A DNA stretch of 63,453 nucleotides, counting the filler, from Rozella allomycis CSF55 (lineage: Eukaryota): the NCBI GenBank assembly GCA_000442015.1. It is 13 parts of 13 records of this genome, joined end to end, with 100 filler letters (N's around TTAATTAATTAA, not from the genome) between each part and the next. Parts side by side here need not be neighbours in the genome. Positions count along the whole stretch, not along the records: positions 46,961 to 60,289 come from KE560608.1; 12 more parts are not named here. One strand, written 5' to 3'. The position numbers and the translations under genes were made by a program. Positions 1 through 63,453 of the stretch are shown piece after piece (the first letter of the stretch is position 1; each line of letters starts with the position of its first letter). Under the pieces are notes generated by a model, which was not told the DNA's origin, searched no databases, and was given only the letters and a program-made list of their open reading frames with translations.

Positions 1-24
1 AAAAAAAGAATTTCATTTTTATAG

Positions 25-394
25 ATTCTTAACAAATCTAAGAAATCATGTGGGTGCCGTTTATCAAGTTTGCTGGTCCTCAGACTCTCGAATGTTGCTT
101 AGTGCTAGTAAAGATAGCACTATGAAGATTTGGGATTTAAAGAAGAAAAAACTCATGTTAGATCTACCAGGTCATTTAGATGAAGTATACACTGTAGACT
201 GGAGCCCTTCTGGAGACAGAGTCGCTAGCGGAGGAAANAAAGAAAAAACTTATGCTAGATCTACCAGGTCATTTAGATGAAGTCTACACTGTAGACTGGA
301 GCCCTTCTGGAGACAGAGTCGCTAGCGGAGGAAAAGACAAAGTGCTGAAAATGTAAGATTTTAATTGAAAAGTTATGTTAGCTGGAGACAATAA
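25..394 (+). CDS. NLE1: Notchless/Rsa4 WD40 ribosome assembly protein, 3' exons (partial)
   Basis: HVGAVYQVCWSSDSRMLLSASKDST...DLPGHLDEVYTVDWSPSGDRVASGGKDKVLKIWRQ*; last intron 353-381; N-joined duplicate segment at 238. Confidence 0.9.
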
Positions 395-512
395 AAATTT
401 ATTCATTTTTTATTTTAATCTATAAATTTATTGTCATGGCTTCTTGTTGGATAGTTCTTNAAAACTTATGTTAGCTGGAGACAATAAACATTTATTCATT
501 TCTTATTTTAAT

Positions 513-921
513 CTATAAATTTATTGTCATGGCTTCTTGTTGGATAGTTCTTGCATTCGAAAGTTCTTCGGTACCTTCCCAGCTTCCATCGACATTTTTC
601 TATACAAAATTGAAATTTTTTACATACCAAGAGGTTATTTAAGTCGGCCAATGCTCTCTCGAGCCTCTTCTTGCAGTCAGGGATCATTTTTTCTGTTTCT
701 TCCAAAACCTCAATCTAATTAACTACTACATATATTCATACTTGTTTTTTGATATCATATGCATCTTTATTTTCCATTTTCATTTTATCTATTTTGGCGG
801 ACTGGATTTTGTATTCTTTTTCATATGAAGTAATATCTTTCATAATTCTTTCTAGTGTTTTATTATTCTTTTACCTTTTCACTGTTCCTGATGTGACTGA
901 AAGAGTTTTTAGTGAACTCAT
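513..921 (-). CDS. TBCA: Tubulin-specific chaperone A (Rbl2), multi-exon
   Basis: MSSLKTLSVTSGTVK...KDITSYEKE...YDIKKQ...VLEETEKMIPDCKKRL matches cofactor A pattern; short introns. Confidence 0.85.
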
Positions 922-1225
922 TTTGTAATTTGCAAGGGTTGTTGCAACTTGCAACTACAGTATGAATATATCATGATTGCCAATTGCCATTAATTTAGTT
1001 TTTAAATAAACGCTAGTATAGTTTCGCATACAAAAAACAATTGAATCGAATTTTTCCGAAACATTTTTTATGGAGCCCCTCTCCATTCTACCCTGCTGTA
1101 CCAGCGATCTTAAAGATTGTGTACTACTTTGTAATAATAGATATGCAAAGTATTTTATATTTATAGCTTAACAAAGGCCGGTACTCATTCTAACGGATGC
1201 CAAATCTGTAATATTCCACAGCACT

Positions 1226-1766
1226 TTGTGCGGAAATGCGACACAGTTTTTTTCACTAATATTGATAGGATATAAAGTTAAAATAAAGAGCGGGAGATTA
1301 GAATATCGAAATAATCCATTGACATCGAGCAGCCACAAAGTCTTCATCAGAATATATGAATTAGAATGGGTGGAAAATCAATTTGGAAGGAAAATAAGAT
1401 GCGAGTCTGGTAATCTCCCTTTGCCCGAGTCAAACACAACCTTGTCGAAAGTAAAATTTGTAGGTTAGCTCGATTCAGAAGTCAATGATGTTGAATGCTT
1501 CCAATTTTGAGCGCGATGAAATGCCTTTGCTAGGGATTATTGAACAATTTACCACGACAAGTTCATCTCTTGATATATTCGAAGGGGTATCTGCAAGATG
1601 CAAGATAACAGACCTTGAGTTTATGATAAAAACACTGATTGATACAAGAAAAATAGTTTATAACCAAAGTATTAAGCGAGCGAAACATTATATGATTGAT
1701 CTGTTTCTTGCAATTTGTTGCTCAACACGTCATTTTTCGAATGTTAGTTTCAAGCCGAAAAAGTAA
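1226..1766 (+). CDS. Hypothetical protein, probable exons of an unidentified gene
   Basis: Consecutive + strand ORFs separated by short GT..AG segments; no recognisable motif. Confidence 0.3.
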
Positions 1767-2000
1767 TAAGTTGATCTGCTTAAAAAAGAGTTGCATGGCT
1801 AAATAATCAGAAATGTACAGCACATACTACATCAAAGTATTTTGGGCATGAATTGTTCATGCGACAAAAAGACAAGGTGAAATCGTAAGATTTTTGAAAA
1901 GTTGTTAGAAGATGTTATCTTTATATTAATCATGGGCAAGCGGGAAGATATGAATTTTCAGTTTATACCTTTACCCATGCAAATAATGTGATGAGGAGGG

Positions 2001-2100
2001 NNNNNNNNNNNNNNNNNNNNNNNNNNNNNNNNNNNNNNNNNNNNTTAATTAATTAANNNNNNNNNNNNNNNNNNNNNNNNNNNNNNNNNNNNNNNNNNNN
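2001..2100. other. Artificial scaffold spacer (first of 12)
   Basis: 44 N + TTAATTAATTAA + 44 N; also at 7158, 8756, 10168, 12382, 18438, 21109, 42187, 43363, 44757, 46861, 60290. Confidence 0.98.
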
Positions 2101-5100
2101 GGCCTTTGCACCAACAGCCCTGGGCCAAGGACAGAATGAAGCGATTTCACGAAAGGATGGAGACCTTTCAACAAGCAAGATGCCGTACTTGTCACGAAAT
2201 GTGGCCTACCCCTGCAGTAGTCCCAGACAACATGGCCGAATATGTCTGTCACAGATGCAAGAAGGATCCGATGAAATTCAGCCTTGAAAACGACATGCTT
2301 CCTAATCCTTCCGCCATTCCGTTGCGAATAAGAAAAATGCTGAAGAACTTGACACCAGTCGAAGAGATGCTGATTAGCCCAGTCCTTCCTATCATGGCTG
2401 TCTACAAGCTGCCTGGCGGACAATCCGTGAGCCGTGGATTCACAGCTAATTTCCGTCAAGATGTGAACGACCTCTGCAAACAACTTCCACGTCTACCGAC
2501 TTGTCTGCCCGTTCTGATTGGGCGTCGCCGTGGGCAACAGAATACATTGCGCGAATGCAAAGTCCGACGAGCCAGGTATGAGATGAATGACATCAATGAC
2601 AGAGTCCTGGCCGTTTTGGAGTTTCTTTGTGAATATCATCCACTCGTCCTTGCTCTCGGGATAGCCATCGAGCACGCAAATCTGTCGCAATTGCCAAAAG
2701 ACAATGTTCTAGACCTAGCTGCTTTAGAAGGCACCGAGGAAGAGATGGAGCAGCTGGATGACATTGCGCGACAAGATTTGGGACCAGAAATGGCTGACCG
2801 AATTCCATGAAGACGCCATGGCTTCTCTGTGCTTCCCCAAGCTCTTTCCCCTCGGAATGGCTGACCCTACACAGCACGCGCGTTTGCAGAAAGTGACAGA
2901 GAGCCAAGGATTTGACCAATTGCTGAGATACGCGGAAGACGATCCCGACAATCCTGACGCCATGTACTACCCGTTCGCCGAGCACTCCCGATTCATGTTT
3001 TGCGCAAATGACAGAGTTCGACGTCATCGCATTCTGTCGCAAAGCAAAATCTTTTTGAAGCAAAATCAGAATGAGGCGAACATGACAGTCGCGGACTTGA
3101 AGAATCTGCTTGGCAGCAATCAGGCATCCGAGTTGATGGATGCGAATGTCGGCATACTCAGCCAATATCACAGGATCTCAGTCATTTAGGTACCATCGGC
3201 GCGTTGAGTTGGAACACATTTTTCTGGAAAAGGTAATCGAGCAATATGCAACGACAGGAACTGTGTTCTGGACTGCTAGCTATTCAGATAATCACCAGAA
3301 TCATTGCCATCGCCTCATGCCTCTTGCAGCGAACACGGCATCTGAACGGTATCGAAATTGCCTGCGCAACCCCCACCTGGTTGACTGGTTTTTTGAAATA
3401 CGTTCGACGGAGTTCCTCAAAGCTCTCTTTGACGATGTTCTGAACGCAGAGTAGACTTGGTTTAGATACGAGTGGCAATCGAGGACTAGCATTCACGCGC
3501 ATGGAACCACAAAGTTCAAGAATGATCCCGGCTTGTGCGAACTGACCACAAAGGCATACGTCGGTCGCTTGATGGAAACTCGTAAGCCAATAACCCCAAC
3601 GCAGTTATCGATCCTACGCAACAAGAGGTGATCGACGCGGGTAAAAATTCATCGAACATTGTCCTGAAGTACGCGCAATGGCTTTTGACCGCCTCAAATC
3701 CCAGAGTAAATCGTGACGAGCACCCTGGTGGAGTACCAGATCCACACCCTTGCTCAAAACGGATTCTGGATATCATTGACGATGCCGCTGCAATGGCACG
3801 GGACTACGAAGAGCTCTGTAACTGTTGTCAAAGACATGTGTGTAGACCCGGAGGCTACTGCAAAAGGAAAAAAGCCCGCGTGAATGGCAAACCGAGTCGA
3901 TTCGACTATCACATGGATCTCTCCGATAAAGCGGAACTTGTCTTCATTGAAACCGACAAGTCTGTTCGGGCAGAGATACGCCTACCGCGTAACGATGAGA
4001 CTTTTAACATCCACAATCGCTTGCAACACCACCATTGGCGTGCGAATGTGGATATGCAAATCATTCTTGACAAACATGCAGCCATACGATACATGGTAAA
4101 GTATGCCAGCAAGGGCGAAAAGGAAAGCGGTCAACTCCAAGACGTGTACAACACTGTGAAAAGAAATGCTAAAGAAGACGATTCGATTCGGCGCACGGGA
4201 AGATGCGCTCACTGATGATAAAGTCTCTGGGCAACCGCGACATTGGAAAAGGAGAAACGTCGCGTCTCCTAATGGGAGGCAGCCACTACAAGTCGCCTTT
4301 CAAATTTACAAAGGTTAACCTGGATCTGGACAGCCGTCGTGTCAACTTGGAAGATGCCGACCCGAATGCCCAAGCCCTCTGCCCGTCAGTACTACAGATG
4401 TTGCCAAATGGAAAACGTTTCTTCTTCAAGCGGCACCTGATGTGCAGCGATACGCAGACTTCTCATTTAACTTGAACCAGCAGCTGGCGCTGGCGAGACA
4501 GGAAGGACAAGATGATGATCCAGCCGAGGCTGAGAACCTTTTGCTTAGAGACGATTGGATGAACTTGGCCGACATGCGTCCCGAGGTACATTTTCAAAAA
4601 TCACGTTCATCTAGATTGAACATGTTGAGATGAACGCACCTGCTGTTAATAATGACCATGACTGGCAAGCATCGCGACAAACCTATTCAGCTCGTGAACT
4701 AGCCGACATGCAAGGATGGCTCGAGAAACATAAACGAACGTCACCGGATGTAGATCGTCCTTTACCTCCAGTCAATAGGGAACACTTGAATGATGGCCAG
4801 CGTCGTGTCTACGATTTGTTGCAAGGTCACTTGTAAGGGAACAAGCAGCTGTTGATGATTGTCAATGGCATAGCGGGCACAGGAAAGTCACACACCGTCT
4901 ACGCCCTCTCCAATCTATTGGCTGACAGGGTCAAACGCTGTGCCTTTACTGCCAAGGCTGCTTACTTGATACATGGCTCCACCCTACACTCTACATTCAA
5001 GCTGCGACCCAACAAGCCTTTCACCAAGCTGAAAGATAATGCGCTTAAACAGCTTAAAGAGACTTTCAAGTATGTCACTACGATTATAATCGATGAGTAC

Positions 5101-6290
5101 TCCATGCGGTCGCAGGAACTCATCGGCTGCATCGACGCGAGATTGCGTCAAGCGAAGAATGCGCAAGATGTCCTGTTCGGTGAAGTGTCTATTCTCTTAG
5201 TCGGCGATCCAGCTCAACTTCTTCCTGTCGGCGGATCTCCTCTCTACTCGGACAATCCCAAGAAGCCCATTTCTACGGCTGGTCGCGACGCTTACGTTGC
5301 ATTCAAGAATGTTGTCAAGCTAGATCAAGTCATGCGACAGCAAAATTGGACGGCGACGCGCTGCAGCAGAAATACATTGTAAGCAGAAACAATAGACATG
5401 TTATTTAGGAACTTCTTTCACGTTTGGCCAATGGTGAGTCGACCGCTGAAGATTGGCGCGTGCTCTTGCCGTTGTCCTTCTGCTCTAAGTCAAGAAGAGC
5501 ACAACACTTTTCAAGACGCCATACGGCTGTTTAGCACGAATGAGAAAGTAGACGAGCACAATCAGCACCAGTTGAATGCGCTTGGCATGCCTATTATCAG
5601 GCTCACGGCGACAAACTCCAATTCTTCTGCCAGGAACTTAAGCTCGAGTAAGTTCAGAGGACTCGAGAATCATCTGTATCTGTGTAAGAATGCTGAAGTC
5701 GTGCTCACGACAAACCTGTGGATCCGAACAGGTTTGGTAAATGGTGCAAAGGGAATCATCAAGGACATCATCTATGCTCCAGGCGATGGTATGGATAAGC
5801 TTCCCAACACATTGCTTGTGCACTTCCCTGACTACGCAGGGTCGCGGTTCTTTCCAGACGAGGCGCGAAGAAACTGGATCCCGATGTCTGTATTATCGGC
5901 GGCTTGTGACTACGGTAGCAACATGAAGAGAATTCAGTACCCATTTCGCCTGGCATATACAATGACGATCCCCAAGGCTCAGGGCCAGACTCTCAAGAAG
6001 GTTGTCGTCGATCGCGGTGACAAGGAAATGTCACTCGGTCTCTCTTTCGTGGCTATATCACGTGCGAAACGCTTGAAGGATATGATTATCATGCCCATGT
6101 CCTTTGACCGTTTAACAAAAATCAAGAACTCCACGTCCATGGGCCCTCGACTTAAAGAGCAAAAGAGGCTTGATGAACTAGTCGCTTCTACACAGCTTCA
6201 GTTTCAAATGCAATAGTTTAAATACACTCGACAGCGTGTCACAACAACTTTAAAATTTATGATTCAGCTTGCTGAATTACTTTTATCTAA
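2101..6290 (+). mobile_element. Helitron, degenerate RepHel (HUH Rep + PIF1 helicase), 5' end lost in gap
   Basis: VEEMLISP motif; WFRYEWQSRTSIHAHG (HUH); YMVKYASK (Y2); GIAGTGKS, IIIDEYSM, GDPAQLLPV, AQGQTL, VAISR helicase motifs; many frameshifts/stops; visibly more GC-rich than host genes. Confidence 0.92.
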
Positions 6291-6325
6291 ACCGGCGAAG
6301 CTACGAGCATCGCTCAAAGTATCTT

Positions 6326-7085
6326 ACTACCTTAGTTTGTTCCGAATTTAGTTCTTGAATCTTGAAAGTCGTCGATCCAAGTTTCTCAACAACTCTAAAA
6401 GGACCATAAAATTTAACTTTTCATTTCTTTGCTATTTGAGGATTAAAATCTTTTCTTTTTAAATCTATTCGAGCTTTCATTAATCGACTCTTATAGTCAT
6501 TCGTTTCTTTAACATTATTTAATAAATTCTGCATTCTATTAATTAAATTTAATTTATATTCCTCAATATTTAATTCCTTCCCCTCCCAATTTTGTTTCCA
6601 AACATCCAGCGGAGTGCGAGGGTCTCGACCATGACAAATAAAGAAAGGAGTATCGCCAATAGTGGGAACCACACTTACGCGATATGAATATAATATTGGA
6701 TCAATATATTTATTCCAATATCCTTTTTCGTCGTTAAGTAGGATTGTTAGAGCGTCTCCAAGGTAACGATGGAACCTTTCTATCTTGCCGTTTCCTTGAG
6801 GGTAATAGGCTGCTGTACGACTAGTTTCAATTTTTAATTTCTCACATAAATATTTAAAAACCTTCGACATAAACTGTTTTCCTTGGTCAATATGAAATGA
6901 ATTTTACCAAACAGTCTGACACGTTTCTTGCTTCAATTTTCGACAAGAGGTAGGCTACAGGCCAACGTGAAAAATTATCCAGCATAGTCAGAATATATTT
7001 ATTCCCATTTTTACTTTTAGGAAAAGGACCTAAAATATCCATATGCACAAAATCAAAAGGTTGAGAAGGAGACATTGCTTGAAGA
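6326..7085 (-). mobile_element. Ty3/Gypsy LTR retrotransposon integrase fragment, degenerate
   Basis: PFDFVHMDILGPFP, DNFSRW, DQGKQF, YYPQGNGKIER, and C-terminal FYGPFRVVEK (GPF motif); frameshift near 6887 and stop at 6421. Confidence 0.92.
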
Positions 7086-7086
7086 G

Positions 7087-7117
7087 TTAGGGTTTAGGAT
7101 TAGGGTTAGGGTTAGGG
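7087..7117 (+). repeat. Interstitial telomeric-type repeat (TTAGGG)n
   Basis: ttaggg t ttagga ttaggg ttaggg ttaggg. Confidence 0.8.
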
Positions 7118-7625
7118 GCAACGCAACTCCGCCAATGAAAATTAAAACTTAATTAAANNNNNNNNNNNNNNNNNNNNNNNNNNNNNNNNNNNNNNNNNNN
7201 NTTAATTAATTAANNNNNNNNNNNNNNNNNNNNNNNNNNNNNNNNNNNNNNNNNNNNACTGTGAATATCATTCCGCATGGCACATTATTACATCCACATG
7301 AACTCCCATATAATAACATTCACATAATAATCAGGTAATCAATCATTCCGCATGATACTTTGCTGCACATTATTAATAACCAGCTGCGAAATGTGTTTTA
7401 AGGTTAACCCTATATTAAATACCCCTGTCAAAGAAATGATTACAGAGGAAGACAGTGGATTGAAACTCGAGGATTTAAAGAAAAATTTTATTTAAATTTG
7501 AAAACTACTATTTTTTCACCAAAGAGGATTGGGCTGCAGGCCTTGGACTAGCAGGACGTGCTATCTACAATAAGCTCAATTCAGCGAGTAAAAAATCAAA
7601 GTTAGAATAATAATTAGGCATTCCA

Positions 7626-8524
7626 ATGAAGCTTAAACCCACTTCTAACGAATATTCAGCATCGATAGTAGTGGATGATTTGACGGATCGCTTTACATCT
7701 TTTGCCGCAGATGCTTTTATTAGAGATGGAATAATGTTTCGTAAAGAATTCTTTCCTTATCCACTGTATAATTATGAAGTCAAGACACTTTATGTTCGCC
7801 AATGCTATATAGATGTCTTTGAGTTATTCGCGGCAAGGATTGAAAGAGGACCAAAAAATTTGGAATATCAGGGATTCCGGGAGTTGGGAAATCGCTGTTT
7901 TTTCTGTATATCTTGTTCCGTGTATTAAAGGGGGATTCTTCATTCAAGCCAAAGAAAATAATGTGTCAAAATGAACTTGAATTCCTGTGTTATGAATCTA
8001 GTCCTGAAAACGAATCAATAGTCAAAATACATTCAAGACATGAGGCATACATGGTTTTGCAAAAAGCTGACACTCTATATATTATTGACGGTAGCAAGGA
8101 TTCCAAGGAATCTCCCATCAACTCTCGATGCGTCACTGTTTTAATTGGTTCGACTGGTTCAAATGACTACAAGAGATATATAATGCAGAAGATGGCTACT
8201 GAATGGTATTTTCCTGTTTGAACTTTGGAAGAATTGAAAGCTTGCCGCGAAAATTGCTATCAAGGTTTACCAGAAGAGTTTTTGAAAGAGAGATATCTAA
8301 TGTTTGGTGGAGTAGCTCGTGTTATATTTTGGGTTTGCAATGATCAAATTGACCGAAATGGAATACCCCATAAGCTGGCCACGGACCTTGAGGGTGCTTT
8401 GAATGATGAAACAGGCGTCAGAAATGTTGTTGGACCACCCCAATTATCAAAAGGTTTCAATACAATCCATTCCCTGTTGCATATCTTTGTGGATGAACAA
8501 ATATATCTTTTTCCTATAAATTGA
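7626..8524 (+). pseudogene. Crinkler/RHS-type P-loop NTPase effector-like pseudogene
   Basis: LYVRQCY, frameshifted GISGIPGVGKSLFFLY Walker A, LYIIDG, YFPV*TLEEL (W to stop at 8219), ERYLMFGGVAR. Confidence 0.75.
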
Positions 8525-8855
8525 GAGAGATAAGAAAATTCAGGCGTTAACTCTCAAATTCCAACCATTTTAGATAATTGGATAAGGTGAATTTTTGTAA
8601 TTCATTCAGATTTCCAAAGGAATCTTGTCTTATACAATCCATCTACTTTACAATTTGGAATTTTATTTTCATCTTAAAATACATACATGTCTTCTTGCTC
8701 TTCAGTTTGGTCATCTTGTCGCGGACGATCTTGGATTAATATCGGTACAATTTGTNNNNNNNNNNNNNNNNNNNNNNNNNNNNNNNNNNNNNNNNNNNNT
8801 TAATTAATTAANNNNNNNNNNNNNNNNNNNNNNNNNNNNNNNNNNNNNNNNNNNN

Positions 8856-9970
8856 TTGGCCCTAAACATTTGTCAAAAGGATATACGATTCAAATCGTGT
8901 GTGTAGCAATGATGAATATCGTCCATTTAAACTTAAAAAATGAATACAAAATGTGATGATTCGCAAAGAACATTTGTCAAAAGGATATTAGATTCAAATC
9001 GCCNAATCGCCTGGGTACAGATCCATTGATCATTTTTGAATGAAAATCTACTGAATATTTAGGTACTTTTCTAAAGAGACACTGATGTGTTCAATGAGAT
9101 GCTCCTTTTCTGTTGTCTGTTGAAAATAATTTAGAGCTTGCTACAAAACCCTGCTCCTAAGGCTTCAAGTATTTTACTGTCTTTGTCTATTTTGTTTACG
9201 AAACAGCTAGAGCCTAACTTAATTATCTATATCTAAATATCGTGCATCAGATAATCAGATCAACCAAAAACAAACATCGGAAACATGTGCTAGCAATGAT
9301 GAATATCGTCTATATGAAACTAAAAAAGAATACAAAATGTGACGATTCAGATTAGCTTAAACTTAAAAAACAATACAAAATGTGATAAGTCGCCAAGAAC
9401 ATTTGTCAAAAGGATATTAGATTCCAATCGGAAACATATACACAGTAAAACCATCATAAATGATCAATGGATCATTTATGAAACAGAAAATCAAAATCTA
9501 TAACAGCAAAAAGATATGAGATTCAAAATGCCTGAGTAGAAAAATATATACACAGTAAAACCATGAAACAACATGTCAAAAATAGAAGCAGCGTCATTTA
9601 TAGGATGTTGAATATTTAGGTATTTTTCTAAAGAGACGCTGATGTGTTCAATGAGATGCTCCTTTTCCGTTGTCTGTTGAAAATGATATCGAGCTGCTTG
9701 CTACGAACACCTGCTCTAACGCTTCAAGTATTTCACTGCGTTTCCCTTCCTTCTAATCGCAGCAAAAAATAAGACGAGGTAAGTTTAATGCTTCGCAACA
9801 TGTTCAAACTGGAAACCGAACAATACAATGGATCTTTTCCTTTTGCTTTTTCAAGTATATTACTGCTTTTCTCTTCCATCTAATCGTAGCAAAAATAAAA
9901 TGAGGTCCAGCCTCCAAGGTTTCCTGCTGCCTTTCCTAAGCCAACTATTCAAACTGGAAACCGAATTTGA
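8856..9970. repeat. Non-coding contig made of interleaved dispersed direct repeats
   Basis: aacatttgtcaaaaggatat x3 (near 8866, 8969, 9398); about 125-nt block near 9052 repeated near 9609; tagcaatgatgaatatcgtc x2; ttcaaactggaaaccgaa x2. Confidence 0.75.
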
Positions 9971-10267
9971 ACATGTAATGCAATGCTGTTTTGTTCTATT
10001 AGTATAGGGTCTTTTAAATAAAGTATAAACTATTCCAATTTCGTCCATCATTTTTTTCCACAAACATATTATACCAATACATTGAATTAAACACTTTTTA
10101 AAAAGAAGGAAACAAAACAAACCTTTATTATCACAATCCAATTTGGGTATGAAAAATGCTTTTCGACNNNNNNNNNNNNNNNNNNNNNNNNNNNNNNNNN
10201 NNNNNNNNNNNTTAATTAATTAANNNNNNNNNNNNNNNNNNNNNNNNNNNNNNNNNNNNNNNNNNNN

Positions 10268-11324
10268 GGTGCCGTTTAGTTTGAAGAACCGAACTGTGGT
10301 GATGATGAACAAGCATTTTCTGTTTCTGCAGCCTGGCAGACGCTGGCATGTGATAGAGAATGCGATCAAGGAGACGTATTTGCCTACTTTCCAATCGTTC
10401 ATGTATGGAGATACGGGAAGATGGAATAAAGAGTTGCAGGATGAGTTTGCGTTTCTAGAGATGACAAGGGGTAATGTGAGTTTCAATAGTTGGGAAATGC
10501 ATGCGGTTGAAGGATGGAGTACTGTTGGGATGTATGTGAGTGATGAGGACCCGGTGTTGCATCCGTGGATGTTGACGAACCATTATTACTGGTATAGACC
10601 TGGGAAGAGGGATGTGGTGTCATCGTATCATGATGGCAATGAGGTTGTTCGATGTTATCCGCTGGCTGTGATTGGAGGAAATGAGGAGAGGGGAATGGAG
10701 CATGAAAGATTGGAGAGGTTTCATAGATTCCAGTGGCAGATGTATAATTTTTATGGGATATATCATGGAAGAGAGACGAGTGAGATATCGTATTGTGTGT
10801 TGGTGCAGGGGCGGGGCAGGAGTGAGATTGTGAATTTGAAGGAGGTTGTTGAGGGGATAGAGGGGGTGTTGAGATTGCGGGTAGTGTATATGGAGAGGAT
10901 GAAGAGTATGGGGGAGAGAATAGAGACGTTTGCGTATAGTAGGTGTTTGATTAGTGCGGATGAGAGTGTGTTTGAGAATTTGTATTTCATGGGAGGCAGA
11001 AGTTTAATTTTAGAGATCACTGGAGGAAGTAGGGGTGAGGAGGTAAGTGGGGGAGATAGAAGTGGGGGAGATAGAAGTGAAGGGGATGGGGATGGGGAAA
11101 TAGGTAGAAGTGAAAGTGAGAGTGATAGACGTGGTAGAACTTCAAGTGATAGACGTAGTAGAACTTCAAGTAAAAGTTATGCCGAAAGAATATCAAATGA
11201 ATTATTTTATCGATATTACAATTTCAAGGCAAAAGTAGTGAGAGATGAGAGTGATCAAATGAACAATCGGGGGATGTATGTGAACATGACAAGATTTATG
11301 CATGACTTTATAAGAATAATATAA
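10268..11324 (+). CDS. Glycosyltransferase family 61-like protein, 5' partial
   Basis: RSEIVNLKEVV...VVYMERMKSMGERIETFAYSRCLIS...ENLYFMGGRSLILEI resembles GT61 C-terminal signature; low-complexity G/D/R/S insert. Confidence 0.55.
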
Positions 11325-11408
11325 ACTAAGTTGAAGGGAAATAAAAAAGTTTTAAATATTAAATATTAATAGTTTTAAACATTAGACTTGTACTCATATC
11401 TATAAAAT

Positions 11409-11530
11409 TACCGATGTTACATCTTTACCGATAATTTATCGGTTTACCGACCTACATTATCGGTAAAGATCGATTTATATCGGTAACAACGGTAATGAGT
11501 GAATTTCGATAATAACGATAAATCGATAAT
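11409..11530. repeat. Nested inverted repeats of an ACCGATAA/TTATCGGT motif
   Basis: Perfect 15-bp IR 11421-11435 / 11456-11470 plus several further copies in both orientations. Confidence 0.75.
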
Positions 11531-11835
11531 AGCGCTTTATTGATTATTGCGAAGTTGACTTTCAGGAATTCCAGTATTTTGCATAATGATTTTCGGGTTT
11601 TTATGGGTGTTTGAGAACCACAATACTTGGTAAAAATAAATTCTAAGGTCTCTTTGTCAAATCATGTAGCTGATTCCGGGTAACTCAGAAAATTCCCATG
11701 ATCAACCCTGGTCTTTATAATTAGAGTCTATCTCCAATATCTCCAAAGCCTATCTTAAACCATATAAGAAGAGCTTCCTGGGGGCTAACCAGGTAAATGG
11801 AAACCCTAACTCTTGACCGCTTGAGAGGCCAAGCG

Positions 11836-12381
11836 ATGGCATACTCGATAATGAAGTTTGATAGCTATGAACGCAAAAAATACGTCATGGCTTCAGATTT
11901 CCTTAAAATGAACTTTGGTAAATGTGTTCTCTAAAACTTTGTAGGTGTTGAAGTTGGAAAAGAAGAGCTTAAAAGAAGAAGAAATAAGTTGATGGAAGAG
12001 TTCAAGAGTGAAGAATTTGATGTAGAGTCTGCTAAAGAGCGTTTGCTAGCTGAGGCAGGGATTGAGGTTGCCCTTTCTGCTAAAGAACAGGGCACCTCAG
12101 ACGAAGCCATTACTTATCTCTTACGACGGGTGGATCATCTATATGAGATGGATAAGAAAATTTTGAATGAGTTGACAACCTTGAAAACTTACTGCATGAA
12201 CAATATCGTGCCACTTGGTGTCACAGGCGCTATAGCTTTATCGCCAGAGGCACCAAAGAGGCTAAAGCAAGATAAAGCTAGGGAAATTTTAAGTGACGAG
12301 CTTACAAAATCTTCAGAGTCCTCGTCTCTCTCCGAAGAGGCATCTACAAGTGCACAAATGGAGCGGGAAGAGAAACAAGAA
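11836..12381 (+). CDS. Hypothetical protein, 3' partial
   Basis: Open frame to the gap, with probable GT..AG mini-intron near 11918-11945; no family recognised. Confidence 0.4.
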
Positions 12382-12497
12382 NNNNNNNNNNNNNNNNNNN
12401 NNNNNNNNNNNNNNNNNNNNNNNNNTTAATTAATTAANNNNNNNNNNNNNNNNNNNNNNNNNNNNNNNNNNNNNNNNNNNNTTTAAAACTAATCAAT

Positions 12498-12764
12498 TTG
12501 CAGTTACAAATTATACTACGGTTATTTCAGGCTCCAATAGGGGCAGGCCAGGTAAATAACACAAGTATTAAATTTATAGGGATTTTCATGAATTATGATT
12601 TTGATCCTATATCTATGACTGTTAAGGAGAACGATCAGGGATTTTTAATTCTTCTACTTGAACTTGCATGCATAACTGGAGCCGTATATACGTTTATGGG
12701 AATTGTCAGCAGCGTTTTAAACTATTTCCGAGTCTACAAAGCGGAAACTAAAAATGATAAATAA
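12498..12764 (+). CDS. ERGIC/Erv41-Erv46 family ER vesicle protein, C-terminal part
   Basis: GIFMNYDFDPISMTVKE...LLELACITGAVYTFMGIV resembles COPII-coated ERV C-terminus with TM helix and Lys-rich tail. Confidence 0.7.
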   Translation: MQLQIILRLFQAPIGAGQVNNTSIKFIGIFMNYDFDPISMTVKENDQGFLILLLELACITGAVYTFMGIVSSVLNYFRVYKAETKNDK

Positions 12765-12834
12765 ATGAATTAATTTAGAGCGATTGAATAATTGAATCTA
12801 TTTTGAAATAAGTTTTAAAAGTTTAGAGTGTTTA

Positions 12835-15800
12835 TTAATGTCTGAATTTTCTGACATGAGCAATAAAACTTTCGTCTGGGCCACGTCTTTGGTATTCTGA
12901 ATCAGCTACATTAAAGTAAGAACCTAGCATGAAAGCGGCAGATCTAAGTTTAGTCCAATTTTGTCCAGAAGCTAGGCTAGCATTTGAAATAATAGATGGT
13001 TCATCATCTTTGGGATGTAAAATTTCCAGGGCTTCCTTTTGTTCAAATGGTTTGGTAAAAGTGACCATTGTTAATCCACGGGTTACATCACGTGTTACGT
13101 AGAGATTATTTTGTTTTACAATATCATCTAAAACTTTGGTTTGTTCATCCAACAATTGCTCTTCTGGAATAGTTTGCATTTGCTTCACAAGCATTTGATC
13201 TTTTTTACTAAAGTATCGTTTTAAAAAGAAATTAGAAATACTGACCAAACCCATGACAATGCATCCAGGTATCATACAAAGAAGCCATTCCTGCCACGCA
13301 GTCAATGGGAGTGTGCTAGCTACTTGGCCTCCAAACATTACAAAGAGAACTTGAACTATTGAAATAATTATAATGACCACAATAAATATTTTGTTTTTGA
13401 AGAAACCTCTAAGACTGTTTACACGGAAGTCCAAAAATCTTCCAGTGAGAAAATTAGCTAATTGTAGGCAAATAAAGGTAGTAAACACCAAAGTAAATAT
13501 TTTCTTGTTATTAGCAACTGCGGGAATGGATATATCGTTTAAATTTATGACACTATAATCTAATGAAGGAATGCCAAGTATTGAAGGACCAGCAAACAAA
13601 ACAATAACGAGACTTGTAACTTGAAGTATGACCTGTATGATGATATACGAAAACATATCGCGTGAGATAAGAGCACCTGATCGCTTATGCGGCGGATGTA
13701 GAAGAATGTCCTCATCTGGTTCATCTGAAGCCAGGGCTAAAGCGCCAAGACTATCCATGATAAGATTTACCCACAAAAGTTGCACTGAAGTAAAAATAGA
13801 GTTTTCAACACCGATAGAGCCGATTATAACGATTGTAATTGCAACGATATTGACTGCCAGTTGAAATTGTAAAAATTTTCTCACACAATCCATGATATTT
13901 CTACCCCAAGCAATAGATCTAACGAAAGAAGCAAAGTTATCATCCAGAAGAATAATGTCAGAAGCATTTCTAGCAATTTGAGTTCCAGCTTGACCCATAG
14001 CGAAACCAACGTCAGCTTCTTTGAGAGCAGGTGCATCATTAGTGCCATCGCCAGTTACACCCACAACATTCCCCATCTTTTTAAGTAATCTAACTAATTC
14101 AAATTTATCTGTTGGAGAAGATCTGGCAACAACTTGAACTCTGGGCAAGATGGTCAATTTGTCTTCCTCACTTAAAGCTCTAAATGCAGGCCCTTTAAAC
14201 TATAACTAGAATGTGTTACCTTCAATGGCTATTCCATTTCCATATAAAATACCGCATTCTCTGGCGATATACGACGCTGTTAAAACGTTGTCTCCAGTTA
14301 CCATTCTAACAAACAAACCCGCAGTAAGACATTCTTTAACAGCTTTTGGGACTTCTTTTCTTAATGGATCTTTAATGCCAAATATTCCTACGAATGTTAA
14401 ATCATATTCAGGTGTTCCAGATTCTTCATTGTTAATGTTTTCTTTTCAATTAAAAATATTCTTTTACCAACTTCTTTTGGAATATCTTTAAAATCTTTAA
14501 ACGCAAGGGCTAAAGTTCTTAATCCCTGGCCAGCCCATTGATTTATAGTTGTTTTTAAAATCTCAATTTCTTTTTTTGTGATTTTTCTTTCAATCAACGC
14601 ATCATTCTCACAGGTTAATATTTTATCACAAAGATCAACAATGATTTCAGAAGCACCTTTAGTCAACAATCTATATTTCTTATTTTCTGAATCTATGTAT
14701 TTTATTTTAGATGGGGTTTCAATTTCAATCAATGTGCTCATTCGCTTTCTTGCAGAGTTAAATGCAAATTCTCCTCCAGGAACTTTCTTGCATAATTTTC
14801 TCATCGCTTCATAATCAACACCGAATTTTTGACTAAAGACTAACAAGGCTCCTTCTGTTGCAGATCCAACAAACTTTGGTAATTTCTCGCCTTCTGTTGA
14901 CTTTACAAAGCATGTGCTATTCAAACAGATCCCTTCCATCAAAACACGATACATTGATTCATTCAATTGTGTTTTATTTTGATACTCTGGAGCATTCGGA
15001 TTATTCATAGTGACCTTACGATCGTTAAGATTTCCGCCCACTGGCTCATCTTTTTCATTTATCGAAATAAAATGCGATTCATCACGGGGTTGCCATTCTT
15101 CAGAGACACTTGTGGCAAGGTATGCCTTGACGACTGTCATGCGATTCTCTGTTAACGTCCCTTTGATTTTCCTATACAAGTGTTACCTTTTTGCATACAT
15201 AGAAACAAATATATTTACCTGTTTTATCTGTGCATATACACGTAGCTTCACCCATTGTTTCGGAAGCACTCAGGTGCCTTACAAAGCAATTATCTTTAAT
15301 CATTTTAAAGACTGAAAAGGCAAGTGAAATAGTAACAGCTAATGGAAGCCCTTCAGGAACAGCAACAACTTGAATTCAACATACAAAAAATATATACCAA
15401 CAATTGTTACAGCTGTCACAAAGAAATGTAACAAATCTTGAAGCCTTTTCACTTCAAAGTTGTTGACATTAACTATCAACCACCTAATTACAAGTCCAAC
15501 AAATGATACTATCGCAGCAGCCATTCCTATATACCCTATTTGAACAGCTAAAACTTTAAGCTTTCTTTGTAGAGTTGTTTCTGACTTTTGTAGTTCATTT
15601 AAAATTGCTTGTATTCTCCCTGCTGACGACGAAGCACCAACTCCAGTAACAACCATCAAGCCAGTCCCTTCAGATACTTGGCAACCAGAGAACATAAATG
15701 GTTTATTGATATTCTTCTTGCATAGTATAGTCTCCCCAGTCAATGGACTTTCATCAACCGCAACATCTCTTTGTTCCTCGACTTTGTCTGTGAATTCTCC

Positions 15801-16547
15801 ATATCTAATAAACAATCCATCAGCCGGTATTTCATCCCCAGGATTAACTTGAATTATATCTCCAACAACAATATCCCAAGTTGAAATTTGATCAATCATT
15901 CCATCACGAACAACCATTGCCTTTTTATCAGAAGACAACAACAAGATTTTTTGGAATTTCTTTTCTTTAGAATAATCATTCCCACTAGTTACAAATAGCA
16001 CAATGAAAATTGCAATGGTAATGGCTGTTCCTTCATACCAACCTTAATAATGATTTCAATCCAATTGATACCTTTTTCAATATCAGTAGAAATACCCACA
16101 GCCAATGTCACAATGGCTCCGACAATAAGAATTTGAATGATTCTGTCCTCTTTCACAGTCTCCCAAACTAAGCCAAGGAGGGATGTTTGAGGAGGAGGAG
16201 GTACCACTGAATTGATTTACATGAAATAAATATACCATTGCTTCCAAAAGCCTTTCTTCTTTGTGCTATCGATCGTGGATCATCATCCGTCATGGTACTA
16301 TTCAAACCGAAATTGGGTTTCACATTAAGTAACTCACAAACGCCTATTGATCCGCCATACTTTGATTGAAAGTTATCAACGTGCTCCTTTGAATCCCGCA
16401 AGTCAAAATTGACCGCCTCTATCAACCTTTTAATGATTTTACCTCGGCCAATTGTTCTTTGCTAACTCGAATGAAATCTTTGGTATCAATTGAAATTTCG
16501 ACTTGTGCTATTTTGGATTCTAAAATTGGCTGCGAGTCTTTCAGCAT
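12835..16547 (-). CDS. PMC1: P2B-type (PMCA/Pmc1) calcium-transporting ATPase, multi-exon
   Basis: [29 protein letters not shown] (split by intron), [38 protein letters not shown]. Confidence 0.95.
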
Positions 16548-16875
16548 TGTATATTGAAATTTTCCACGTTGACTACCAATTTGGAAAATCACAATTACAG
16601 TAAACTGCATTAAAAATGGGAAGAAAAATAATATTTAATAAAAAAAACATAAAAGTTACAAAATAGAATTGTATTCATAAAATAGAAACTAAATGAGAAG
16701 GAGTCGACAGCGACAGTTGTTTTTAACAGGAAAAATATTGGCGCTTTTCATAAAAATTTCCTCGGCAATGTAAACTCTAATTCTTATTCCTCTCGTATTT
16801 CAATTGTTTATTACAACCCTGGCAATCCAGTCGTTATCGTAAATCGTTTTTGTTACTTAAAAAGGCTTGAAATAC

Positions 16876-17975
<1,100 letters not shown>

Positions 17976-18661
17976 ATTCTCTTACCTTCCTTAATCACAA
18001 ATCGATATCCCAATTTTACTTTCCTGTATGGAATTACTTTCACTATTCAAAATTAAATTTACCTGTCGTACCATTCTCATCCCCACCCGTTTCCCGTAAA
18101 AATCCTGGTAATTTTTTCCGGTAATTTCCAAAACGTTTTACCGTAGAATTCTCCAGAGAATCATAAAACCCTATTATCCCGAGAATTCCCAAATACAAAA
18201 ATGAAATACCTGAGAGGTGGATTTAATATCAGCGGGATAAAGCGTGGATTGAGAATCATTAGAGTTAAAGAAAATGATGCACTGAGGCACTCCAAGAANA
18301 ATCATTAGAGTTAAAGAAAATGATGCACTGAGGCACTCCAAGAAACAAAAGAACGAAAGATGACAGACCGGATGACAGACAAAAATTCAGAAAACCTTAC
18401 AGAAGCTCAGAACGCGGTTGAGTTGAGACATGAACACNNNNNNNNNNNNNNNNNNNNNNNNNNNNNNNNNNNNNNNNNNNNTTAATTAATTAANNNNNNN
18501 NNNNNNNNNNNNNNNNNNNNNNNNNNNNNNNNNNNNNAAGTCGTCATACACCAAGACATTCATTGAAAGATAATGAAATTTCAAAATTAAATGTACAATT
18601 CTATTGTGTCATTTAGCTACTTTGTATCAAAAGGCTAAATTTTCTGAAAAATACATTTGAA

Positions 18662-19298
18662 ATGTCTCAAGCACAAATTGATCTAATTCAACCAACAGAA
18701 ACCAGCCCAATAACATTTAAGAGACCAAATTTGAAAGATATTGAAAGACAACAAGAGATTATATCCAGCATTCGTATTGACAAACGTACGGCGTTTCTCT
18801 TAGAGTCGAGAGGATTTTTGCAAAATGTATTCAGTAATTACATGCCAACATTATTACAGGCGGGTTCTTTGGTATGCTTGGAGGTGCATTTATGTATTAT
18901 AAGAGTAATTGTTGCAACTCGGTATAATTAGTGCGAGGTGGGTACATTGGGAACATATCAGTGATGGGAGGAGCACTTTTAGGAGCACTATATGGGCATC
19001 AATTCAGTACTTGGGCCTGTCATGCGACCTTAAAATACAGAATTCCACAACTATACTCTTCAATTCACCTCTTGGAGTAAATATAATTGAGTATTACAAT
19101 AGTCACATGAAAATGTACTTGTCTGATGAAGACAAAAATAAGATATCTGCTATCAAAGAGCTGAGTACAGAAACTTTCAACAACATGAAACTCGTACCTG
19201 AACACAGTGGAAACAATGAATATTTCTATGCCTCGTTTGTAGATGATCAAAATGACCCAATTAAAAATCAAGCAAAATACGCAACGATAAATAAATAA
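18662..19298 (+). CDS. Hypothetical protein, probably spliced
   Basis: Two adjacent ORFs separated by a probable mini-intron near 18871-18903; no family recognised. Confidence 0.4.
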
Positions 19299-19333
19299 GA
19301 GTTAATTTATTTTGTATTGTAAATTTTATACAA

Positions 19334-20782
19334 TTATTGGGCGAATTTTCCTATTAGTAATGCAAACATCATGAACAAACTAAAAATACAAAGGGCCATG
19401 GCGGTTATTCTAGTAATTGTATTTTTCTTTTCTGAGATGACAAAAAGGGCACAGGGAAACATGATAGAAATAAAGTTAGATGCAGTAGCGCCTGTCAATT
19501 CAACCAAAAGATCAATGCTAGTAGCGACCATAGCCAAACCATAAGTAGTAAGTGCTAAGCCCAAACTAACAACAATTCTTGTACGACTTTCATTCCAGAA
19601 ATGAGATTTTATGACATTTTCAGAAGATAAAACTTTTTCAAATCCAGCATTTTTGCCGTCCTTAGAGCTTCGATATGACTTGTATGCTTTGACCAAAGAA
19701 AAGAAACTATCTCTCATTGGATGAGTTTGATTTGGATAGCAAGTTGTAACAAGAATAATCAAGCAAAGACGTCCAATAAGTAAAGAAATGAGGTTTGGAT
19801 CATAAGTTTTCAAAATGACAGAGAAAGAATACGGAAAAAATTCCGGGTCTGGGCTAGAAGCATAGTCTGCGAAAATCATTTGATTGGAAGTTTGAGAACC
19901 AAGTGTCAAGTAACCGAATATACCAACAATTAAATAGACACAACCAGCAAACATAGATGAGAATATTGCAGATAAAGTTCCTCTTTGTATCGACCTTGGC
20001 TCGCTTAATTCGTTGTAAACCTTGAACATATTTTGTTGACAGGTAAATGCAAAAATTAAATAAGACATGCAGCTTAGAATTCCACCAAATGACAAATCAA
20101 TCTTTTTTGTTCCAATGTTTTCAAACAAGCTCAAAGCATTTAAACCAGCATCTTTGAATCGCATAACAGCATAAGTGACAACCAAGCAGAAAATATACGT
20201 AATCATCATAATAGCAAGATAACTTGTATAGCGTAATGAACGGAGACTCTTTAAAGTAGAAAGAAAAGCAACAAAAATGAAAAACAAGGAAATCCAAAAT
20301 TCCCTTCTTTCCAGAATTGTATTAGCGATGGTACTTCCAGAAATAGCAGCTGCGTCGTTTACAATCTTTGGCATATTGCTTCCGATTAACACCAAGTAAG
20401 ATGTAGCAACACCAAAGGCCTGGATCAAAACAAAAGCATCTACAAATTGTTTGCCCATAGGGAATTTCACTCTGCAGACTTCAGCAAAACTCGTATTTCT
20501 TCCGCCAACAACTTCAGCTAATCGCAGGATTAATCGAAGTGTGAAAACTGCTAATATGATTCCGAGGAAAGTGATAAAGATTCCAGCGTATAAACCGACT
20601 TGTTGATAAGCGTATGGGATAGTTATAAGACCTGCACCGATCATGGTGTTGATGAGTGAAAGTGTTCCAGACAAAACTGTTCCTTTAGCGTCTGTTGACA
20701 TTATTGTATCATCGGACTTGTTTGCGCTGGACATGGAATGAATTTCCGGATCTCTTATAGTTGCTTTGACTTGTTCTTTCAT
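19334..20782 (-). CDS. AAAP/AVT-family amino acid transporter (Avt5/6/7-like)
   Basis: LINTMIGAGLITIPYAY, FAFTCQQN, multiple TM helices; start placed at MKEQVK, ORF extends upstream to 21037. Confidence 0.9.
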   Translation of the reverse strand: MKEQVKATIRDPEIHSMSSANKSDDTIMSTDAKGTVLSGTLSLINTMIGAGLITIPYAYQQVGLYAGIFITFLGIILAVFTLRLILRLAEVVGGRNTSFAEVCRVKFPMGKQFVDAFVLIQAFGVATSYLVLIGSNMPKIVNDAAAISGSTIANTILERREFWISLFFIFVAFLSTLKSLRSLRYTSYLAIMMITYIFCLVVTYAVMRFKDAGLNALSLFENIGTKKIDLSFGGILSCMSYLIFAFTCQQNMFKVYNELSEPRSIQRGTLSAIFSSMFAGCVYLIVGIFGYLTLGSQTSNQMIFADYASSPDPEFFPYSFSVILKTYDPNLISLLIGRLCLIILVTTCYPNQTHPMRDSFFSLVKAYKSYRSSKDGKNAGFEKVLSSENVIKSHFWNESRTRIVVSLGLALTTYGLAMVATSIDLLVELTGATASNFISIMFPCALFVISEKKNTITRITAMALCIFSLFMMFALLIGKFAQ

Positions 20783-21208
20783 AGGATCAAGTGTAACTGT
20801 GTGGCTTAGCGGTCGTGGCGTCCTATTTATGAGTATCACCTGACCTGTTAAACAAGGGTTTTTCTGAGAAAATTCAGGTATGTGACTATCAGGCTTCACC
20901 GTAGTGACCACAACTAAGTTGTAAAATGCATAAACCAGTCGCAATATTGCATGTCGAGTGTCAGTCATGCGACTAAAATTAGAAAATAGCGCAAGTTTTA
21001 TTTTAAGATTTGTGCCAATTTTAGACCACATGTCCATCTTTCACTTATTATGACTTAACTTGGAACTTGTGATAACAACAGAATAAAATATTGGACACGC
21101 TACAATCTNNNNNNNNNNNNNNNNNNNNNNNNNNNNNNNNNNNNNNNNNNNNTTAATTAATTAANNNNNNNNNNNNNNNNNNNNNNNNNNNNNNNNNNNN
21201 NNNNNNNN

Positions 21209-21780
21209 CCATTGCACTAATTCGATTCTCGCATTCTTTAATTCAAATAATATAACAGTGCTTCTACTTCCATCAAACATGACAAGCGTCATGCAACCAC
21301 TTGACGTCGGGTGCAACCAGCCCTTCAAAGCATATTGTAGGCAGGACTGGGTTTCAAATGAATTCAATAGACGCTTTAAAAATCTTAGCAAATTGAATCC
21401 AAAGGAAGAACGAAGAAGATTAGGTGAAAGAATTGTAAATGCTACCTCGAAGATTTCGTAGGAAACGATCTTAAACTCATGGAGGAAGACAGGGAAGCTA
21501 CAATATAATAAATAAATAAATAAATATATAATTCTTATTAAACTTCTTAATTTATTTTATTCATTTAATCACGATTGCTTTCAACCATCCGCAACATTTA
21601 TGCGCAAATCTTCCTTCTTCATGAATTTCAGTAACTTGAATTANTAATCTTAGCAAATTGAATCCAAAGGAAGAACGAAGACGATTAGGTGAAAGAATTG
21701 TAAATGCTACCTCAAAGATTTCGAAGGAAACGATCTTAAACTCATGGAGGAAGACAGGGATGCTACAATAATAATAAATA
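21209..21780 (+). mobile_element. pogo/Tc1-mariner DDE-1 transposase 3' fragment (two N-joined variants)
   Basis: LLLPSNMTSVMQPLDVGCNQPFKAY and ETILNSWRKTG; first copy has a stop at 21459, second has AAG there. Confidence 0.85.
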
Positions 21781-21822
21781 AATAAATATATAATTCTTAT
21801 TAAACTTCTTAATTTATTTTAT

Positions 21823-22160
21823 TCATTTAATCACGATTGCTTTCAACCATCCGCAACATTTATGCGCAAATCTTCCTTCTTCATGAATTTCAGTAACTTG
21901 AATTAATCTTCCATGCATTGTCTTAAATAAATCTTTGTAATCACCTTTTAAATATCCAACTTTACATGTTGGGGCACCATCAACAACCGTCCTCACAACA
22001 ACGGCTTCTTCAAGTGTTCGTGGTGTCCTCTCTATTTTAAATAAATCTTATTTTTACCACTCAATATTATTGTATATTCACAAACCAATATTTGATTGAT
22101 TTCCAATGAGTTTCCACAAACTTCGTGTTCCGAGCAGCTTCGCCCATTTGAGCCCTTCTT
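21823..22160 (-). CDS. Cys/His-rich uncharacterised protein convergent with the transposase, 5' partial
   Basis: Spliced (intron 22032-22057) KKGSNGRSCSEHEVCGNSLEINQILVCEYTIILSERTPRTLEEAVVVRTVVDGAPTCKVGYLKG...QVTEIHEEGRFAHKCCGWLKAIVIK*; not in ORF track. Confidence 0.7.
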
Positions 22161-22337
22161 NTTCACAACAACGGCTTCTTCAAGTGTTCGTGGTGTCCTT
22201 TCTATTTTAAAAGAATCTTACTTTTACCACTCAATATTATTGAATATTCACAAACCAATATTGGATTGATTTCCAATGACTTTCCACAAACTTCGTGTTC
22301 CGAGCAGCTTCGCCCATTTGAGCCCTTCTTNGTTGAA

Positions 22338-23184
22338 CTAGATAGAAAAACGAAAACTTTTAGAGCCAGCGGATCGCAAAAATTTTGGTTTATTTAGTTG
22401 GCCGGATCGCAAGTTTCCAAATTTCATATGTACAATTGGTGTATCTTTTGGTAGTCGGATAATCTCGTATCGGTGTTCATCGAGTTCGGGTCTTGTATTG
22501 TTTTCGTTGATTTCGTTCAAGATGGAAAGACGTATATCTTTGGCGGTTGAATGCTTTGAATAGAGTTTGTTGAGGTATGCTGATATCATGTCTGAAAGGA
22601 TCTCCCGGTCCAACTTTTCATAGTCTGCTGGAATCACATTGGTATCTACGAGATATGACAGAAACTTCGTATCTTCTCTCTCCACGTCTTCATCTTCATC
22701 GTCATCCTCTTCAGTAATGTTTTCATTGGTATTATCAAAATCCTGTTGTCCGTCTGGCGACACATTAAATGGCTCCGGGGTTATCGTCTTTACTTTTCGC
22801 GACTCAACAATCATCAACGTACCAACCCATATAGTAAAAAACCCCGTTATCAATTCCTTTTCTTGGACTTCCGATATCAATCGTGCAAACAGTTCCATTA
22901 CTTTCAAATCCATGAAATGTCCCGGAAAGATTGCTGAAACTAGTCGCCTCAAACCTGCAGCTTCATAGATAGTCTTTAAAAGTCGNCGGTCCCGGAAAGA
23001 TCGCCGAAACTAGTCGCCTCAAACCTGCAGCTTCATAGATAGTCTTTAAAAGTCGGGAATTTACCGCAATTTCTCCATTGTCTGGGCTCGGGGAGTTGCC
23101 GCCAATCTTTGAAAGTGACGAATTGGCGGGCATAGAGTATATGGCAGTTAAGAGGACAATTAGGATTAGTAAAATATGTTTCAT
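22338..23184 (-). CDS. Secreted acidic orphan protein A, copy 1
   Basis: Signal peptide MKHILLILIVLLTAIYS-MP; near-identical to 23827-24603; N-joined duplicate at 22986. Confidence 0.7.
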
Positions 23185-23334
23185 CTTTCTAATCTCCTGT
23201 GGCGGTGTCTATCAATAACTATCAAAGTGTCAATCGAATGGTGGCTTGGGCGATCTCAGTTGTCGGATCCGAGAATACAAAAGAGGTATCCAATATTCTA
23301 ATTAATTGTTATTGATGCTTTTGCTATGAGTTTA

Positions 23335-23551
23335 TTAAATGATTTCAAATTCTTCGTTTTCAATGTTGATTTCTTCAAAGTCTTCAACAAGCTGCTCTTC
23401 GTCGATTTTTACAGGACGATCTTTCTTCATATCCTTCATTTCCACATTCATATCAAACTCTTGAATAGAATCTGCCAATGTATCTATTTCACCCTTTTCA
23501 TTGCAGTCACGCAAAGCCATACTTTCGGCAAGAGTTTCGATATTCGATTTG
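23335..23551 (-). pseudogene. 5'-truncated copy of secreted protein B
   Basis: Nearly identical to the 3' half of 24747-25169, with a 6-bp deletion and no signal peptide. Confidence 0.75.
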
Positions 23552-23826
23552 TGTTGAGTTACACAAGCTAATCTTGGATACAATCTTCAAAGGTTATGTT
23601 TTTGTAACGAAAACATGAATGGAAATTACTCTTATTGCTTTATCATTTTTACTAAATAAATTTTAACCCTGGCTCTAAAAGTTTTCGTTTTTCTACCTAG
23701 TTCAACACAACAACATAGAATGAAGTTTGAAACTCCCAAGCCGCTAGCAAAGTATGGAAAGGCCGCCTTTCACGCTCACAAGCTAATCTTGGATACAATC
23801 TTCAAAGGTTATGTTTTTGTGTTGAA

Positions 23827-24603
23827 CTAGATAGAAAAACGAAAACTTTTAGAGCCAGCGGATCGCAAAAATTTTGGTTTATTTAGTTGGCCGGATCGCA
23901 AGTTTCCAAATTTCATATGTACAATTGGTGTATCTTTTGGTAGTCGGATAATCTCGTATCGGTGTTCATCGAGTTCGGGTCTTGTATTGTTTTCGTTGAT
24001 TTCGTTCAAGATGGAAAGACGTATATCTTTGGCGGTTGAATGCTTTGAATAGAGTTTGTTGAGGTATGCTGATATCATGTCTGAAAGGATCTCCCGGTCC
24101 AACTTTTCATAGTCTGCTGGAATCACATTGGTATCTACGAGATATGACAGAAACTTCGTATCTTCTCTCTCCACGTCTTCATCTTCATCGTCATCCTCTT
24201 CAGTAATGTTTTCATTGGTATTATCAAAATCCTGTTGTCCGTCTGGAAGTACCGAAAATGACTCCGGGGTTATCGTCTTTACTTTTCGCGACTCAACGAT
24301 CATCAACGTACCAACCCATATAGTAAAAAATCCGGTTATGAAATCCTTGTCCTGGACTTCCGATATCAATCGTGCAAACAGTTCCATTACTTTCAAATCC
24401 ATGAAATGTCCCGGAAAGATTGCTGAAACTAGTCGCCTCAAACCTGCAGCTTCATAGATAGTCTTTAAAAGTCGGGAATTTACCGCAATTTCTCCATTGT
24501 CTGGGCTCGGGGAGTTGCCGCCAATCTTTGAAAGTGACGAATTGGCGGGCATAGAGTATATGGCAGTTAAGAGGACAATTAGGATTAGTAAAATATGTTT
24601 CAT
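23827..24603 (-). CDS. Secreted acidic orphan protein A, copy 2 (258 aa)
   Basis: Intronless ORF; signal peptide then MP; acidic tract EEDDDEDEDVE. Confidence 0.8.
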   Translation of the reverse strand: MKHILLILIVLLTAIYSMPANSSLSKIGGNSPSPDNGEIAVNSRLLKTIYEAAGLRRLVSAIFPGHFMDLKVMELFARLISEVQDKDFITGFFTIWVGTLMIVESRKVKTITPESFSVLPDGQQDFDNTNENITEEDDDEDEDVEREDTKFLSYLVDTNVIPADYEKLDREILSDMISAYLNKLYSKHSTAKDIRLSILNEINENNTRPELDEHRYEIIRLPKDTPIVHMKFGNLRSGQLNKPKFLRSAGSKSFRFSI

Positions 24604-24746
24604 CTTTCTAATCTCCTGTGGCGGTGTCTATCAATAACTATCAAAGTGTCAATCGAATGGTGGCTTGGGCGATCTCAGTTTTCGGGTCCGAGATATCATT
24701 ATTCAATAAATAATTAAAAGTTATTGATGCTTTTGCTATGAGTTTA

Positions 24747-25169
24747 TTAAATGATTTCAAATTCTTCGTTTTCAATGTTGATTTCTTCAAAGTCTTCAAC
24801 AAGCTGCTCTTCGTCGATTTTTACAGGACGATCTTTCTTCATATCCTTCATTTCCACATTCATATCAAACTCTTGAATAGAATCTGCCAATGTATCTATT
24901 TCACCCTTTTCATTGCAGTCACGCAAAGCCATACTCTCGGCAAGAGTTGGTCTTTCGATATTCGATTTGATCTCACGGAAAGCTGTTGTTTGACATAGTT
25001 CATCTCTTATCATAGCATACCACTTTTTGGATTCCTTTTCGACATTGAAAGTTGATTGCGGATTGTTCGGGTTTCCATACGCTGATTTGTACTGGATTGC
25101 TGGTTCGAGAATAGGCATAGTAGAGACCATGACGGAAGTTATAAGTATCATTAAAAATGGGCCTTTCAT
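24747..25169 (-). CDS. Secreted acidic orphan protein B
   Basis: MKGPFLMILITSVMVST-MP; SNIERP motif; acidic tail. Confidence 0.75.
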   Translation of the reverse strand: MKGPFLMILITSVMVSTMPILEPAIQYKSAYGNPNNPQSTFNVEKESKKWYAMIRDELCQTTAFREIKSNIERPTLAESMALRDCNEKGEIDTLADSIQEFDMNVEMKDMKKDRPVKIDEEQLVEDFEEINIENEEFEII

Positions 25170-25261
25170 TTTGGTGGCTTCAACCACGTTCAATCCAATT
25201 GAGTGATGTAACCATCTAATGATAAAAACAAACTTTGTTATTTTTGATAACTTTTATTAAA

Positions 25262-25852
25262 TTAATCGACTGGTTCAAGTTCTAATCCGCTAAGATCAAT
25301 AATCTGGTCAAGGAAATCTTCATCATCATCAACATTGTCATCGTTTTCGTCGTCAATGTCTTCTTCCATTTGAATACCAGAGTCTGAGTCTGAATCAGAC
25401 AATAATTCTGTGTCAGAATCTCCGTTGAGCGAATCCGGTACGAATGGAATAATGAATTGATTAGTACTATTCATGTCGATGAAACTTGGCAATTCATTTT
25501 GATTATGGGCCAGATTTGAGGTTGTGTTTTCTTCATTGTTCTCTTGATTCACCCCCTGAGCTGTTTTATTTGAAACTTCTTCTATATCTGCTTCGACAGT
25601 TGGTAGATTTTTGTTATTTAATACTTGCTTGTCTTTTGAGCCAAGATAACGGAGATGTAAGCTGGTTATAGCTTCGAGGATTCTGAGCGAAAGTATTTTC
25701 GATTGAAAAGCCAGATCATCTATGCGATCCAAGATCTTCTCGATGCTAGACGGCTGGTCCAGAACGTCATAGTAGGAAACCGGAAGAACCTTTGCAGGCA
25801 TACTGTTAACCCAAGCAGTGCAAAATATAAAAAGTAGCAAGAAACGTTTCAT
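25262..25852 (-). CDS. Secreted acidic orphan protein C
   Basis: MKRFLLLFIFCTAWVNS-MP..SYYDVLD; D/E-rich tail. Confidence 0.78.
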   Translation of the reverse strand: MKRFLLLFIFCTAWVNSMPAKVLPVSYYDVLDQPSSIEKILDRIDDLAFQSKILSLRILEAITSLHLRYLGSKDKQVLNNKNLPTVEADIEEVSNKTAQGVNQENNEENTTSNLAHNQNELPSFIDMNSTNQFIIPFVPDSLNGDSDTELLSDSDSDSGIQMEEDIDDENDDNVDDDEDFLDQIIDLSGLELEPVD

Positions 25853-25995
25853 CGTGTGGCTATGCAACATGCTTCGGTGTGCAAGGTAGTCAGTCACCTG
25901 TCAACTGCCATTTAGTAATTGATTAATCATGAAATCAAATCAAGATAATTAATTTGACATTACAAAATCTTTTAACTTTTATTATGAAATGGCTA

Positions 25996-26529
25996 TCATT
26001 TATCTTTGGAGTTTGGACTATTTGCATTCAAAGTAATATACTTTTGCGAATCTTCAATCACGTCAATCTTAGTATACCTCTCGTCATCAAAATCCAAAAT
26101 TAATGGGAATTTATGGTGGTCTGGACCTTGGATCTGTGGCCTCTCAATATTTCCTAATCTACCTTTCCTAAACCACATTATATCTCTGTCTCTAGCACCT
26201 CTGTTCATAAATCTTCTAATACAAGATTCCAAAAACTCCATAAAATATGCTCTCAATGCTGACTTTGCATCATTCTTGATAGTGTACCAAATATCGGCCA
26301 TTGTCAAACTGCCGCCATCAAAGTAGCTTGATATGTATTTAATAAATAAAGGCACGATTCTATTTAGAATATAGCCACTATTATTTGATAATAGTTGGAG
26401 AAAATTTGTGTTGCTGGAAGCTTTTGGGAAAATGTTGTCTGAACAGTCATAAATGGAGCTAGGCTTTCTGATGGGCATGGTTACAATCGTAGAAGCAAGT
26501 AGCAGAGTGAATAGAAATCTTGCTTTCAT
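25996..26529 (-). CDS. Secreted orphan protein D
   Basis: MKARFLFTLLLASTIVT-MP..SIYDCSD; GNIERP motif. Confidence 0.78.
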   Translation of the reverse strand: MKARFLFTLLLASTIVTMPIRKPSSIYDCSDNIFPKASSNTNFLQLLSNNSGYILNRIVPLFIKYISSYFDGGSLTMADIWYTIKNDAKSALRAYFMEFLESCIRRFMNRGARDRDIMWFRKGRLGNIERPQIQGPDHHKFPLILDFDDERYTKIDVIEDSQKYITLNANSPNSKDK

Positions 26530-27066
26530 TACGCGGCTTAGTAAATTTGTGTGGCTTGTATTATTGGATCTAATAATAAGAAACGTCTTTATTGCTATTA
26601 TTAACAAACTTAGAAGACAAAAATTAAAAACCAGCACCTTATTGACTCCTATGAGAGAAGTCTGTTGCAACCAAAACAAAAATAGATCCTTTTCAGTTTT
26701 AAATTCTAAAAGAGAGTCATAAATATAGTCCCTACAATGGGACTATAAATACTCCAAGTGACCAATTGTCAATTTCCATTATTGATTGGTGAGAGTCTGC
26801 GACAGAATTCAATTCCAAATATTGATTGGATAGTACCAATAATTTTTGGCGCCCGAAATAGCCATAACAAGGATATATTCAACTGGGATGCATTCATGGA
26901 AAGATTTTAAACATTTGACTAGCAAGGAGTTCAGGATTCCCAAAGGTTTTCAATATTATTTTTGAGCAGCCCCTTTGTGACCCATTTTTTTCAAGGACTA
27001 CTTTTCAGGCACGCATTTGGTTCTCTGAACCTTGATAAATTTTAAATAATGTTCTAAATAGTTTAT

Positions 27067-27789
27067 TTAATTTCGCACCAAAGCCTGACTCCCACCAGAC
27101 TGGTATTCCAAAGCATCATGGAACATATCTTCTGGCGCATCAAAAAACACGTCATCTTCATCATCGCTTTGATCGTTTAATTCAATCATGAAAGGCTTTT
27201 GCATCGTTTGAGTACGTGAATAAGGGATTCTTTTAATCACAGCATCTTCATCATCCCTTTGACCGATTAATTTAATCATCAAAGGTTTTTCCATTTTCTC
27301 GACGTTGGAATTTGTGATTCCATTCATGGATCTCAATTCAAAATCTTGGCTGTCATTATTGTCTCTTTGATCGTTTAATTCAATCATCAATGGTTTTTCC
27401 ATTTTCTCGACATCAGAATTAGTTATTCCTTTCATGGATCTCAATTCAAAATCTTGACTTTCATTGTTGTACTTTTTGACGTATGAATTTAAGAGTTTTA
27501 AGACATAGTCTGTCCATGATGACGTCTTGTTACTTTTAATTTCGCTGGATGGCGAGTCCTCAGAGTCGTTTGGTTTTGATTTTTTGAGAAAGCTGCCAAA
27601 GAATTCTATGATTGGAGAAAGAAGATTTTGAAGAAAGTCGTTGCTGAACTGTGAAATTGAGTCGTTGTTTGAAGTGAAGCAATAGTCTATGATAGATTTG
27701 TCATCTAGGATGTCGTAGCATGATCTTTTGATTGGAACGGTAGCGATTGAGGATGCGATGAGAGCAGTGAAAAGAATTTTTGATTTCAT
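27067..27789 (-). CDS. Secreted acidic orphan protein E with internal 36-aa repeats
   Basis: MKSKILFTALIASSIAT-VP..SCYDILD; repeats at 27361-27468 and 27253-27360, partial third copy. Confidence 0.8.
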   Translation of the reverse strand: MKSKILFTALIASSIATVPIKRSCYDILDDKSIIDYCFTSNNDSISQFSNDFLQNLLSPIIEFFGSFLKKSKPNDSEDSPSSEIKSNKTSSWTDYVLKLLNSYVKKYNNESQDFELRSMKGITNSDVEKMEKPLMIELNDQRDNNDSQDFELRSMNGITNSNVEKMEKPLMIKLIGQRDDEDAVIKRIPYSRTQTMQKPFMIELNDQSDDEDDVFFDAPEDMFHDALEYQSGGSQALVRN

Positions 27790-27963
27790 TTAGATAGTGG
27801 CTTGGTGTCAGCAACTATATATGGGTTAACCTAAAAATAGATAGATGTAAAAATAGAAAATAGCCCAGATGTAAAATTAATAGATTTTAGAAAAGAAAAT
27901 AGATAGACGTAAAAATAGATTTCTTAGAATAGAGTAGATTGCAAAACAAGTTTATTTCACTTC

Positions 27964-30900
27964 TTATGTTAACTTGAGGGTAACTAGTAATTTCTTATTC
28001 TTGTTACTAATTTGGGTTGTAGATTTTCTCTTTTTCTGTTTCTTTGTAAATTTATCAAATGGATTGTCATTGACTTTACCTTTCCCTTTGTCAGTACTTT
28101 CACCTTTACTTTTCCCTTTATCAGTACTTTCACCTTTAGTCTTCCCCTTTTCTGCTCCCTTCTCAACTCCCTTTCCCTTCTCTACTCCCTTGCTATCTTT
28201 GAGTTTATCATTGTCATCATTTCTTCTTCTCTCTTCCATTTTCTGTAACAGTTGCAATTCCAATTCTTCATCATCTAATAAAAGCGACATTATTTCTTTT
28301 TTAGATTCTTGTTTGAATTCACCGCCAGCAATGACCACTTTTTGAATTTGATCTTTTTGGTTTGCTCTTTGCAGGATTCTCTCTTCGATTGTATTCTTGC
28401 AGATTAAACGGTAGACGGTGACTTGCTTTGTTTGACCTAGACGATGTGCTCTGTCCATTGCCTGTTAGTGAGAATAAATTGGATTACTTGTTGATCAACA
28501 GTTGGATTCCAATCTGAATCAAAAAAGATGACAGTGTCTGCAGCAGTTAAATTGATGCCAAGACCACCAGCTCTAGTTGACAAGAGAAAGATGAAAATGT
28601 CAGGGTTTGATTGCCAATCATTTACTAGATCTCTTCTGTCGGATATTTTAGTTGAGCCATCTAATCTAAGATATTTGAATCTTCTAAAGTTCAAGTAGTC
28701 TTCCAAGAGATCAATCATTCTCGTCATTTGATTGTAGATTAAAACTCTGTGGTTGTTTGATTTTAATTCAAATAAAAGTTTATCCAAGTATGATAATTTT
28801 CCAGAATCATTTATGAATTTTAAAAAGTTTGGAGAATTTATTGGATTAATTTGTTTACAATCAAAATCTAAAAGTTTAGAATAAAATATTTCATTGAAAT
28901 TAAATGAATTCAACAAACTTTGATTATTAATAAAATTCATACTAGAACAAGTTAATGTTATTGGAGGGGCTAAACATTTTGGCACCAATGGATTCAATCT
29001 TTTCAAAGCAGTCTCAACTGTATAAGATGTGATATCTAAGTTAGAGAGAGTAGTGAGACTATTAGAGAGACTAGTTGAAGTAGTGGTGTAATTGATAACA
29101 CTTAAACTACTATCACTGTTACTATTACTATAACTCTCATCACTACTACCTTCAATGTGTTGTTCATGTCTGAGATGTTTAATTATATCAATTGGCTCCT
29201 TTGTTATTAATAAATTCTTATCACTAGAATTCATTTCAACACAATTATATAAAAGCTTTGGAAGATGAAATTGAATTGGATTTTCATTTTGAAATAAACA
29301 ATTTGATTCAATTGGAACATTTCTACTAAAGATGAATGGAGAAACAATATTAGATTTTTCAAATAGATCTGGATGATTACATACCTTTCTAAATTGCATT
29401 ACCAGATTCATCAAATAAGAATCATCATTTGATTTATTAATTAGATCCTTTAATGACATTTTATTCTTCAATGATTGATACATTTTCTTTTGCTTTAAAC
29501 TAGAATTCACTTTAACTTCAATTTCAATCTTTTCACCCAACTCATGCTCAACATCCTTCTTCACTCGTCTCAACATGAATGGCTTCAATATCATATGAAG
29601 TCTATTCAACTGATTATCATCCAAAGAACTATTATTCTCTGCATGCGACTCAATGTCCTTGGAAAACCATTCACTAAACTCATCATGCGAATCAAACAAC
29701 GTTGGCATAATAAAATGAAGCAACGCCCACAACTCTTGCATCGAATTCTGTATTGGCGTTCCTGTAATCAATAATCTATTCCTACAGTTAAAATTCAACA
29801 ATGTCTTCCATCTAACACTACTGCTACTCTTAATCGCATGCGCTTCATCCAACACCATACACTGCCACTTCAATCTATTAAAATACTTTTCATCTTGAAC
29901 AACTATTTGATAGCTAGTTATCAACACATGAAACGATGATTCTTTTTGATACAAATTCTTCAAATTCCAAAACTTTCTCAATGTTTTTCTATCACTAATA
30001 GTCCCCCAATATGGCAACGTCTATATCAATCTCTACAATATTCTTACTTTGAATTCTGGCGTAAATTTAGTAAATTCTTGTTGCCAATTATGAAGCGTTG
30101 ATGCTGGCGCTACAATCAAAAATGGTCCCCATATATTATGCTTCTCTGCTAAATGAGCCAGAAATGATATTGATTGAACTGTCTTTCCTAATCCCATATC
30201 ATCTGACAACACTCCATTAATCCCCTGCTCATACAAATTAACAAGCCAATTCAATCCCTTTCTCTGATATGGCTTCAATTCACACTGTAACATTCTTGGC
30301 TGTTCCACTTGCAAACTTATCTCTTCTACTCTATTGCCTCTCTCTTCATCAAACGCTCTTGTTTTCATTTGTTGCTTTTCTATTGCCATCTGTGCTTGTT
30401 CCTTTGCCTTTTCTTTCAACTGTTCATCACTCAACTCGTCAAAATTTATAACTTTTAAATCACTTGAAGCCACGGTATGATTATTTAAACCCTTTGTATC
30501 ACTACTTGAACCCTTTGCGTCACTGCTACTAGCTCCCTTCTCTTCTCCTACAACTCGCTTGCCTATGAAATGCGAATACAACTCTGTCTGCGTAATCAGA
30601 AAATTCAACTTTTTAGCTTGTCTTTTGGCTTCCCTTATCTCTTCCTCCTTTTTCCTCCTCTCAATCGCATCCTTGGCACTCTTCTTTCTCAATTCCTTTT
30701 CCTCCTTTTCATTTCTTCTCCAAAAAGACAACATCTGATCATTCCCCTAAATTCATCTTACATCTCTACTAGCCTTCTTGGCCCTCAAATTAGGATCTCT
30801 ATTCACCCAAATAAACCTCTGGAAATTTCTCTTCACTTCCTTTTCACACAACGTTGAAACCCTTTTATTAGTCAACGTCTTTGTATTCGTAAACTGACTC

Positions 30901-31696
30901 ATAGCCTTGGATGCCTACTCTCATCAATCTCTTCTATTTACCCTCGGGATTATCCTTCTCGTTATATTCTGCCAAACCCTCTTCTGTCGAGTCTCCACAT
31001 CCATCACCTCATTCTCCTCCTCATTCATCTCTTCCTCTTCAACATCCTTCATATGGTCAATCGGAACTTCTTCTGGAGGTATCACCAACTCAACAACAAC
31101 ATTCTTTTTCTTTTCAACCCTACGGTCCACAATCTTCTCAACCTCCACAACTTTATCCCGCGCTCCAATCTCAGACCTCCTCAATGCCCTCCTACTACTC
31201 CTCACAGGTGTCTTCCCACCAACACTCTCTCCCTCATTTAACACTCCAGCAACCGCCTCCACAACAGCCGCACTCTTAACAACACTCTCCCTCCTCATCT
31301 CATCCTCACTCCCAACATCGCCCTCATAAAACCCCAACTCTCCCAGCCTCTCAATACTCTTCTTCAGCCGCTCCTTGGATTCCTACCCAATCACACTCAA
31401 CTCCTTACCTCAAACCACACACTCTCCTCCTCCACCAGCTTCGCCGCCCTGCTCTCCCGTCGCGATATATACCGCGCAAGCAAATCCATCTGCAACTCAT
31501 CCTCCGCTACACTCATCCCTACACTCTTGTCCCCTTCATGCCATTCAGCTAAATACGTCCAATCCCCGTGCAAGTTCTCATACGGGATACACGTATGCGC
31601 ATACTTTGTCGTAAACGGGATTTTATACTGCAATGTTAAACTCAACTGCTGCTCTAGTGACTCCAACTGCGCAATCGTTGCCTTGGCCTTTTTCAT
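27964..31696 (-). CDS. INO80: INO80 chromatin-remodelling ATPase, multi-exon
   Basis: [66 protein letters not shown]; 5' exon structure approximate. Confidence 0.95.
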
Positions 31697-31819
31697 GTAA
31701 CAAGGGTCATCGTTCTGGTCAAAGTAATGACAATAACAGTGCAGAATATTGATGAGATATTTGTAAGATAATTAGAGATTTTAATCGCTTTATTTAATAT
31801 TAAATAAACTGATAGTGCT

Positions 31820-32989
<1,170 letters not shown>

Positions 32990-33082
32990 TCAAATTGTAC
33001 CAGGGTTGAAAATGGCGTGAAAGAATTGTCATCGATGGAAAATATAATTAATGAACACATGGAATTATAAATATGAAATAGT

Positions 33083-34188
33083 TTATGAAAATTTCACTTC
33101 AAGCATGTCCCCACTCTCAATGTCCAAGTCTTCTGGTTTGTCGTCTTTTCTAATCTTATCACCATCAAAAAAGAAAGATAGTTGAACTTTATCATCTAAT
33201 TGTCTTTCATCCCGGAATTTCCTTTCCAAGTCCTCAAAATTTTCGTCTTGATCTACAAATGGAGAAAAAAATCATATTTACCTAATAAAATCCAAATATC
33301 CTCCTTTTTGGATATCCTTATTTTTAATTTTAATTTGTCAGAATCTTCTTCGTTATTTTGAGTAAACTCTTTCGCCTCGGAAATCATTTTCTGTACGTCG
33401 ACTTGATTATCCTCCATGACGTCAACATCGTCTTTGTCGCTTTCCAAATCTTCTTGGTCAATAGCATTACATTGTGGATGATGAATATCTTGAAAATATT
33501 GTAAAAATATACTTACAAAATGACGTATTGGATATTATACCAAGAATGTTTGGTGTAGCATATGGCAGAACAGGAACTTTTCTATAATAAAATTTTAGAG
33601 CACCAAAAATGCAAGTTGCCTTATATTCATCTTCCAATTGCTTAAAATACGTTTGAAATTTTTCATTCTGTAAAAAATTGAAAGAAACAATTACTGTTTT
33701 CATCAAAATTGTTTTAATTGGTAATTTAAAAGTACAGTTTTCAAGCTTACATGTTTGTATAATTATTTCGATTTCTTTGCTTGAATTTTCATTTGTTGAA
33801 TTATCTTGGTTCAATACCTTCAACTCCCTAATAAATCTTTACAAATTAATTACTCTGAATATCCTTCGAACATATCGTCTATTATAGATACGTCACTTAA
33901 ACTTTCGTGATCTTCGGGTACCTCGCTGGAAGAATCGACGATTACCACTTCCTCATTGATTGGGCTCCTGCGAGAGCGTTGAGTAGTATGTGCATTATTT
34001 TGTTCAACAGTAACATCTGATGATTCAGACGAATCATCGTCTTGGTTGATTTTCTTAATCGTAACTGAGTTTACGTCTTCGTCTGAATCGTCAGGTAAGA
34101 AGCTCTTTTTTCGTTTTGATCTTGAAGTGAAAGAAAAGAATTCATCCTCTTCTTTATTATTCTCATCTGAGGGTGTTGTTTCAGTCAT
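33083..34188 (-). CDS. Rad60/Esc2/NIP45-like protein with SUMO-like domains, multi-exon
   Basis: Acidic disordered N-terminus with VVIVD SIM-like motif; C-terminal FFFDGDKIRKDDKPEDLDIESGDMLEV lacking diglycine. Confidence 0.7.
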
Positions 34189-34267
34189 TGCCAGTGAATT
34201 CTTCACTTTACGATATTTCTCAAACCTGTAAACCAAGACTAAGTTACTAGAAACCAAAGAATATATT

Positions 34268-34588
34268 TTATTTTGTTATATACTTTGATGAGAAATGCTT
34301 CTTATTTACTCTATAGAATGTAAACCCACCAATAATTGACCCAAGGATGACTAATGTTCCAAGAACTCCTCCCACTAACATAATTATGTCTTCCTCTTTA
34401 TTTTGATCTTCTTCTTTGGGAATCAGTTCGCTTCCTTTAGCATCTTTGATTCCAGATTTCACTAGTGCTATTTGCGTATGCTTGGAGGAATTCTTTAGAG
34501 TATTGGATTTTTCAACCCCCATGTGCGGCGGTGACGCTTTGAGCTCGTAGCAAAATGTGACGAAAATTAATAGAAATGCAAATTTCAT
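34268..34588 (-). CDS. Small type I membrane orphan protein
   Basis: Signal peptide MKFAFLLIFVTFCYELKA, one TM helix IIMLVGGVLGTLVILGSIIGGFTF, basic tail. Confidence 0.7.
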   Translation of the reverse strand: MKFAFLLIFVTFCYELKASPPHMGVEKSNTLKNSSKHTQIALVKSGIKDAKGSELIPKEEDQNKEEDIIMLVGGVLGTLVILGSIIGGFTFYRVNKKHFSSKYITK

Positions 34589-35046
34589 ACAAAAATTTAG
34601 TTGGTGGCGCTGTCTACAAGATTAGTGGTTTTAATCACTGTAACAAATGTCAAAATTTTGATAGTACAAATTTTATGATAATATGAACTTCTAACAAATA
34701 GAAAATCTATACGAATTGAAAATTTTACCGTGAATGCTCGACCAAAAATTTTTCTTTTCAAAAATAACTAAACATTTAAACGAGAAACAGATGAGCGATC
34801 ACTGATGATTTTTAAACTACAAACATTGAATATTCCAATATCAGCATCTATCTAGTAATATAATCTCTAGTCAATCGTTTACTTTTTTGAAATTGATTAT
34901 TTAAATTTCATAAAGAATATAAAAGATATTTTCTTTTATATTGCTTTAACAGAAAATGGTTCATCAGCATATTTAATGTTTTATGACAGTTTAAACCTTA
35001 GGAAGCCTAGAAATAGAGATTCTCAAGGCTTATTCCTTCGCGTTGG

Positions 35047-35084
35047 TTCCCCGTGTTGAGTCAAATTAAGCCGCAGGCTCCACT
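35047..35084 (-). other. Isolated 38-nt fragment matching conserved 18S rRNA (helix 30/31 region)
   Basis: Minus strand reads AGTGGAGCCTGCGGCTTAATTTGACTCAACACGGGGAA; flanks are not 18S. Confidence 0.9.
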
Positions 35085-35202
35085 GATTTGAAAGATTATT
35101 ATAAATAAATTCTTTAACTTATTAAAAAAAATTGCAAAATCTTGGGGGTACCAATTTGGAAATTNCAAAATCTTGGGGGTACCAATTTGGAAATTTGATC
35201 CT

Positions 35203-36371
35203 ATGATTTCATTCCCCATGAATCGCACTCCTACAGCATACTTTCATTTGAGTACAATGTTGCAAAGAGTTGCATGTAATAATTTGTCACCCGTGCCCGG
35301 CTCTCGCAAGAGTGTAATTTTCGTCATTCTTTTCAATTAGAAACGCCCTAGGGGAAAAAGACATGGGAGAGGAAATAAAGGTGCAAAATCAAAATCGGGC
35401 AATAGTGTACCAAGAGGTTTTGAGGGTGGTCAGTCACCATTACAAATCACTTCTCCCAAATGGATCACAGACAAGATGGTGAAAGAAAGAGGCAAATGCA
35501 AAGAACTTGCACTTGGTCATTTGCAATACCTAATAAACAATGGAAGGCTTGATCCCTTCAATAAAATTGATTTAAGGGTTTTACGCAGAGCCGGTGTAAC
35601 GAATGCAAGTTCGACAAAGAAGTTGTTAGTGACAGGAAGAGTACAATTATTATATTAAGTTAGGATAGGATGGAAGTTTTTTACAAACACCACTAACAAT
35701 AGAAGCCCATGAGTTTGAAGAAGATGCAATCAAAAGAATTGAAGAATTGGGTGGTTCAGTAACAGCAGTTCATTTACCTCCTCCATCAGCAAGAGCACTA
35801 TTATTTCCGGATAAATATGATGTATTAAAATATATTTTGTCTTAGTTAGAAAAATACATTATTTGCTGCACCTGTAAGTAACAAGGAACGAATTACATAT
35901 TTTTCGTGGAAAAAGAGAGGTTATTTGTCACCACCTAAATTGTATGAAAATATTACGAATTTAGAATTCCTAAAACGATATGTTATTATTCGACCAACTA
36001 AAAATTATGTTTTAGTTTATCCTTCATTGGCCCAAGAATATGACGACCTCGGTATAGATTTGGACTCATTGCCTTTTGCTGACCAGTTCTACGATGATCA
36101 AAAGATAATCATTGAGCGCGTGGAGAACATGAATAAGACTGGTACCTTCGATGAGAAAATATTGAATTATTTGCCAAAAATGAAGAATCCCCCATTAGAT
36201 AAAATGAAAAATTTGCATCCTGAATTGTTAAACTGGTTATTAGAGTACAAAAACAAATATTTGGCGGAAATTCAAGAAAAGAACGAAGAAATTCGCAAGA
36301 GGCAAGAAAGTGAAAACGAGGAGCTAGGAGAAGGGTTTAAATACTTCGTAAAGTCTGAATCAACAAAATAA
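35203..36371 (+). CDS. Mitochondrial ribosomal protein uL15m, multi-exon
   Basis: NNLSPVPGS, GRGNKGAKSK, RGFEGGQSPL, LQYLINNGRLDP, AIKRIEELGGSV. Confidence 0.85.
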
Positions 36372-36399
36372 ATTTAAAGTTTCCATCCTGACAAATTTC

Positions 36400-37458
36400 A
36401 TGAAATTTAGAAAAACAAAGTCTTTTCCCCTAAAATTGGCCATTACCCTGATTCTCACTGTTTTAATATTAATTCAACTTAATATTAATAGCAAAATAAA
36501 AGTTGGCGAGTACAATATTGAAAACAGGTATGAATCATCGCAAATTGATGTAAATGACACCACTGAACAATTTTCACGCGTTTCAAGCTACCTTCGAAAA
36601 TTTTCAAAGTCTTCAAAAGAAGTATTCTTAACGGATGAAGAATTTAGAATATTCCTTAATAGTAAATTCAATGGAACCGGATTGCTGCCGTACAAAGGCC
36701 GAATGCTTTACAACAGCAGTGATATTTTATTTATTGTCATGGGCTCTAAAGCTAAGAGACATCGATCAGTTATAGCAAAAAACACGTGGCATCAATGGGC
36801 TGAAAAGATCATCATTTTTGGTGATGAGATGGATCTTAACATCAATATGGTAACTCTATCAGATCTAAAAGGGAAATGGAACTATACTGACGCACAACAT
36901 AGACAACTTAAGGGAATGAAATGGTTACATGAGAATCGCACTAATCTCACAAAAACATGTAAGTGGATCATGCTTGTAGATGATGACACATGGGTAAATG
37001 TACCTGCTACAATCCACTTTTTGTCACAATATGATTCCCGATTGTTGACAGCTTTTGGCTACATTTGGGATAAACTTTTCGAAAAGGATGAAGCATTTCA
37101 TAGCGGCGGTGCCGGAATTATACTTTCATATCCGGCGTTTTCAAAAGTTTCAGACTCATTGTACACTGACAAATGTCCTTTTATGGATTGGAATGACGTC
37201 ACAATAGCCAACTGTCTTTATCGCACTGGTGTATTTAAAGTGCATGTAAACAGGATGCATCCGCTGAAGCCTAGTGAATTAGACTTAAGGCAAATGTTGA
37301 ATTTTTATCCTGAATTAACAATTCACGCCATAGAAAATGAAGATCTCTATGTCAACTTAACATGCGAAGCCGCCTTTCATTATCACTATCCCGTTAATAA
37401 CAATCTCTGCAATAAATACATTCCTCATTCCAATAGAATAAACGCTATGATTGATTAA
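36400..37458 (+). CDS. Fringe-like GT31 glycosyltransferase, paralog 1
   Basis: N-terminal signal anchor; KWIMLVDDDTWVN; HSGGAGIILS; NDVTIANC. Confidence 0.85.
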   Translation: MKFRKTKSFPLKLAITLILTVLILIQLNINSKIKVGEYNIENRYESSQIDVNDTTEQFSRVSSYLRKFSKSSKEVFLTDEEFRIFLNSKFNGTGLLPYKGRMLYNSSDILFIVMGSKAKRHRSVIAKNTWHQWAEKIIIFGDEMDLNINMVTLSDLKGKWNYTDAQHRQLKGMKWLHENRTNLTKTCKWIMLVDDDTWVNVPATIHFLSQYDSRLLTAFGYIWDKLFEKDEAFHSGGAGIILSYPAFSKVSDSLYTDKCPFMDWNDVTIANCLYRTGVFKVHVNRMHPLKPSELDLRQMLNFYPELTIHAIENEDLYVNLTCEAAFHYHYPVNNNLCNKYIPHSNRINAMID

Positions 37459-37475
37459 AGAATTTGAAGTTTTAT

Positions 37476-38153
37476 TTACAAGTTTAAACCGAGGTCCTTT
37501 TGGCCAAAATAGGATGCAATTATAACGATGATTACCTTTAAACTAGCCAATAACGTTTCTTCTACATCGCACGAGTTTACAAGTTGTAAACATTCCTTCG
37601 AAAGATCTCTCAACATTGAAGTGAATTCTGCTTCTAATAAATTGTCCATTCTTACTAATAGGCAATAGAGCCATAAAGAATGATGTGTTGAAAGCTCCCT
37701 CTTTTTTAATAATTCGTAATACTTTTCCACAAGATTTAGTGTTGCATCTTGTGGTATCGTAGAGATTATTGAACTTGTTGGGAATTCATTTTTACTGTAT
37801 TCAAACCATTCTGTTATATGCTTATCATTATTTAATTTTATGTTATTATGAATAGCCTGCCTCGCCCGGATAAAGATTTTCATGACGTCTGATGTCCATT
37901 CTTGCTGATTTTGATCAACATCCGTAAAGCTTCGTGAGCACAAAAGTCTCTGATATTCATGTCTTTGTGTAGAAGTTTCCAATTTGGGAAGACTCTCTGC
38001 CTCAACAGGATCCGAATATTTTTTGGATTCAAAATATACTTGACGAAGATAAGCAGGCCCTGTTTTTGGAAAACCTTCCTCGTCTAAATCAGAATCATCG
38101 GCAATTGGTAATACTTGACCGTGACTTTGGATTTTCCTTTTCCTTTTCGGCAT
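37476..38153 (-). CDS. GEMIN2: Gemin2/SIP1 (SMN-interacting protein)
   Basis: YLRQVYFES, WLYCLLVRMD, SMLRDLSKEC, YFGQKDL. Confidence 0.85.
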   Translation of the reverse strand: MPKRKRKIQSHGQVLPIADDSDLDEEGFPKTGPAYLRQVYFESKKYSDPVEAESLPKLETSTQRHEYQRLLCSRSFTDVDQNQQEWTSDVMKIFIRARQAIHNNIKLNNDKHITEWFEYSKNEFPTSSIISTIPQDATLNLVEKYYELLKKRELSTHHSLWLYCLLVRMDNLLEAEFTSMLRDLSKECLQLVNSCDVEETLLASLKVIIVIIASYFGQKDLGLNL

Positions 38154-38182
38154 TGAAATTTCTGAATTGAGAGATGAGAATT

Positions 38183-39288
38183 ATGAGACATACTTTCGCG
38201 ATCATCGTATATATCATACTATTTATTGGATTAAGTTTATTATATTACAATAAATTCAAAATTAATAAAGTAAAGACATTTATGTCAATTGATTCAAGGA
38301 TTCCGATTTAGCTCTATTGAAACTCAATGAAACCAATACAAATAGAGTAAACATTCTTTACAATTGGGAGGATTATTTTGTACCAGGGAAGAGAAGTTTG
38401 GCATTTGATATTCCATCTTCAATAGTGTTTGTTTCACAAAAGCTCTATAGAATCGCGAAACAATCAAAAAGGTCTTATTTGCTTGATGTCGATCTCAATT
38501 ACCGTTTAAATCATGAATTAAATGGAATTGGAATGATGGATCCAAATTTCTTGAAGATAAATGAAATAATGTTTATTGTAATGGGTTCCAGTAGAAACAA
38601 AGAAAGAATTCTGAACCACAAAAAATTTTGGTATAAATGGACCGACAATATATTTATTTTTGGAGATGAAAGAGACGAAGAAACTGGCATGATAACTCTA
38701 CCAGAACTGAAAGGGAAACCAACACTCGCAGATGCTCAGCATAGGCAATTGTATGGCATGAGATACATTTTAGAAAACATGCCCCATTTAGTTGAAAGAT
38801 GCAAATGGTTTGCTTTAATTGATGATGACACTTGGGTAAATATACCTGCTATTGTCCCGTATCTGGGAACGTATAACCATCTTCTTCCTGTTGCCTTCGG
38901 CTATGTCTGGGATAATTTACATGTTCCCGAAATCGCATTTCTTGGTGGCGGCGGTGGAATATTCTTGTCTAAAACTTCTTTTATACGGGTATCGCAAGCA
39001 TTGTACTCTAAAAGATGCTATTTTTGGAGTGCAAATGATCTAACTATTTCTAATTGCTTATACGAATTAGGAATTCTCAAAGTACATTCTTCTCTCTTTA
39101 ACTCGGATCCGCCAAATTCAATCTATGGCAGGCAGATATTTGATCTAGTCACTAAGCTAACATTCCATCGAATAGTGTCCCTCGAAAAGGTAATGGCGTT
39201 AACATGCGAGATGTCCTTACATTATCATTATTATCTAGACAGTTGTGTAAACTATAGATCCACCTCTTTTGTATCCCAGATATTATGA
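38183..39288 (+). CDS. Fringe-like GT31 glycosyltransferase, paralog 2
   Basis: Exon 1 signal anchor MRHTFAIIVYIILFIGLSLLYY (alt ATG 38174), intron 38270-38298 joins in frame; KWFALIDDDTWVN; GGGGGIFLS. Confidence 0.85.
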
Positions 39289-39323
39289 TATGTAAATAAA
39301 CATCTTCTTGGTTACATAATTCT

Positions 39324-40903
39324 ATGCCATCTTCTTTTATCAGTCAAAGCTCTCCGTCAGCGGACAATTCAGAAAAGCCGGGGTTGGATATTGCGAAGTT
39401 GAAATATCTTCGATATAGATGCCGAGGTAAGACATAAATTGGAAAATAAATGACATACAGCAAACCATAGAGTTTTACTTGTGTCTAGGAATGGCACTGG
39501 AATGCCAATATGAAAGTGAGTCGAAAGTTGTTCTCGGATTTGCGTTCAAAACGTCAAATCAAGAATTTAACGACATGAATACCACTATTCTTCTTGAATA
39601 CGACAAAGTAATAAATAAATGAATGGAAGATTTAATAGAGGGGTGATGCTTTCAATGTCGTAAGGCAAGATGCCACTGACATGGGGTATGGACATAAATA
39701 TTTGGTGGTTTATGTCCATTTTTTAGCAAGAATAGTGAAACGGCTAACTTCGAAAGGTACTTGGCACATATTTTTTATATCTGGATTTAACGTTGTTCAT
39801 GAAATTCGTACTAATGATGACCTATCAATAACGACATTTATAGATCCTAACGAAATTGATATCCGCTTGATTGAATGCACACCAACTCAGTTAAATGAGT
39901 TACAGGGGCAGGGCAATAAAAATTTCACCCAGGTAAACGGCCTATATGTCATTTGATATGTGGTTCGCAAGAATCGGCTACTGCGTGATATCAGTACCTG
40001 GATCTAATCCTCTCATTCAATTTTATGAAAAGACGTTTTCTTCATCCAAGAGTGGGAAAAAACATGACCGAGGCGGTTCAAACACCAATCATTATGATTT
40101 TAACAACAAACGCCAAGAAGGGAAAGATTCTCTAATTGTAACGAACACATTATTTTGTGGATAGCGAAATGGCTTTCACGTCACTGATTCTGAAACCCTT
40201 TTAAGCGGAATGTCTTATACACTATTTACCTGGCTGGGATGTGATAGTAGGGAAAAGGCATCTTCGATATGTTATGTTGAGAGAATCGCCGCATCATCAG
40301 CAACCAAAAAGTTAAACTGGGCATCCTTTAAAGACCCTGTTTTAATAGGATTCGGTAATGAATAAACGAAAAGTACATCATTGGTAGGCTTCACACTTCC
40401 CATTTTGGATGTTGGGATTCAAATTCTAAAAACCGTGCACCCCGAAATAAAATTTGAGGGAGAAAAACTTCCAGTTGGAGGTAAAGTTGTTGGGAATATA
40501 CAATATAGAACTTGGGATATATTCATTCATTAGAGATCCCATGAACTACGAATTGGGGTTCTATTCTCCATTTGATACTGTTTCATTGTCAGTATCCACT
40601 GAGGAAAAGCGAAGACAGTCGATTATGTCAAATAAGATTATTTCTCCTTTTTTGATAAACGGTGAAAACTCAATTGATGCAGAGAATTTAGAAGGAGAAG
40701 GCTCTGCAGAGTCAGTTAAAGATAATTTGCCCAAGGAGAATCAATTAAATACCGAAGTACAGAATAAAGAGGCGCTGAAGCTCCCAGAAATATTAAATCA
40801 ACCTGTAACCAAAGTCAAGGCATTTAATCGCGCGTACAATAGTGACACAAATATAAATCATCAAAGCGTGGCAGACACTTTAAAAAGAGCGAAATCAGAA
40901 TAA
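39324..40903 (+). CDS. Hypothetical multi-exon protein(s)
   Basis: Series of + strand open segments separated by short GT..AG gaps; structure and product unresolved. Confidence 0.3.
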
Positions 40904-40913
40904 ATATTCTATT

Positions 40914-41247
40914 TTATGCTGTTTGGGTTTGCATTTGTTCAGCCATAATTTTCTGTTGCTCTTCCGCAAAATTTTGAACGACAAGACTAATTTTGTTAAC
41001 AGCTTCAAAGTATTTGCTCACGCACCTATCTGTGCATACAGACTCGCCTTTTGTCAATTCTTCTTCCGCTGGATGCTTAGAATTGACACATTTTAAGTGG
41101 CATTCTTTAAATACTCTCAAGTTCTTATCGAAAATGATATTACCTATCAAAAACAGCTTGAGCTGCAGTTATTTGCTGATGCACTTCGTTTATTGCTTTC
41201 TTTTGGGCTTCAGAGGGGCCATTATTTGAGCTGCTACCCCAAAACAT
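40914..41247 (-). CDS. TIM10: Mitochondrial small Tim chaperone Tim10
   Basis: Twin CX3C: CHLKC...ELTKGESVCTDRCVSKY; exon 1 MFWGSSSNNG, one short intron. Confidence 0.85.
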
Positions 41248-41350
41248 TTTGCAATTGTGGCAAAGCCTGTTTAGGGAACAGGGAAGATAAATGCGAAACT
41301 AAACCGTATAGTAAGCATGCATGAAAAGAGATTTATTCTATATGTCCAAT

Positions 41351-41789
41351 TTATTTATGATTCTTCTTGGACTTATTTTTTCTTCCAATTTGATGCTTTG
41401 GAACAATCGGTTCTTTGCGTTTCATTTTTTCCAAAATATAATCATATGAAAATCCGTGAGTTTTTAAATCATTCCAAGTTTCATCTTTGTCTGCTAGAGC
41501 CTGACACGCATACATTTGAAGGAATCCCTTGAGTGTCAAAAATCCTTGTTCATTTTTCTCAACGAGCTCTAGAATCTTCTTTAAACTCTCTTCTTCAAAC
41601 TATTATACATTTATAAATCGGTGATACCTGTTCGCCATTAGTAGCGAGAGCAAAAGCATCTAATTCGGATTTATTTAAGCAACCATCTTGATCCAAGTCA
41701 TATTTTTTGAAAATTGAAGTAAAAATTTTCTCAAACAAAGGCGATAGTTGATTTTTTGGAGTGAGAAAAGGTGGAATTAGTTCAGCCAT
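41351..41789 (-). CDS. Small EF-hand protein
   Basis: IFKKYDLDQDGCLNKSEL; second exon GFLTLKGFLQMY...ETWNDLKTHGF. Confidence 0.75.
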
Positions 41790-42286
41790 ATCGGAATTTT
41801 CGTTGATCTATTTTTATATACAGTGCCTGATAAATCAACAAAGTCAACAAAGAGTAAGCGAAATATAAATAATAAAAGAACCCTATCACTTATCGGGTGA
41901 CTGAATCAACAGTTGCCAAACCCACTACACCAAAAACTAACGAAAGTTTGAGATTAATACAAACGTGATACTTCTTTATCGTGCGGCTGATATTGCACAT
42001 AACGTATTAATCTTTCGCCTTTTACTAAAGATTACCGTGTGTAGTGTTACTAAGGCCGCTTAGTAAAATTTGTGGAGCCCTTTAAGGGATTCTTTTAGTT
42101 TCTTAAATTTGCAACTTTCCTTTTTTGGCAGAATTCATCTCAAAAGCAACAAGTCTCGCAGTGCTCGTTAAATCGGACGGGGAGTTNNNNNNNNNNNNNN
42201 NNNNNNNNNNNNNNNNNNNNNNNNNNNNNNTTAATTAATTAANNNNNNNNNNNNNNNNNNNNNNNNNNNNNNNNNNNNNNNNNNNN

Positions 42287-43362
42287 AATTTATTTTTTAC
42301 TGATCTCTTAATGTGCCAATGACATGGTAAGGTCTTTGTGGAATGAAGAAGATTTCCTCCCTTTTCGGAGTTTGTAAATTTCCCACTTTGTATTGAAACA
42401 TAAAGCATTACAGAATAATGGCCAAACAGACGCCAAAACACGCATAATTGATGTTTTTCCGGTTCCATTTGCACCAGAAATTAGTAAATGATCACCAGGT
42501 TCAATGCTGATATTTAATCTCTTCACTAGTAGCTCCCCTGATGGAGTAACAATTGGAACTTCAGAAAACTCAATCCTATCTGATTCAGAAACATGCCCAA
42601 GTATTTTATTCAATGAATAATCTCTTGACACCATAACCTTTGAATATTTATTTCTTTTCATGTCACTAAATACTTCAATTAAATTATAGACCCTAGTAGT
42701 ATATCCTGTTAATTCAGCCAATTCTTTGTAAGCGTAGAGAACCCTACCACCTGCATCGGCTAAATTTAACATCAATCTTTATTAAATATTAATCAAGGTT
42801 TTACCTTTTGTTGGTGATGAATCCTTTTGTTAAAGATCTTTCATCTCCATTTTCAATCTTAATTCCAGATATTTCAGGCAGAAAAGCTGGAAGGGCACAT
42901 CCCAAATAGCCAATGGCACTCCACAAATACTTTATTATAATGTCCTCAACCATATTGTAATTTATTTTCTTGCGATAGACGCTATTCACATGACTAATAA
43001 GTTTTTGATATGAAGTGTCCACGATTGATTTTTCTAGCTTATTTCCCTTGTAAAAGGCAATCTCTTCTGCATTTGTAATTATTCTGGAATGGGCGTATCT
43101 GAATTGACCCTGTTGTATTATTTAAATCTCTTTACTTCCAATTTAGCTTCCCTGGCTGCTAATCGACCAAAGTTTGGGCTTATGAATCTTAGCACAATAG
43201 ATGATCCCACGTAATTAGCCAACAGCCCAACTAGGCCTGGAATTCCAATAGATTTTGATAACTGATAATTAAAGATTAAAAGATCAAGTATAGGTTTAGT
43301 CAAACTAGAATAAAGTGATGCTAAAGAGTTGCAGAACTTTTCAAAGTCTGTAGTCAACAATC
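42287..43362 (-). CDS. PXA1: Peroxisomal ABCD transporter, internal fragment
   Basis: LYSSLTKPILD, HSRIITNAEEIAFY, LADAGGR..YKELAELTGYT, Walker A GANGTGKTS; truncated by gaps at both ends. Confidence 0.9.
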
Positions 43363-43805
43363 NNNNNNNNNNNNNNNNNNNNNNNNNNNNNNNNNNNNNN
43401 NNNNNNTTAATTAATTAANNNNNNNNNNNNNNNNNNNNNNNNNNNNNNNNNNNNNNNNNNNNAGATTGAAAAGAATAGAAAGATTGTAAAGTATATTTCT
43501 AACAATTTGTTAGAAATATACTTTACAATAACAATGGGGAACTCTTCTGTCTTCTTCCAGCTTCTTTTCTTCTTTGTTGACATAAATAAAAAAATTTTTA
43601 TTTTATCTACTTTATTAGCGTTTTAGAGCCATAAGAATCGCTTGTTACACTTACTTTTGAGTCCCATAGTGTGGCAAATCTTAAAAAGTATACAACAGAT
43701 TAAAAAATTATATTAATGAAATGATAAAAGAGATTCGGGATTCGCAGGAGGAAACTGGACAACGGTAAGTGAAGGTCAGAACGATAGATTTAATTTTAGA
43801 CGAAA

Positions 43806-44756
43806 TCACAATGTCCATGGCTGCATGGCATCTTCAANTTCTTGATATTCATTGAAATTCGGATTATTGTTGGAAAAGGTTGGGGCGATAAAAGTGTCCT
43901 TTTCAAATCCAGCCTTTTTAATAAATTTATCAGCAAAATGTTTTGGTGCNTGATTTTTTCCCATCCTCCGTGACTTGCATGTTATTAATGTGAGAGAATA
44001 CACTATCCTTAAACTCGTAATCTTTAACAAAAAATACACTGTTTTTCATTTCTTCACTTAATTTTTTGATTTCCTCTGTTCTTTTTTTGNAGCATGCTAT
44101 TAATGTGAGAGAGTATATTATTCTTAAACTCGTAATCTTTAACAAATAATACAGTGCTTTTCATTTCTTCACTTAATTTTTTGATTTCCTCTGTTCTNAA
44201 TTAGCTTGTGTAACTCAACAGCATGTTATTAATGTGAGAGAATACACTGTCCTTAAACTCGTAATCTTTAACAAATAATACAGTGTTTTTCATTTCTTCA
44301 CTTAATTTTTTGATTTCCTCTGTTCTTTTTTTGATTTCCTCCGTTCTATTTTTGATGGTAGCAATTTGATCTTGATATTCATTGAAATTTGGATTATTGT
44401 TGGAAAAGGTTGGGGCGATAAAAGTGTCATTTTCAAATCCAGCCTTTTTAATAAATTTATCAGCAAAATGTTTGGGTGCCTTATTAAATTCACTTTGCAT
44501 CGATACCAATGCTTTAGTGCGGCCTTCTCGAACTTTTATGGGAAAAATGATGTTTTCGCCGATTGTACCAGGTTTTTTAAATGTAAAGATATCACGTAAG
44601 ACAGTTATTGGTAAACTCAAAAGAGTTAAAATTTTCTCAACGTCATTCTCTATCTTATAACGATTCAAAACACCTCCTGACATTTGTGAAACATTGACCG
44701 CTGTAATTTTCTCCGACTGATTCTTAAATAATTCTTTTTCCTTAAAATATTCTTCT
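43806..44756 (-). other. Multicopy uncharacterised ORF present as several N-joined variant fragments
   Basis: PKHFADKFIKKAGFE and KKRTEEIKKLSEEMKN..VKDYEFKDSVFSHINNM each occur 2-3 times with substitutions. Confidence 0.5.
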
Positions 44757-44856
44757 NNNNNNNNNNNNNNNNNNNNNNNNNNNNNNNNNNNNNNNNNNNN
44801 TTAATTAATTAANNNNNNNNNNNNNNNNNNNNNNNNNNNNNNNNNNNNNNNNNNNN

Positions 44857-45818
44857 CTTGAACCTTAGCATCTAAATCTTCGTTCTTAGCCACAATAAGC
44901 TTTATAACTTTTCTATAGCTTTGTGTTTTCTTGGCTAATTCGTTTTCATTTGTCAAGGCAACCTCCAATTGTTGTTTCATCGATCTATGCTGGTCAATCA
45001 AAGTTTTATTCTCAGAAATCAAATCAACTATTTTATTTGACAGTTTTTCTAATTGAGAATTCACCGCGATATTTTCTTGAATTGTCCTTTTCGTTGTCTT
45101 TTATTGCAAAGCACAAAGTATATTACTTCCGCCATTTGCTGGTCAGAGAGATCTCTAAAACTTGCAACAACTTGGTTAATTTTCGTGAGCATCTCTTTTC
45201 TCAACATTGTCTAATTAAGAAAAACGAATAGCTTTACTTTGTCTTGGATAGCCTTCTTTTCTAGATCATGTACCATTTCTTTATAATCTCTTTCCTTTTC
45301 CGATAATTGATTCTCCAATTCAACAATTTTCTGCTCTACTTGAGCCTGAAATATCAAAACTAGTTCCACATACCTTTTTGACTTTGAAATCCATTAATTG
45401 GTCAAGCTCCAACTTGTATTTCGCGCACTGACTTGAAAAAAGAGCTGCTTCATTCTTGATGCCAAATAGATCCCTTTCTTTTTCAGAAATTGAAGTTAAT
45501 TGAACACTTAATTTAATTTGAATACAACAAAAAGGATATTTATCTGCTGTCTAAAATTTTCTCTTTCTTCTTCCAAGCCTTTGATATAGGATATTGATTC
45601 CGATAACTTCTTCTCATTGTTCATAAGCTGAAGCCTCAAAAATTCAATGACATCTTCCTTGTCTTTTATAATATTATACATATTCTCAACTGAATGCTTA
45701 GATTCTTCCACATTGACATGATATCTTTGTTTCCTTTACTCCACATAATCAATTGTTACCAATACTCAATTTTTTCATTCAAATCTTTTATTTTTAACTC
45801 GTACAACTCTGGAGTCAT
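44857..45818 (-). CDS. Coiled-coil protein, multi-exon, 3' partial
   Basis: MTPELYELKIKDLNEKIEY start; E/K/L-rich heptad exons; runs into gap. Confidence 0.55.
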
Positions 45819-46013
45819 TTTATTTTCATTAGAAACAGCTGCAGCAGCTATGACAATTTCCCAACAAATTGTTTACGTGCCGCACTTGATGCTTTTCCTT
45901 TCTTCTTGGAGGACATTTTATATTTGATGTCAAGGAGACGCGAAATTCTTAAATTTTAGAGTCAGAATAAAATTGAAATTATTAATAGTCACAGTTAACC
46001 CTTGTTTGAATTA

Positions 46014-46860
46014 ATGAGCGACCCAACGAAAGATGAGATAGTAGAATTTTTTAAGAAAACAATGTCTCAAAAAGAAAACAGGGTAATATATAGATTAATA
46101 TTGAAACAAAGACTTGTTTTGATTGTAGCGCAAAGCATCCCACTTGGTCGTCAGTAACGTTTGGAATATATTTATGCCTGGACTGTTCAGCAATACATAG
46201 AAATATGGGTGTGCATATTTCCTTTGTTCGGTAACGTTTAGTTTGTACGACAAAGTTAAAGATCTACTCAATTGGATTCTTGGAGTTGGGAACAATTGCG
46301 AATCATGAAAGTGGGTGGAAATGGAAACGCGAGAGAATATTTTTCAAAATTTTCAACCGGAAATAGTGATCCTAAAAGTCGCTATTCAAGTAAAATGGCA
46401 TTGCAATATAAGGAACGATTGAGTGAACTTGCCAAAGAAGATGCTAGATCGTAAAAATGATAATATTTTTGTAAAAGATATCCTAGTCATGTTGTTCTTA
46501 ATGCATCTCATGAAAATGAAAACACTAAAAAAGGCGAATCTGATGACTTTTTTGAAACAAACTCAACTGAAATTTCCAGATCAGGATCTAAAATAGGTTT
46601 GAATACAATGACTAATCAAGAAAACAAGGAATCAGAAAAGTTTTCCTTGCCATTATCAGGGACACCAAAGACGCAGACTCGTAAACCGAAAGCATCTAGA
46701 TTGGGCGTCAAGAAGGCAACAGCGGGATTATCATTCGATGAATTGGAAGCGAAAGCTAAAGAAGAAGAGGAACTGAAAAAGCAAAAAGAAATGGAAGCTA
46801 TTTTAGAGGCACAAAGACTTAACGAACAAAAGATTGCAGAAGCAGCAAAGGAAAGGCAAA
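46014..46860 (+). CDS. GLO3: ArfGAP2/3 (Glo3)-type GTPase-activating protein, 3' partial
   Basis: [63 protein letters not shown] motif. Confidence 0.9.
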
Positions 46861-47030
46861 NNNNNNNNNNNNNNNNNNNNNNNNNNNNNNNNNNNNNNNN
46901 NNNNTTAATTAATTAANNNNNNNNNNNNNNNNNNNNNNNNNNNNNNNNNNNNNNNNNNNNAACTTAATAAAACTTAATAAAACTTAATTAAATATAAAAA
47001 ATTTTCATTCATAAAAACTTAATTGATACA

Positions 47031-50000
47031 TTAATTCAAAGATCTTTTGGGATCGTTCATTCGAATAATTCTGACATTTTTAGACTGAGGAATAGTGCTA
47101 ATTGAGATTGAGAGAGTGAATTACCTAAAGTCTTGAGGGGAGATGAGAACGTATTGAACTTTGTGGAGGGAGCAGTAATCAATTAGAAAAGAGATGCTCT
47201 GTCTTCTGTTTACAGCGTCCTATCAGTGTGAATTTAAAGTATTACCATGAAGACGTCGAATTCGTCTAAACATCTGAGAGGCGATGACATTGTTCCCCAT
47301 AGAGAGAGTAAGAGACAAACTGTTGAGAATGATTTTTCGCCGCCTGAAAGAGATCGAACACCTAAATGAAAAAGAATGTTTAAAGAATACCTAAATGAAA
47401 AAGAATGTTTAAATGGTACCTATATTAACAAATATACTCTAAAGATACCTATATTAACAAAACTTCTAAAGAATACCTATATTAACAAAACCAATAAAGA
47501 TTACCTTTTCGTTTGTTCCCAGATTGATTATTCTTTTCTTGTTCACTAACATAAACTTGAATCTGCATTTTGCCAACCTTGTCATCAATAGGATGAACAA
47601 ACTTAATATTTCCTTTAAAAGAATACTAGTTAAACATTACCATAATAGCCTCTTTCAGCCATGTGTTGATGAAAGCTTTGCCTAGCCATTAAAGCCATTG
47701 AAGTTCTCATCTTGTGCCATTTAGAGTCTCTTTCTTTAATACTTTTATCTAGATAGTTGATTTTGTTTATTGTTGAATCTAAAACTTTAACAGCATCAGA
47801 ATATTTGGATTGAAGATTTCTTAATTTTTCTGTGATTTCTTCAATTGAAATTTTGTGTTCTTTTTGTAATTGATGAACCCTTGCTTCTAATCTAACAATT
47901 TCATCTTCAATTGCATTTGATGGTTTTCCAACAAATCTCTCTTCACAAACAGACAATGCTTTTTCTTTCATGTCTGCAGATTCTAATTTTAATTCTTTTA
48001 ATTGATTTTTGATTGATTCATTTAAAGTTTTATTTTTTAGAAATTGAAGATTGAAATTTTCTTTTTCTCTTTGAAATTTAGTAATTTTCTCAATTAAGAT
48101 TTGTCTCTTTTCTAGAATTGATTTTCTGTTTAATTCTTTCAATTTAATTTCCTTTTCAATGTTTTTTAATTCTAAATTTATTTCATTGTAATCTTTTTTC
48201 TTTTCTCCAATTTCTAACATTGTTGCTCTTCGTTGTTGTTCCATCAACTTTAATGATTCATTCAAGTTCTAATAGATAAAATATAATTAATCTACTTGCA
48301 AATTTTCTTTCATTGATAATAATTTAGAATTATCTTCAACAGAATTCAAAATATTTTCAATTTTTTCTAAAAATCTATTTCTGAAATTTCATAAATTACC
48401 TAGATTATTTTCAAGTTTATTTAATTCATCTTGCAAAGATTTTACATTTGATTTTAATTGATTTTTATTATTTCTTAAATTTTCTAAATCTTTTTTAATT
48501 GAAAATAAATCTCTTGAACAAACTTTTTCTTTTTCTATTTCAGAGTTCAACTTTTGTTTCTTTTGATTTAAAATTGAATCAAAATTTTTAGTGATTGGAA
48601 TAATTCTATTTGGTTTCAACAATGGAACTGTTAAATCAGCTTCAATTCTCAATAAATTATCTTTGGAAACTGAAAAATCAATAAATTTAATCCCTTGTCT
48701 CATCAACGTTGCTGCTTCTTTTCTTGTTTGGAACATTCCAATTCTTTCTATTTTACTATTCAACTTTAACGCCGATTCTACAATCTCATTCGTTATTTTC
48801 AAATTTCTTTTTATTGTTTTAACTTGTGATGATGGTTCATATCTACTTGTATCCAACAAATCATTAAATTTCATAACAATCACACTCGCTTGATAATTAC
48901 ATCTCTCAAATATCTTCATCAATTCCATCTTATCATAATGATTATCAACTGCAAAATTTCTCATCTCTCTTCCAATCACACACTGGATCACATCATTCCA
49001 CTCTTCATCTATAATCTCAACAAACGCTCCAAACGGTCCAACTGGCTTCTTATTAAACTTTCTTCCTTCTATCATACTCAACACCTGCTGACATTCCCTT
49101 CCAAACCTAGCCATTCTATTTTTAGAACTCTCACTCAAATCTTCAACATCTCTCTTCAATGCACTAATCTGATCTCTAATTTCCCTCGTCATTCTCTCTG
49201 CATTCCTCTCTTCTCTCTCCTTTTCTTCCACTCTCGTTTCAACCTCAAACAACTCTTGCTTCTTACTCGCAATCTCCTTCTTCACCATCTCTATCCTCTC
49301 ACTAACCATCTTCTTTTCTTCATTCGCCTTGTTCTTCACACTCAAATTGTTTTTAGATTCCTCTGCTGCAATTGATTGCTCAATATTCTCAACTCTCTCT
49401 TTATAATCTTTAATCTTCATATCACACTCCTTTACATTCTCAATCATCCCCTTGATTTCAATTCCAATCTCTCGCTTTCTACCCTCCACTTGGCTCTTCT
49501 TCTCCTGCATCGGCTCAATAACCCCAACACTCTCTTCATTCTCTTCTTCTATCCCCTTCATCTCCTCCTCAATCTCTTTAATTCTCTCTTCACACTTATC
49601 CACCCTGCTTCTACTCAAAATCATCTCCTCCTCCTGCTTAATCATCTCAGCCTCCAGTCTCTCCATCTCCTTCACCTTCTCTTCATACATCGCCCATATC
49701 AAATCATCCTTCTTCCTCTCCAACTGCTCATTAAAATCATAAATCTCCTGCATCTGCTCATACTGCCGCTTCGTACTCTCATACTCTTTCTTCAACGCCT
49801 CAAAATTCTTCTCCTTCAACTTTATCTGTCCCTGCATCTGTGCCATCTTGCCCTTTAGAAAATCTATCCCCTCCTTCCACGTCTGCAGATTAGACGCCTT
49901 TAGAAAAAACTTTCATCCATTACATTCCCTCTTACCTCGTACTTTTTTTCTTCAGATGAATCCTGCAAAAACTGTTTCGCCGTTTCCTGGTTCAACACCA

Positions 50001-50756
50001 CCAACGGGTTATCAACCACCAAGCCAAAATAGTTGCAAATTCCATTCACTTCATTCTTCCCCGTAGAAACAACATTCCCTTTCAAAACCAATCTCTTATC
50101 TTACCATTCGAATTCCGCGTCTTGAACACAGTCCCACCATCCCTACTAATCCTTCTCTCCACACAAATCTCATCTCCATACTCATCCCTCTTATACCCAT
50201 CCTCCCCTCCATTATGCAGCCATATCCTACCCAATCCACCACACACCCTTACCTCACAACAGCACTTACACATCCATCCTTTATAAAATCAACAACCTTC
50301 TTCGCCCTCTGCGTCCCAGCAGCCCTCCCGCCCAAACACACAGTTATCGCAGTAAGCACAGCACTCTTGCCACTCCCATTGTTCCCACATATAAAATTAA
50401 TCCCGGATATAAAATCAGCCTTGAAATTCGAATGACACATGAAATTCTCCATCTCTATACTCTTCAACCGCCCACTCATATCGTCCTTGACCATCTCAAT
50501 TACAGCAATTCGAATAGCTTACCTTGCGCGTGGATTGCTGCTGGATCTCAGATTCTATGTCGATGCGGAAAAGATCGTTTATGTCGGCAACGTCAAATTC
50601 TTTGTCAGCGACGGCTACGCTTTTCGGCATTTGCGAATCGTCTGGAACTGATTCAGTGTCCGAATGCGCACGCTTCTTTTGGCTTGATATCGTTGCGCGA
50701 CGCCGCTTTGATGGGCCTGCTTCGAGGGATTCTTCTTCTAAACGCTTTTTAGGCAT
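47031..50756 (-). CDS. SMC6: Structural maintenance of chromosomes protein 6, multi-exon
   Basis: [23 protein letters not shown] hinge, [22 protein letters not shown]. Confidence 0.95.
47362..47504 (-). repeat. Five tandem 28-29 nt units, each GTA...TAG, forming one SMC6 intron region
   Basis: Units 47477-47504, 47449-47476, 47420-47448, 47391-47419, 47362-47390. Confidence 0.9.
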
Positions 50757-51052
50757 TTAGGATATTTACAGAATGGAGATTTTAGGCGGCAATAATGTTA
50801 TGAAATGAAGAATGGAAAGAATTTTAATAAATTAATACTTTTCAAATTTTAGTATAGAAACAATCATAAAGCCAAGGTATCTTGTTTGGATTTGTAAAGT
50901 TGTAAACACTAATAATTATTTCTACTTAAATAAATAGACGAAGGAAATTTGAACATTTATTGGCATTTGAATATACCATTATAACTATTAAAGTCAGCAT
51001 ATTCTTTTAGTAATCACAACAATTCAACTTCCTGAAATTTCAAAATCACGTC

Positions 51053-63453: not shown

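Follow-up and report, generated by a model that had tools for sequence, protein, structure and literature searches.

Two abutting minimal introns in a Rozella allomycis calcium-pump gene and a genome-wide class of intron chains probably removed unit by unit

The 58-nt intron that interrupts the DKTG motif of a PMCA-type Ca2+ ATPase gene in Rozella allomycis consists of two introns of normal size that abut at an internal AG/GT (here and below, a slash marks a splice junction), and chains of such abutting introns, of up to 12 units, recur across the genome. The single pump case only modestly exceeds chance, whereas the genome-wide class far exceeds it. From the sequences described below we consider it probable that introns in this organism duplicate whole at AG/G sites and that a spliceosome with a limit on intron length takes them out one unit at a time.

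The 58-nt intron of the pump gene

The window (the whole stretch of DNA analysed, 63,453 nt with filler) holds on its minus strand a pump gene whose intron positions are given in Table 1 with the other features discussed. Its Pfam matches are E1-E2_ATPase, Cation_ATPase and Cation_ATPase_C, and its best database match is the identical R. allomycis protein P0001, followed by PMCA-type pumps. The annotation of P0001 already has DKTGTLT across the site of the 58-nt intron; our gene model gives a protein of 1184 residues compared with 1162 in the database, the mismatch being distant from the DKTG junction. The locus is single-copy. About 20 alternative letters in the gene (window 12970-16037), none inside the 58-nt intron, come from DNA runs X2 and X3, and the strain is therefore heterozygous. 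The contig end at window 18084-18437 is a high-copy repeat, with depth up to ~100x that of the pump gene, and a GC-rich stretch at window 2049-6216 (plus strand) with DUF6570 and PIF1 helicase frames interrupted by stops presumably resembles a Helitron-type element.

Table 1. Positions of the pump gene, the parts of its 58-nt intron and other intron chains (window positions unless a locus is named).
Feature	Position	Strand	Remarks	Basis
PMCA-type Ca2+ ATPase gene	12835..16610	-	7 intron positions	gene model
Pump introns 1-4	16442-16417, 16235-16207, 16071-16043, 15397-15369	-		gene model
Pump introns 5-7	15218-15161, 14467-14442, 14219-14193	-	intron 5 is the 58-nt stack	gene model
Upstream exon end	15219..15228	-	GAT AAA ACA G (D-K-T and first base of Gly), ends AG	sequence, translation
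Unit 1	15187..15218	-	32 nt, GTAA..AAG; long for the genome, 5th percentile of intron scores	
Internal AG/GTA junction	15184..15188	-	candidate zero-nucleotide exon, between 15187 and 15186	
Unit 2	15161..15186	-	26 nt, GTAA..AAG; 87th percentile of intron scores	
Alternative nested inner intron	15172..15198	-	27 nt, GTAT..TAG, straddles the AG/GT junction	GT..AG enumeration and scoring; inferred
Downstream exon start	15149..15160	-	GG ACG TTA ACA G; first base G, hence site AG/G	sequence, translation
SMC6 intron	47362..47504	-	five abutting units, 28+28+29+29+29 = 143 nt, phase-1 Gly	
Twelve-unit chain, CFAP43-like gene	L123 (G000:C719, ~35.2-35.5 kb)	+	340 nt	
PRP8, several chains	L121 (G000:C706:15000-20500)	-	three N-free chains	ungapped in most homologs

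Exactly this 58-nt intron was called by a gene model blind to internal structure. It lies in the Gly codon of DKTG, as the initial annotation had claimed without giving the strand, and its division at AG/GTA into GT..AG units of 32 and 26 nt is likewise seen in the sequence; the upstream codons had been misread as GCA GAT and are in fact ACA GAT AAA ACA G (T-D-K-T-G). The frame is restored only with all 58 nt out, since removing one unit or none shifts it, and either order of unit removal yields an identical mRNA. With GT..AG ends around a zero-nucleotide AG/GT, the intron has the anatomy of zero-nucleotide-exon splicing. All 116 homologs spanning the DKTG junction align ungapped, with a mean identity of 94% over 12 residues. 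The intron is crossed without gaps by contigs from the DNA runs X2, X3 and X1, the last a possible source; the letters in which they differ all lie outside it, and no N is near, which bears out the earlier view that the stack is not an assembly duplication. The two units had also been called dissimilar, and they do indeed resemble each other no more than random intron pairs do, 81% of such pairs scoring as high globally and 22% locally.

When the interior of the intron was shuffled (n = 200,000), a split into two parts of 26-32 nt arose at AGGT in 2.3% and at AGGTA in 0.9% of the shuffles. The stack had been proposed to support stepwise splicing independently; with the split found in ~1-2% of shuffles and a nested route competing with it (see below), it carries little weight in that respect.

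Short introns and intron chains of the genome

Our gene model, the one blind to internal structure, was trained on 400 kb of unselected DNA and the window, with introns of up to 400 nt allowed on a flat basis, and placed 637 of 671 introns at 26-32 nt and only 7 below 26 nt. Donors were GTA in 96% and acceptors TAG, AAG or CAG; a branch consensus was absent from these modelled introns (CT[AG]A 54 compared to 77.8 in shuffles, CTAAC 5 compared to 6.3), and a weak excess of TAA was seen 6-9 nt from the 3' end. The introns are of U2 type, judged by their GT..AG ends and by U1 and U2 RNAs with pairing motifs that we take to be the canonical sequences; U2 scored above its cut-off and U1, at 69 bits, just below 69.5. 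Both SF1 and Slu7 are present in the genome, which rules out the loss of either as the cause of the proposed intron length limit.

Some apparent long introns re-parse as introns of 26-29 nt with a non-AG end, often TTG (L021:1167-1228, L119:4821-4858, L141:2647-2696, L073:2232-2289, L081:502-548 and L082:5674-5724), and Pfam coordinates require the shorter intron at the first two of these. TG acceptors account for 11 of 39 non-AG calls against a background of 15%, a suggestive difference only, and such ends could be sequence errors. A count of AGGT in introns of 50-65 nt, proposed earlier as a check, gave little: one of six structure-blind calls in unselected DNA splits at AG/GT, and the count as posed is weak because most such calls are mis-modelled. 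The remaining five are doubtful as long introns: an N lies within one, another omits 12 Pfam positions, a third comes after the end of a domain, and the other two can be parsed anew as short introns ending in TG.

The class became apparent from pattern counts across the genome, where triple AG/GTA at 25-37-nt spacing occurs 228 times compared to 3 off-period (38-50 nt), and the paired pattern 64 times compared to 8. Off-period controls were used instead of a reversed-pattern control, whose count of 74 matches is raised by a coding word that is common. Sequence surrounding most of the listed pattern matches was modelled again with abutting introns permitted, which gave 128 chains at 640 intron positions in this targeted DNA and 7 at 628 in unselected DNA, two of the 7 being doubtful by eye. 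Altogether, 135 non-duplicate chains of 2-12 units were modelled; setting aside 11 with N leaves 124 N-free chains, and setting aside a further 5 with an irregular unit leaves 119 chains with 371 units. These clean chains are 52-340 nt long, and internal junctions across chains are AG/GTA in 272 of 275 cases. Extrapolation gives ~150-220 chains among ~19,000 intron positions (95% range 50-445). In the 400 kb of unselected DNA and the window, the spacing of AGGTA pairs has a faint peak only, and hence chains are rare outside certain genes.

Chain hosts include several dynein heavy chains, PRP8, Brr2, an RNA polymerase large subunit, topoisomerase II, SMC1, SMC6, family B DNA polymerase, clathrin, ubiquitin E1, Hsp90 and other P-type pumps, host names beyond the Pfam labels being our interpretation. 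Of 33 N-free chains open to a homology test, 26 have junctions at which most homologs align without a gap, compared to 67 of 85 single introns. The gene models, made in this analysis, over-call some units, and one failure in this test reflects an over-called last unit; a dynein 'unit' is exon as judged by homology. Chains occupy the same positions within genes as single introns (p 0.61), and units of 3n length have in-frame stops at an equal rate (92/106 compared to 257/302 in single introns). Non-terminal units are longer than single introns (29.0 versus 27.8 nt), and 5 of 252 are 26 nt. The phase-1 Gly position that the initial annotation had pointed out as common to the pump and SMC6 stacks is confirmed, and recurs in 67 of 80 phase-1 stacks; the exon downstream of the SMC6 intron matches solved SMC6 chains.

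One N-containing region of PRP8 looks assembly-duplicated. A chain of 28-nt units at L038 (G000:C138:3937-4025, plus strand) lies near the start of a short gene, where the model did not assign it to a coding region, and may be in the 5' UTR. A metagenome pattern scan returned at least 121 matching stretches, and among the 80 screened, 3 were non-repetitive and none resembled a Rozella chain.

Origin of the chains and of the pump pair

In longer chains, adjacent units are often diverged duplicates. Among 252 neighbour pairs, 41% are more alike than the 95th percentile for unrelated units, and the mean similarity of units drops with distance, from 4.6 for adjacent units to 2.0, -0.4 and -1.3 at distances of two, three and four units (null -2.0). 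In the SMC6 chain, units 1-3 are alike and units 4-5 are alike, with the start of unit 5 resembling unit 2, a pattern that suggests unequal exchange. Only 9 of 57 two-unit stacks show similarity between their units, and duplication is therefore unproven for pairs.

The flanks of the chains are distinctive. AG/G flanks occur at 89 of 119 chains; among single introns they occur at 55 of 364 that share a gene with a chain and at 38 of 601 in other places. The chain counts are inflated inasmuch as most chains were found via AG/GTA patterns; chains matching neither search pattern have upstream AG in 14 of 18 cases and downstream G in 11 of 18. Where the next exon starts with G, it starts with GT in 33 of 57 cases at chains and in 51 of 174 at single introns (p 0.0002). 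Microhomology between flank and last unit at position -3 is not enriched (39/104, with 40.9 expected). AG/G offers microhomology for in-register duplication and also the same splice context at each intermediate, so that mutation and selection are indistinguishable here. We envisage that a chain would start when a single intron at an AG/G site is duplicated head to tail and would grow by further slippage or unequal exchange, after which interiors would drift with junctions and unit length retained.

In a paralogous pump this DKTG codon position holds a single intron of 27 nt; at three other paralogous loci it is free of introns. The simplest reading of this distribution is that the pump pair is a doubled ancestral intron: the single intron in the DKTG Gly codon would have become two, long enough ago to erase their similarity. 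The stack had earlier been called old, which fits its dissimilar units, but an unrelated intron inserted at an AG/GT boundary would look identical. Such an origin, in which the AG/GT boundary of an existing intron took up another, unrelated intron or a mobile one and splicing proceeds in the same way, is one we regard as unlikely. Its appeal lies in the unrelatedness of the pump units, and of the units in most two-unit stacks, and in the fact that the AG/GT exon-intron boundary equals the proto-splice consensus. It is weakened by the clear local duplication in longer chains and by the failure to find dispersed intron families, 1,462 units and introns (~6% of the genome) including no near-identical cross-gene pair. 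The best matches of the two pump units score 10 and 8, and a whole-genome search with the locus returns one match, so that the near-identical dispersed copies characteristic of introner-like elements were not seen.

Removal of the units and relation to known systems

To return to the reading of duplicated introns that leave one by one, the main indirect argument for unit-by-unit removal is that junctions are intact where interiors diverge and that long unsplit introns find no Pfam support. When only the outer junctions were fixed, at a distance of two periods, the search gave 72 spans, which form ~44 clusters on 28 contigs; every one of the 72 has a mid-way AG/GT (71 AG/GTA and 1 AG/GTG, judged by eye). 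Neighbouring units have a median identity of 69%, compared to 59% for unrelated introns after alignment, and only 1 of 252 pairs is identical; for the 86 clearly homologous neighbour pairs ~24 broken junctions would be expected if neutral, and an over-long unit was found in only 2 of the 124 N-free chains. None of 24 N-free long unsplit intron calls is supported by Pfam continuity, which could be judged for about half of them: 3 would fuse unlike protein families, 2 leave out 12 and 4 profile positions, ~6 fall where a domain ends or a gene begins, and the others lack a usable match. As a class, the internal AG/GT junctions thus appear constrained within the R. allomycis genome.

The best reading of the 58-nt intron is likewise that it is likely removed stepwise via its AG/GT. 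Rozella introns carry almost no information (GTA..WAG, with no branch consensus) and seemingly are defined mostly by length, so that the spliceosome would take out a chain one unit at a time. Each AG/GT would serve first as acceptor and next as donor, and any order of removal would lead to the same mRNA. Matches of RNA run X9 to the window are short, diverged pieces away from the 58-nt intron and weigh on neither side.

At the pump locus the two steps might instead be nested, a possibility overlooked in the initial annotation. On enumerating all GT..AG pairs of 22-36 nt, we found that, once the inner 27 nt (15198-15172) are out, a GT..AG intron of 31 nt would remain, with the mRNA unchanged; both predicted introns have normal ends and lengths, each length being more usual than 32 nt, and the summed site-and-length score is 11.7 for the nested route (5.9 for 27 nt and 5.8 for 31 nt) versus 11.0 for the abutting one. 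A cryptic 29-nt intron extending 12 nt into the exon is also possible at this locus. Were the inner intron removed first, the AG/GT would be incidental here or a minor route. The nested option is present in 4 of 57 two-unit stacks, compared to 1.5% of random intron pairs, but the other 53 are without it, in the long intron calls we noticed no N-free intron of double length with a nested route only, and the AG/GT junction of the pump matches the genome-wide class, on which grounds we hold nested removal to be distinctly unlikely.

Removal of the 58 nt in one step, with the internal AG/GT skipped as a left-over of duplication or a product of chance, is in our judgement very unlikely. The final mRNA would be identical, and mature mRNA, as described in the available text of PMC4712674, cannot separate one-step from stepwise removal, whereas lariats can. 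Such a route could in long chains be helped by pairing of G-rich 5' units with C-rich 3' units, which would bring the chain ends together. In chains of at least four units the 5' end is indeed the G-richer in 34 of 38 and the 3' units are C-rich; along five-unit chains, 5' to 3', G content drops from 0.21 to 0.03 and C content increases from 0.05 to 0.21, and in the twelve-unit chain the first units are strongly G-rich and the last C-rich, with folding slightly better than in shuffles (z -2.1). First and last units show a slight pairing excess (p 0.03 in four-unit chains, and 0.11 and 0.08 in those of the other sizes). Yet sequence-specific hairpins in the chains are unsupported (folding z -0.6 to +0.4, chimeric halves pairing about equally well), the pump pair is without polarity, and junctions are intact, with diverging interiors, even where the search did not demand them. 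Four-fold sites along long genes, as well as single introns, show the same G-to-C shift, which is strongest in chain-bearing genes: in genes over 3 kb, four-fold-site G goes from 0.39 to 0.10, 5' to 3', in 16 chain-bearing genes, and from 0.16 to 0.08 in 6 unselected ones. Strong skews were also observed in the window profile at 30001-32000 and 48001-50000.

An assembly artefact, a tiny exon or intronised coding sequence within the 58 nt is extremely improbable: N-joined duplications do occur inside 11 of the 135 chains elsewhere in the assembly, but the idea is refuted here by spanning contigs that run through the intron unchanged and by ungapped homologs that leave no space for extra residues.

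As far as DNA sequence alone can tell, the Rozella stack resembles the zero-nucleotide-exon recursive splicing of Drosophila and vertebrates, in which an acceptor AG is directly followed by a donor GT and stepwise removal would give the same mRNA. The animal introns are described as typically over 10 kb with rare relay points (PMC13149111, as far as available), unlike the Rozella pieces, which are all minimal introns of 26-32 nt that tile the whole intron; at 58 nt the pump intron is far from a long host intron. Two abutting introns have also been reported in fungi, in the 336-nt recursive intron of S. pombe SPNCRNA.445 (bioRxiv 10.1101/226894), in C. neoformans BOT1 (210+165 nt = 375 nt; bioRxiv 10.1101/224170) and in snoRNA clusters of Candida and Debaryomyces, where one Candida locus uses nested and recursive routes to one product (PMC5033589). 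In the portions of these reports available to us, the yeast cases are RNA-shown, number 1-2 loci per genome, and have pieces of ordinary length that often bear snoRNAs, unlike Rozella, with its at least 124 N-free chains in protein-coding genes and signs of whole-unit duplication. Stwintrons of Ascomycota are likewise short complex introns, two U2 introns removed consecutively, in which the inner intron splits the outer intron's donor, branch or acceptor and so fixes the order (PMC6616335, PMC7138796, both in part), and abutting introns are treated as a separate type (PMC6616335). The pump intron does not appear to be a stwintron: its units abut, and the nested candidate, separated from the donor by 20 nt and from the acceptor by 11 nt, interrupts neither, nor, in a genome with no branch consensus detected, any other recognised element. 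Putative introns of ~30 nt have been noted in the R. allomycis S23 gene (PMC6349667), and the available text of that report mentions no stacked units; the extended branch points it describes for long microsporidian introns are absent from the Rozella introns modelled here. In the literature searched, mostly non-subscription and exclusive of the original genome paper and of supplements, we found no description of Rozella stacked introns or of chains made only of minimal introns.

We would join these elements in a wider reading, whose truth as a whole we rate as evenly balanced: the Rozella spliceosome would remove only ~26-32 nt at once, so that introns grow in whole units and must leave unit by unit; duplication at AG/G would have built chains of up to 12 units in PRP8, Brr2, an RNA polymerase large subunit, Top2, SMC1/6 and dyneins; and the G-to-C shift along chains, as along long genes, may pace the polymerase for timely clearance of the units.

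The significance is carried by the class of chains more than by the pump locus, which is useful in that abutting and nested routes would lead to one mRNA within a catalytic motif that tolerates no error. Recursive splicing has been presented as an uncommon way of dealing with very long introns, and here the opposite limit, ~32 nt, would force it. A single organism offers tests of whether a length-defined spliceosome can skip an internal AG/GT, of the order in which abutting introns exit and of whole-intron duplication as a source of introns, and its chains of differing age, with units from identical to unrecognisable, form a natural time series. If the proposed reading is true, recursive splicing in R. 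allomycis would be obligatory and genome-wide at the smallest scale, and the birth of introns by intron duplication would be visible in its genes.

Follow-up and report, generated by a model that had tools for sequence, protein, structure and literature searches.

A tandem cluster of small, divergent candidate secretory proteins with a common leader in the endoparasite Rozella allomycis

Rozella is a fungal parasite of water moulds and the best-studied member of the lineage adjoining Microsporidia. Full-text literature searches turned up no paper that explained, in terms of proteins, how Rozella manipulates the fungus it infects. A stretch of 63,453 nt (fillers included, hereafter the window), whose organism was named through a protein match as the obligate endoparasite Rozella allomycis, had been described as containing a tandem cluster of related, intronless, secreted orphan proteins. 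The question raised by this locus was whether these open reading frames encode one family of real proteins and what such proteins would do. As the preliminary description had claimed, the five genes were co-oriented. They were neighbours on the minus strand between 23827 and 27789, and each was an ATG ORF: gene A (23827-24603, 258 aa), gene B (24747-25169, 140 aa), gene C (25262-25852, 196 aa), gene D (25996-26529, 177 aa) and gene E (27067-27789, 240 aa).

An MK start, a 17-residue leader and M or V followed by P at residues 18-19 had been reported for each gene and were found in all five. Residues 1-17 of A-E contained no acidic residue, one or two K/R were present within residues 2-5 and the uncharged run was 16-22 residues long. 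In all five, the putative cleavage site had I/V at -3 and S/T (residue 17) at -1, followed by [M/V]P at +1/+2. The leader of gene E (minus strand) read MKSKILFTALIASSIAT with putative cleavage before VP, and the minus-strand leaders of A, B, C and D were followed by MP at the same point. The pattern MK-x3-[LIVF]-x9-11-[ST][MV]P produced six matches in the 1076 stop-to-stop ORFs of the window (63,144 residues), which were A, B, C, D, E and A2, the tandem copy of A; none was found elsewhere in the window. The hydrophobic cores of D and E were modest, with a best 10-residue Kyte-Doolittle mean of 2.25 for D and 2.07 for E, below a crude threshold of 2.4. Overall, to judge from their residues, the leaders of A-E are laid out like signal peptides in their n-, h- and c-regions, and their -3/-1 residues agree on a site between residues 17 and 18, which makes the five proteins candidates for host contact.

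The preferred reading, to which we give about an even chance, is of small secretory proteins encoded by a lineage-restricted cluster that grew by local duplication. The proteins likely work where host and parasite meet, and that they are effectors is what we infer. The leader would direct co-translational import into the ER and would be cut between residues 17 and 18. The proteins would then exit the unwalled parasite plasmodium into its compartment within the host cytoplasm, where their target may be the host or the interface itself, probably through short-motif or charge-based binding and not catalysis. A weaker but substantial possibility is that these are secretory-pathway proteins serving the parasite itself and not acting on the host, for example components of the zoospore cyst coat, the appressorial adhesive, the resting-spore wall or the lumen of the ER, Golgi or vacuole. 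The leader evidence fits this equally, and acidic, low-cysteine, probably disordered proteins (pLDDT 39-41) would suit a matrix or wall too. The sister group Microsporidia offers a precedent, as its polar-tube and spore-wall proteins are structural proteins that are clustered, fast-evolving and signal-peptide-bearing. However, Pfam showed no wall-binding, chitin-binding or wall-type repeat architecture in the Rozella proteins. The data do not separate the self-serving secretory role from the effector role.

Under the preferred reading of a secretory cluster at the host interface, a common 5' module would have been kept, consisting of TTAATT near -95, AGCCAC before the ATG, the 17-residue signal peptide and the [S/T]-[M/V]P cleavage site, and the mature parts, each helical towards the N-terminus and ending in a tail that is mostly acidic and probably disordered, would have diverged almost past recognition. 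The description of the proteins as mostly acidic applied to A, B, C and E, with mature pI values of 5.0, 4.05, 4.05 and 4.47, respectively, but not to D, which was basic (pI 9.05). The acidic regions were in the centre of A, the C-terminal half of B and the tails of C (very acidic) and E. Gene E also contained three internal 36-aa repeats, seen as 108-nt repeats at 27155-27460 (repeat family D4), and A-E were low in cysteine with 0-2 residues each. AlphaFold2 gave a mean pLDDT of 41.3 for D (aligned with E and C) and 39.0 for A alone, which was too low for a fold search. A membrane protein was considered for A and rejected, since the best 19-residue hydropathy past the leader was an unconvincing 1.28 (residues 87-105).

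The bodies had been called highly diverged, and nine of the ten mature-part pairs were indeed no closer than shuffled sequences (46-327 of 500 shuffles reached the observed score). The exception was D and E, for which blastp showed 24% identity over 156 aa with an E value of 8.5e-9 in a five-protein database, and the mature-part Smith-Waterman score was matched by only 3 of 500 shuffles. On this sequence similarity D is a paralogue of E, and theirs is the only demonstrable homology in the mature parts. An HMM of D and E did not detect C (E above 10), and an HMM of D, E and C recognised A2 and B in their leaders alone (E 0.3, domain E 0.24). In hhalign, the match of B to the D/E/C profile was confined to residues 1-27 (P 9.2e-4, probability 23%), and for A the alignment did not reach beyond the leader (residues 1-22; P 0.0049, probability 7%). 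The leaders of C-D and C-E did not score above shuffles (36/500 and 63/500). Of the proposed family of five, sequence bore out D and E only, and C joined them by the S-x-Y-D-x-x-D motif only and A and B by leader, upstream motifs and adjacency only. Mature-part similarity limited to D-E, the failures of the HMMs to unite the members, and hhalign matches confined to the leader favour a view in which D and E are paralogues and A, B and C are unrelated orphans alongside, with leaders alike only as signal peptides generally are. We regard this view as unlikely, because the same leader length and [ST][MV]P at residues 17-19 occurred in all five genes but at no other place in the window, all five are adjacent and co-oriented, C is linked to D and E through the motif, and AGCCAC preceded every gene.

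The motif AGCCAC was located on the minus strand at 27797-27802 upstream of E (7 nt before its ATG), 26551-26556 upstream of D (together with AGCCGC at 26533-26538), 25856-25861 upstream of C, 25174-25179 upstream of B, 24660-24665 upstream of A and 23241-23246 upstream of A2. No hexamers other than AGCCAC and TTAATT recurred upstream of all five genes, and none of 100 sets of shuffled upstream regions had any hexamer common to all five. The broader pattern AGCCRC occurred at 26 sites in the window, of which 7 were before leader ORFs. TTAATT was present on the minus strand at 27875-27880 upstream of E (coordinates converted from the offset of 91 nt before the ATG) and at -98 in D, -100 in C, -96 in B and -114 in A. 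Being rich in A and T, like the DNA around it, this motif is weaker evidence than AGCCAC.

The three S-x-Y-D-x-x-D motifs that had been described were confirmed as SYYDVLD in C, SIYDCSD in D and SCYDILD in E (residues 23-29). The pattern S.YD..D matched three times in the 1076 ORFs, all in C, D and E at residues 23-32, 6-9 residues beyond the predicted cleavage, and was absent from A and B. Directly at the leader end, MPILEPAIQY of B resembled MPIRKPSSIY of D, and the likeness of B to D ran on as far as residue 27. The likenesses nearer the C-terminus fared less well. NIERP was present in both B and D as reported, but some exact common 5-mer turned up in 328 of 1000 shuffled sets too, and the NTRP, MEKP and DEHRY-type likenesses were not above chance, a level that again suits the view of unrelated orphans. 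A C-terminal motif E[RK]P...R[DY] (NIERP/MEKP/DEHRY) was unsupported, the best five-sequence block being an acidic run, and an HMM of the three MEKP/MQKP repeats of E found none of A-D among the 1076 ORFs.

From a codon usage similar to that of the conserved genes of the window, A-E look like real genes. The in-frame codon log-odds were 0.11-0.22 per codon compared to 0.14-0.26 in seven Pfam-supported ORFs of the window, and all 25 alternative frames of A-E scored ≤0.001. The genes may be intronless as claimed: the five ORFs are continuous, although the library models splice out in-frame GT..AG stretches of 21 nt in A and 36 nt in D. One RNA run (X13) produced two short low-complexity fragments only, and no weight was placed on either.

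The reported duplicates were present as three near-identical blocks with 99-100% identity (22332-22631 = 23821-24120, 22989-23274 = 24408-24693 and 23299-23536 = 24711-24948). A2 (22338-23184, minus strand; repeat families D1, D2 and D7) is a near-identical tandem copy of A whose reading was broken at a single N (22986) with a 67-nt duplicated overlap around it, a break that probably arose during assembly. B2 (23299-23536, minus strand; family D3) repeats the 3' part of B at 99% identity and has a 61-aa ORF (23335-23520) but no leader. In run X1 a contig joined 24719 back to 23308. The partial copy A2/B2 (22338-23536) showed that the duplication of A and B is recent and tandem. Dispersed-repeat DNA between B2 and A (23556-23826; D9 and I2) carried a direct repeat of 44 nt as well as inverted-repeat arms, and many contigs of runs X1, X2 and X5 stacked over it and then continued into dissimilar sequence; it is at this segment that the two tandem units meet. 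The arms of inverted repeat I2 were at 23669-23717 and 23810-23858, and one arm holds the last ~10 codons of A. The cluster had also been said to abut transposon DNA. A remnant of a DDE_1 (pogo-type) transposase was found in the left flank at 21279-21461 on the plus strand (E 4.5e-4), but at 20.3 bits it fell under the Pfam cut-off of 22 bits; near-identical repeats with single Ns between them surrounded it.

That some or all of these ORFs are non-functional, as decaying duplicates or chance ORFs beside repeats, would agree with the truncation of B2, the 3' end of A inside a repeat arm, the apparently broken A2, the 6 non-synonymous versus 5 synonymous codon differences between A and A2 and the 8 versus 4 in a variant of C from run X5, yet it is highly improbable given that coding-like codon usage was confined to the read frame, that stop-to-stop ORFs of at least 140 codons numbered only 48 of 1076 in the window (30-49% GC) and still five adjoin in one orientation, that a contig from the independent run X2 covered 24906-27313 with no differences to the locus, and that the A2 break falls at a single N flanked by a duplicated overlap.

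The orphan status of the proteins held, as no characterised family in Pfam, the protein libraries or the PDB matched A-E. A profile of D, E and C searched against 1,835,955,588 proteins produced three matches, all pieces of this locus (C, D and E). A search with A returned one protein, annotated as hypothetical in Rozella allomycis CSF55, which is a model of this same locus; neither a protein search with D nor separate metagenome scans with E and with D returned a relative. In the PDB sequence search the D/E/C profile had a best E value of 0.19 and A had no match, and the ESM Atlas gave no usable match with D or A. A hit of C to Pfam Cwf_Cwc_15 (PF04889) was rejected, as its 23.7 bits over the acidic region were below the gathering threshold of 30.4 bits, and was read as compositional bias. 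In the best explanation this lineage-restricted cluster belongs to Rozella allomycis or to a strain very close to it. Of the five proteins, only C was present at full length in the public collection, as an exact match of P0004 (NCBI/UniRef). P0005 covered residues 119-239 of E only, P0006 covered residues 77-177 of D minus 12 aa, the named model P0007 started at M18 of A and fused B2 to A, and B was not found in the protein library under its exact sequence. Three of the four library models thus begin downstream of the leader, so that a secretome survey relying on models of this kind would overlook the cluster and perhaps similar ones, and unannotated further members could exist.

Several effector families carry a motif after the signal peptide, including oomycete RXLR-dEER, Plasmodium PEXEL and powdery-mildew Y/F/WxC. 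With a putative signal peptide and a short N-terminal motif followed by a divergent body, the Rozella proteins would resemble these. However, the motif sequence is different, S.YD..D is present in three of five members, the family is tiny and translocation or processing could be proposed only by analogy. On that analogy, the post-cleavage segment, [M/V]-P-(I)-(basic) with S-x-Y-D-x-x-D, might be a rozellid host-targeting or processing signal similar to PEXEL or RXLR that would carry the secreted proteins across the host-derived membrane into the Allomyces cytoplasm, an idea we treat as a long shot. If true, the leader and AGCCAC would be markers of a broader set of effectors, most of them unannotated since gene models leave out the leaders. 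In Ustilago maydis, clusters of secreted orphan genes are host-induced and their deletion affects virulence. The Rozella cluster is similarly made up of tandem, co-oriented, small, putatively secreted orphans with no known domains, and its shared upstream motifs hint at co-regulation, but induction and a virulence effect are known for Ustilago maydis whereas the Rozella genes are known from sequence.

A further comparison is with Microsporidia. Reinke et al. 2017 (PMC5423893) describe clade-specific, host-exposed families (NemLGF) with at least 10 members per species, which proximity labelling showed to reach the host. In terms of that account, both systems concern intracellular parasites of the Rozellomycota/Microsporidia with domainless proteins restricted to a species or genus that bear a signal peptide (putative in Rozella), and members adjoin as local duplication would give. 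Clade specificity was likewise found here, with no relative outside the locus in protein and metagenome searches. Unlike the families in that account, the present locus has five genes and two partial copies known from their DNA, and falls short of 10 members, as the profile search gave only the pieces of C, D and E and no sequence similarity to NemLGF.

For Rozella, the locus provides a concrete and testable set of candidate host-interface proteins, and the common leader together with AGCCAC provides a simple handle with which to re-screen the Rozella genome.

Five successive ATG-started ORFs were identified on the minus strand at 23827-27789, designated A (23827-24603, 258 aa), B (24747-25169, 140 aa), C (25262-25852, 196 aa), D (25996-26529, 177 aa) and E (27067-27789, 240 aa). 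The methionine of the leader (the first 17 residues) was the first in-frame ATG in four of the five ORFs; the exception was C, which has an additional ATG six codons upstream and whose copy in the public collection begins with MKRF. All N-termini start with MK and carry one or two K/R within residues 2-5, acidic residues are absent from residues 1-17 in all five, and each protein has an uncharged run 16-22 residues long. Residue 15 is I or V and residue 17 is S or T, followed by MP (VP in E). A regular expression of this leader architecture, scanned over every stop-to-stop ORF in the window with a length of 30 aa or more (1076 ORFs, 63,144 residues), produced six matches, which were A, B, C, D, E and A2, a partial tandem copy of A. 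The motif S-x-Y-D-x-x-D had three matches in the 1076 ORFs, one each in C, D and E, and all lay within residues 23-32. Since both sets of matches were confined to the cluster, the core observation of the preliminary description, a shared leader with [M/V]P and S-x-Y-D-x-x-D in three proteins, is real and not a chance pattern.

A leader with N-terminal positive charge, a hydrophobic stretch and small residues at -3 and -1 targets a protein for import into the ER and is cut off by signal peptidase. If A-E leave the wall-less parasite along the default pathway, they would arrive directly at the host-parasite interface. Such a leader would also suit secretory proteins serving the parasite's own coat or wall, a role that we consider rather unlikely for A-E.

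Only the hexamers AGCCAC and TTAATT were common to all five 130-nt upstream regions, and shuffled upstream regions had a common hexamer in 0 of 100 cases. Counted from the ATG, AGCCAC begins between -9 and -13 for B, C and E, at -27 in D (with AGCCGC 3 nt ahead of the ATG) and at -62 in A, and TTAATT starts at -91 to -114 across A-E. The window has 26 AGCCRC sites, seven of them upstream of leader ORFs within 56 nt. The other 19 comprise one ahead of an internal ATG of a transporter ORF and sites before ORFs of at most 34 aa or before none. The transporter site, 20801-20806 (-), is the sole non-cluster AGCCAC ahead of a long frame and lies 18 nt before the internal ATG (MKEQVK...); the library model of this amino-acid transporter ORF (19334-21037) has 544 aa versus 567 aa in the ORF.

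Among the mature parts, the remainders after the predicted cleavage between residues 17 and 18, sequence comparison made homology beyond the leader demonstrable for D and E alone. D and E showed 24% identity over 156 aa by blastp (E 8.5e-9, five-protein database) and the Smith-Waterman score of their mature parts was reached in 3 of 500 shuffles; for the remaining nine mature-part pairs the observed score was reached in 46-327 of 500. An HMM of D and E did not detect C (E above 10), and an HMM of D, E and C matched the leader alone in A2 and B (E 0.33; domain E 0.24). With hhalign, residues 1-22 of A (P 0.0049, probability 7%) and residues 1-27 of B (P 9.2e-4, probability 23%) were aligned, the latter pairing MPILEPAIQY with MPIRKPSSIY of D. 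For residues 1-24, seven of the ten pairs were above shuffles (0-5/500) and A-B (17/500), C-D (36/500) and C-E (63/500) were not, in a control that is lenient because shuffling also removes the general signal-peptide shape. The proposed C-terminal resemblances (NIERP, NTRP, MEKP and LDEHRY/FDDERY) are present at a level not above chance, as 328 of 1000 shuffled sets have a common exact 5-mer. The top ungapped block of the five sequences was merely an acidic run, and an HMM from the cores of three 36-aa repeats in E (108-nt units, 27155-27460) had none of A-D among its matches. These mature-part scores would agree with partly unrelated neighbours, A, B and C being unrelated to D and E, which we regard as unlikely; all five are tied together by leader, position and upstream hexamers. 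We read this as a shared 5' module (promoter elements, leader and cleavage site) probably inherited through duplication, with rapid divergence downstream.

A codon log-odds model trained on seven Pfam-supported ORFs from the same window scored the read frames of A-E at 0.11-0.22 per codon, compared with 0.14-0.26 in the reference genes, and all other 25 frames of A-E scored at most 0.001. ORFs reaching 140 codons numbered 48 of the 1076 in the window. The locus was present in DNA contigs from independent coded sequencing runs, and a single 2408-nt contig of run X2 spans 24906-27313 with zero differences. That A-E are not functional genes is very improbable.

The description of the proteins as acidic held for mature A, B, C and E (pI 5.0, 4.37, 4.05 and 4.47; Asp + Glu content 17-24%) and not for mature D, which is basic (pI 9.05). 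Each protein has 0-2 cysteines. AlphaFold2 mean pLDDT was low (41.3 for D with E and C; 39.0 for A alone), and both low-confidence models placed helices N-terminally or centrally with an unstructured tail.

No Pfam match was found for A, B, D or E, and Cwf15 was rejected for C, the match being sub-threshold and compositional. D had no relative in a word-indexed collection of 5.8 billion, metagenome scans with E and D showed no relative, and Atlas and PDB sequence searches gave no usable match. A profile of D, E and C against 1,835,955,588 representatives produced three matches: P0004 (C itself), P0005 and P0006. P0005 is identical to residues 119-238 of E but differs at one end, and P0006 is D residues 77-177 minus 12 residues, the DNA taken out starting with GT and ending with AG. 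The search with A produced a single protein, P0007, 'hypothetical protein O9G_004741 [Rozella allomycis CSF55]', which lacks 7 residues of A (a 21-nt GT..AG stretch) and is spliced onto B2, the truncated copy of B. This named match assigns the window to R. allomycis or a strain very near to it (Rozellomycota). P0007 starts at M18 of A, so the leader is absent from it; three of the four library models of the locus have no leader. The exact sequence of B was absent from the protein collection. Overall, the family has no detectable relative, and in the full texts searched neither the family nor the locus tag was found described.

A tandem repeat of A and of the 3' portion of B occupies 22332-23536 (period 1412-1489, identity 99-100%), and a contig of run X1 has the matching back-joint from 24719 to 23308. 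The reading frame of A2 is interrupted at one N (22986), on either side of which stands a copy of a 67-nt overlap, and the piece 22332-22985 has single Ns at both ends; we take the break as an assembly artefact. Between A and A2 there are 5 synonymous and 6 non-synonymous codon differences, and for a variant contig of C, present at lower depth in run X5, the figures are 4 and 8, respectively, in 127 nt, a rough sign, not a test, of weak constraint or diversification. Dispersed-repeat DNA lies between B2 and A (23556-23826), where contigs of three runs accumulate and continue into unlike sequence; A's last ~10 codons and stop come from one of its inverted-repeat arms. The left flank holds a DDE_1 transposase remnant (21279-21461, sub-threshold Pfam match) surrounded by near-identical repeats divided by single Ns. 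In the D-E intergenic region 26719-26824, an X5 contig omits 104 nt, and at 26719 and 26756 further contigs finish in loose sequence, a pattern suggestive of a between-sample polymorphism, either an indel or a small insertion of an element.

Of the 17 single Ns in the window, several with near-identical duplicated flanks (21644, 22161, 22331, 22986) resemble contig overlaps left unmerged; some of the 'repeats' and 'broken' genes in the window would accordingly be assembly artefacts. The gaps at 12 places (e.g. 2001-2100, 21109-21208, 60290-60389) have the fixed form of 44 N, 12 bases and 44 N. Directly upstream of E, an INO80-type SNF2 ATPase (DBINO, SNF2-rel_dom, Helicase_C) extends over at least three ORFs at 27964-30734 (-), with short introns or breaks in the frame the presumed cause of the splits. 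At 2136-6216 (+), where GC is 47-49% versus about 33% around, ORFs carrying DUF6570 (E 6.2e-20) and a PIF1-like helicase (E 3.9e-18) give the impression of a Helitron-type element that has been split among several ORFs. Two nearby Fringe-like glycosyltransferase ORFs, 36400-37458 (+) and 38533-39288 (+), have a SIP1/gemin2-like gene on the opposite strand between them. GC skew was extreme in three 2-kb bins, 10001-12000 (+0.38), 30001-32000 (-0.47) and 48001-50000 (-0.56), the last overlapping a 485-aa ORF (48389-49846) whose sole match was weak and filament-like.

Tandem clusters encoding secreted orphan proteins are well known from parasites. The boldest reading, which we consider quite improbable, is that the post-cleavage [M/V]P followed by S-x-Y-D-x-x-D serves rozellids as a host-targeting signal, with the leader/AGCCAC module marking a wider unannotated effector set. 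In the related Microsporidia, host-exposed proteins look small, disordered, acidic, lineage-specific and locally duplicating (PMC5423893); the 'large family' of that work has at least 10 members, and the A-E family, counted from the window and truncated gene models, is smaller. Given this general resemblance, A-E may be exported host-interface proteins of the parasite, a role for which we find the balance about even.

Follow-up and report, generated by a model that had tools for sequence, protein, structure and literature searches.

Removal of an intron in pieces has been described as recursive splicing at ratchet points, in Drosophila Ubx, at about 200 other sites and in long human introns (bioRxiv 10.1101/006163). 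As outlined in that source, an AG|GT inside the intron allows ligation to recreate a donor, so that the intron may leave piecewise. Hosts of the known sites are animal introns of great length (tens of kb); their segments are unrelated to one another, and one or a few ratchet points per intron are usual. The array described here, at a single intron position of the SMC6 gene of Rozella allomycis CSF55, shares the internal AG|GT, and its four AG|GTA joints set an acceptor directly against a donor, as in recursive splicing over zero-nucleotide exons. In contrast to the animal cases, in which the host intron measures kilobases or more, it is 143 nt in total, and its segments are complete introns of normal size that form tandem repeats of variable number. 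The use of its internal sites is putative.

The second related phenomenon is the gain of introns through tandem duplication. In the AGGT duplication model, Cryptococcus CNN00420 and a potato RdRp gene, additional introns that can be spliced arise from tandemly duplicated DNA, and their number can be polymorphic (PMC2395259, PMC4974935). One gene is described whose repetitive region holds identical introns in varying number, which is put down to slippage, gene conversion or unequal crossing-over (PMC2395259). In that gene, six introns are numbered separately, and three of these are alike; the separate numbering implies coding sequence between the copies, so that copy number presumably alters the protein. 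In SMC6, the repeat unit is instead the intron alone, the exons between units have zero length, and the protein is unchanged at any copy number. Human introns from tandem arrays were reportedly described by Zhuo et al. in 2007 as repeats that carry splice sites and allow many alternative donor–acceptor pairings. Those arrays are said to give alternative splicing in non-essential contexts, with a repeat size unrelated to the genome-wide intron size.

Fungal stwintrons likewise place more than one U2-type intron at one position and are removed in consecutive reactions; for a complex intron of Lipomyces starkeyi, one reaction or two are the alternatives given (PMC7138796, in the part of the text available). 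In a stwintron, the internal intron interrupts the donor, branch site or acceptor of the external one, which exists only after the first splice. The SMC6 units, in contrast, abut without any of them interrupting the elements of another; each is whole before any splicing, and they may be removed in any order.

Genomes with tiny introns (Paramecium, Nyctotherus, Stentor, mikrocytids, myxozoans and dicyemids) share intron lengths that peak sharply below 30 nt and reduced motifs at the splice sites (PMC13644364, PMC10245619), with introns of 16–17 nt in mikrocytids (PMC10245619), and resemble the present case in the early stops of their retained introns. The excerpted text of these two surveys reports no tandem arrays of whole introns and does not name Rozella, a fungus-related lineage. 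For R. allomycis itself, putative introns some 30 nt long and with premature stops have been noted (PMC6349667, in excerpt), and a species set that includes it has per-species intron medians of 29–197 bp (PMC8042348, in excerpt). No array in which whole tiny introns abut is described among the matches listed in our literature search, which covered titles and abstract openings outside subscription journals.

The SMC6 gene and the anatomy of the array

The window, that is, the whole stretch of DNA analysed, comprises 63,453 nt of short draft contigs chained by N linkers. The SMC6 gene lies on its minus strand at 47031..50756, with the start codon at 50756 and a TAA stop at 47033..47031. Its introns, as read, measure 26, 26, 26, 25 (or 34), 27, 28, 143, 26 and 27 nt; the other eight fall within 25–28 nt, and the 143-nt intron is roughly five times as long as these. 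The array occupies a phase-1 position directly before the signature-motif exon. The upstream exon (47505..47612, minus strand), whose residues are common to both public gene models, ends one base into a Gly codon at 47505, and the downstream exon (47246..47361, minus strand) encodes the ABC signature motif LSGGE and the Walker B/D-loop stretch.

The gene had been named SMC6 in a preliminary description, and both structure comparisons and named protein records agree with this. With 47246-47359 of the downstream exon as the query, residues 2–38 align to 985–1021 of SMC6 chain 9lwi_A, and five SMC6 chains are matched at E values of 2.8e-13 to 5.5e-07, as against E values of at least 0.01 for SMC4, SMC1 and SMC5; a longer comparison with solved structures gave 4e-27 for SMC6 versus 8.7e-07 for SMC5. 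A Walker A stretch, GNNGSGKS, is present in the N-terminal part of the gene. Two named R. allomycis CSF55 protein records match, with 100% identity over the exon at 47633-48268, and the public protein carries PF13476 and PF02463 as its precomputed Pfam domains. The full public protein, used as a query, retrieved 80 distant orthologous loci (22–29% identity). The middle exons, of 507 and 212 aa, matched no Pfam family; the former had no relatives among proteins of similar length, and the latter none in a metagenome scan. Judged by position and composition, they are read as predicted coiled coil. In-frame TAA, TAG and TGA are all absent from the 507-aa exon. A ciliate source was rejected on this ground and a mikrocytid one on that of introns of 16–17 nt, and myxozoans and dicyemids were likewise set aside; the named protein records decide for R. 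allomycis. An ABC1 kinase gene neighbours SMC6.

The array extends over 47504..47362 on the minus strand and consists of five abutting GTA...TAG units of 28, 28, 29, 29 and 29 nt: unit 1 at 47477..47504, unit 2 at 47449..47476, unit 3 at 47420..47448, unit 4 at 47391..47419 and unit 5 at 47362..47390. The four internal AG|GT joints, all of them AG|GTA, are intact. In a MAFFT alignment of the five units, 15 columns are invariant, corresponding to the GTA, a T-rich core and the last bases, and the variation lies mostly in mid-unit. Five back-to-back mini-introns with intact junctions and internal divergence had been claimed in the preliminary description, and all of these features are confirmed. 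The units are head-to-tail direct repeats with a start-to-start spacing of 28–29 nt and borders at AG|GT; Tandem Repeats Finder gives a period of 29, 4.4 copies and 76% matches, with 96% for the last two copies. The repeat register (repeat family D5) extends 6 nt into the downstream exon, the first six bases of unit 5 and of that exon matching at five positions.

Chains of five units did not occur in 50 block shuffles, and chains of three averaged 0.04 per shuffle, while two-unit chains in the window are at chance level (5 observed versus 8.0 expected). A non-random chain of five is what tandem duplication predicts, and therefore it provides no independent evidence of function. A structured RNA was considered and rejected, as the minimum free energy of −17.4 kcal/mol corresponds to a z of −0.59 relative to shuffles, and no Rfam family was found at the array locus. 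A mobile element was rejected as well, the units having no further copies in the 63-kb window.

To what extent the units resemble real introns can be judged from a reference set of 21, made up of 13 introns obtained by an ORF-joining rule, which required a GTA start, and the eight SMC6 introns, which were read directly. The rule had produced 17 candidates, four of which were dropped (three in a GC-rich contig at 2101-7157 and one of 37 nt at 34283..34247). All 21 reference introns are 25–28 nt long, with a mode of 26, and all begin with GTA. The usual length of 28–29 nt given in the preliminary description must be corrected to this range. Two of the array units, at 28 nt, lie within it, and the three 29-nt units are one base longer than the reference maximum; in the histogram of the window, GTA..TAG pairs are still over-represented at 29 nt. 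ORF-joining scans for long non-composite introns in the window were too noisy to yield calls.

Splice signals were scored with a combined 5' and 3' matrix derived from the 21 reference introns, real introns being scored leave-one-out. The five units score 7.2–12.3, compared with 5.2–14.1 (median 11.0) for the real introns and a median of 2.3 for 1937 GT..AG decoys. Unit 1, at 12.3, is above 17 of the 21 real introns; units 2, 3 and 5 score 9.9, 9.0 and 9.5, respectively, and unit 4, the weakest of the five at 7.2, outscores only three of the 21. By its signals, each unit of the array resembles a real intron of the window.

Routes of removal

The whole 143 nt must leave the mRNA. None of the 31 partial-retention products of the array keeps an open frame, and a single retained unit leads to a stop 3–9 codons past the exon end. 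The requirement for complete removal had been stated before, and it is correct yet not trivial, since five single GT..AG excisions, the 143-nt and a 101-nt one among them, leave the frame open, and the public gene models differ from it.

We lean towards an intron minisatellite at one phase-1 position of SMC6 that is most likely spliced unit by unit. Judging from the sequence, stepwise splicing is the most plausible route of removal. The spliceosome would treat each unit as a usual intron of preferred length and excise it alone, and successive splices would regenerate the next donor, amounting to recursive splicing over zero-length exons; occasional jumps across several units would be expected. 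Because every joint reads AG|GT, the pairing of any unit donor with any unit acceptor leaves an array that is shorter but still made of whole units. Dead-end splice products would thus be impossible, and each incompletely spliced message would carry an early stop codon. The order and number of the splicing steps, together with the slippage origin proposed below, are the parts of this explanation that we infer. The 29-nt length of three units, the low score of unit 4, the divergence between two groups of units (below) and the finding of just one further composite intron in the window weigh against it.

It is possible, but in our view rather unlikely, that the array is one ordinary 143-nt intron, removed in a single reaction between the donor at 47504 and the last branch site and acceptor at 47362, with the internal AG|GT joints as duplication leftovers that are unused or rarely used. 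The outer sites are good, unit 1 having the top score of the five, and excision of the 143 nt in one piece belongs to the five single excisions that preserve the frame. Variation in copy number would be equally tolerated if only the outer sites count, and an upper length limit for the spliceosome is seen in no result here. Nevertheless, all internal donors and acceptors stand at the preferred spacing with scores in the range of real introns, so that ignoring every one of them would need active suppression. The uniform 25–28 nt of the 21 reference introns also speaks against a single step, as does the mode of site choice, since in the intron-defined splicing of short-intron organisms the nearest compatible acceptor is the usual choice.

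The only other verified long intervening sequence in the window bears on both sides of this question. It lies on the minus strand at 15161..15218, in a plasma-membrane-type calcium ATPase gene, where it splits the DKTGT phosphorylation motif (DKT|GTLT); the exon upstream aligns to PMCA1 residues 428–477, and the exon downstream begins at 478. If its 58 nt are removed in one step, longer introns are tolerated. However, it too is tiled by units, of 32 and 26 nt, which meet at an AG|GTA joint, and the chance of a random 58-nt intron tiling into such units is 0.023. The two units are unrelated, at 59% identity. A scan of the 63-kb window for composite introns yielded this one more, and only this one, and it was found post hoc. 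Among the other chains considered, those at 16095..16043 and 14252..14193 were rejected because the first "unit" of each is coding sequence. A plus-strand chain at 20015, antisense to a minus-strand transporter gene, and a minus-strand chain at 18019, with short flanking open frames, look like chance.

A more general model, which we put forward tentatively, is that the Rozella spliceosome gauges length. Introns above about 35 nt would then be chains of abutting tiny introns, removed singly; "intron VNTRs" made by slippage of whole units at their AG|GT borders would be invisible in the protein and drift freely, and the SMC6 array and the ATPase double would be two stages of one process. If true, such a length-gauging spliceosome combined with slippage of units would offer short-intron genomes a route to rebuild long introns. 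A 143-nt intron composed of five normal-sized introns, together with alleles of other unit counts, represents a natural test of the length limit, one that would separate a mechanical limit, in which unit-wise removal is obligatory, from a mutational one, in which one-step removal works.

Copy-number forms and origin of the array

Forms of the array were read from k-mer contigs of four coded runs (X1, X2, X5 and X6), presumed to be DNA. In X6, a 1213-nt contig bridges the array minus 27 nt, giving a 116-nt form. A contig common to X1, X2 and X5 joins 47363 to 47494; its length, listed for X5 only, is 124 nt. In X5, this bridging contig has a depth of 58.5, on a level with the flanks (48.6 and 41.3), as against 4.2 in the bin of the reference array, a near-empty bin that was used only jointly with the bridging contig. 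Of the 124 letters, 46 and 34 align and no loose end is reported, and therefore the remaining 44 most likely lie between the aligned parts; on this basis the X5 form is most likely about 57 nt, or two units. Unit 3 is tandemly duplicated in contigs of other runs: a 59-nt contig of X6 aligns twice to 47417-47446, and loose ends of X1 and X2 at 47417 repeat the unit's own letters. Across the runs, these data point to arrays of 143 nt, 116 nt and about 57 nt, as well as to one with unit 3 duplicated. As copy number differs between DNA runs, the array behaves as an intron minisatellite, and it provides a ready variable marker for typing Rozella strains.

We think it improbable that the five-unit form is an assembly artefact, or an unexpressed defective allele, with a functional allele of about two units. 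Such an origin would agree with the draft nature of the window, with the dominance of the short form in X5, and with X1 and X2, in which no contig spans the full five-unit form (the flank contigs end at 47359 and begin at 47510). However, the independent X6 contig of 1213 nt runs across four contiguous units, and the depth in the array bin is 409.8 in X1 and 971.2 in X2. These two runs contain 85% and 84%, respectively, of the sampled words of the window, and, having the best cover, may be the source data of the assembly itself. By inspection, the stretches identical between units are shorter than the 31-letter index words, so that graph collapse should not invent joins. Moreover, the short forms too are multiples of intron-sized units, and the phenomenon would persist with either allele.

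The origin of the minisatellite is illustrated by the identities among its units. Units 1–3 are mutually 83–86% identical (86% for unit 2 with units 1 and 3), and units 4 and 5 are 90% identical; both values exceed the 78% that is the highest in the background. Across the two subfamilies the identity is 62–76%, against a background for unrelated introns with a mean of 62% and a 95th percentile of 74%. The subfamilies are thus no more alike than unrelated introns, and derivation of all five copies from one intron is only partly supported: the tandem amplification proposed in the preliminary description has its support within each subfamily. The array may represent two different abutting introns, each amplified, instead of one amplified fivefold. 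These identities support an origin at least partly by tandem amplification.

We propose that the array grew from an intron with AG|GT on either side, these short repeats allowing replication slippage or unequal exchange. Later events of either kind between whole units would add or remove exact intron-sized units, which would explain the differing unit numbers in the DNA of the runs. The interruption at the array position is absent in 78 of the 80 orthologous loci, a count that combines 56 spanning alignments with 22 of the 24 others, in which the frame is open for more than 780 codons upstream; the remaining two loci, with only 17 open codons upstream, were not counted. Multiplication of introns at one site with the protein untouched carries the tandem-duplication model for the gain of introns over to exons of zero length.

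Public gene models at the signature motif

In the two public models of this essential gene, part of the array is coding and forms an insertion in the loop before the signature motif. The shorter model keeps 14 residues, from 13 nt of unit 1 and 28 nt of unit 5, and the longer keeps 23, from 11 nt of unit 3 and the whole of units 4 and 5. Both are open reading frames with GT..AG introns, and the 101 nt excised in the shorter model make up one of the five single excisions that leave the frame open. The length of the region before LSGGE also varies among orthologues: from the ERGYYG anchor to LSGGE, 56 orthologous loci have 28–68 residues, with a median of 30. However, 51 of the 56 have at most 39, and the spacing in Rozella is 38 if the array is fully removed, compared with 52 and 61 in the public models. 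Collinearity with the orthologues thus favours removal of all 143 nt. The array-derived residues, whether 14 or 23, have no counterpart in the 56 orthologous loci, and all 23 of the longer model face gaps in 26 of the 56 alignments.

That part of the array is translated is therefore very improbable, as the two models, from the same strain, also contradict each other; the longer one requires an 18-nt intron (decoded here), shorter than the shortest reference intron of 25 nt; the shorter one uses a GTT donor, as against GTA in 21 of 21 reference introns (13 of them selected for GTA); and the inserted residues fall in an unaligned stretch of the structure alignment (query 38-79 versus human 965-983). 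With complete removal as the preferred reading, both public models place 14 or 23 spurious residues beside the ATPase signature motif of SMC6, and gene finding in the Rozella genome requires a rule for introns that abut.

Five abutting units in an SMC6 intron

The gene carrying the array (47031..50756, minus strand) had been described as SMC6, and the comparison with solved structures agrees. The exon 3′ of the array matches residues 985–1021 of a solved SMC6 structure best (E 2.8e-13), with SMC4, SMC1 and SMC5 ranking lower; a longer C-terminal piece reaches E 4e-27, and a Walker A stretch lies at the N-terminus. The standard genetic code applies, since a 507-residue exon contains no in-frame stop codon of any kind. 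The 212-residue exon at 47633–48268 is 100% identical to a 1068-residue R. allomycis CSF55 protein, whose 90% cluster includes a second R. allomycis CSF55 record of 1130 residues.

The upstream exon ends at 47505 (minus) with the first base of a codon. The 143-nt array (47504..47362, minus) comes next, and directly 3′ of it lies the exon with the LSGGE signature motif. At four internal AG|GT joints the array splits into units of 28, 28, 29, 29 and 29 nt, every one starting with GTA and ending with TAG. In Tandem Repeats Finder the array has a period of 29 (4.4 copies, 76% matches; 96% for the last two copies), and a MAFFT alignment of the units has 15 invariant columns, made up of GTA, a T-rich core and the final bases, with divergence mostly mid-unit. 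No five-unit chain appeared in 50 shuffles; two-unit chains occur at chance level (5 observed vs 8.0 expected). The five back-to-back units of the preliminary description are therefore real, and better supported than a first reading from sequence alone could know.

The standard intron length of 28–29 nt given in that description did not hold. An ORF-joining rule yielded 17 unique short-intron solutions outside SMC6 in the window; three in the GC-rich contig 2101–7157 and one 37-nt candidate were dropped. Together with eight SMC6 introns, the remaining 13 form a reference set of 21, of 25 (n=1), 26 (n=11), 27 (n=6) and 28 nt (n=3), so that the usual length is 26–27 nt. The SMC6 introns measure, in order, 26, 26, 26, 25 (or 34), 27, 28, [143], 26 and 27 nt. 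In published work, putative introns of ~30 nt with premature stops are mentioned for R. allomycis (PMC6349667), and intron medians of 29–197 bp are given for a group of fungi with R. allomycis among them (PMC8042348).

Each unit carries intron-like splice signals. A matrix was built from the 21 reference introns over their 7 opening and 10 closing positions; with it, units 1–5 score 12.3, 9.9, 9.0, 7.2 and 9.5. The reference introns, scored leave-one-out, span 5.2–14.1 (median 11.0), and GT..AG decoys of 25–30 nt (n=1937) reach 2.3 at the median and 10.0 at the 95th percentile. All five units thus fall within the range of real introns, unit 4 close to its lower limit.

The units are 83–86% identical among units 1–3 and 90% between units 4 and 5, with a maximum of 78% for unrelated intron pairs. 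Identity between the two groups (62–76%) is at background (mean 62%, 95th percentile 74%), which raises the possibility of two separately amplified introns. The array may derive from two different abutting introns, amplified to three and two copies, or from an old duplication followed by recent ones. Slippage or unequal exchange would have acted at AG|GT borders first and between units afterwards. The repeat register extends six bases into the downstream exon, with a 5-of-6 match; an overlap of this sort would be left by staggered duplication over an AG|GT border, for which it is weak evidence. Folding of the array RNA is no better than that of shuffled sequences (z −0.59), no further copies of the units were found elsewhere in the window, and Rfam gave no match at the locus.

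Possible routes of removal

We lean towards removal of the array unit by unit. In an intron-defined system, nearest-partner removal would be the default expectation, because each internal site lies at the preferred distance from its partner, and it would amount to recursive splicing across zero-length exons. Since every joint is AG|GT, any donor–acceptor pairing would leave a shorter array of whole units, with no dead end, and unfinished messages would carry early stop codons. Excision of all 143 nt mainly in one step, at about five times the usual intron length in the window, is a possible but doubtful course. Stepwise removal is a plausible reading with modest new support, and is directly testable.

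The array follows the same AG|GT ratchet principle as zero-nucleotide-exon recursive splicing. The described cases of the latter, however, lie in very long introns, whereas the array has only 143 nt and its ratchet use is predicted. A Cryptococcus gene with polymorphic introns (PMC2395259) has a repeat-expansion origin that the array probably shares; coding sequence separates the intron copies there, whereas none does here. The array is not a stwintron (PMC7138796), as no unit interrupts the signals of another. Among the papers listed in a literature search that reached few subscription journals, no title or abstract opening described complete tiny introns in a tandem array.

A second composite intron, of 58 nt (15218..15161, minus), lies in a plasma-membrane-type calcium ATPase gene. 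It divides the invariant DKTGT motif: the exon ending in DKT aligns to PMCA1 residues 428–477, and the next, beginning GTLT, aligns from residue 478. The 58 nt fall into parts of 32 and 26 nt that meet at an AG|GTA joint, and the frame is closed if either one is retained. In sequence the parts are unrelated (59% identity), and their splice-signal scores are 10.7 and 7.1. For random 58-nt introns with the base composition of introns, the probability of such tiling is 0.023, rising to 0.060 when AG|GT alone is demanded. Both homology-verified intervening sequences longer than 36 nt in the window are chains of intron-sized units (n = 2, post hoc).

Copy-number forms and the public gene models

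The sequencing runs listed for the locus included none of RNA, and array forms were read from contigs of four of them (X1, X2, X5 and X6), from four studies. Their kind is guessed as 'DNA?', and we take them to be DNA because other short SMC6 introns are retained in their contigs. In X6, a 1213-nt contig spans the array but lacks 27 nt at 47447, which leaves a form of four units (116 nt). In X1, X2 and X5, the flanking contigs end at 47359 and begin at 47510, and a short contig links 47363 to 47494. The X5 linking contig (124 nt) has 46 + 34 aligned letters and no loose end reported; its 44 unaligned letters most likely sit between the aligned parts, giving a two-unit form of ~57 nt. Its depth (58.5) is on a par with that of the flanks (48.6 and 41.3), against 4.2 in the reference array bin. 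Forms with a duplicated unit 3 are indicated by a 59-nt X6 contig (depth 5.9) placed twice on unit 3, the size expected of a perfect 29-nt tandem with 31-letter words, and by 14-letter loose ends at 47417 in X1 and X2 that are unit 3's own letters again. The locus thus behaves as a minisatellite stepping by one intron.

The full five-unit form is bridged by no contig of X1 or X2, and its exact unit order therefore rests on the reference assembly and word content; the runs that best cover the locus are possibly the assembly's own source data. We consider it quite unlikely that the array is an artefact or a silent allele.

All 143 nt must leave the transcript, as had been claimed. None of the 31 partial-retention products, with any subset of units kept, has an open frame; ten are in-frame by length yet contain stops, and a single retained unit brings a first stop 3–9 codons past the exon end. 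Five single GT..AG excisions preserve the frame, and only those from the unit 1 GTA use a consensus donor. Of the two public models, one keeps 14 array-derived residues and excises 101 nt from a GTT donor. The other keeps 23, which by our decoding would require introns of 56 and 18 nt.

Scanning metagenome contigs with a public SMC6 protein gave 80 distant SMC6 loci (22–29% identity), 56 of them with a single alignment across the array site. From the ERGYYG anchor to LSGGE these 56 have 28–68 residues (median 30; ≤39 in 51), and R. allomycis has 38 with the array fully removed, against 52 and 61 in the public models. All 23 array-derived residues stand opposite gaps in 26 of the 56 alignments. 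In the other 24 loci, the alignment begins at, or shortly ahead of, the residue that follows the array; 22 of these have a frame open for >780 codons upstream and hence no intron at this position. Full removal fits the SMC6 family, given the closed frames and the orthologue spacing and gaps. The array is probably misread in both public models, and a partly coding array is highly improbable.

Other features of the window

Both public SMC6 models also depart from our reading at several further tiny introns: among other differences, they lack residues following introns 3 and 4, and their N-terminal exons are not the same as ours. Contigs of all four runs carry an AAT insertion at 48274, inside the 27-nt SMC6 intron 48295..48269, which would then measure 30 nt. 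Two metagenome orthologues (L004 and L007) have ~20 extra residues of odd composition upstream of LSGGE, which look like a read-through intron ~20 codons before the Rozella position. A full-length U5 spliceosomal RNA gene (41982–42090, plus strand; 83.1 bits) could help the study of how the R. allomycis spliceosome handles tiny introns.

The window joins 13 short draft contigs by N44-TTAATTAATTAA-N44 linkers (e.g. 2001–2100, 46861–46960), with single Ns scattered; no feature is to be read across a joint. The SMC6 contig (46961–60289, 13,329 nt) ends in a 10-nt repeat present three times (46961–46996), just 3′ of the SMC6 stop codon. Contig 2101–7157 has a GC content of 46%, compared with mostly 31–36% in its neighbours, ends in TTAGGG-like repeats, and has ORFs whose sequences, as we read them, resemble a PIF1/Helitron-type helicase and a retroelement integrase. 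The contig could represent a chromosome end rich in transposons, or host or contaminant DNA; R. allomycis parasitises the water mould Allomyces.

Two tRNA genes (53755–53825 and 53833–53904, minus) lie 7 nt apart. The ORFs 22341–23009 and 23830–24627 (minus) have identical final 30 residues and may stem from a gene duplicated recently and locally. Fringe-like glycosyltransferase paralogues adjoin at 36352–37455 and 38293–39285 (plus strand); the most similar named match is from R. allomycis (49%), and the other named matches are from rotifers and green algae. At 56109–56213, two direct copies of a 52-nt segment (94% identity, spacing 53) meet at an N (56161); they reflect either true tandem duplication or a stutter in the assembly.
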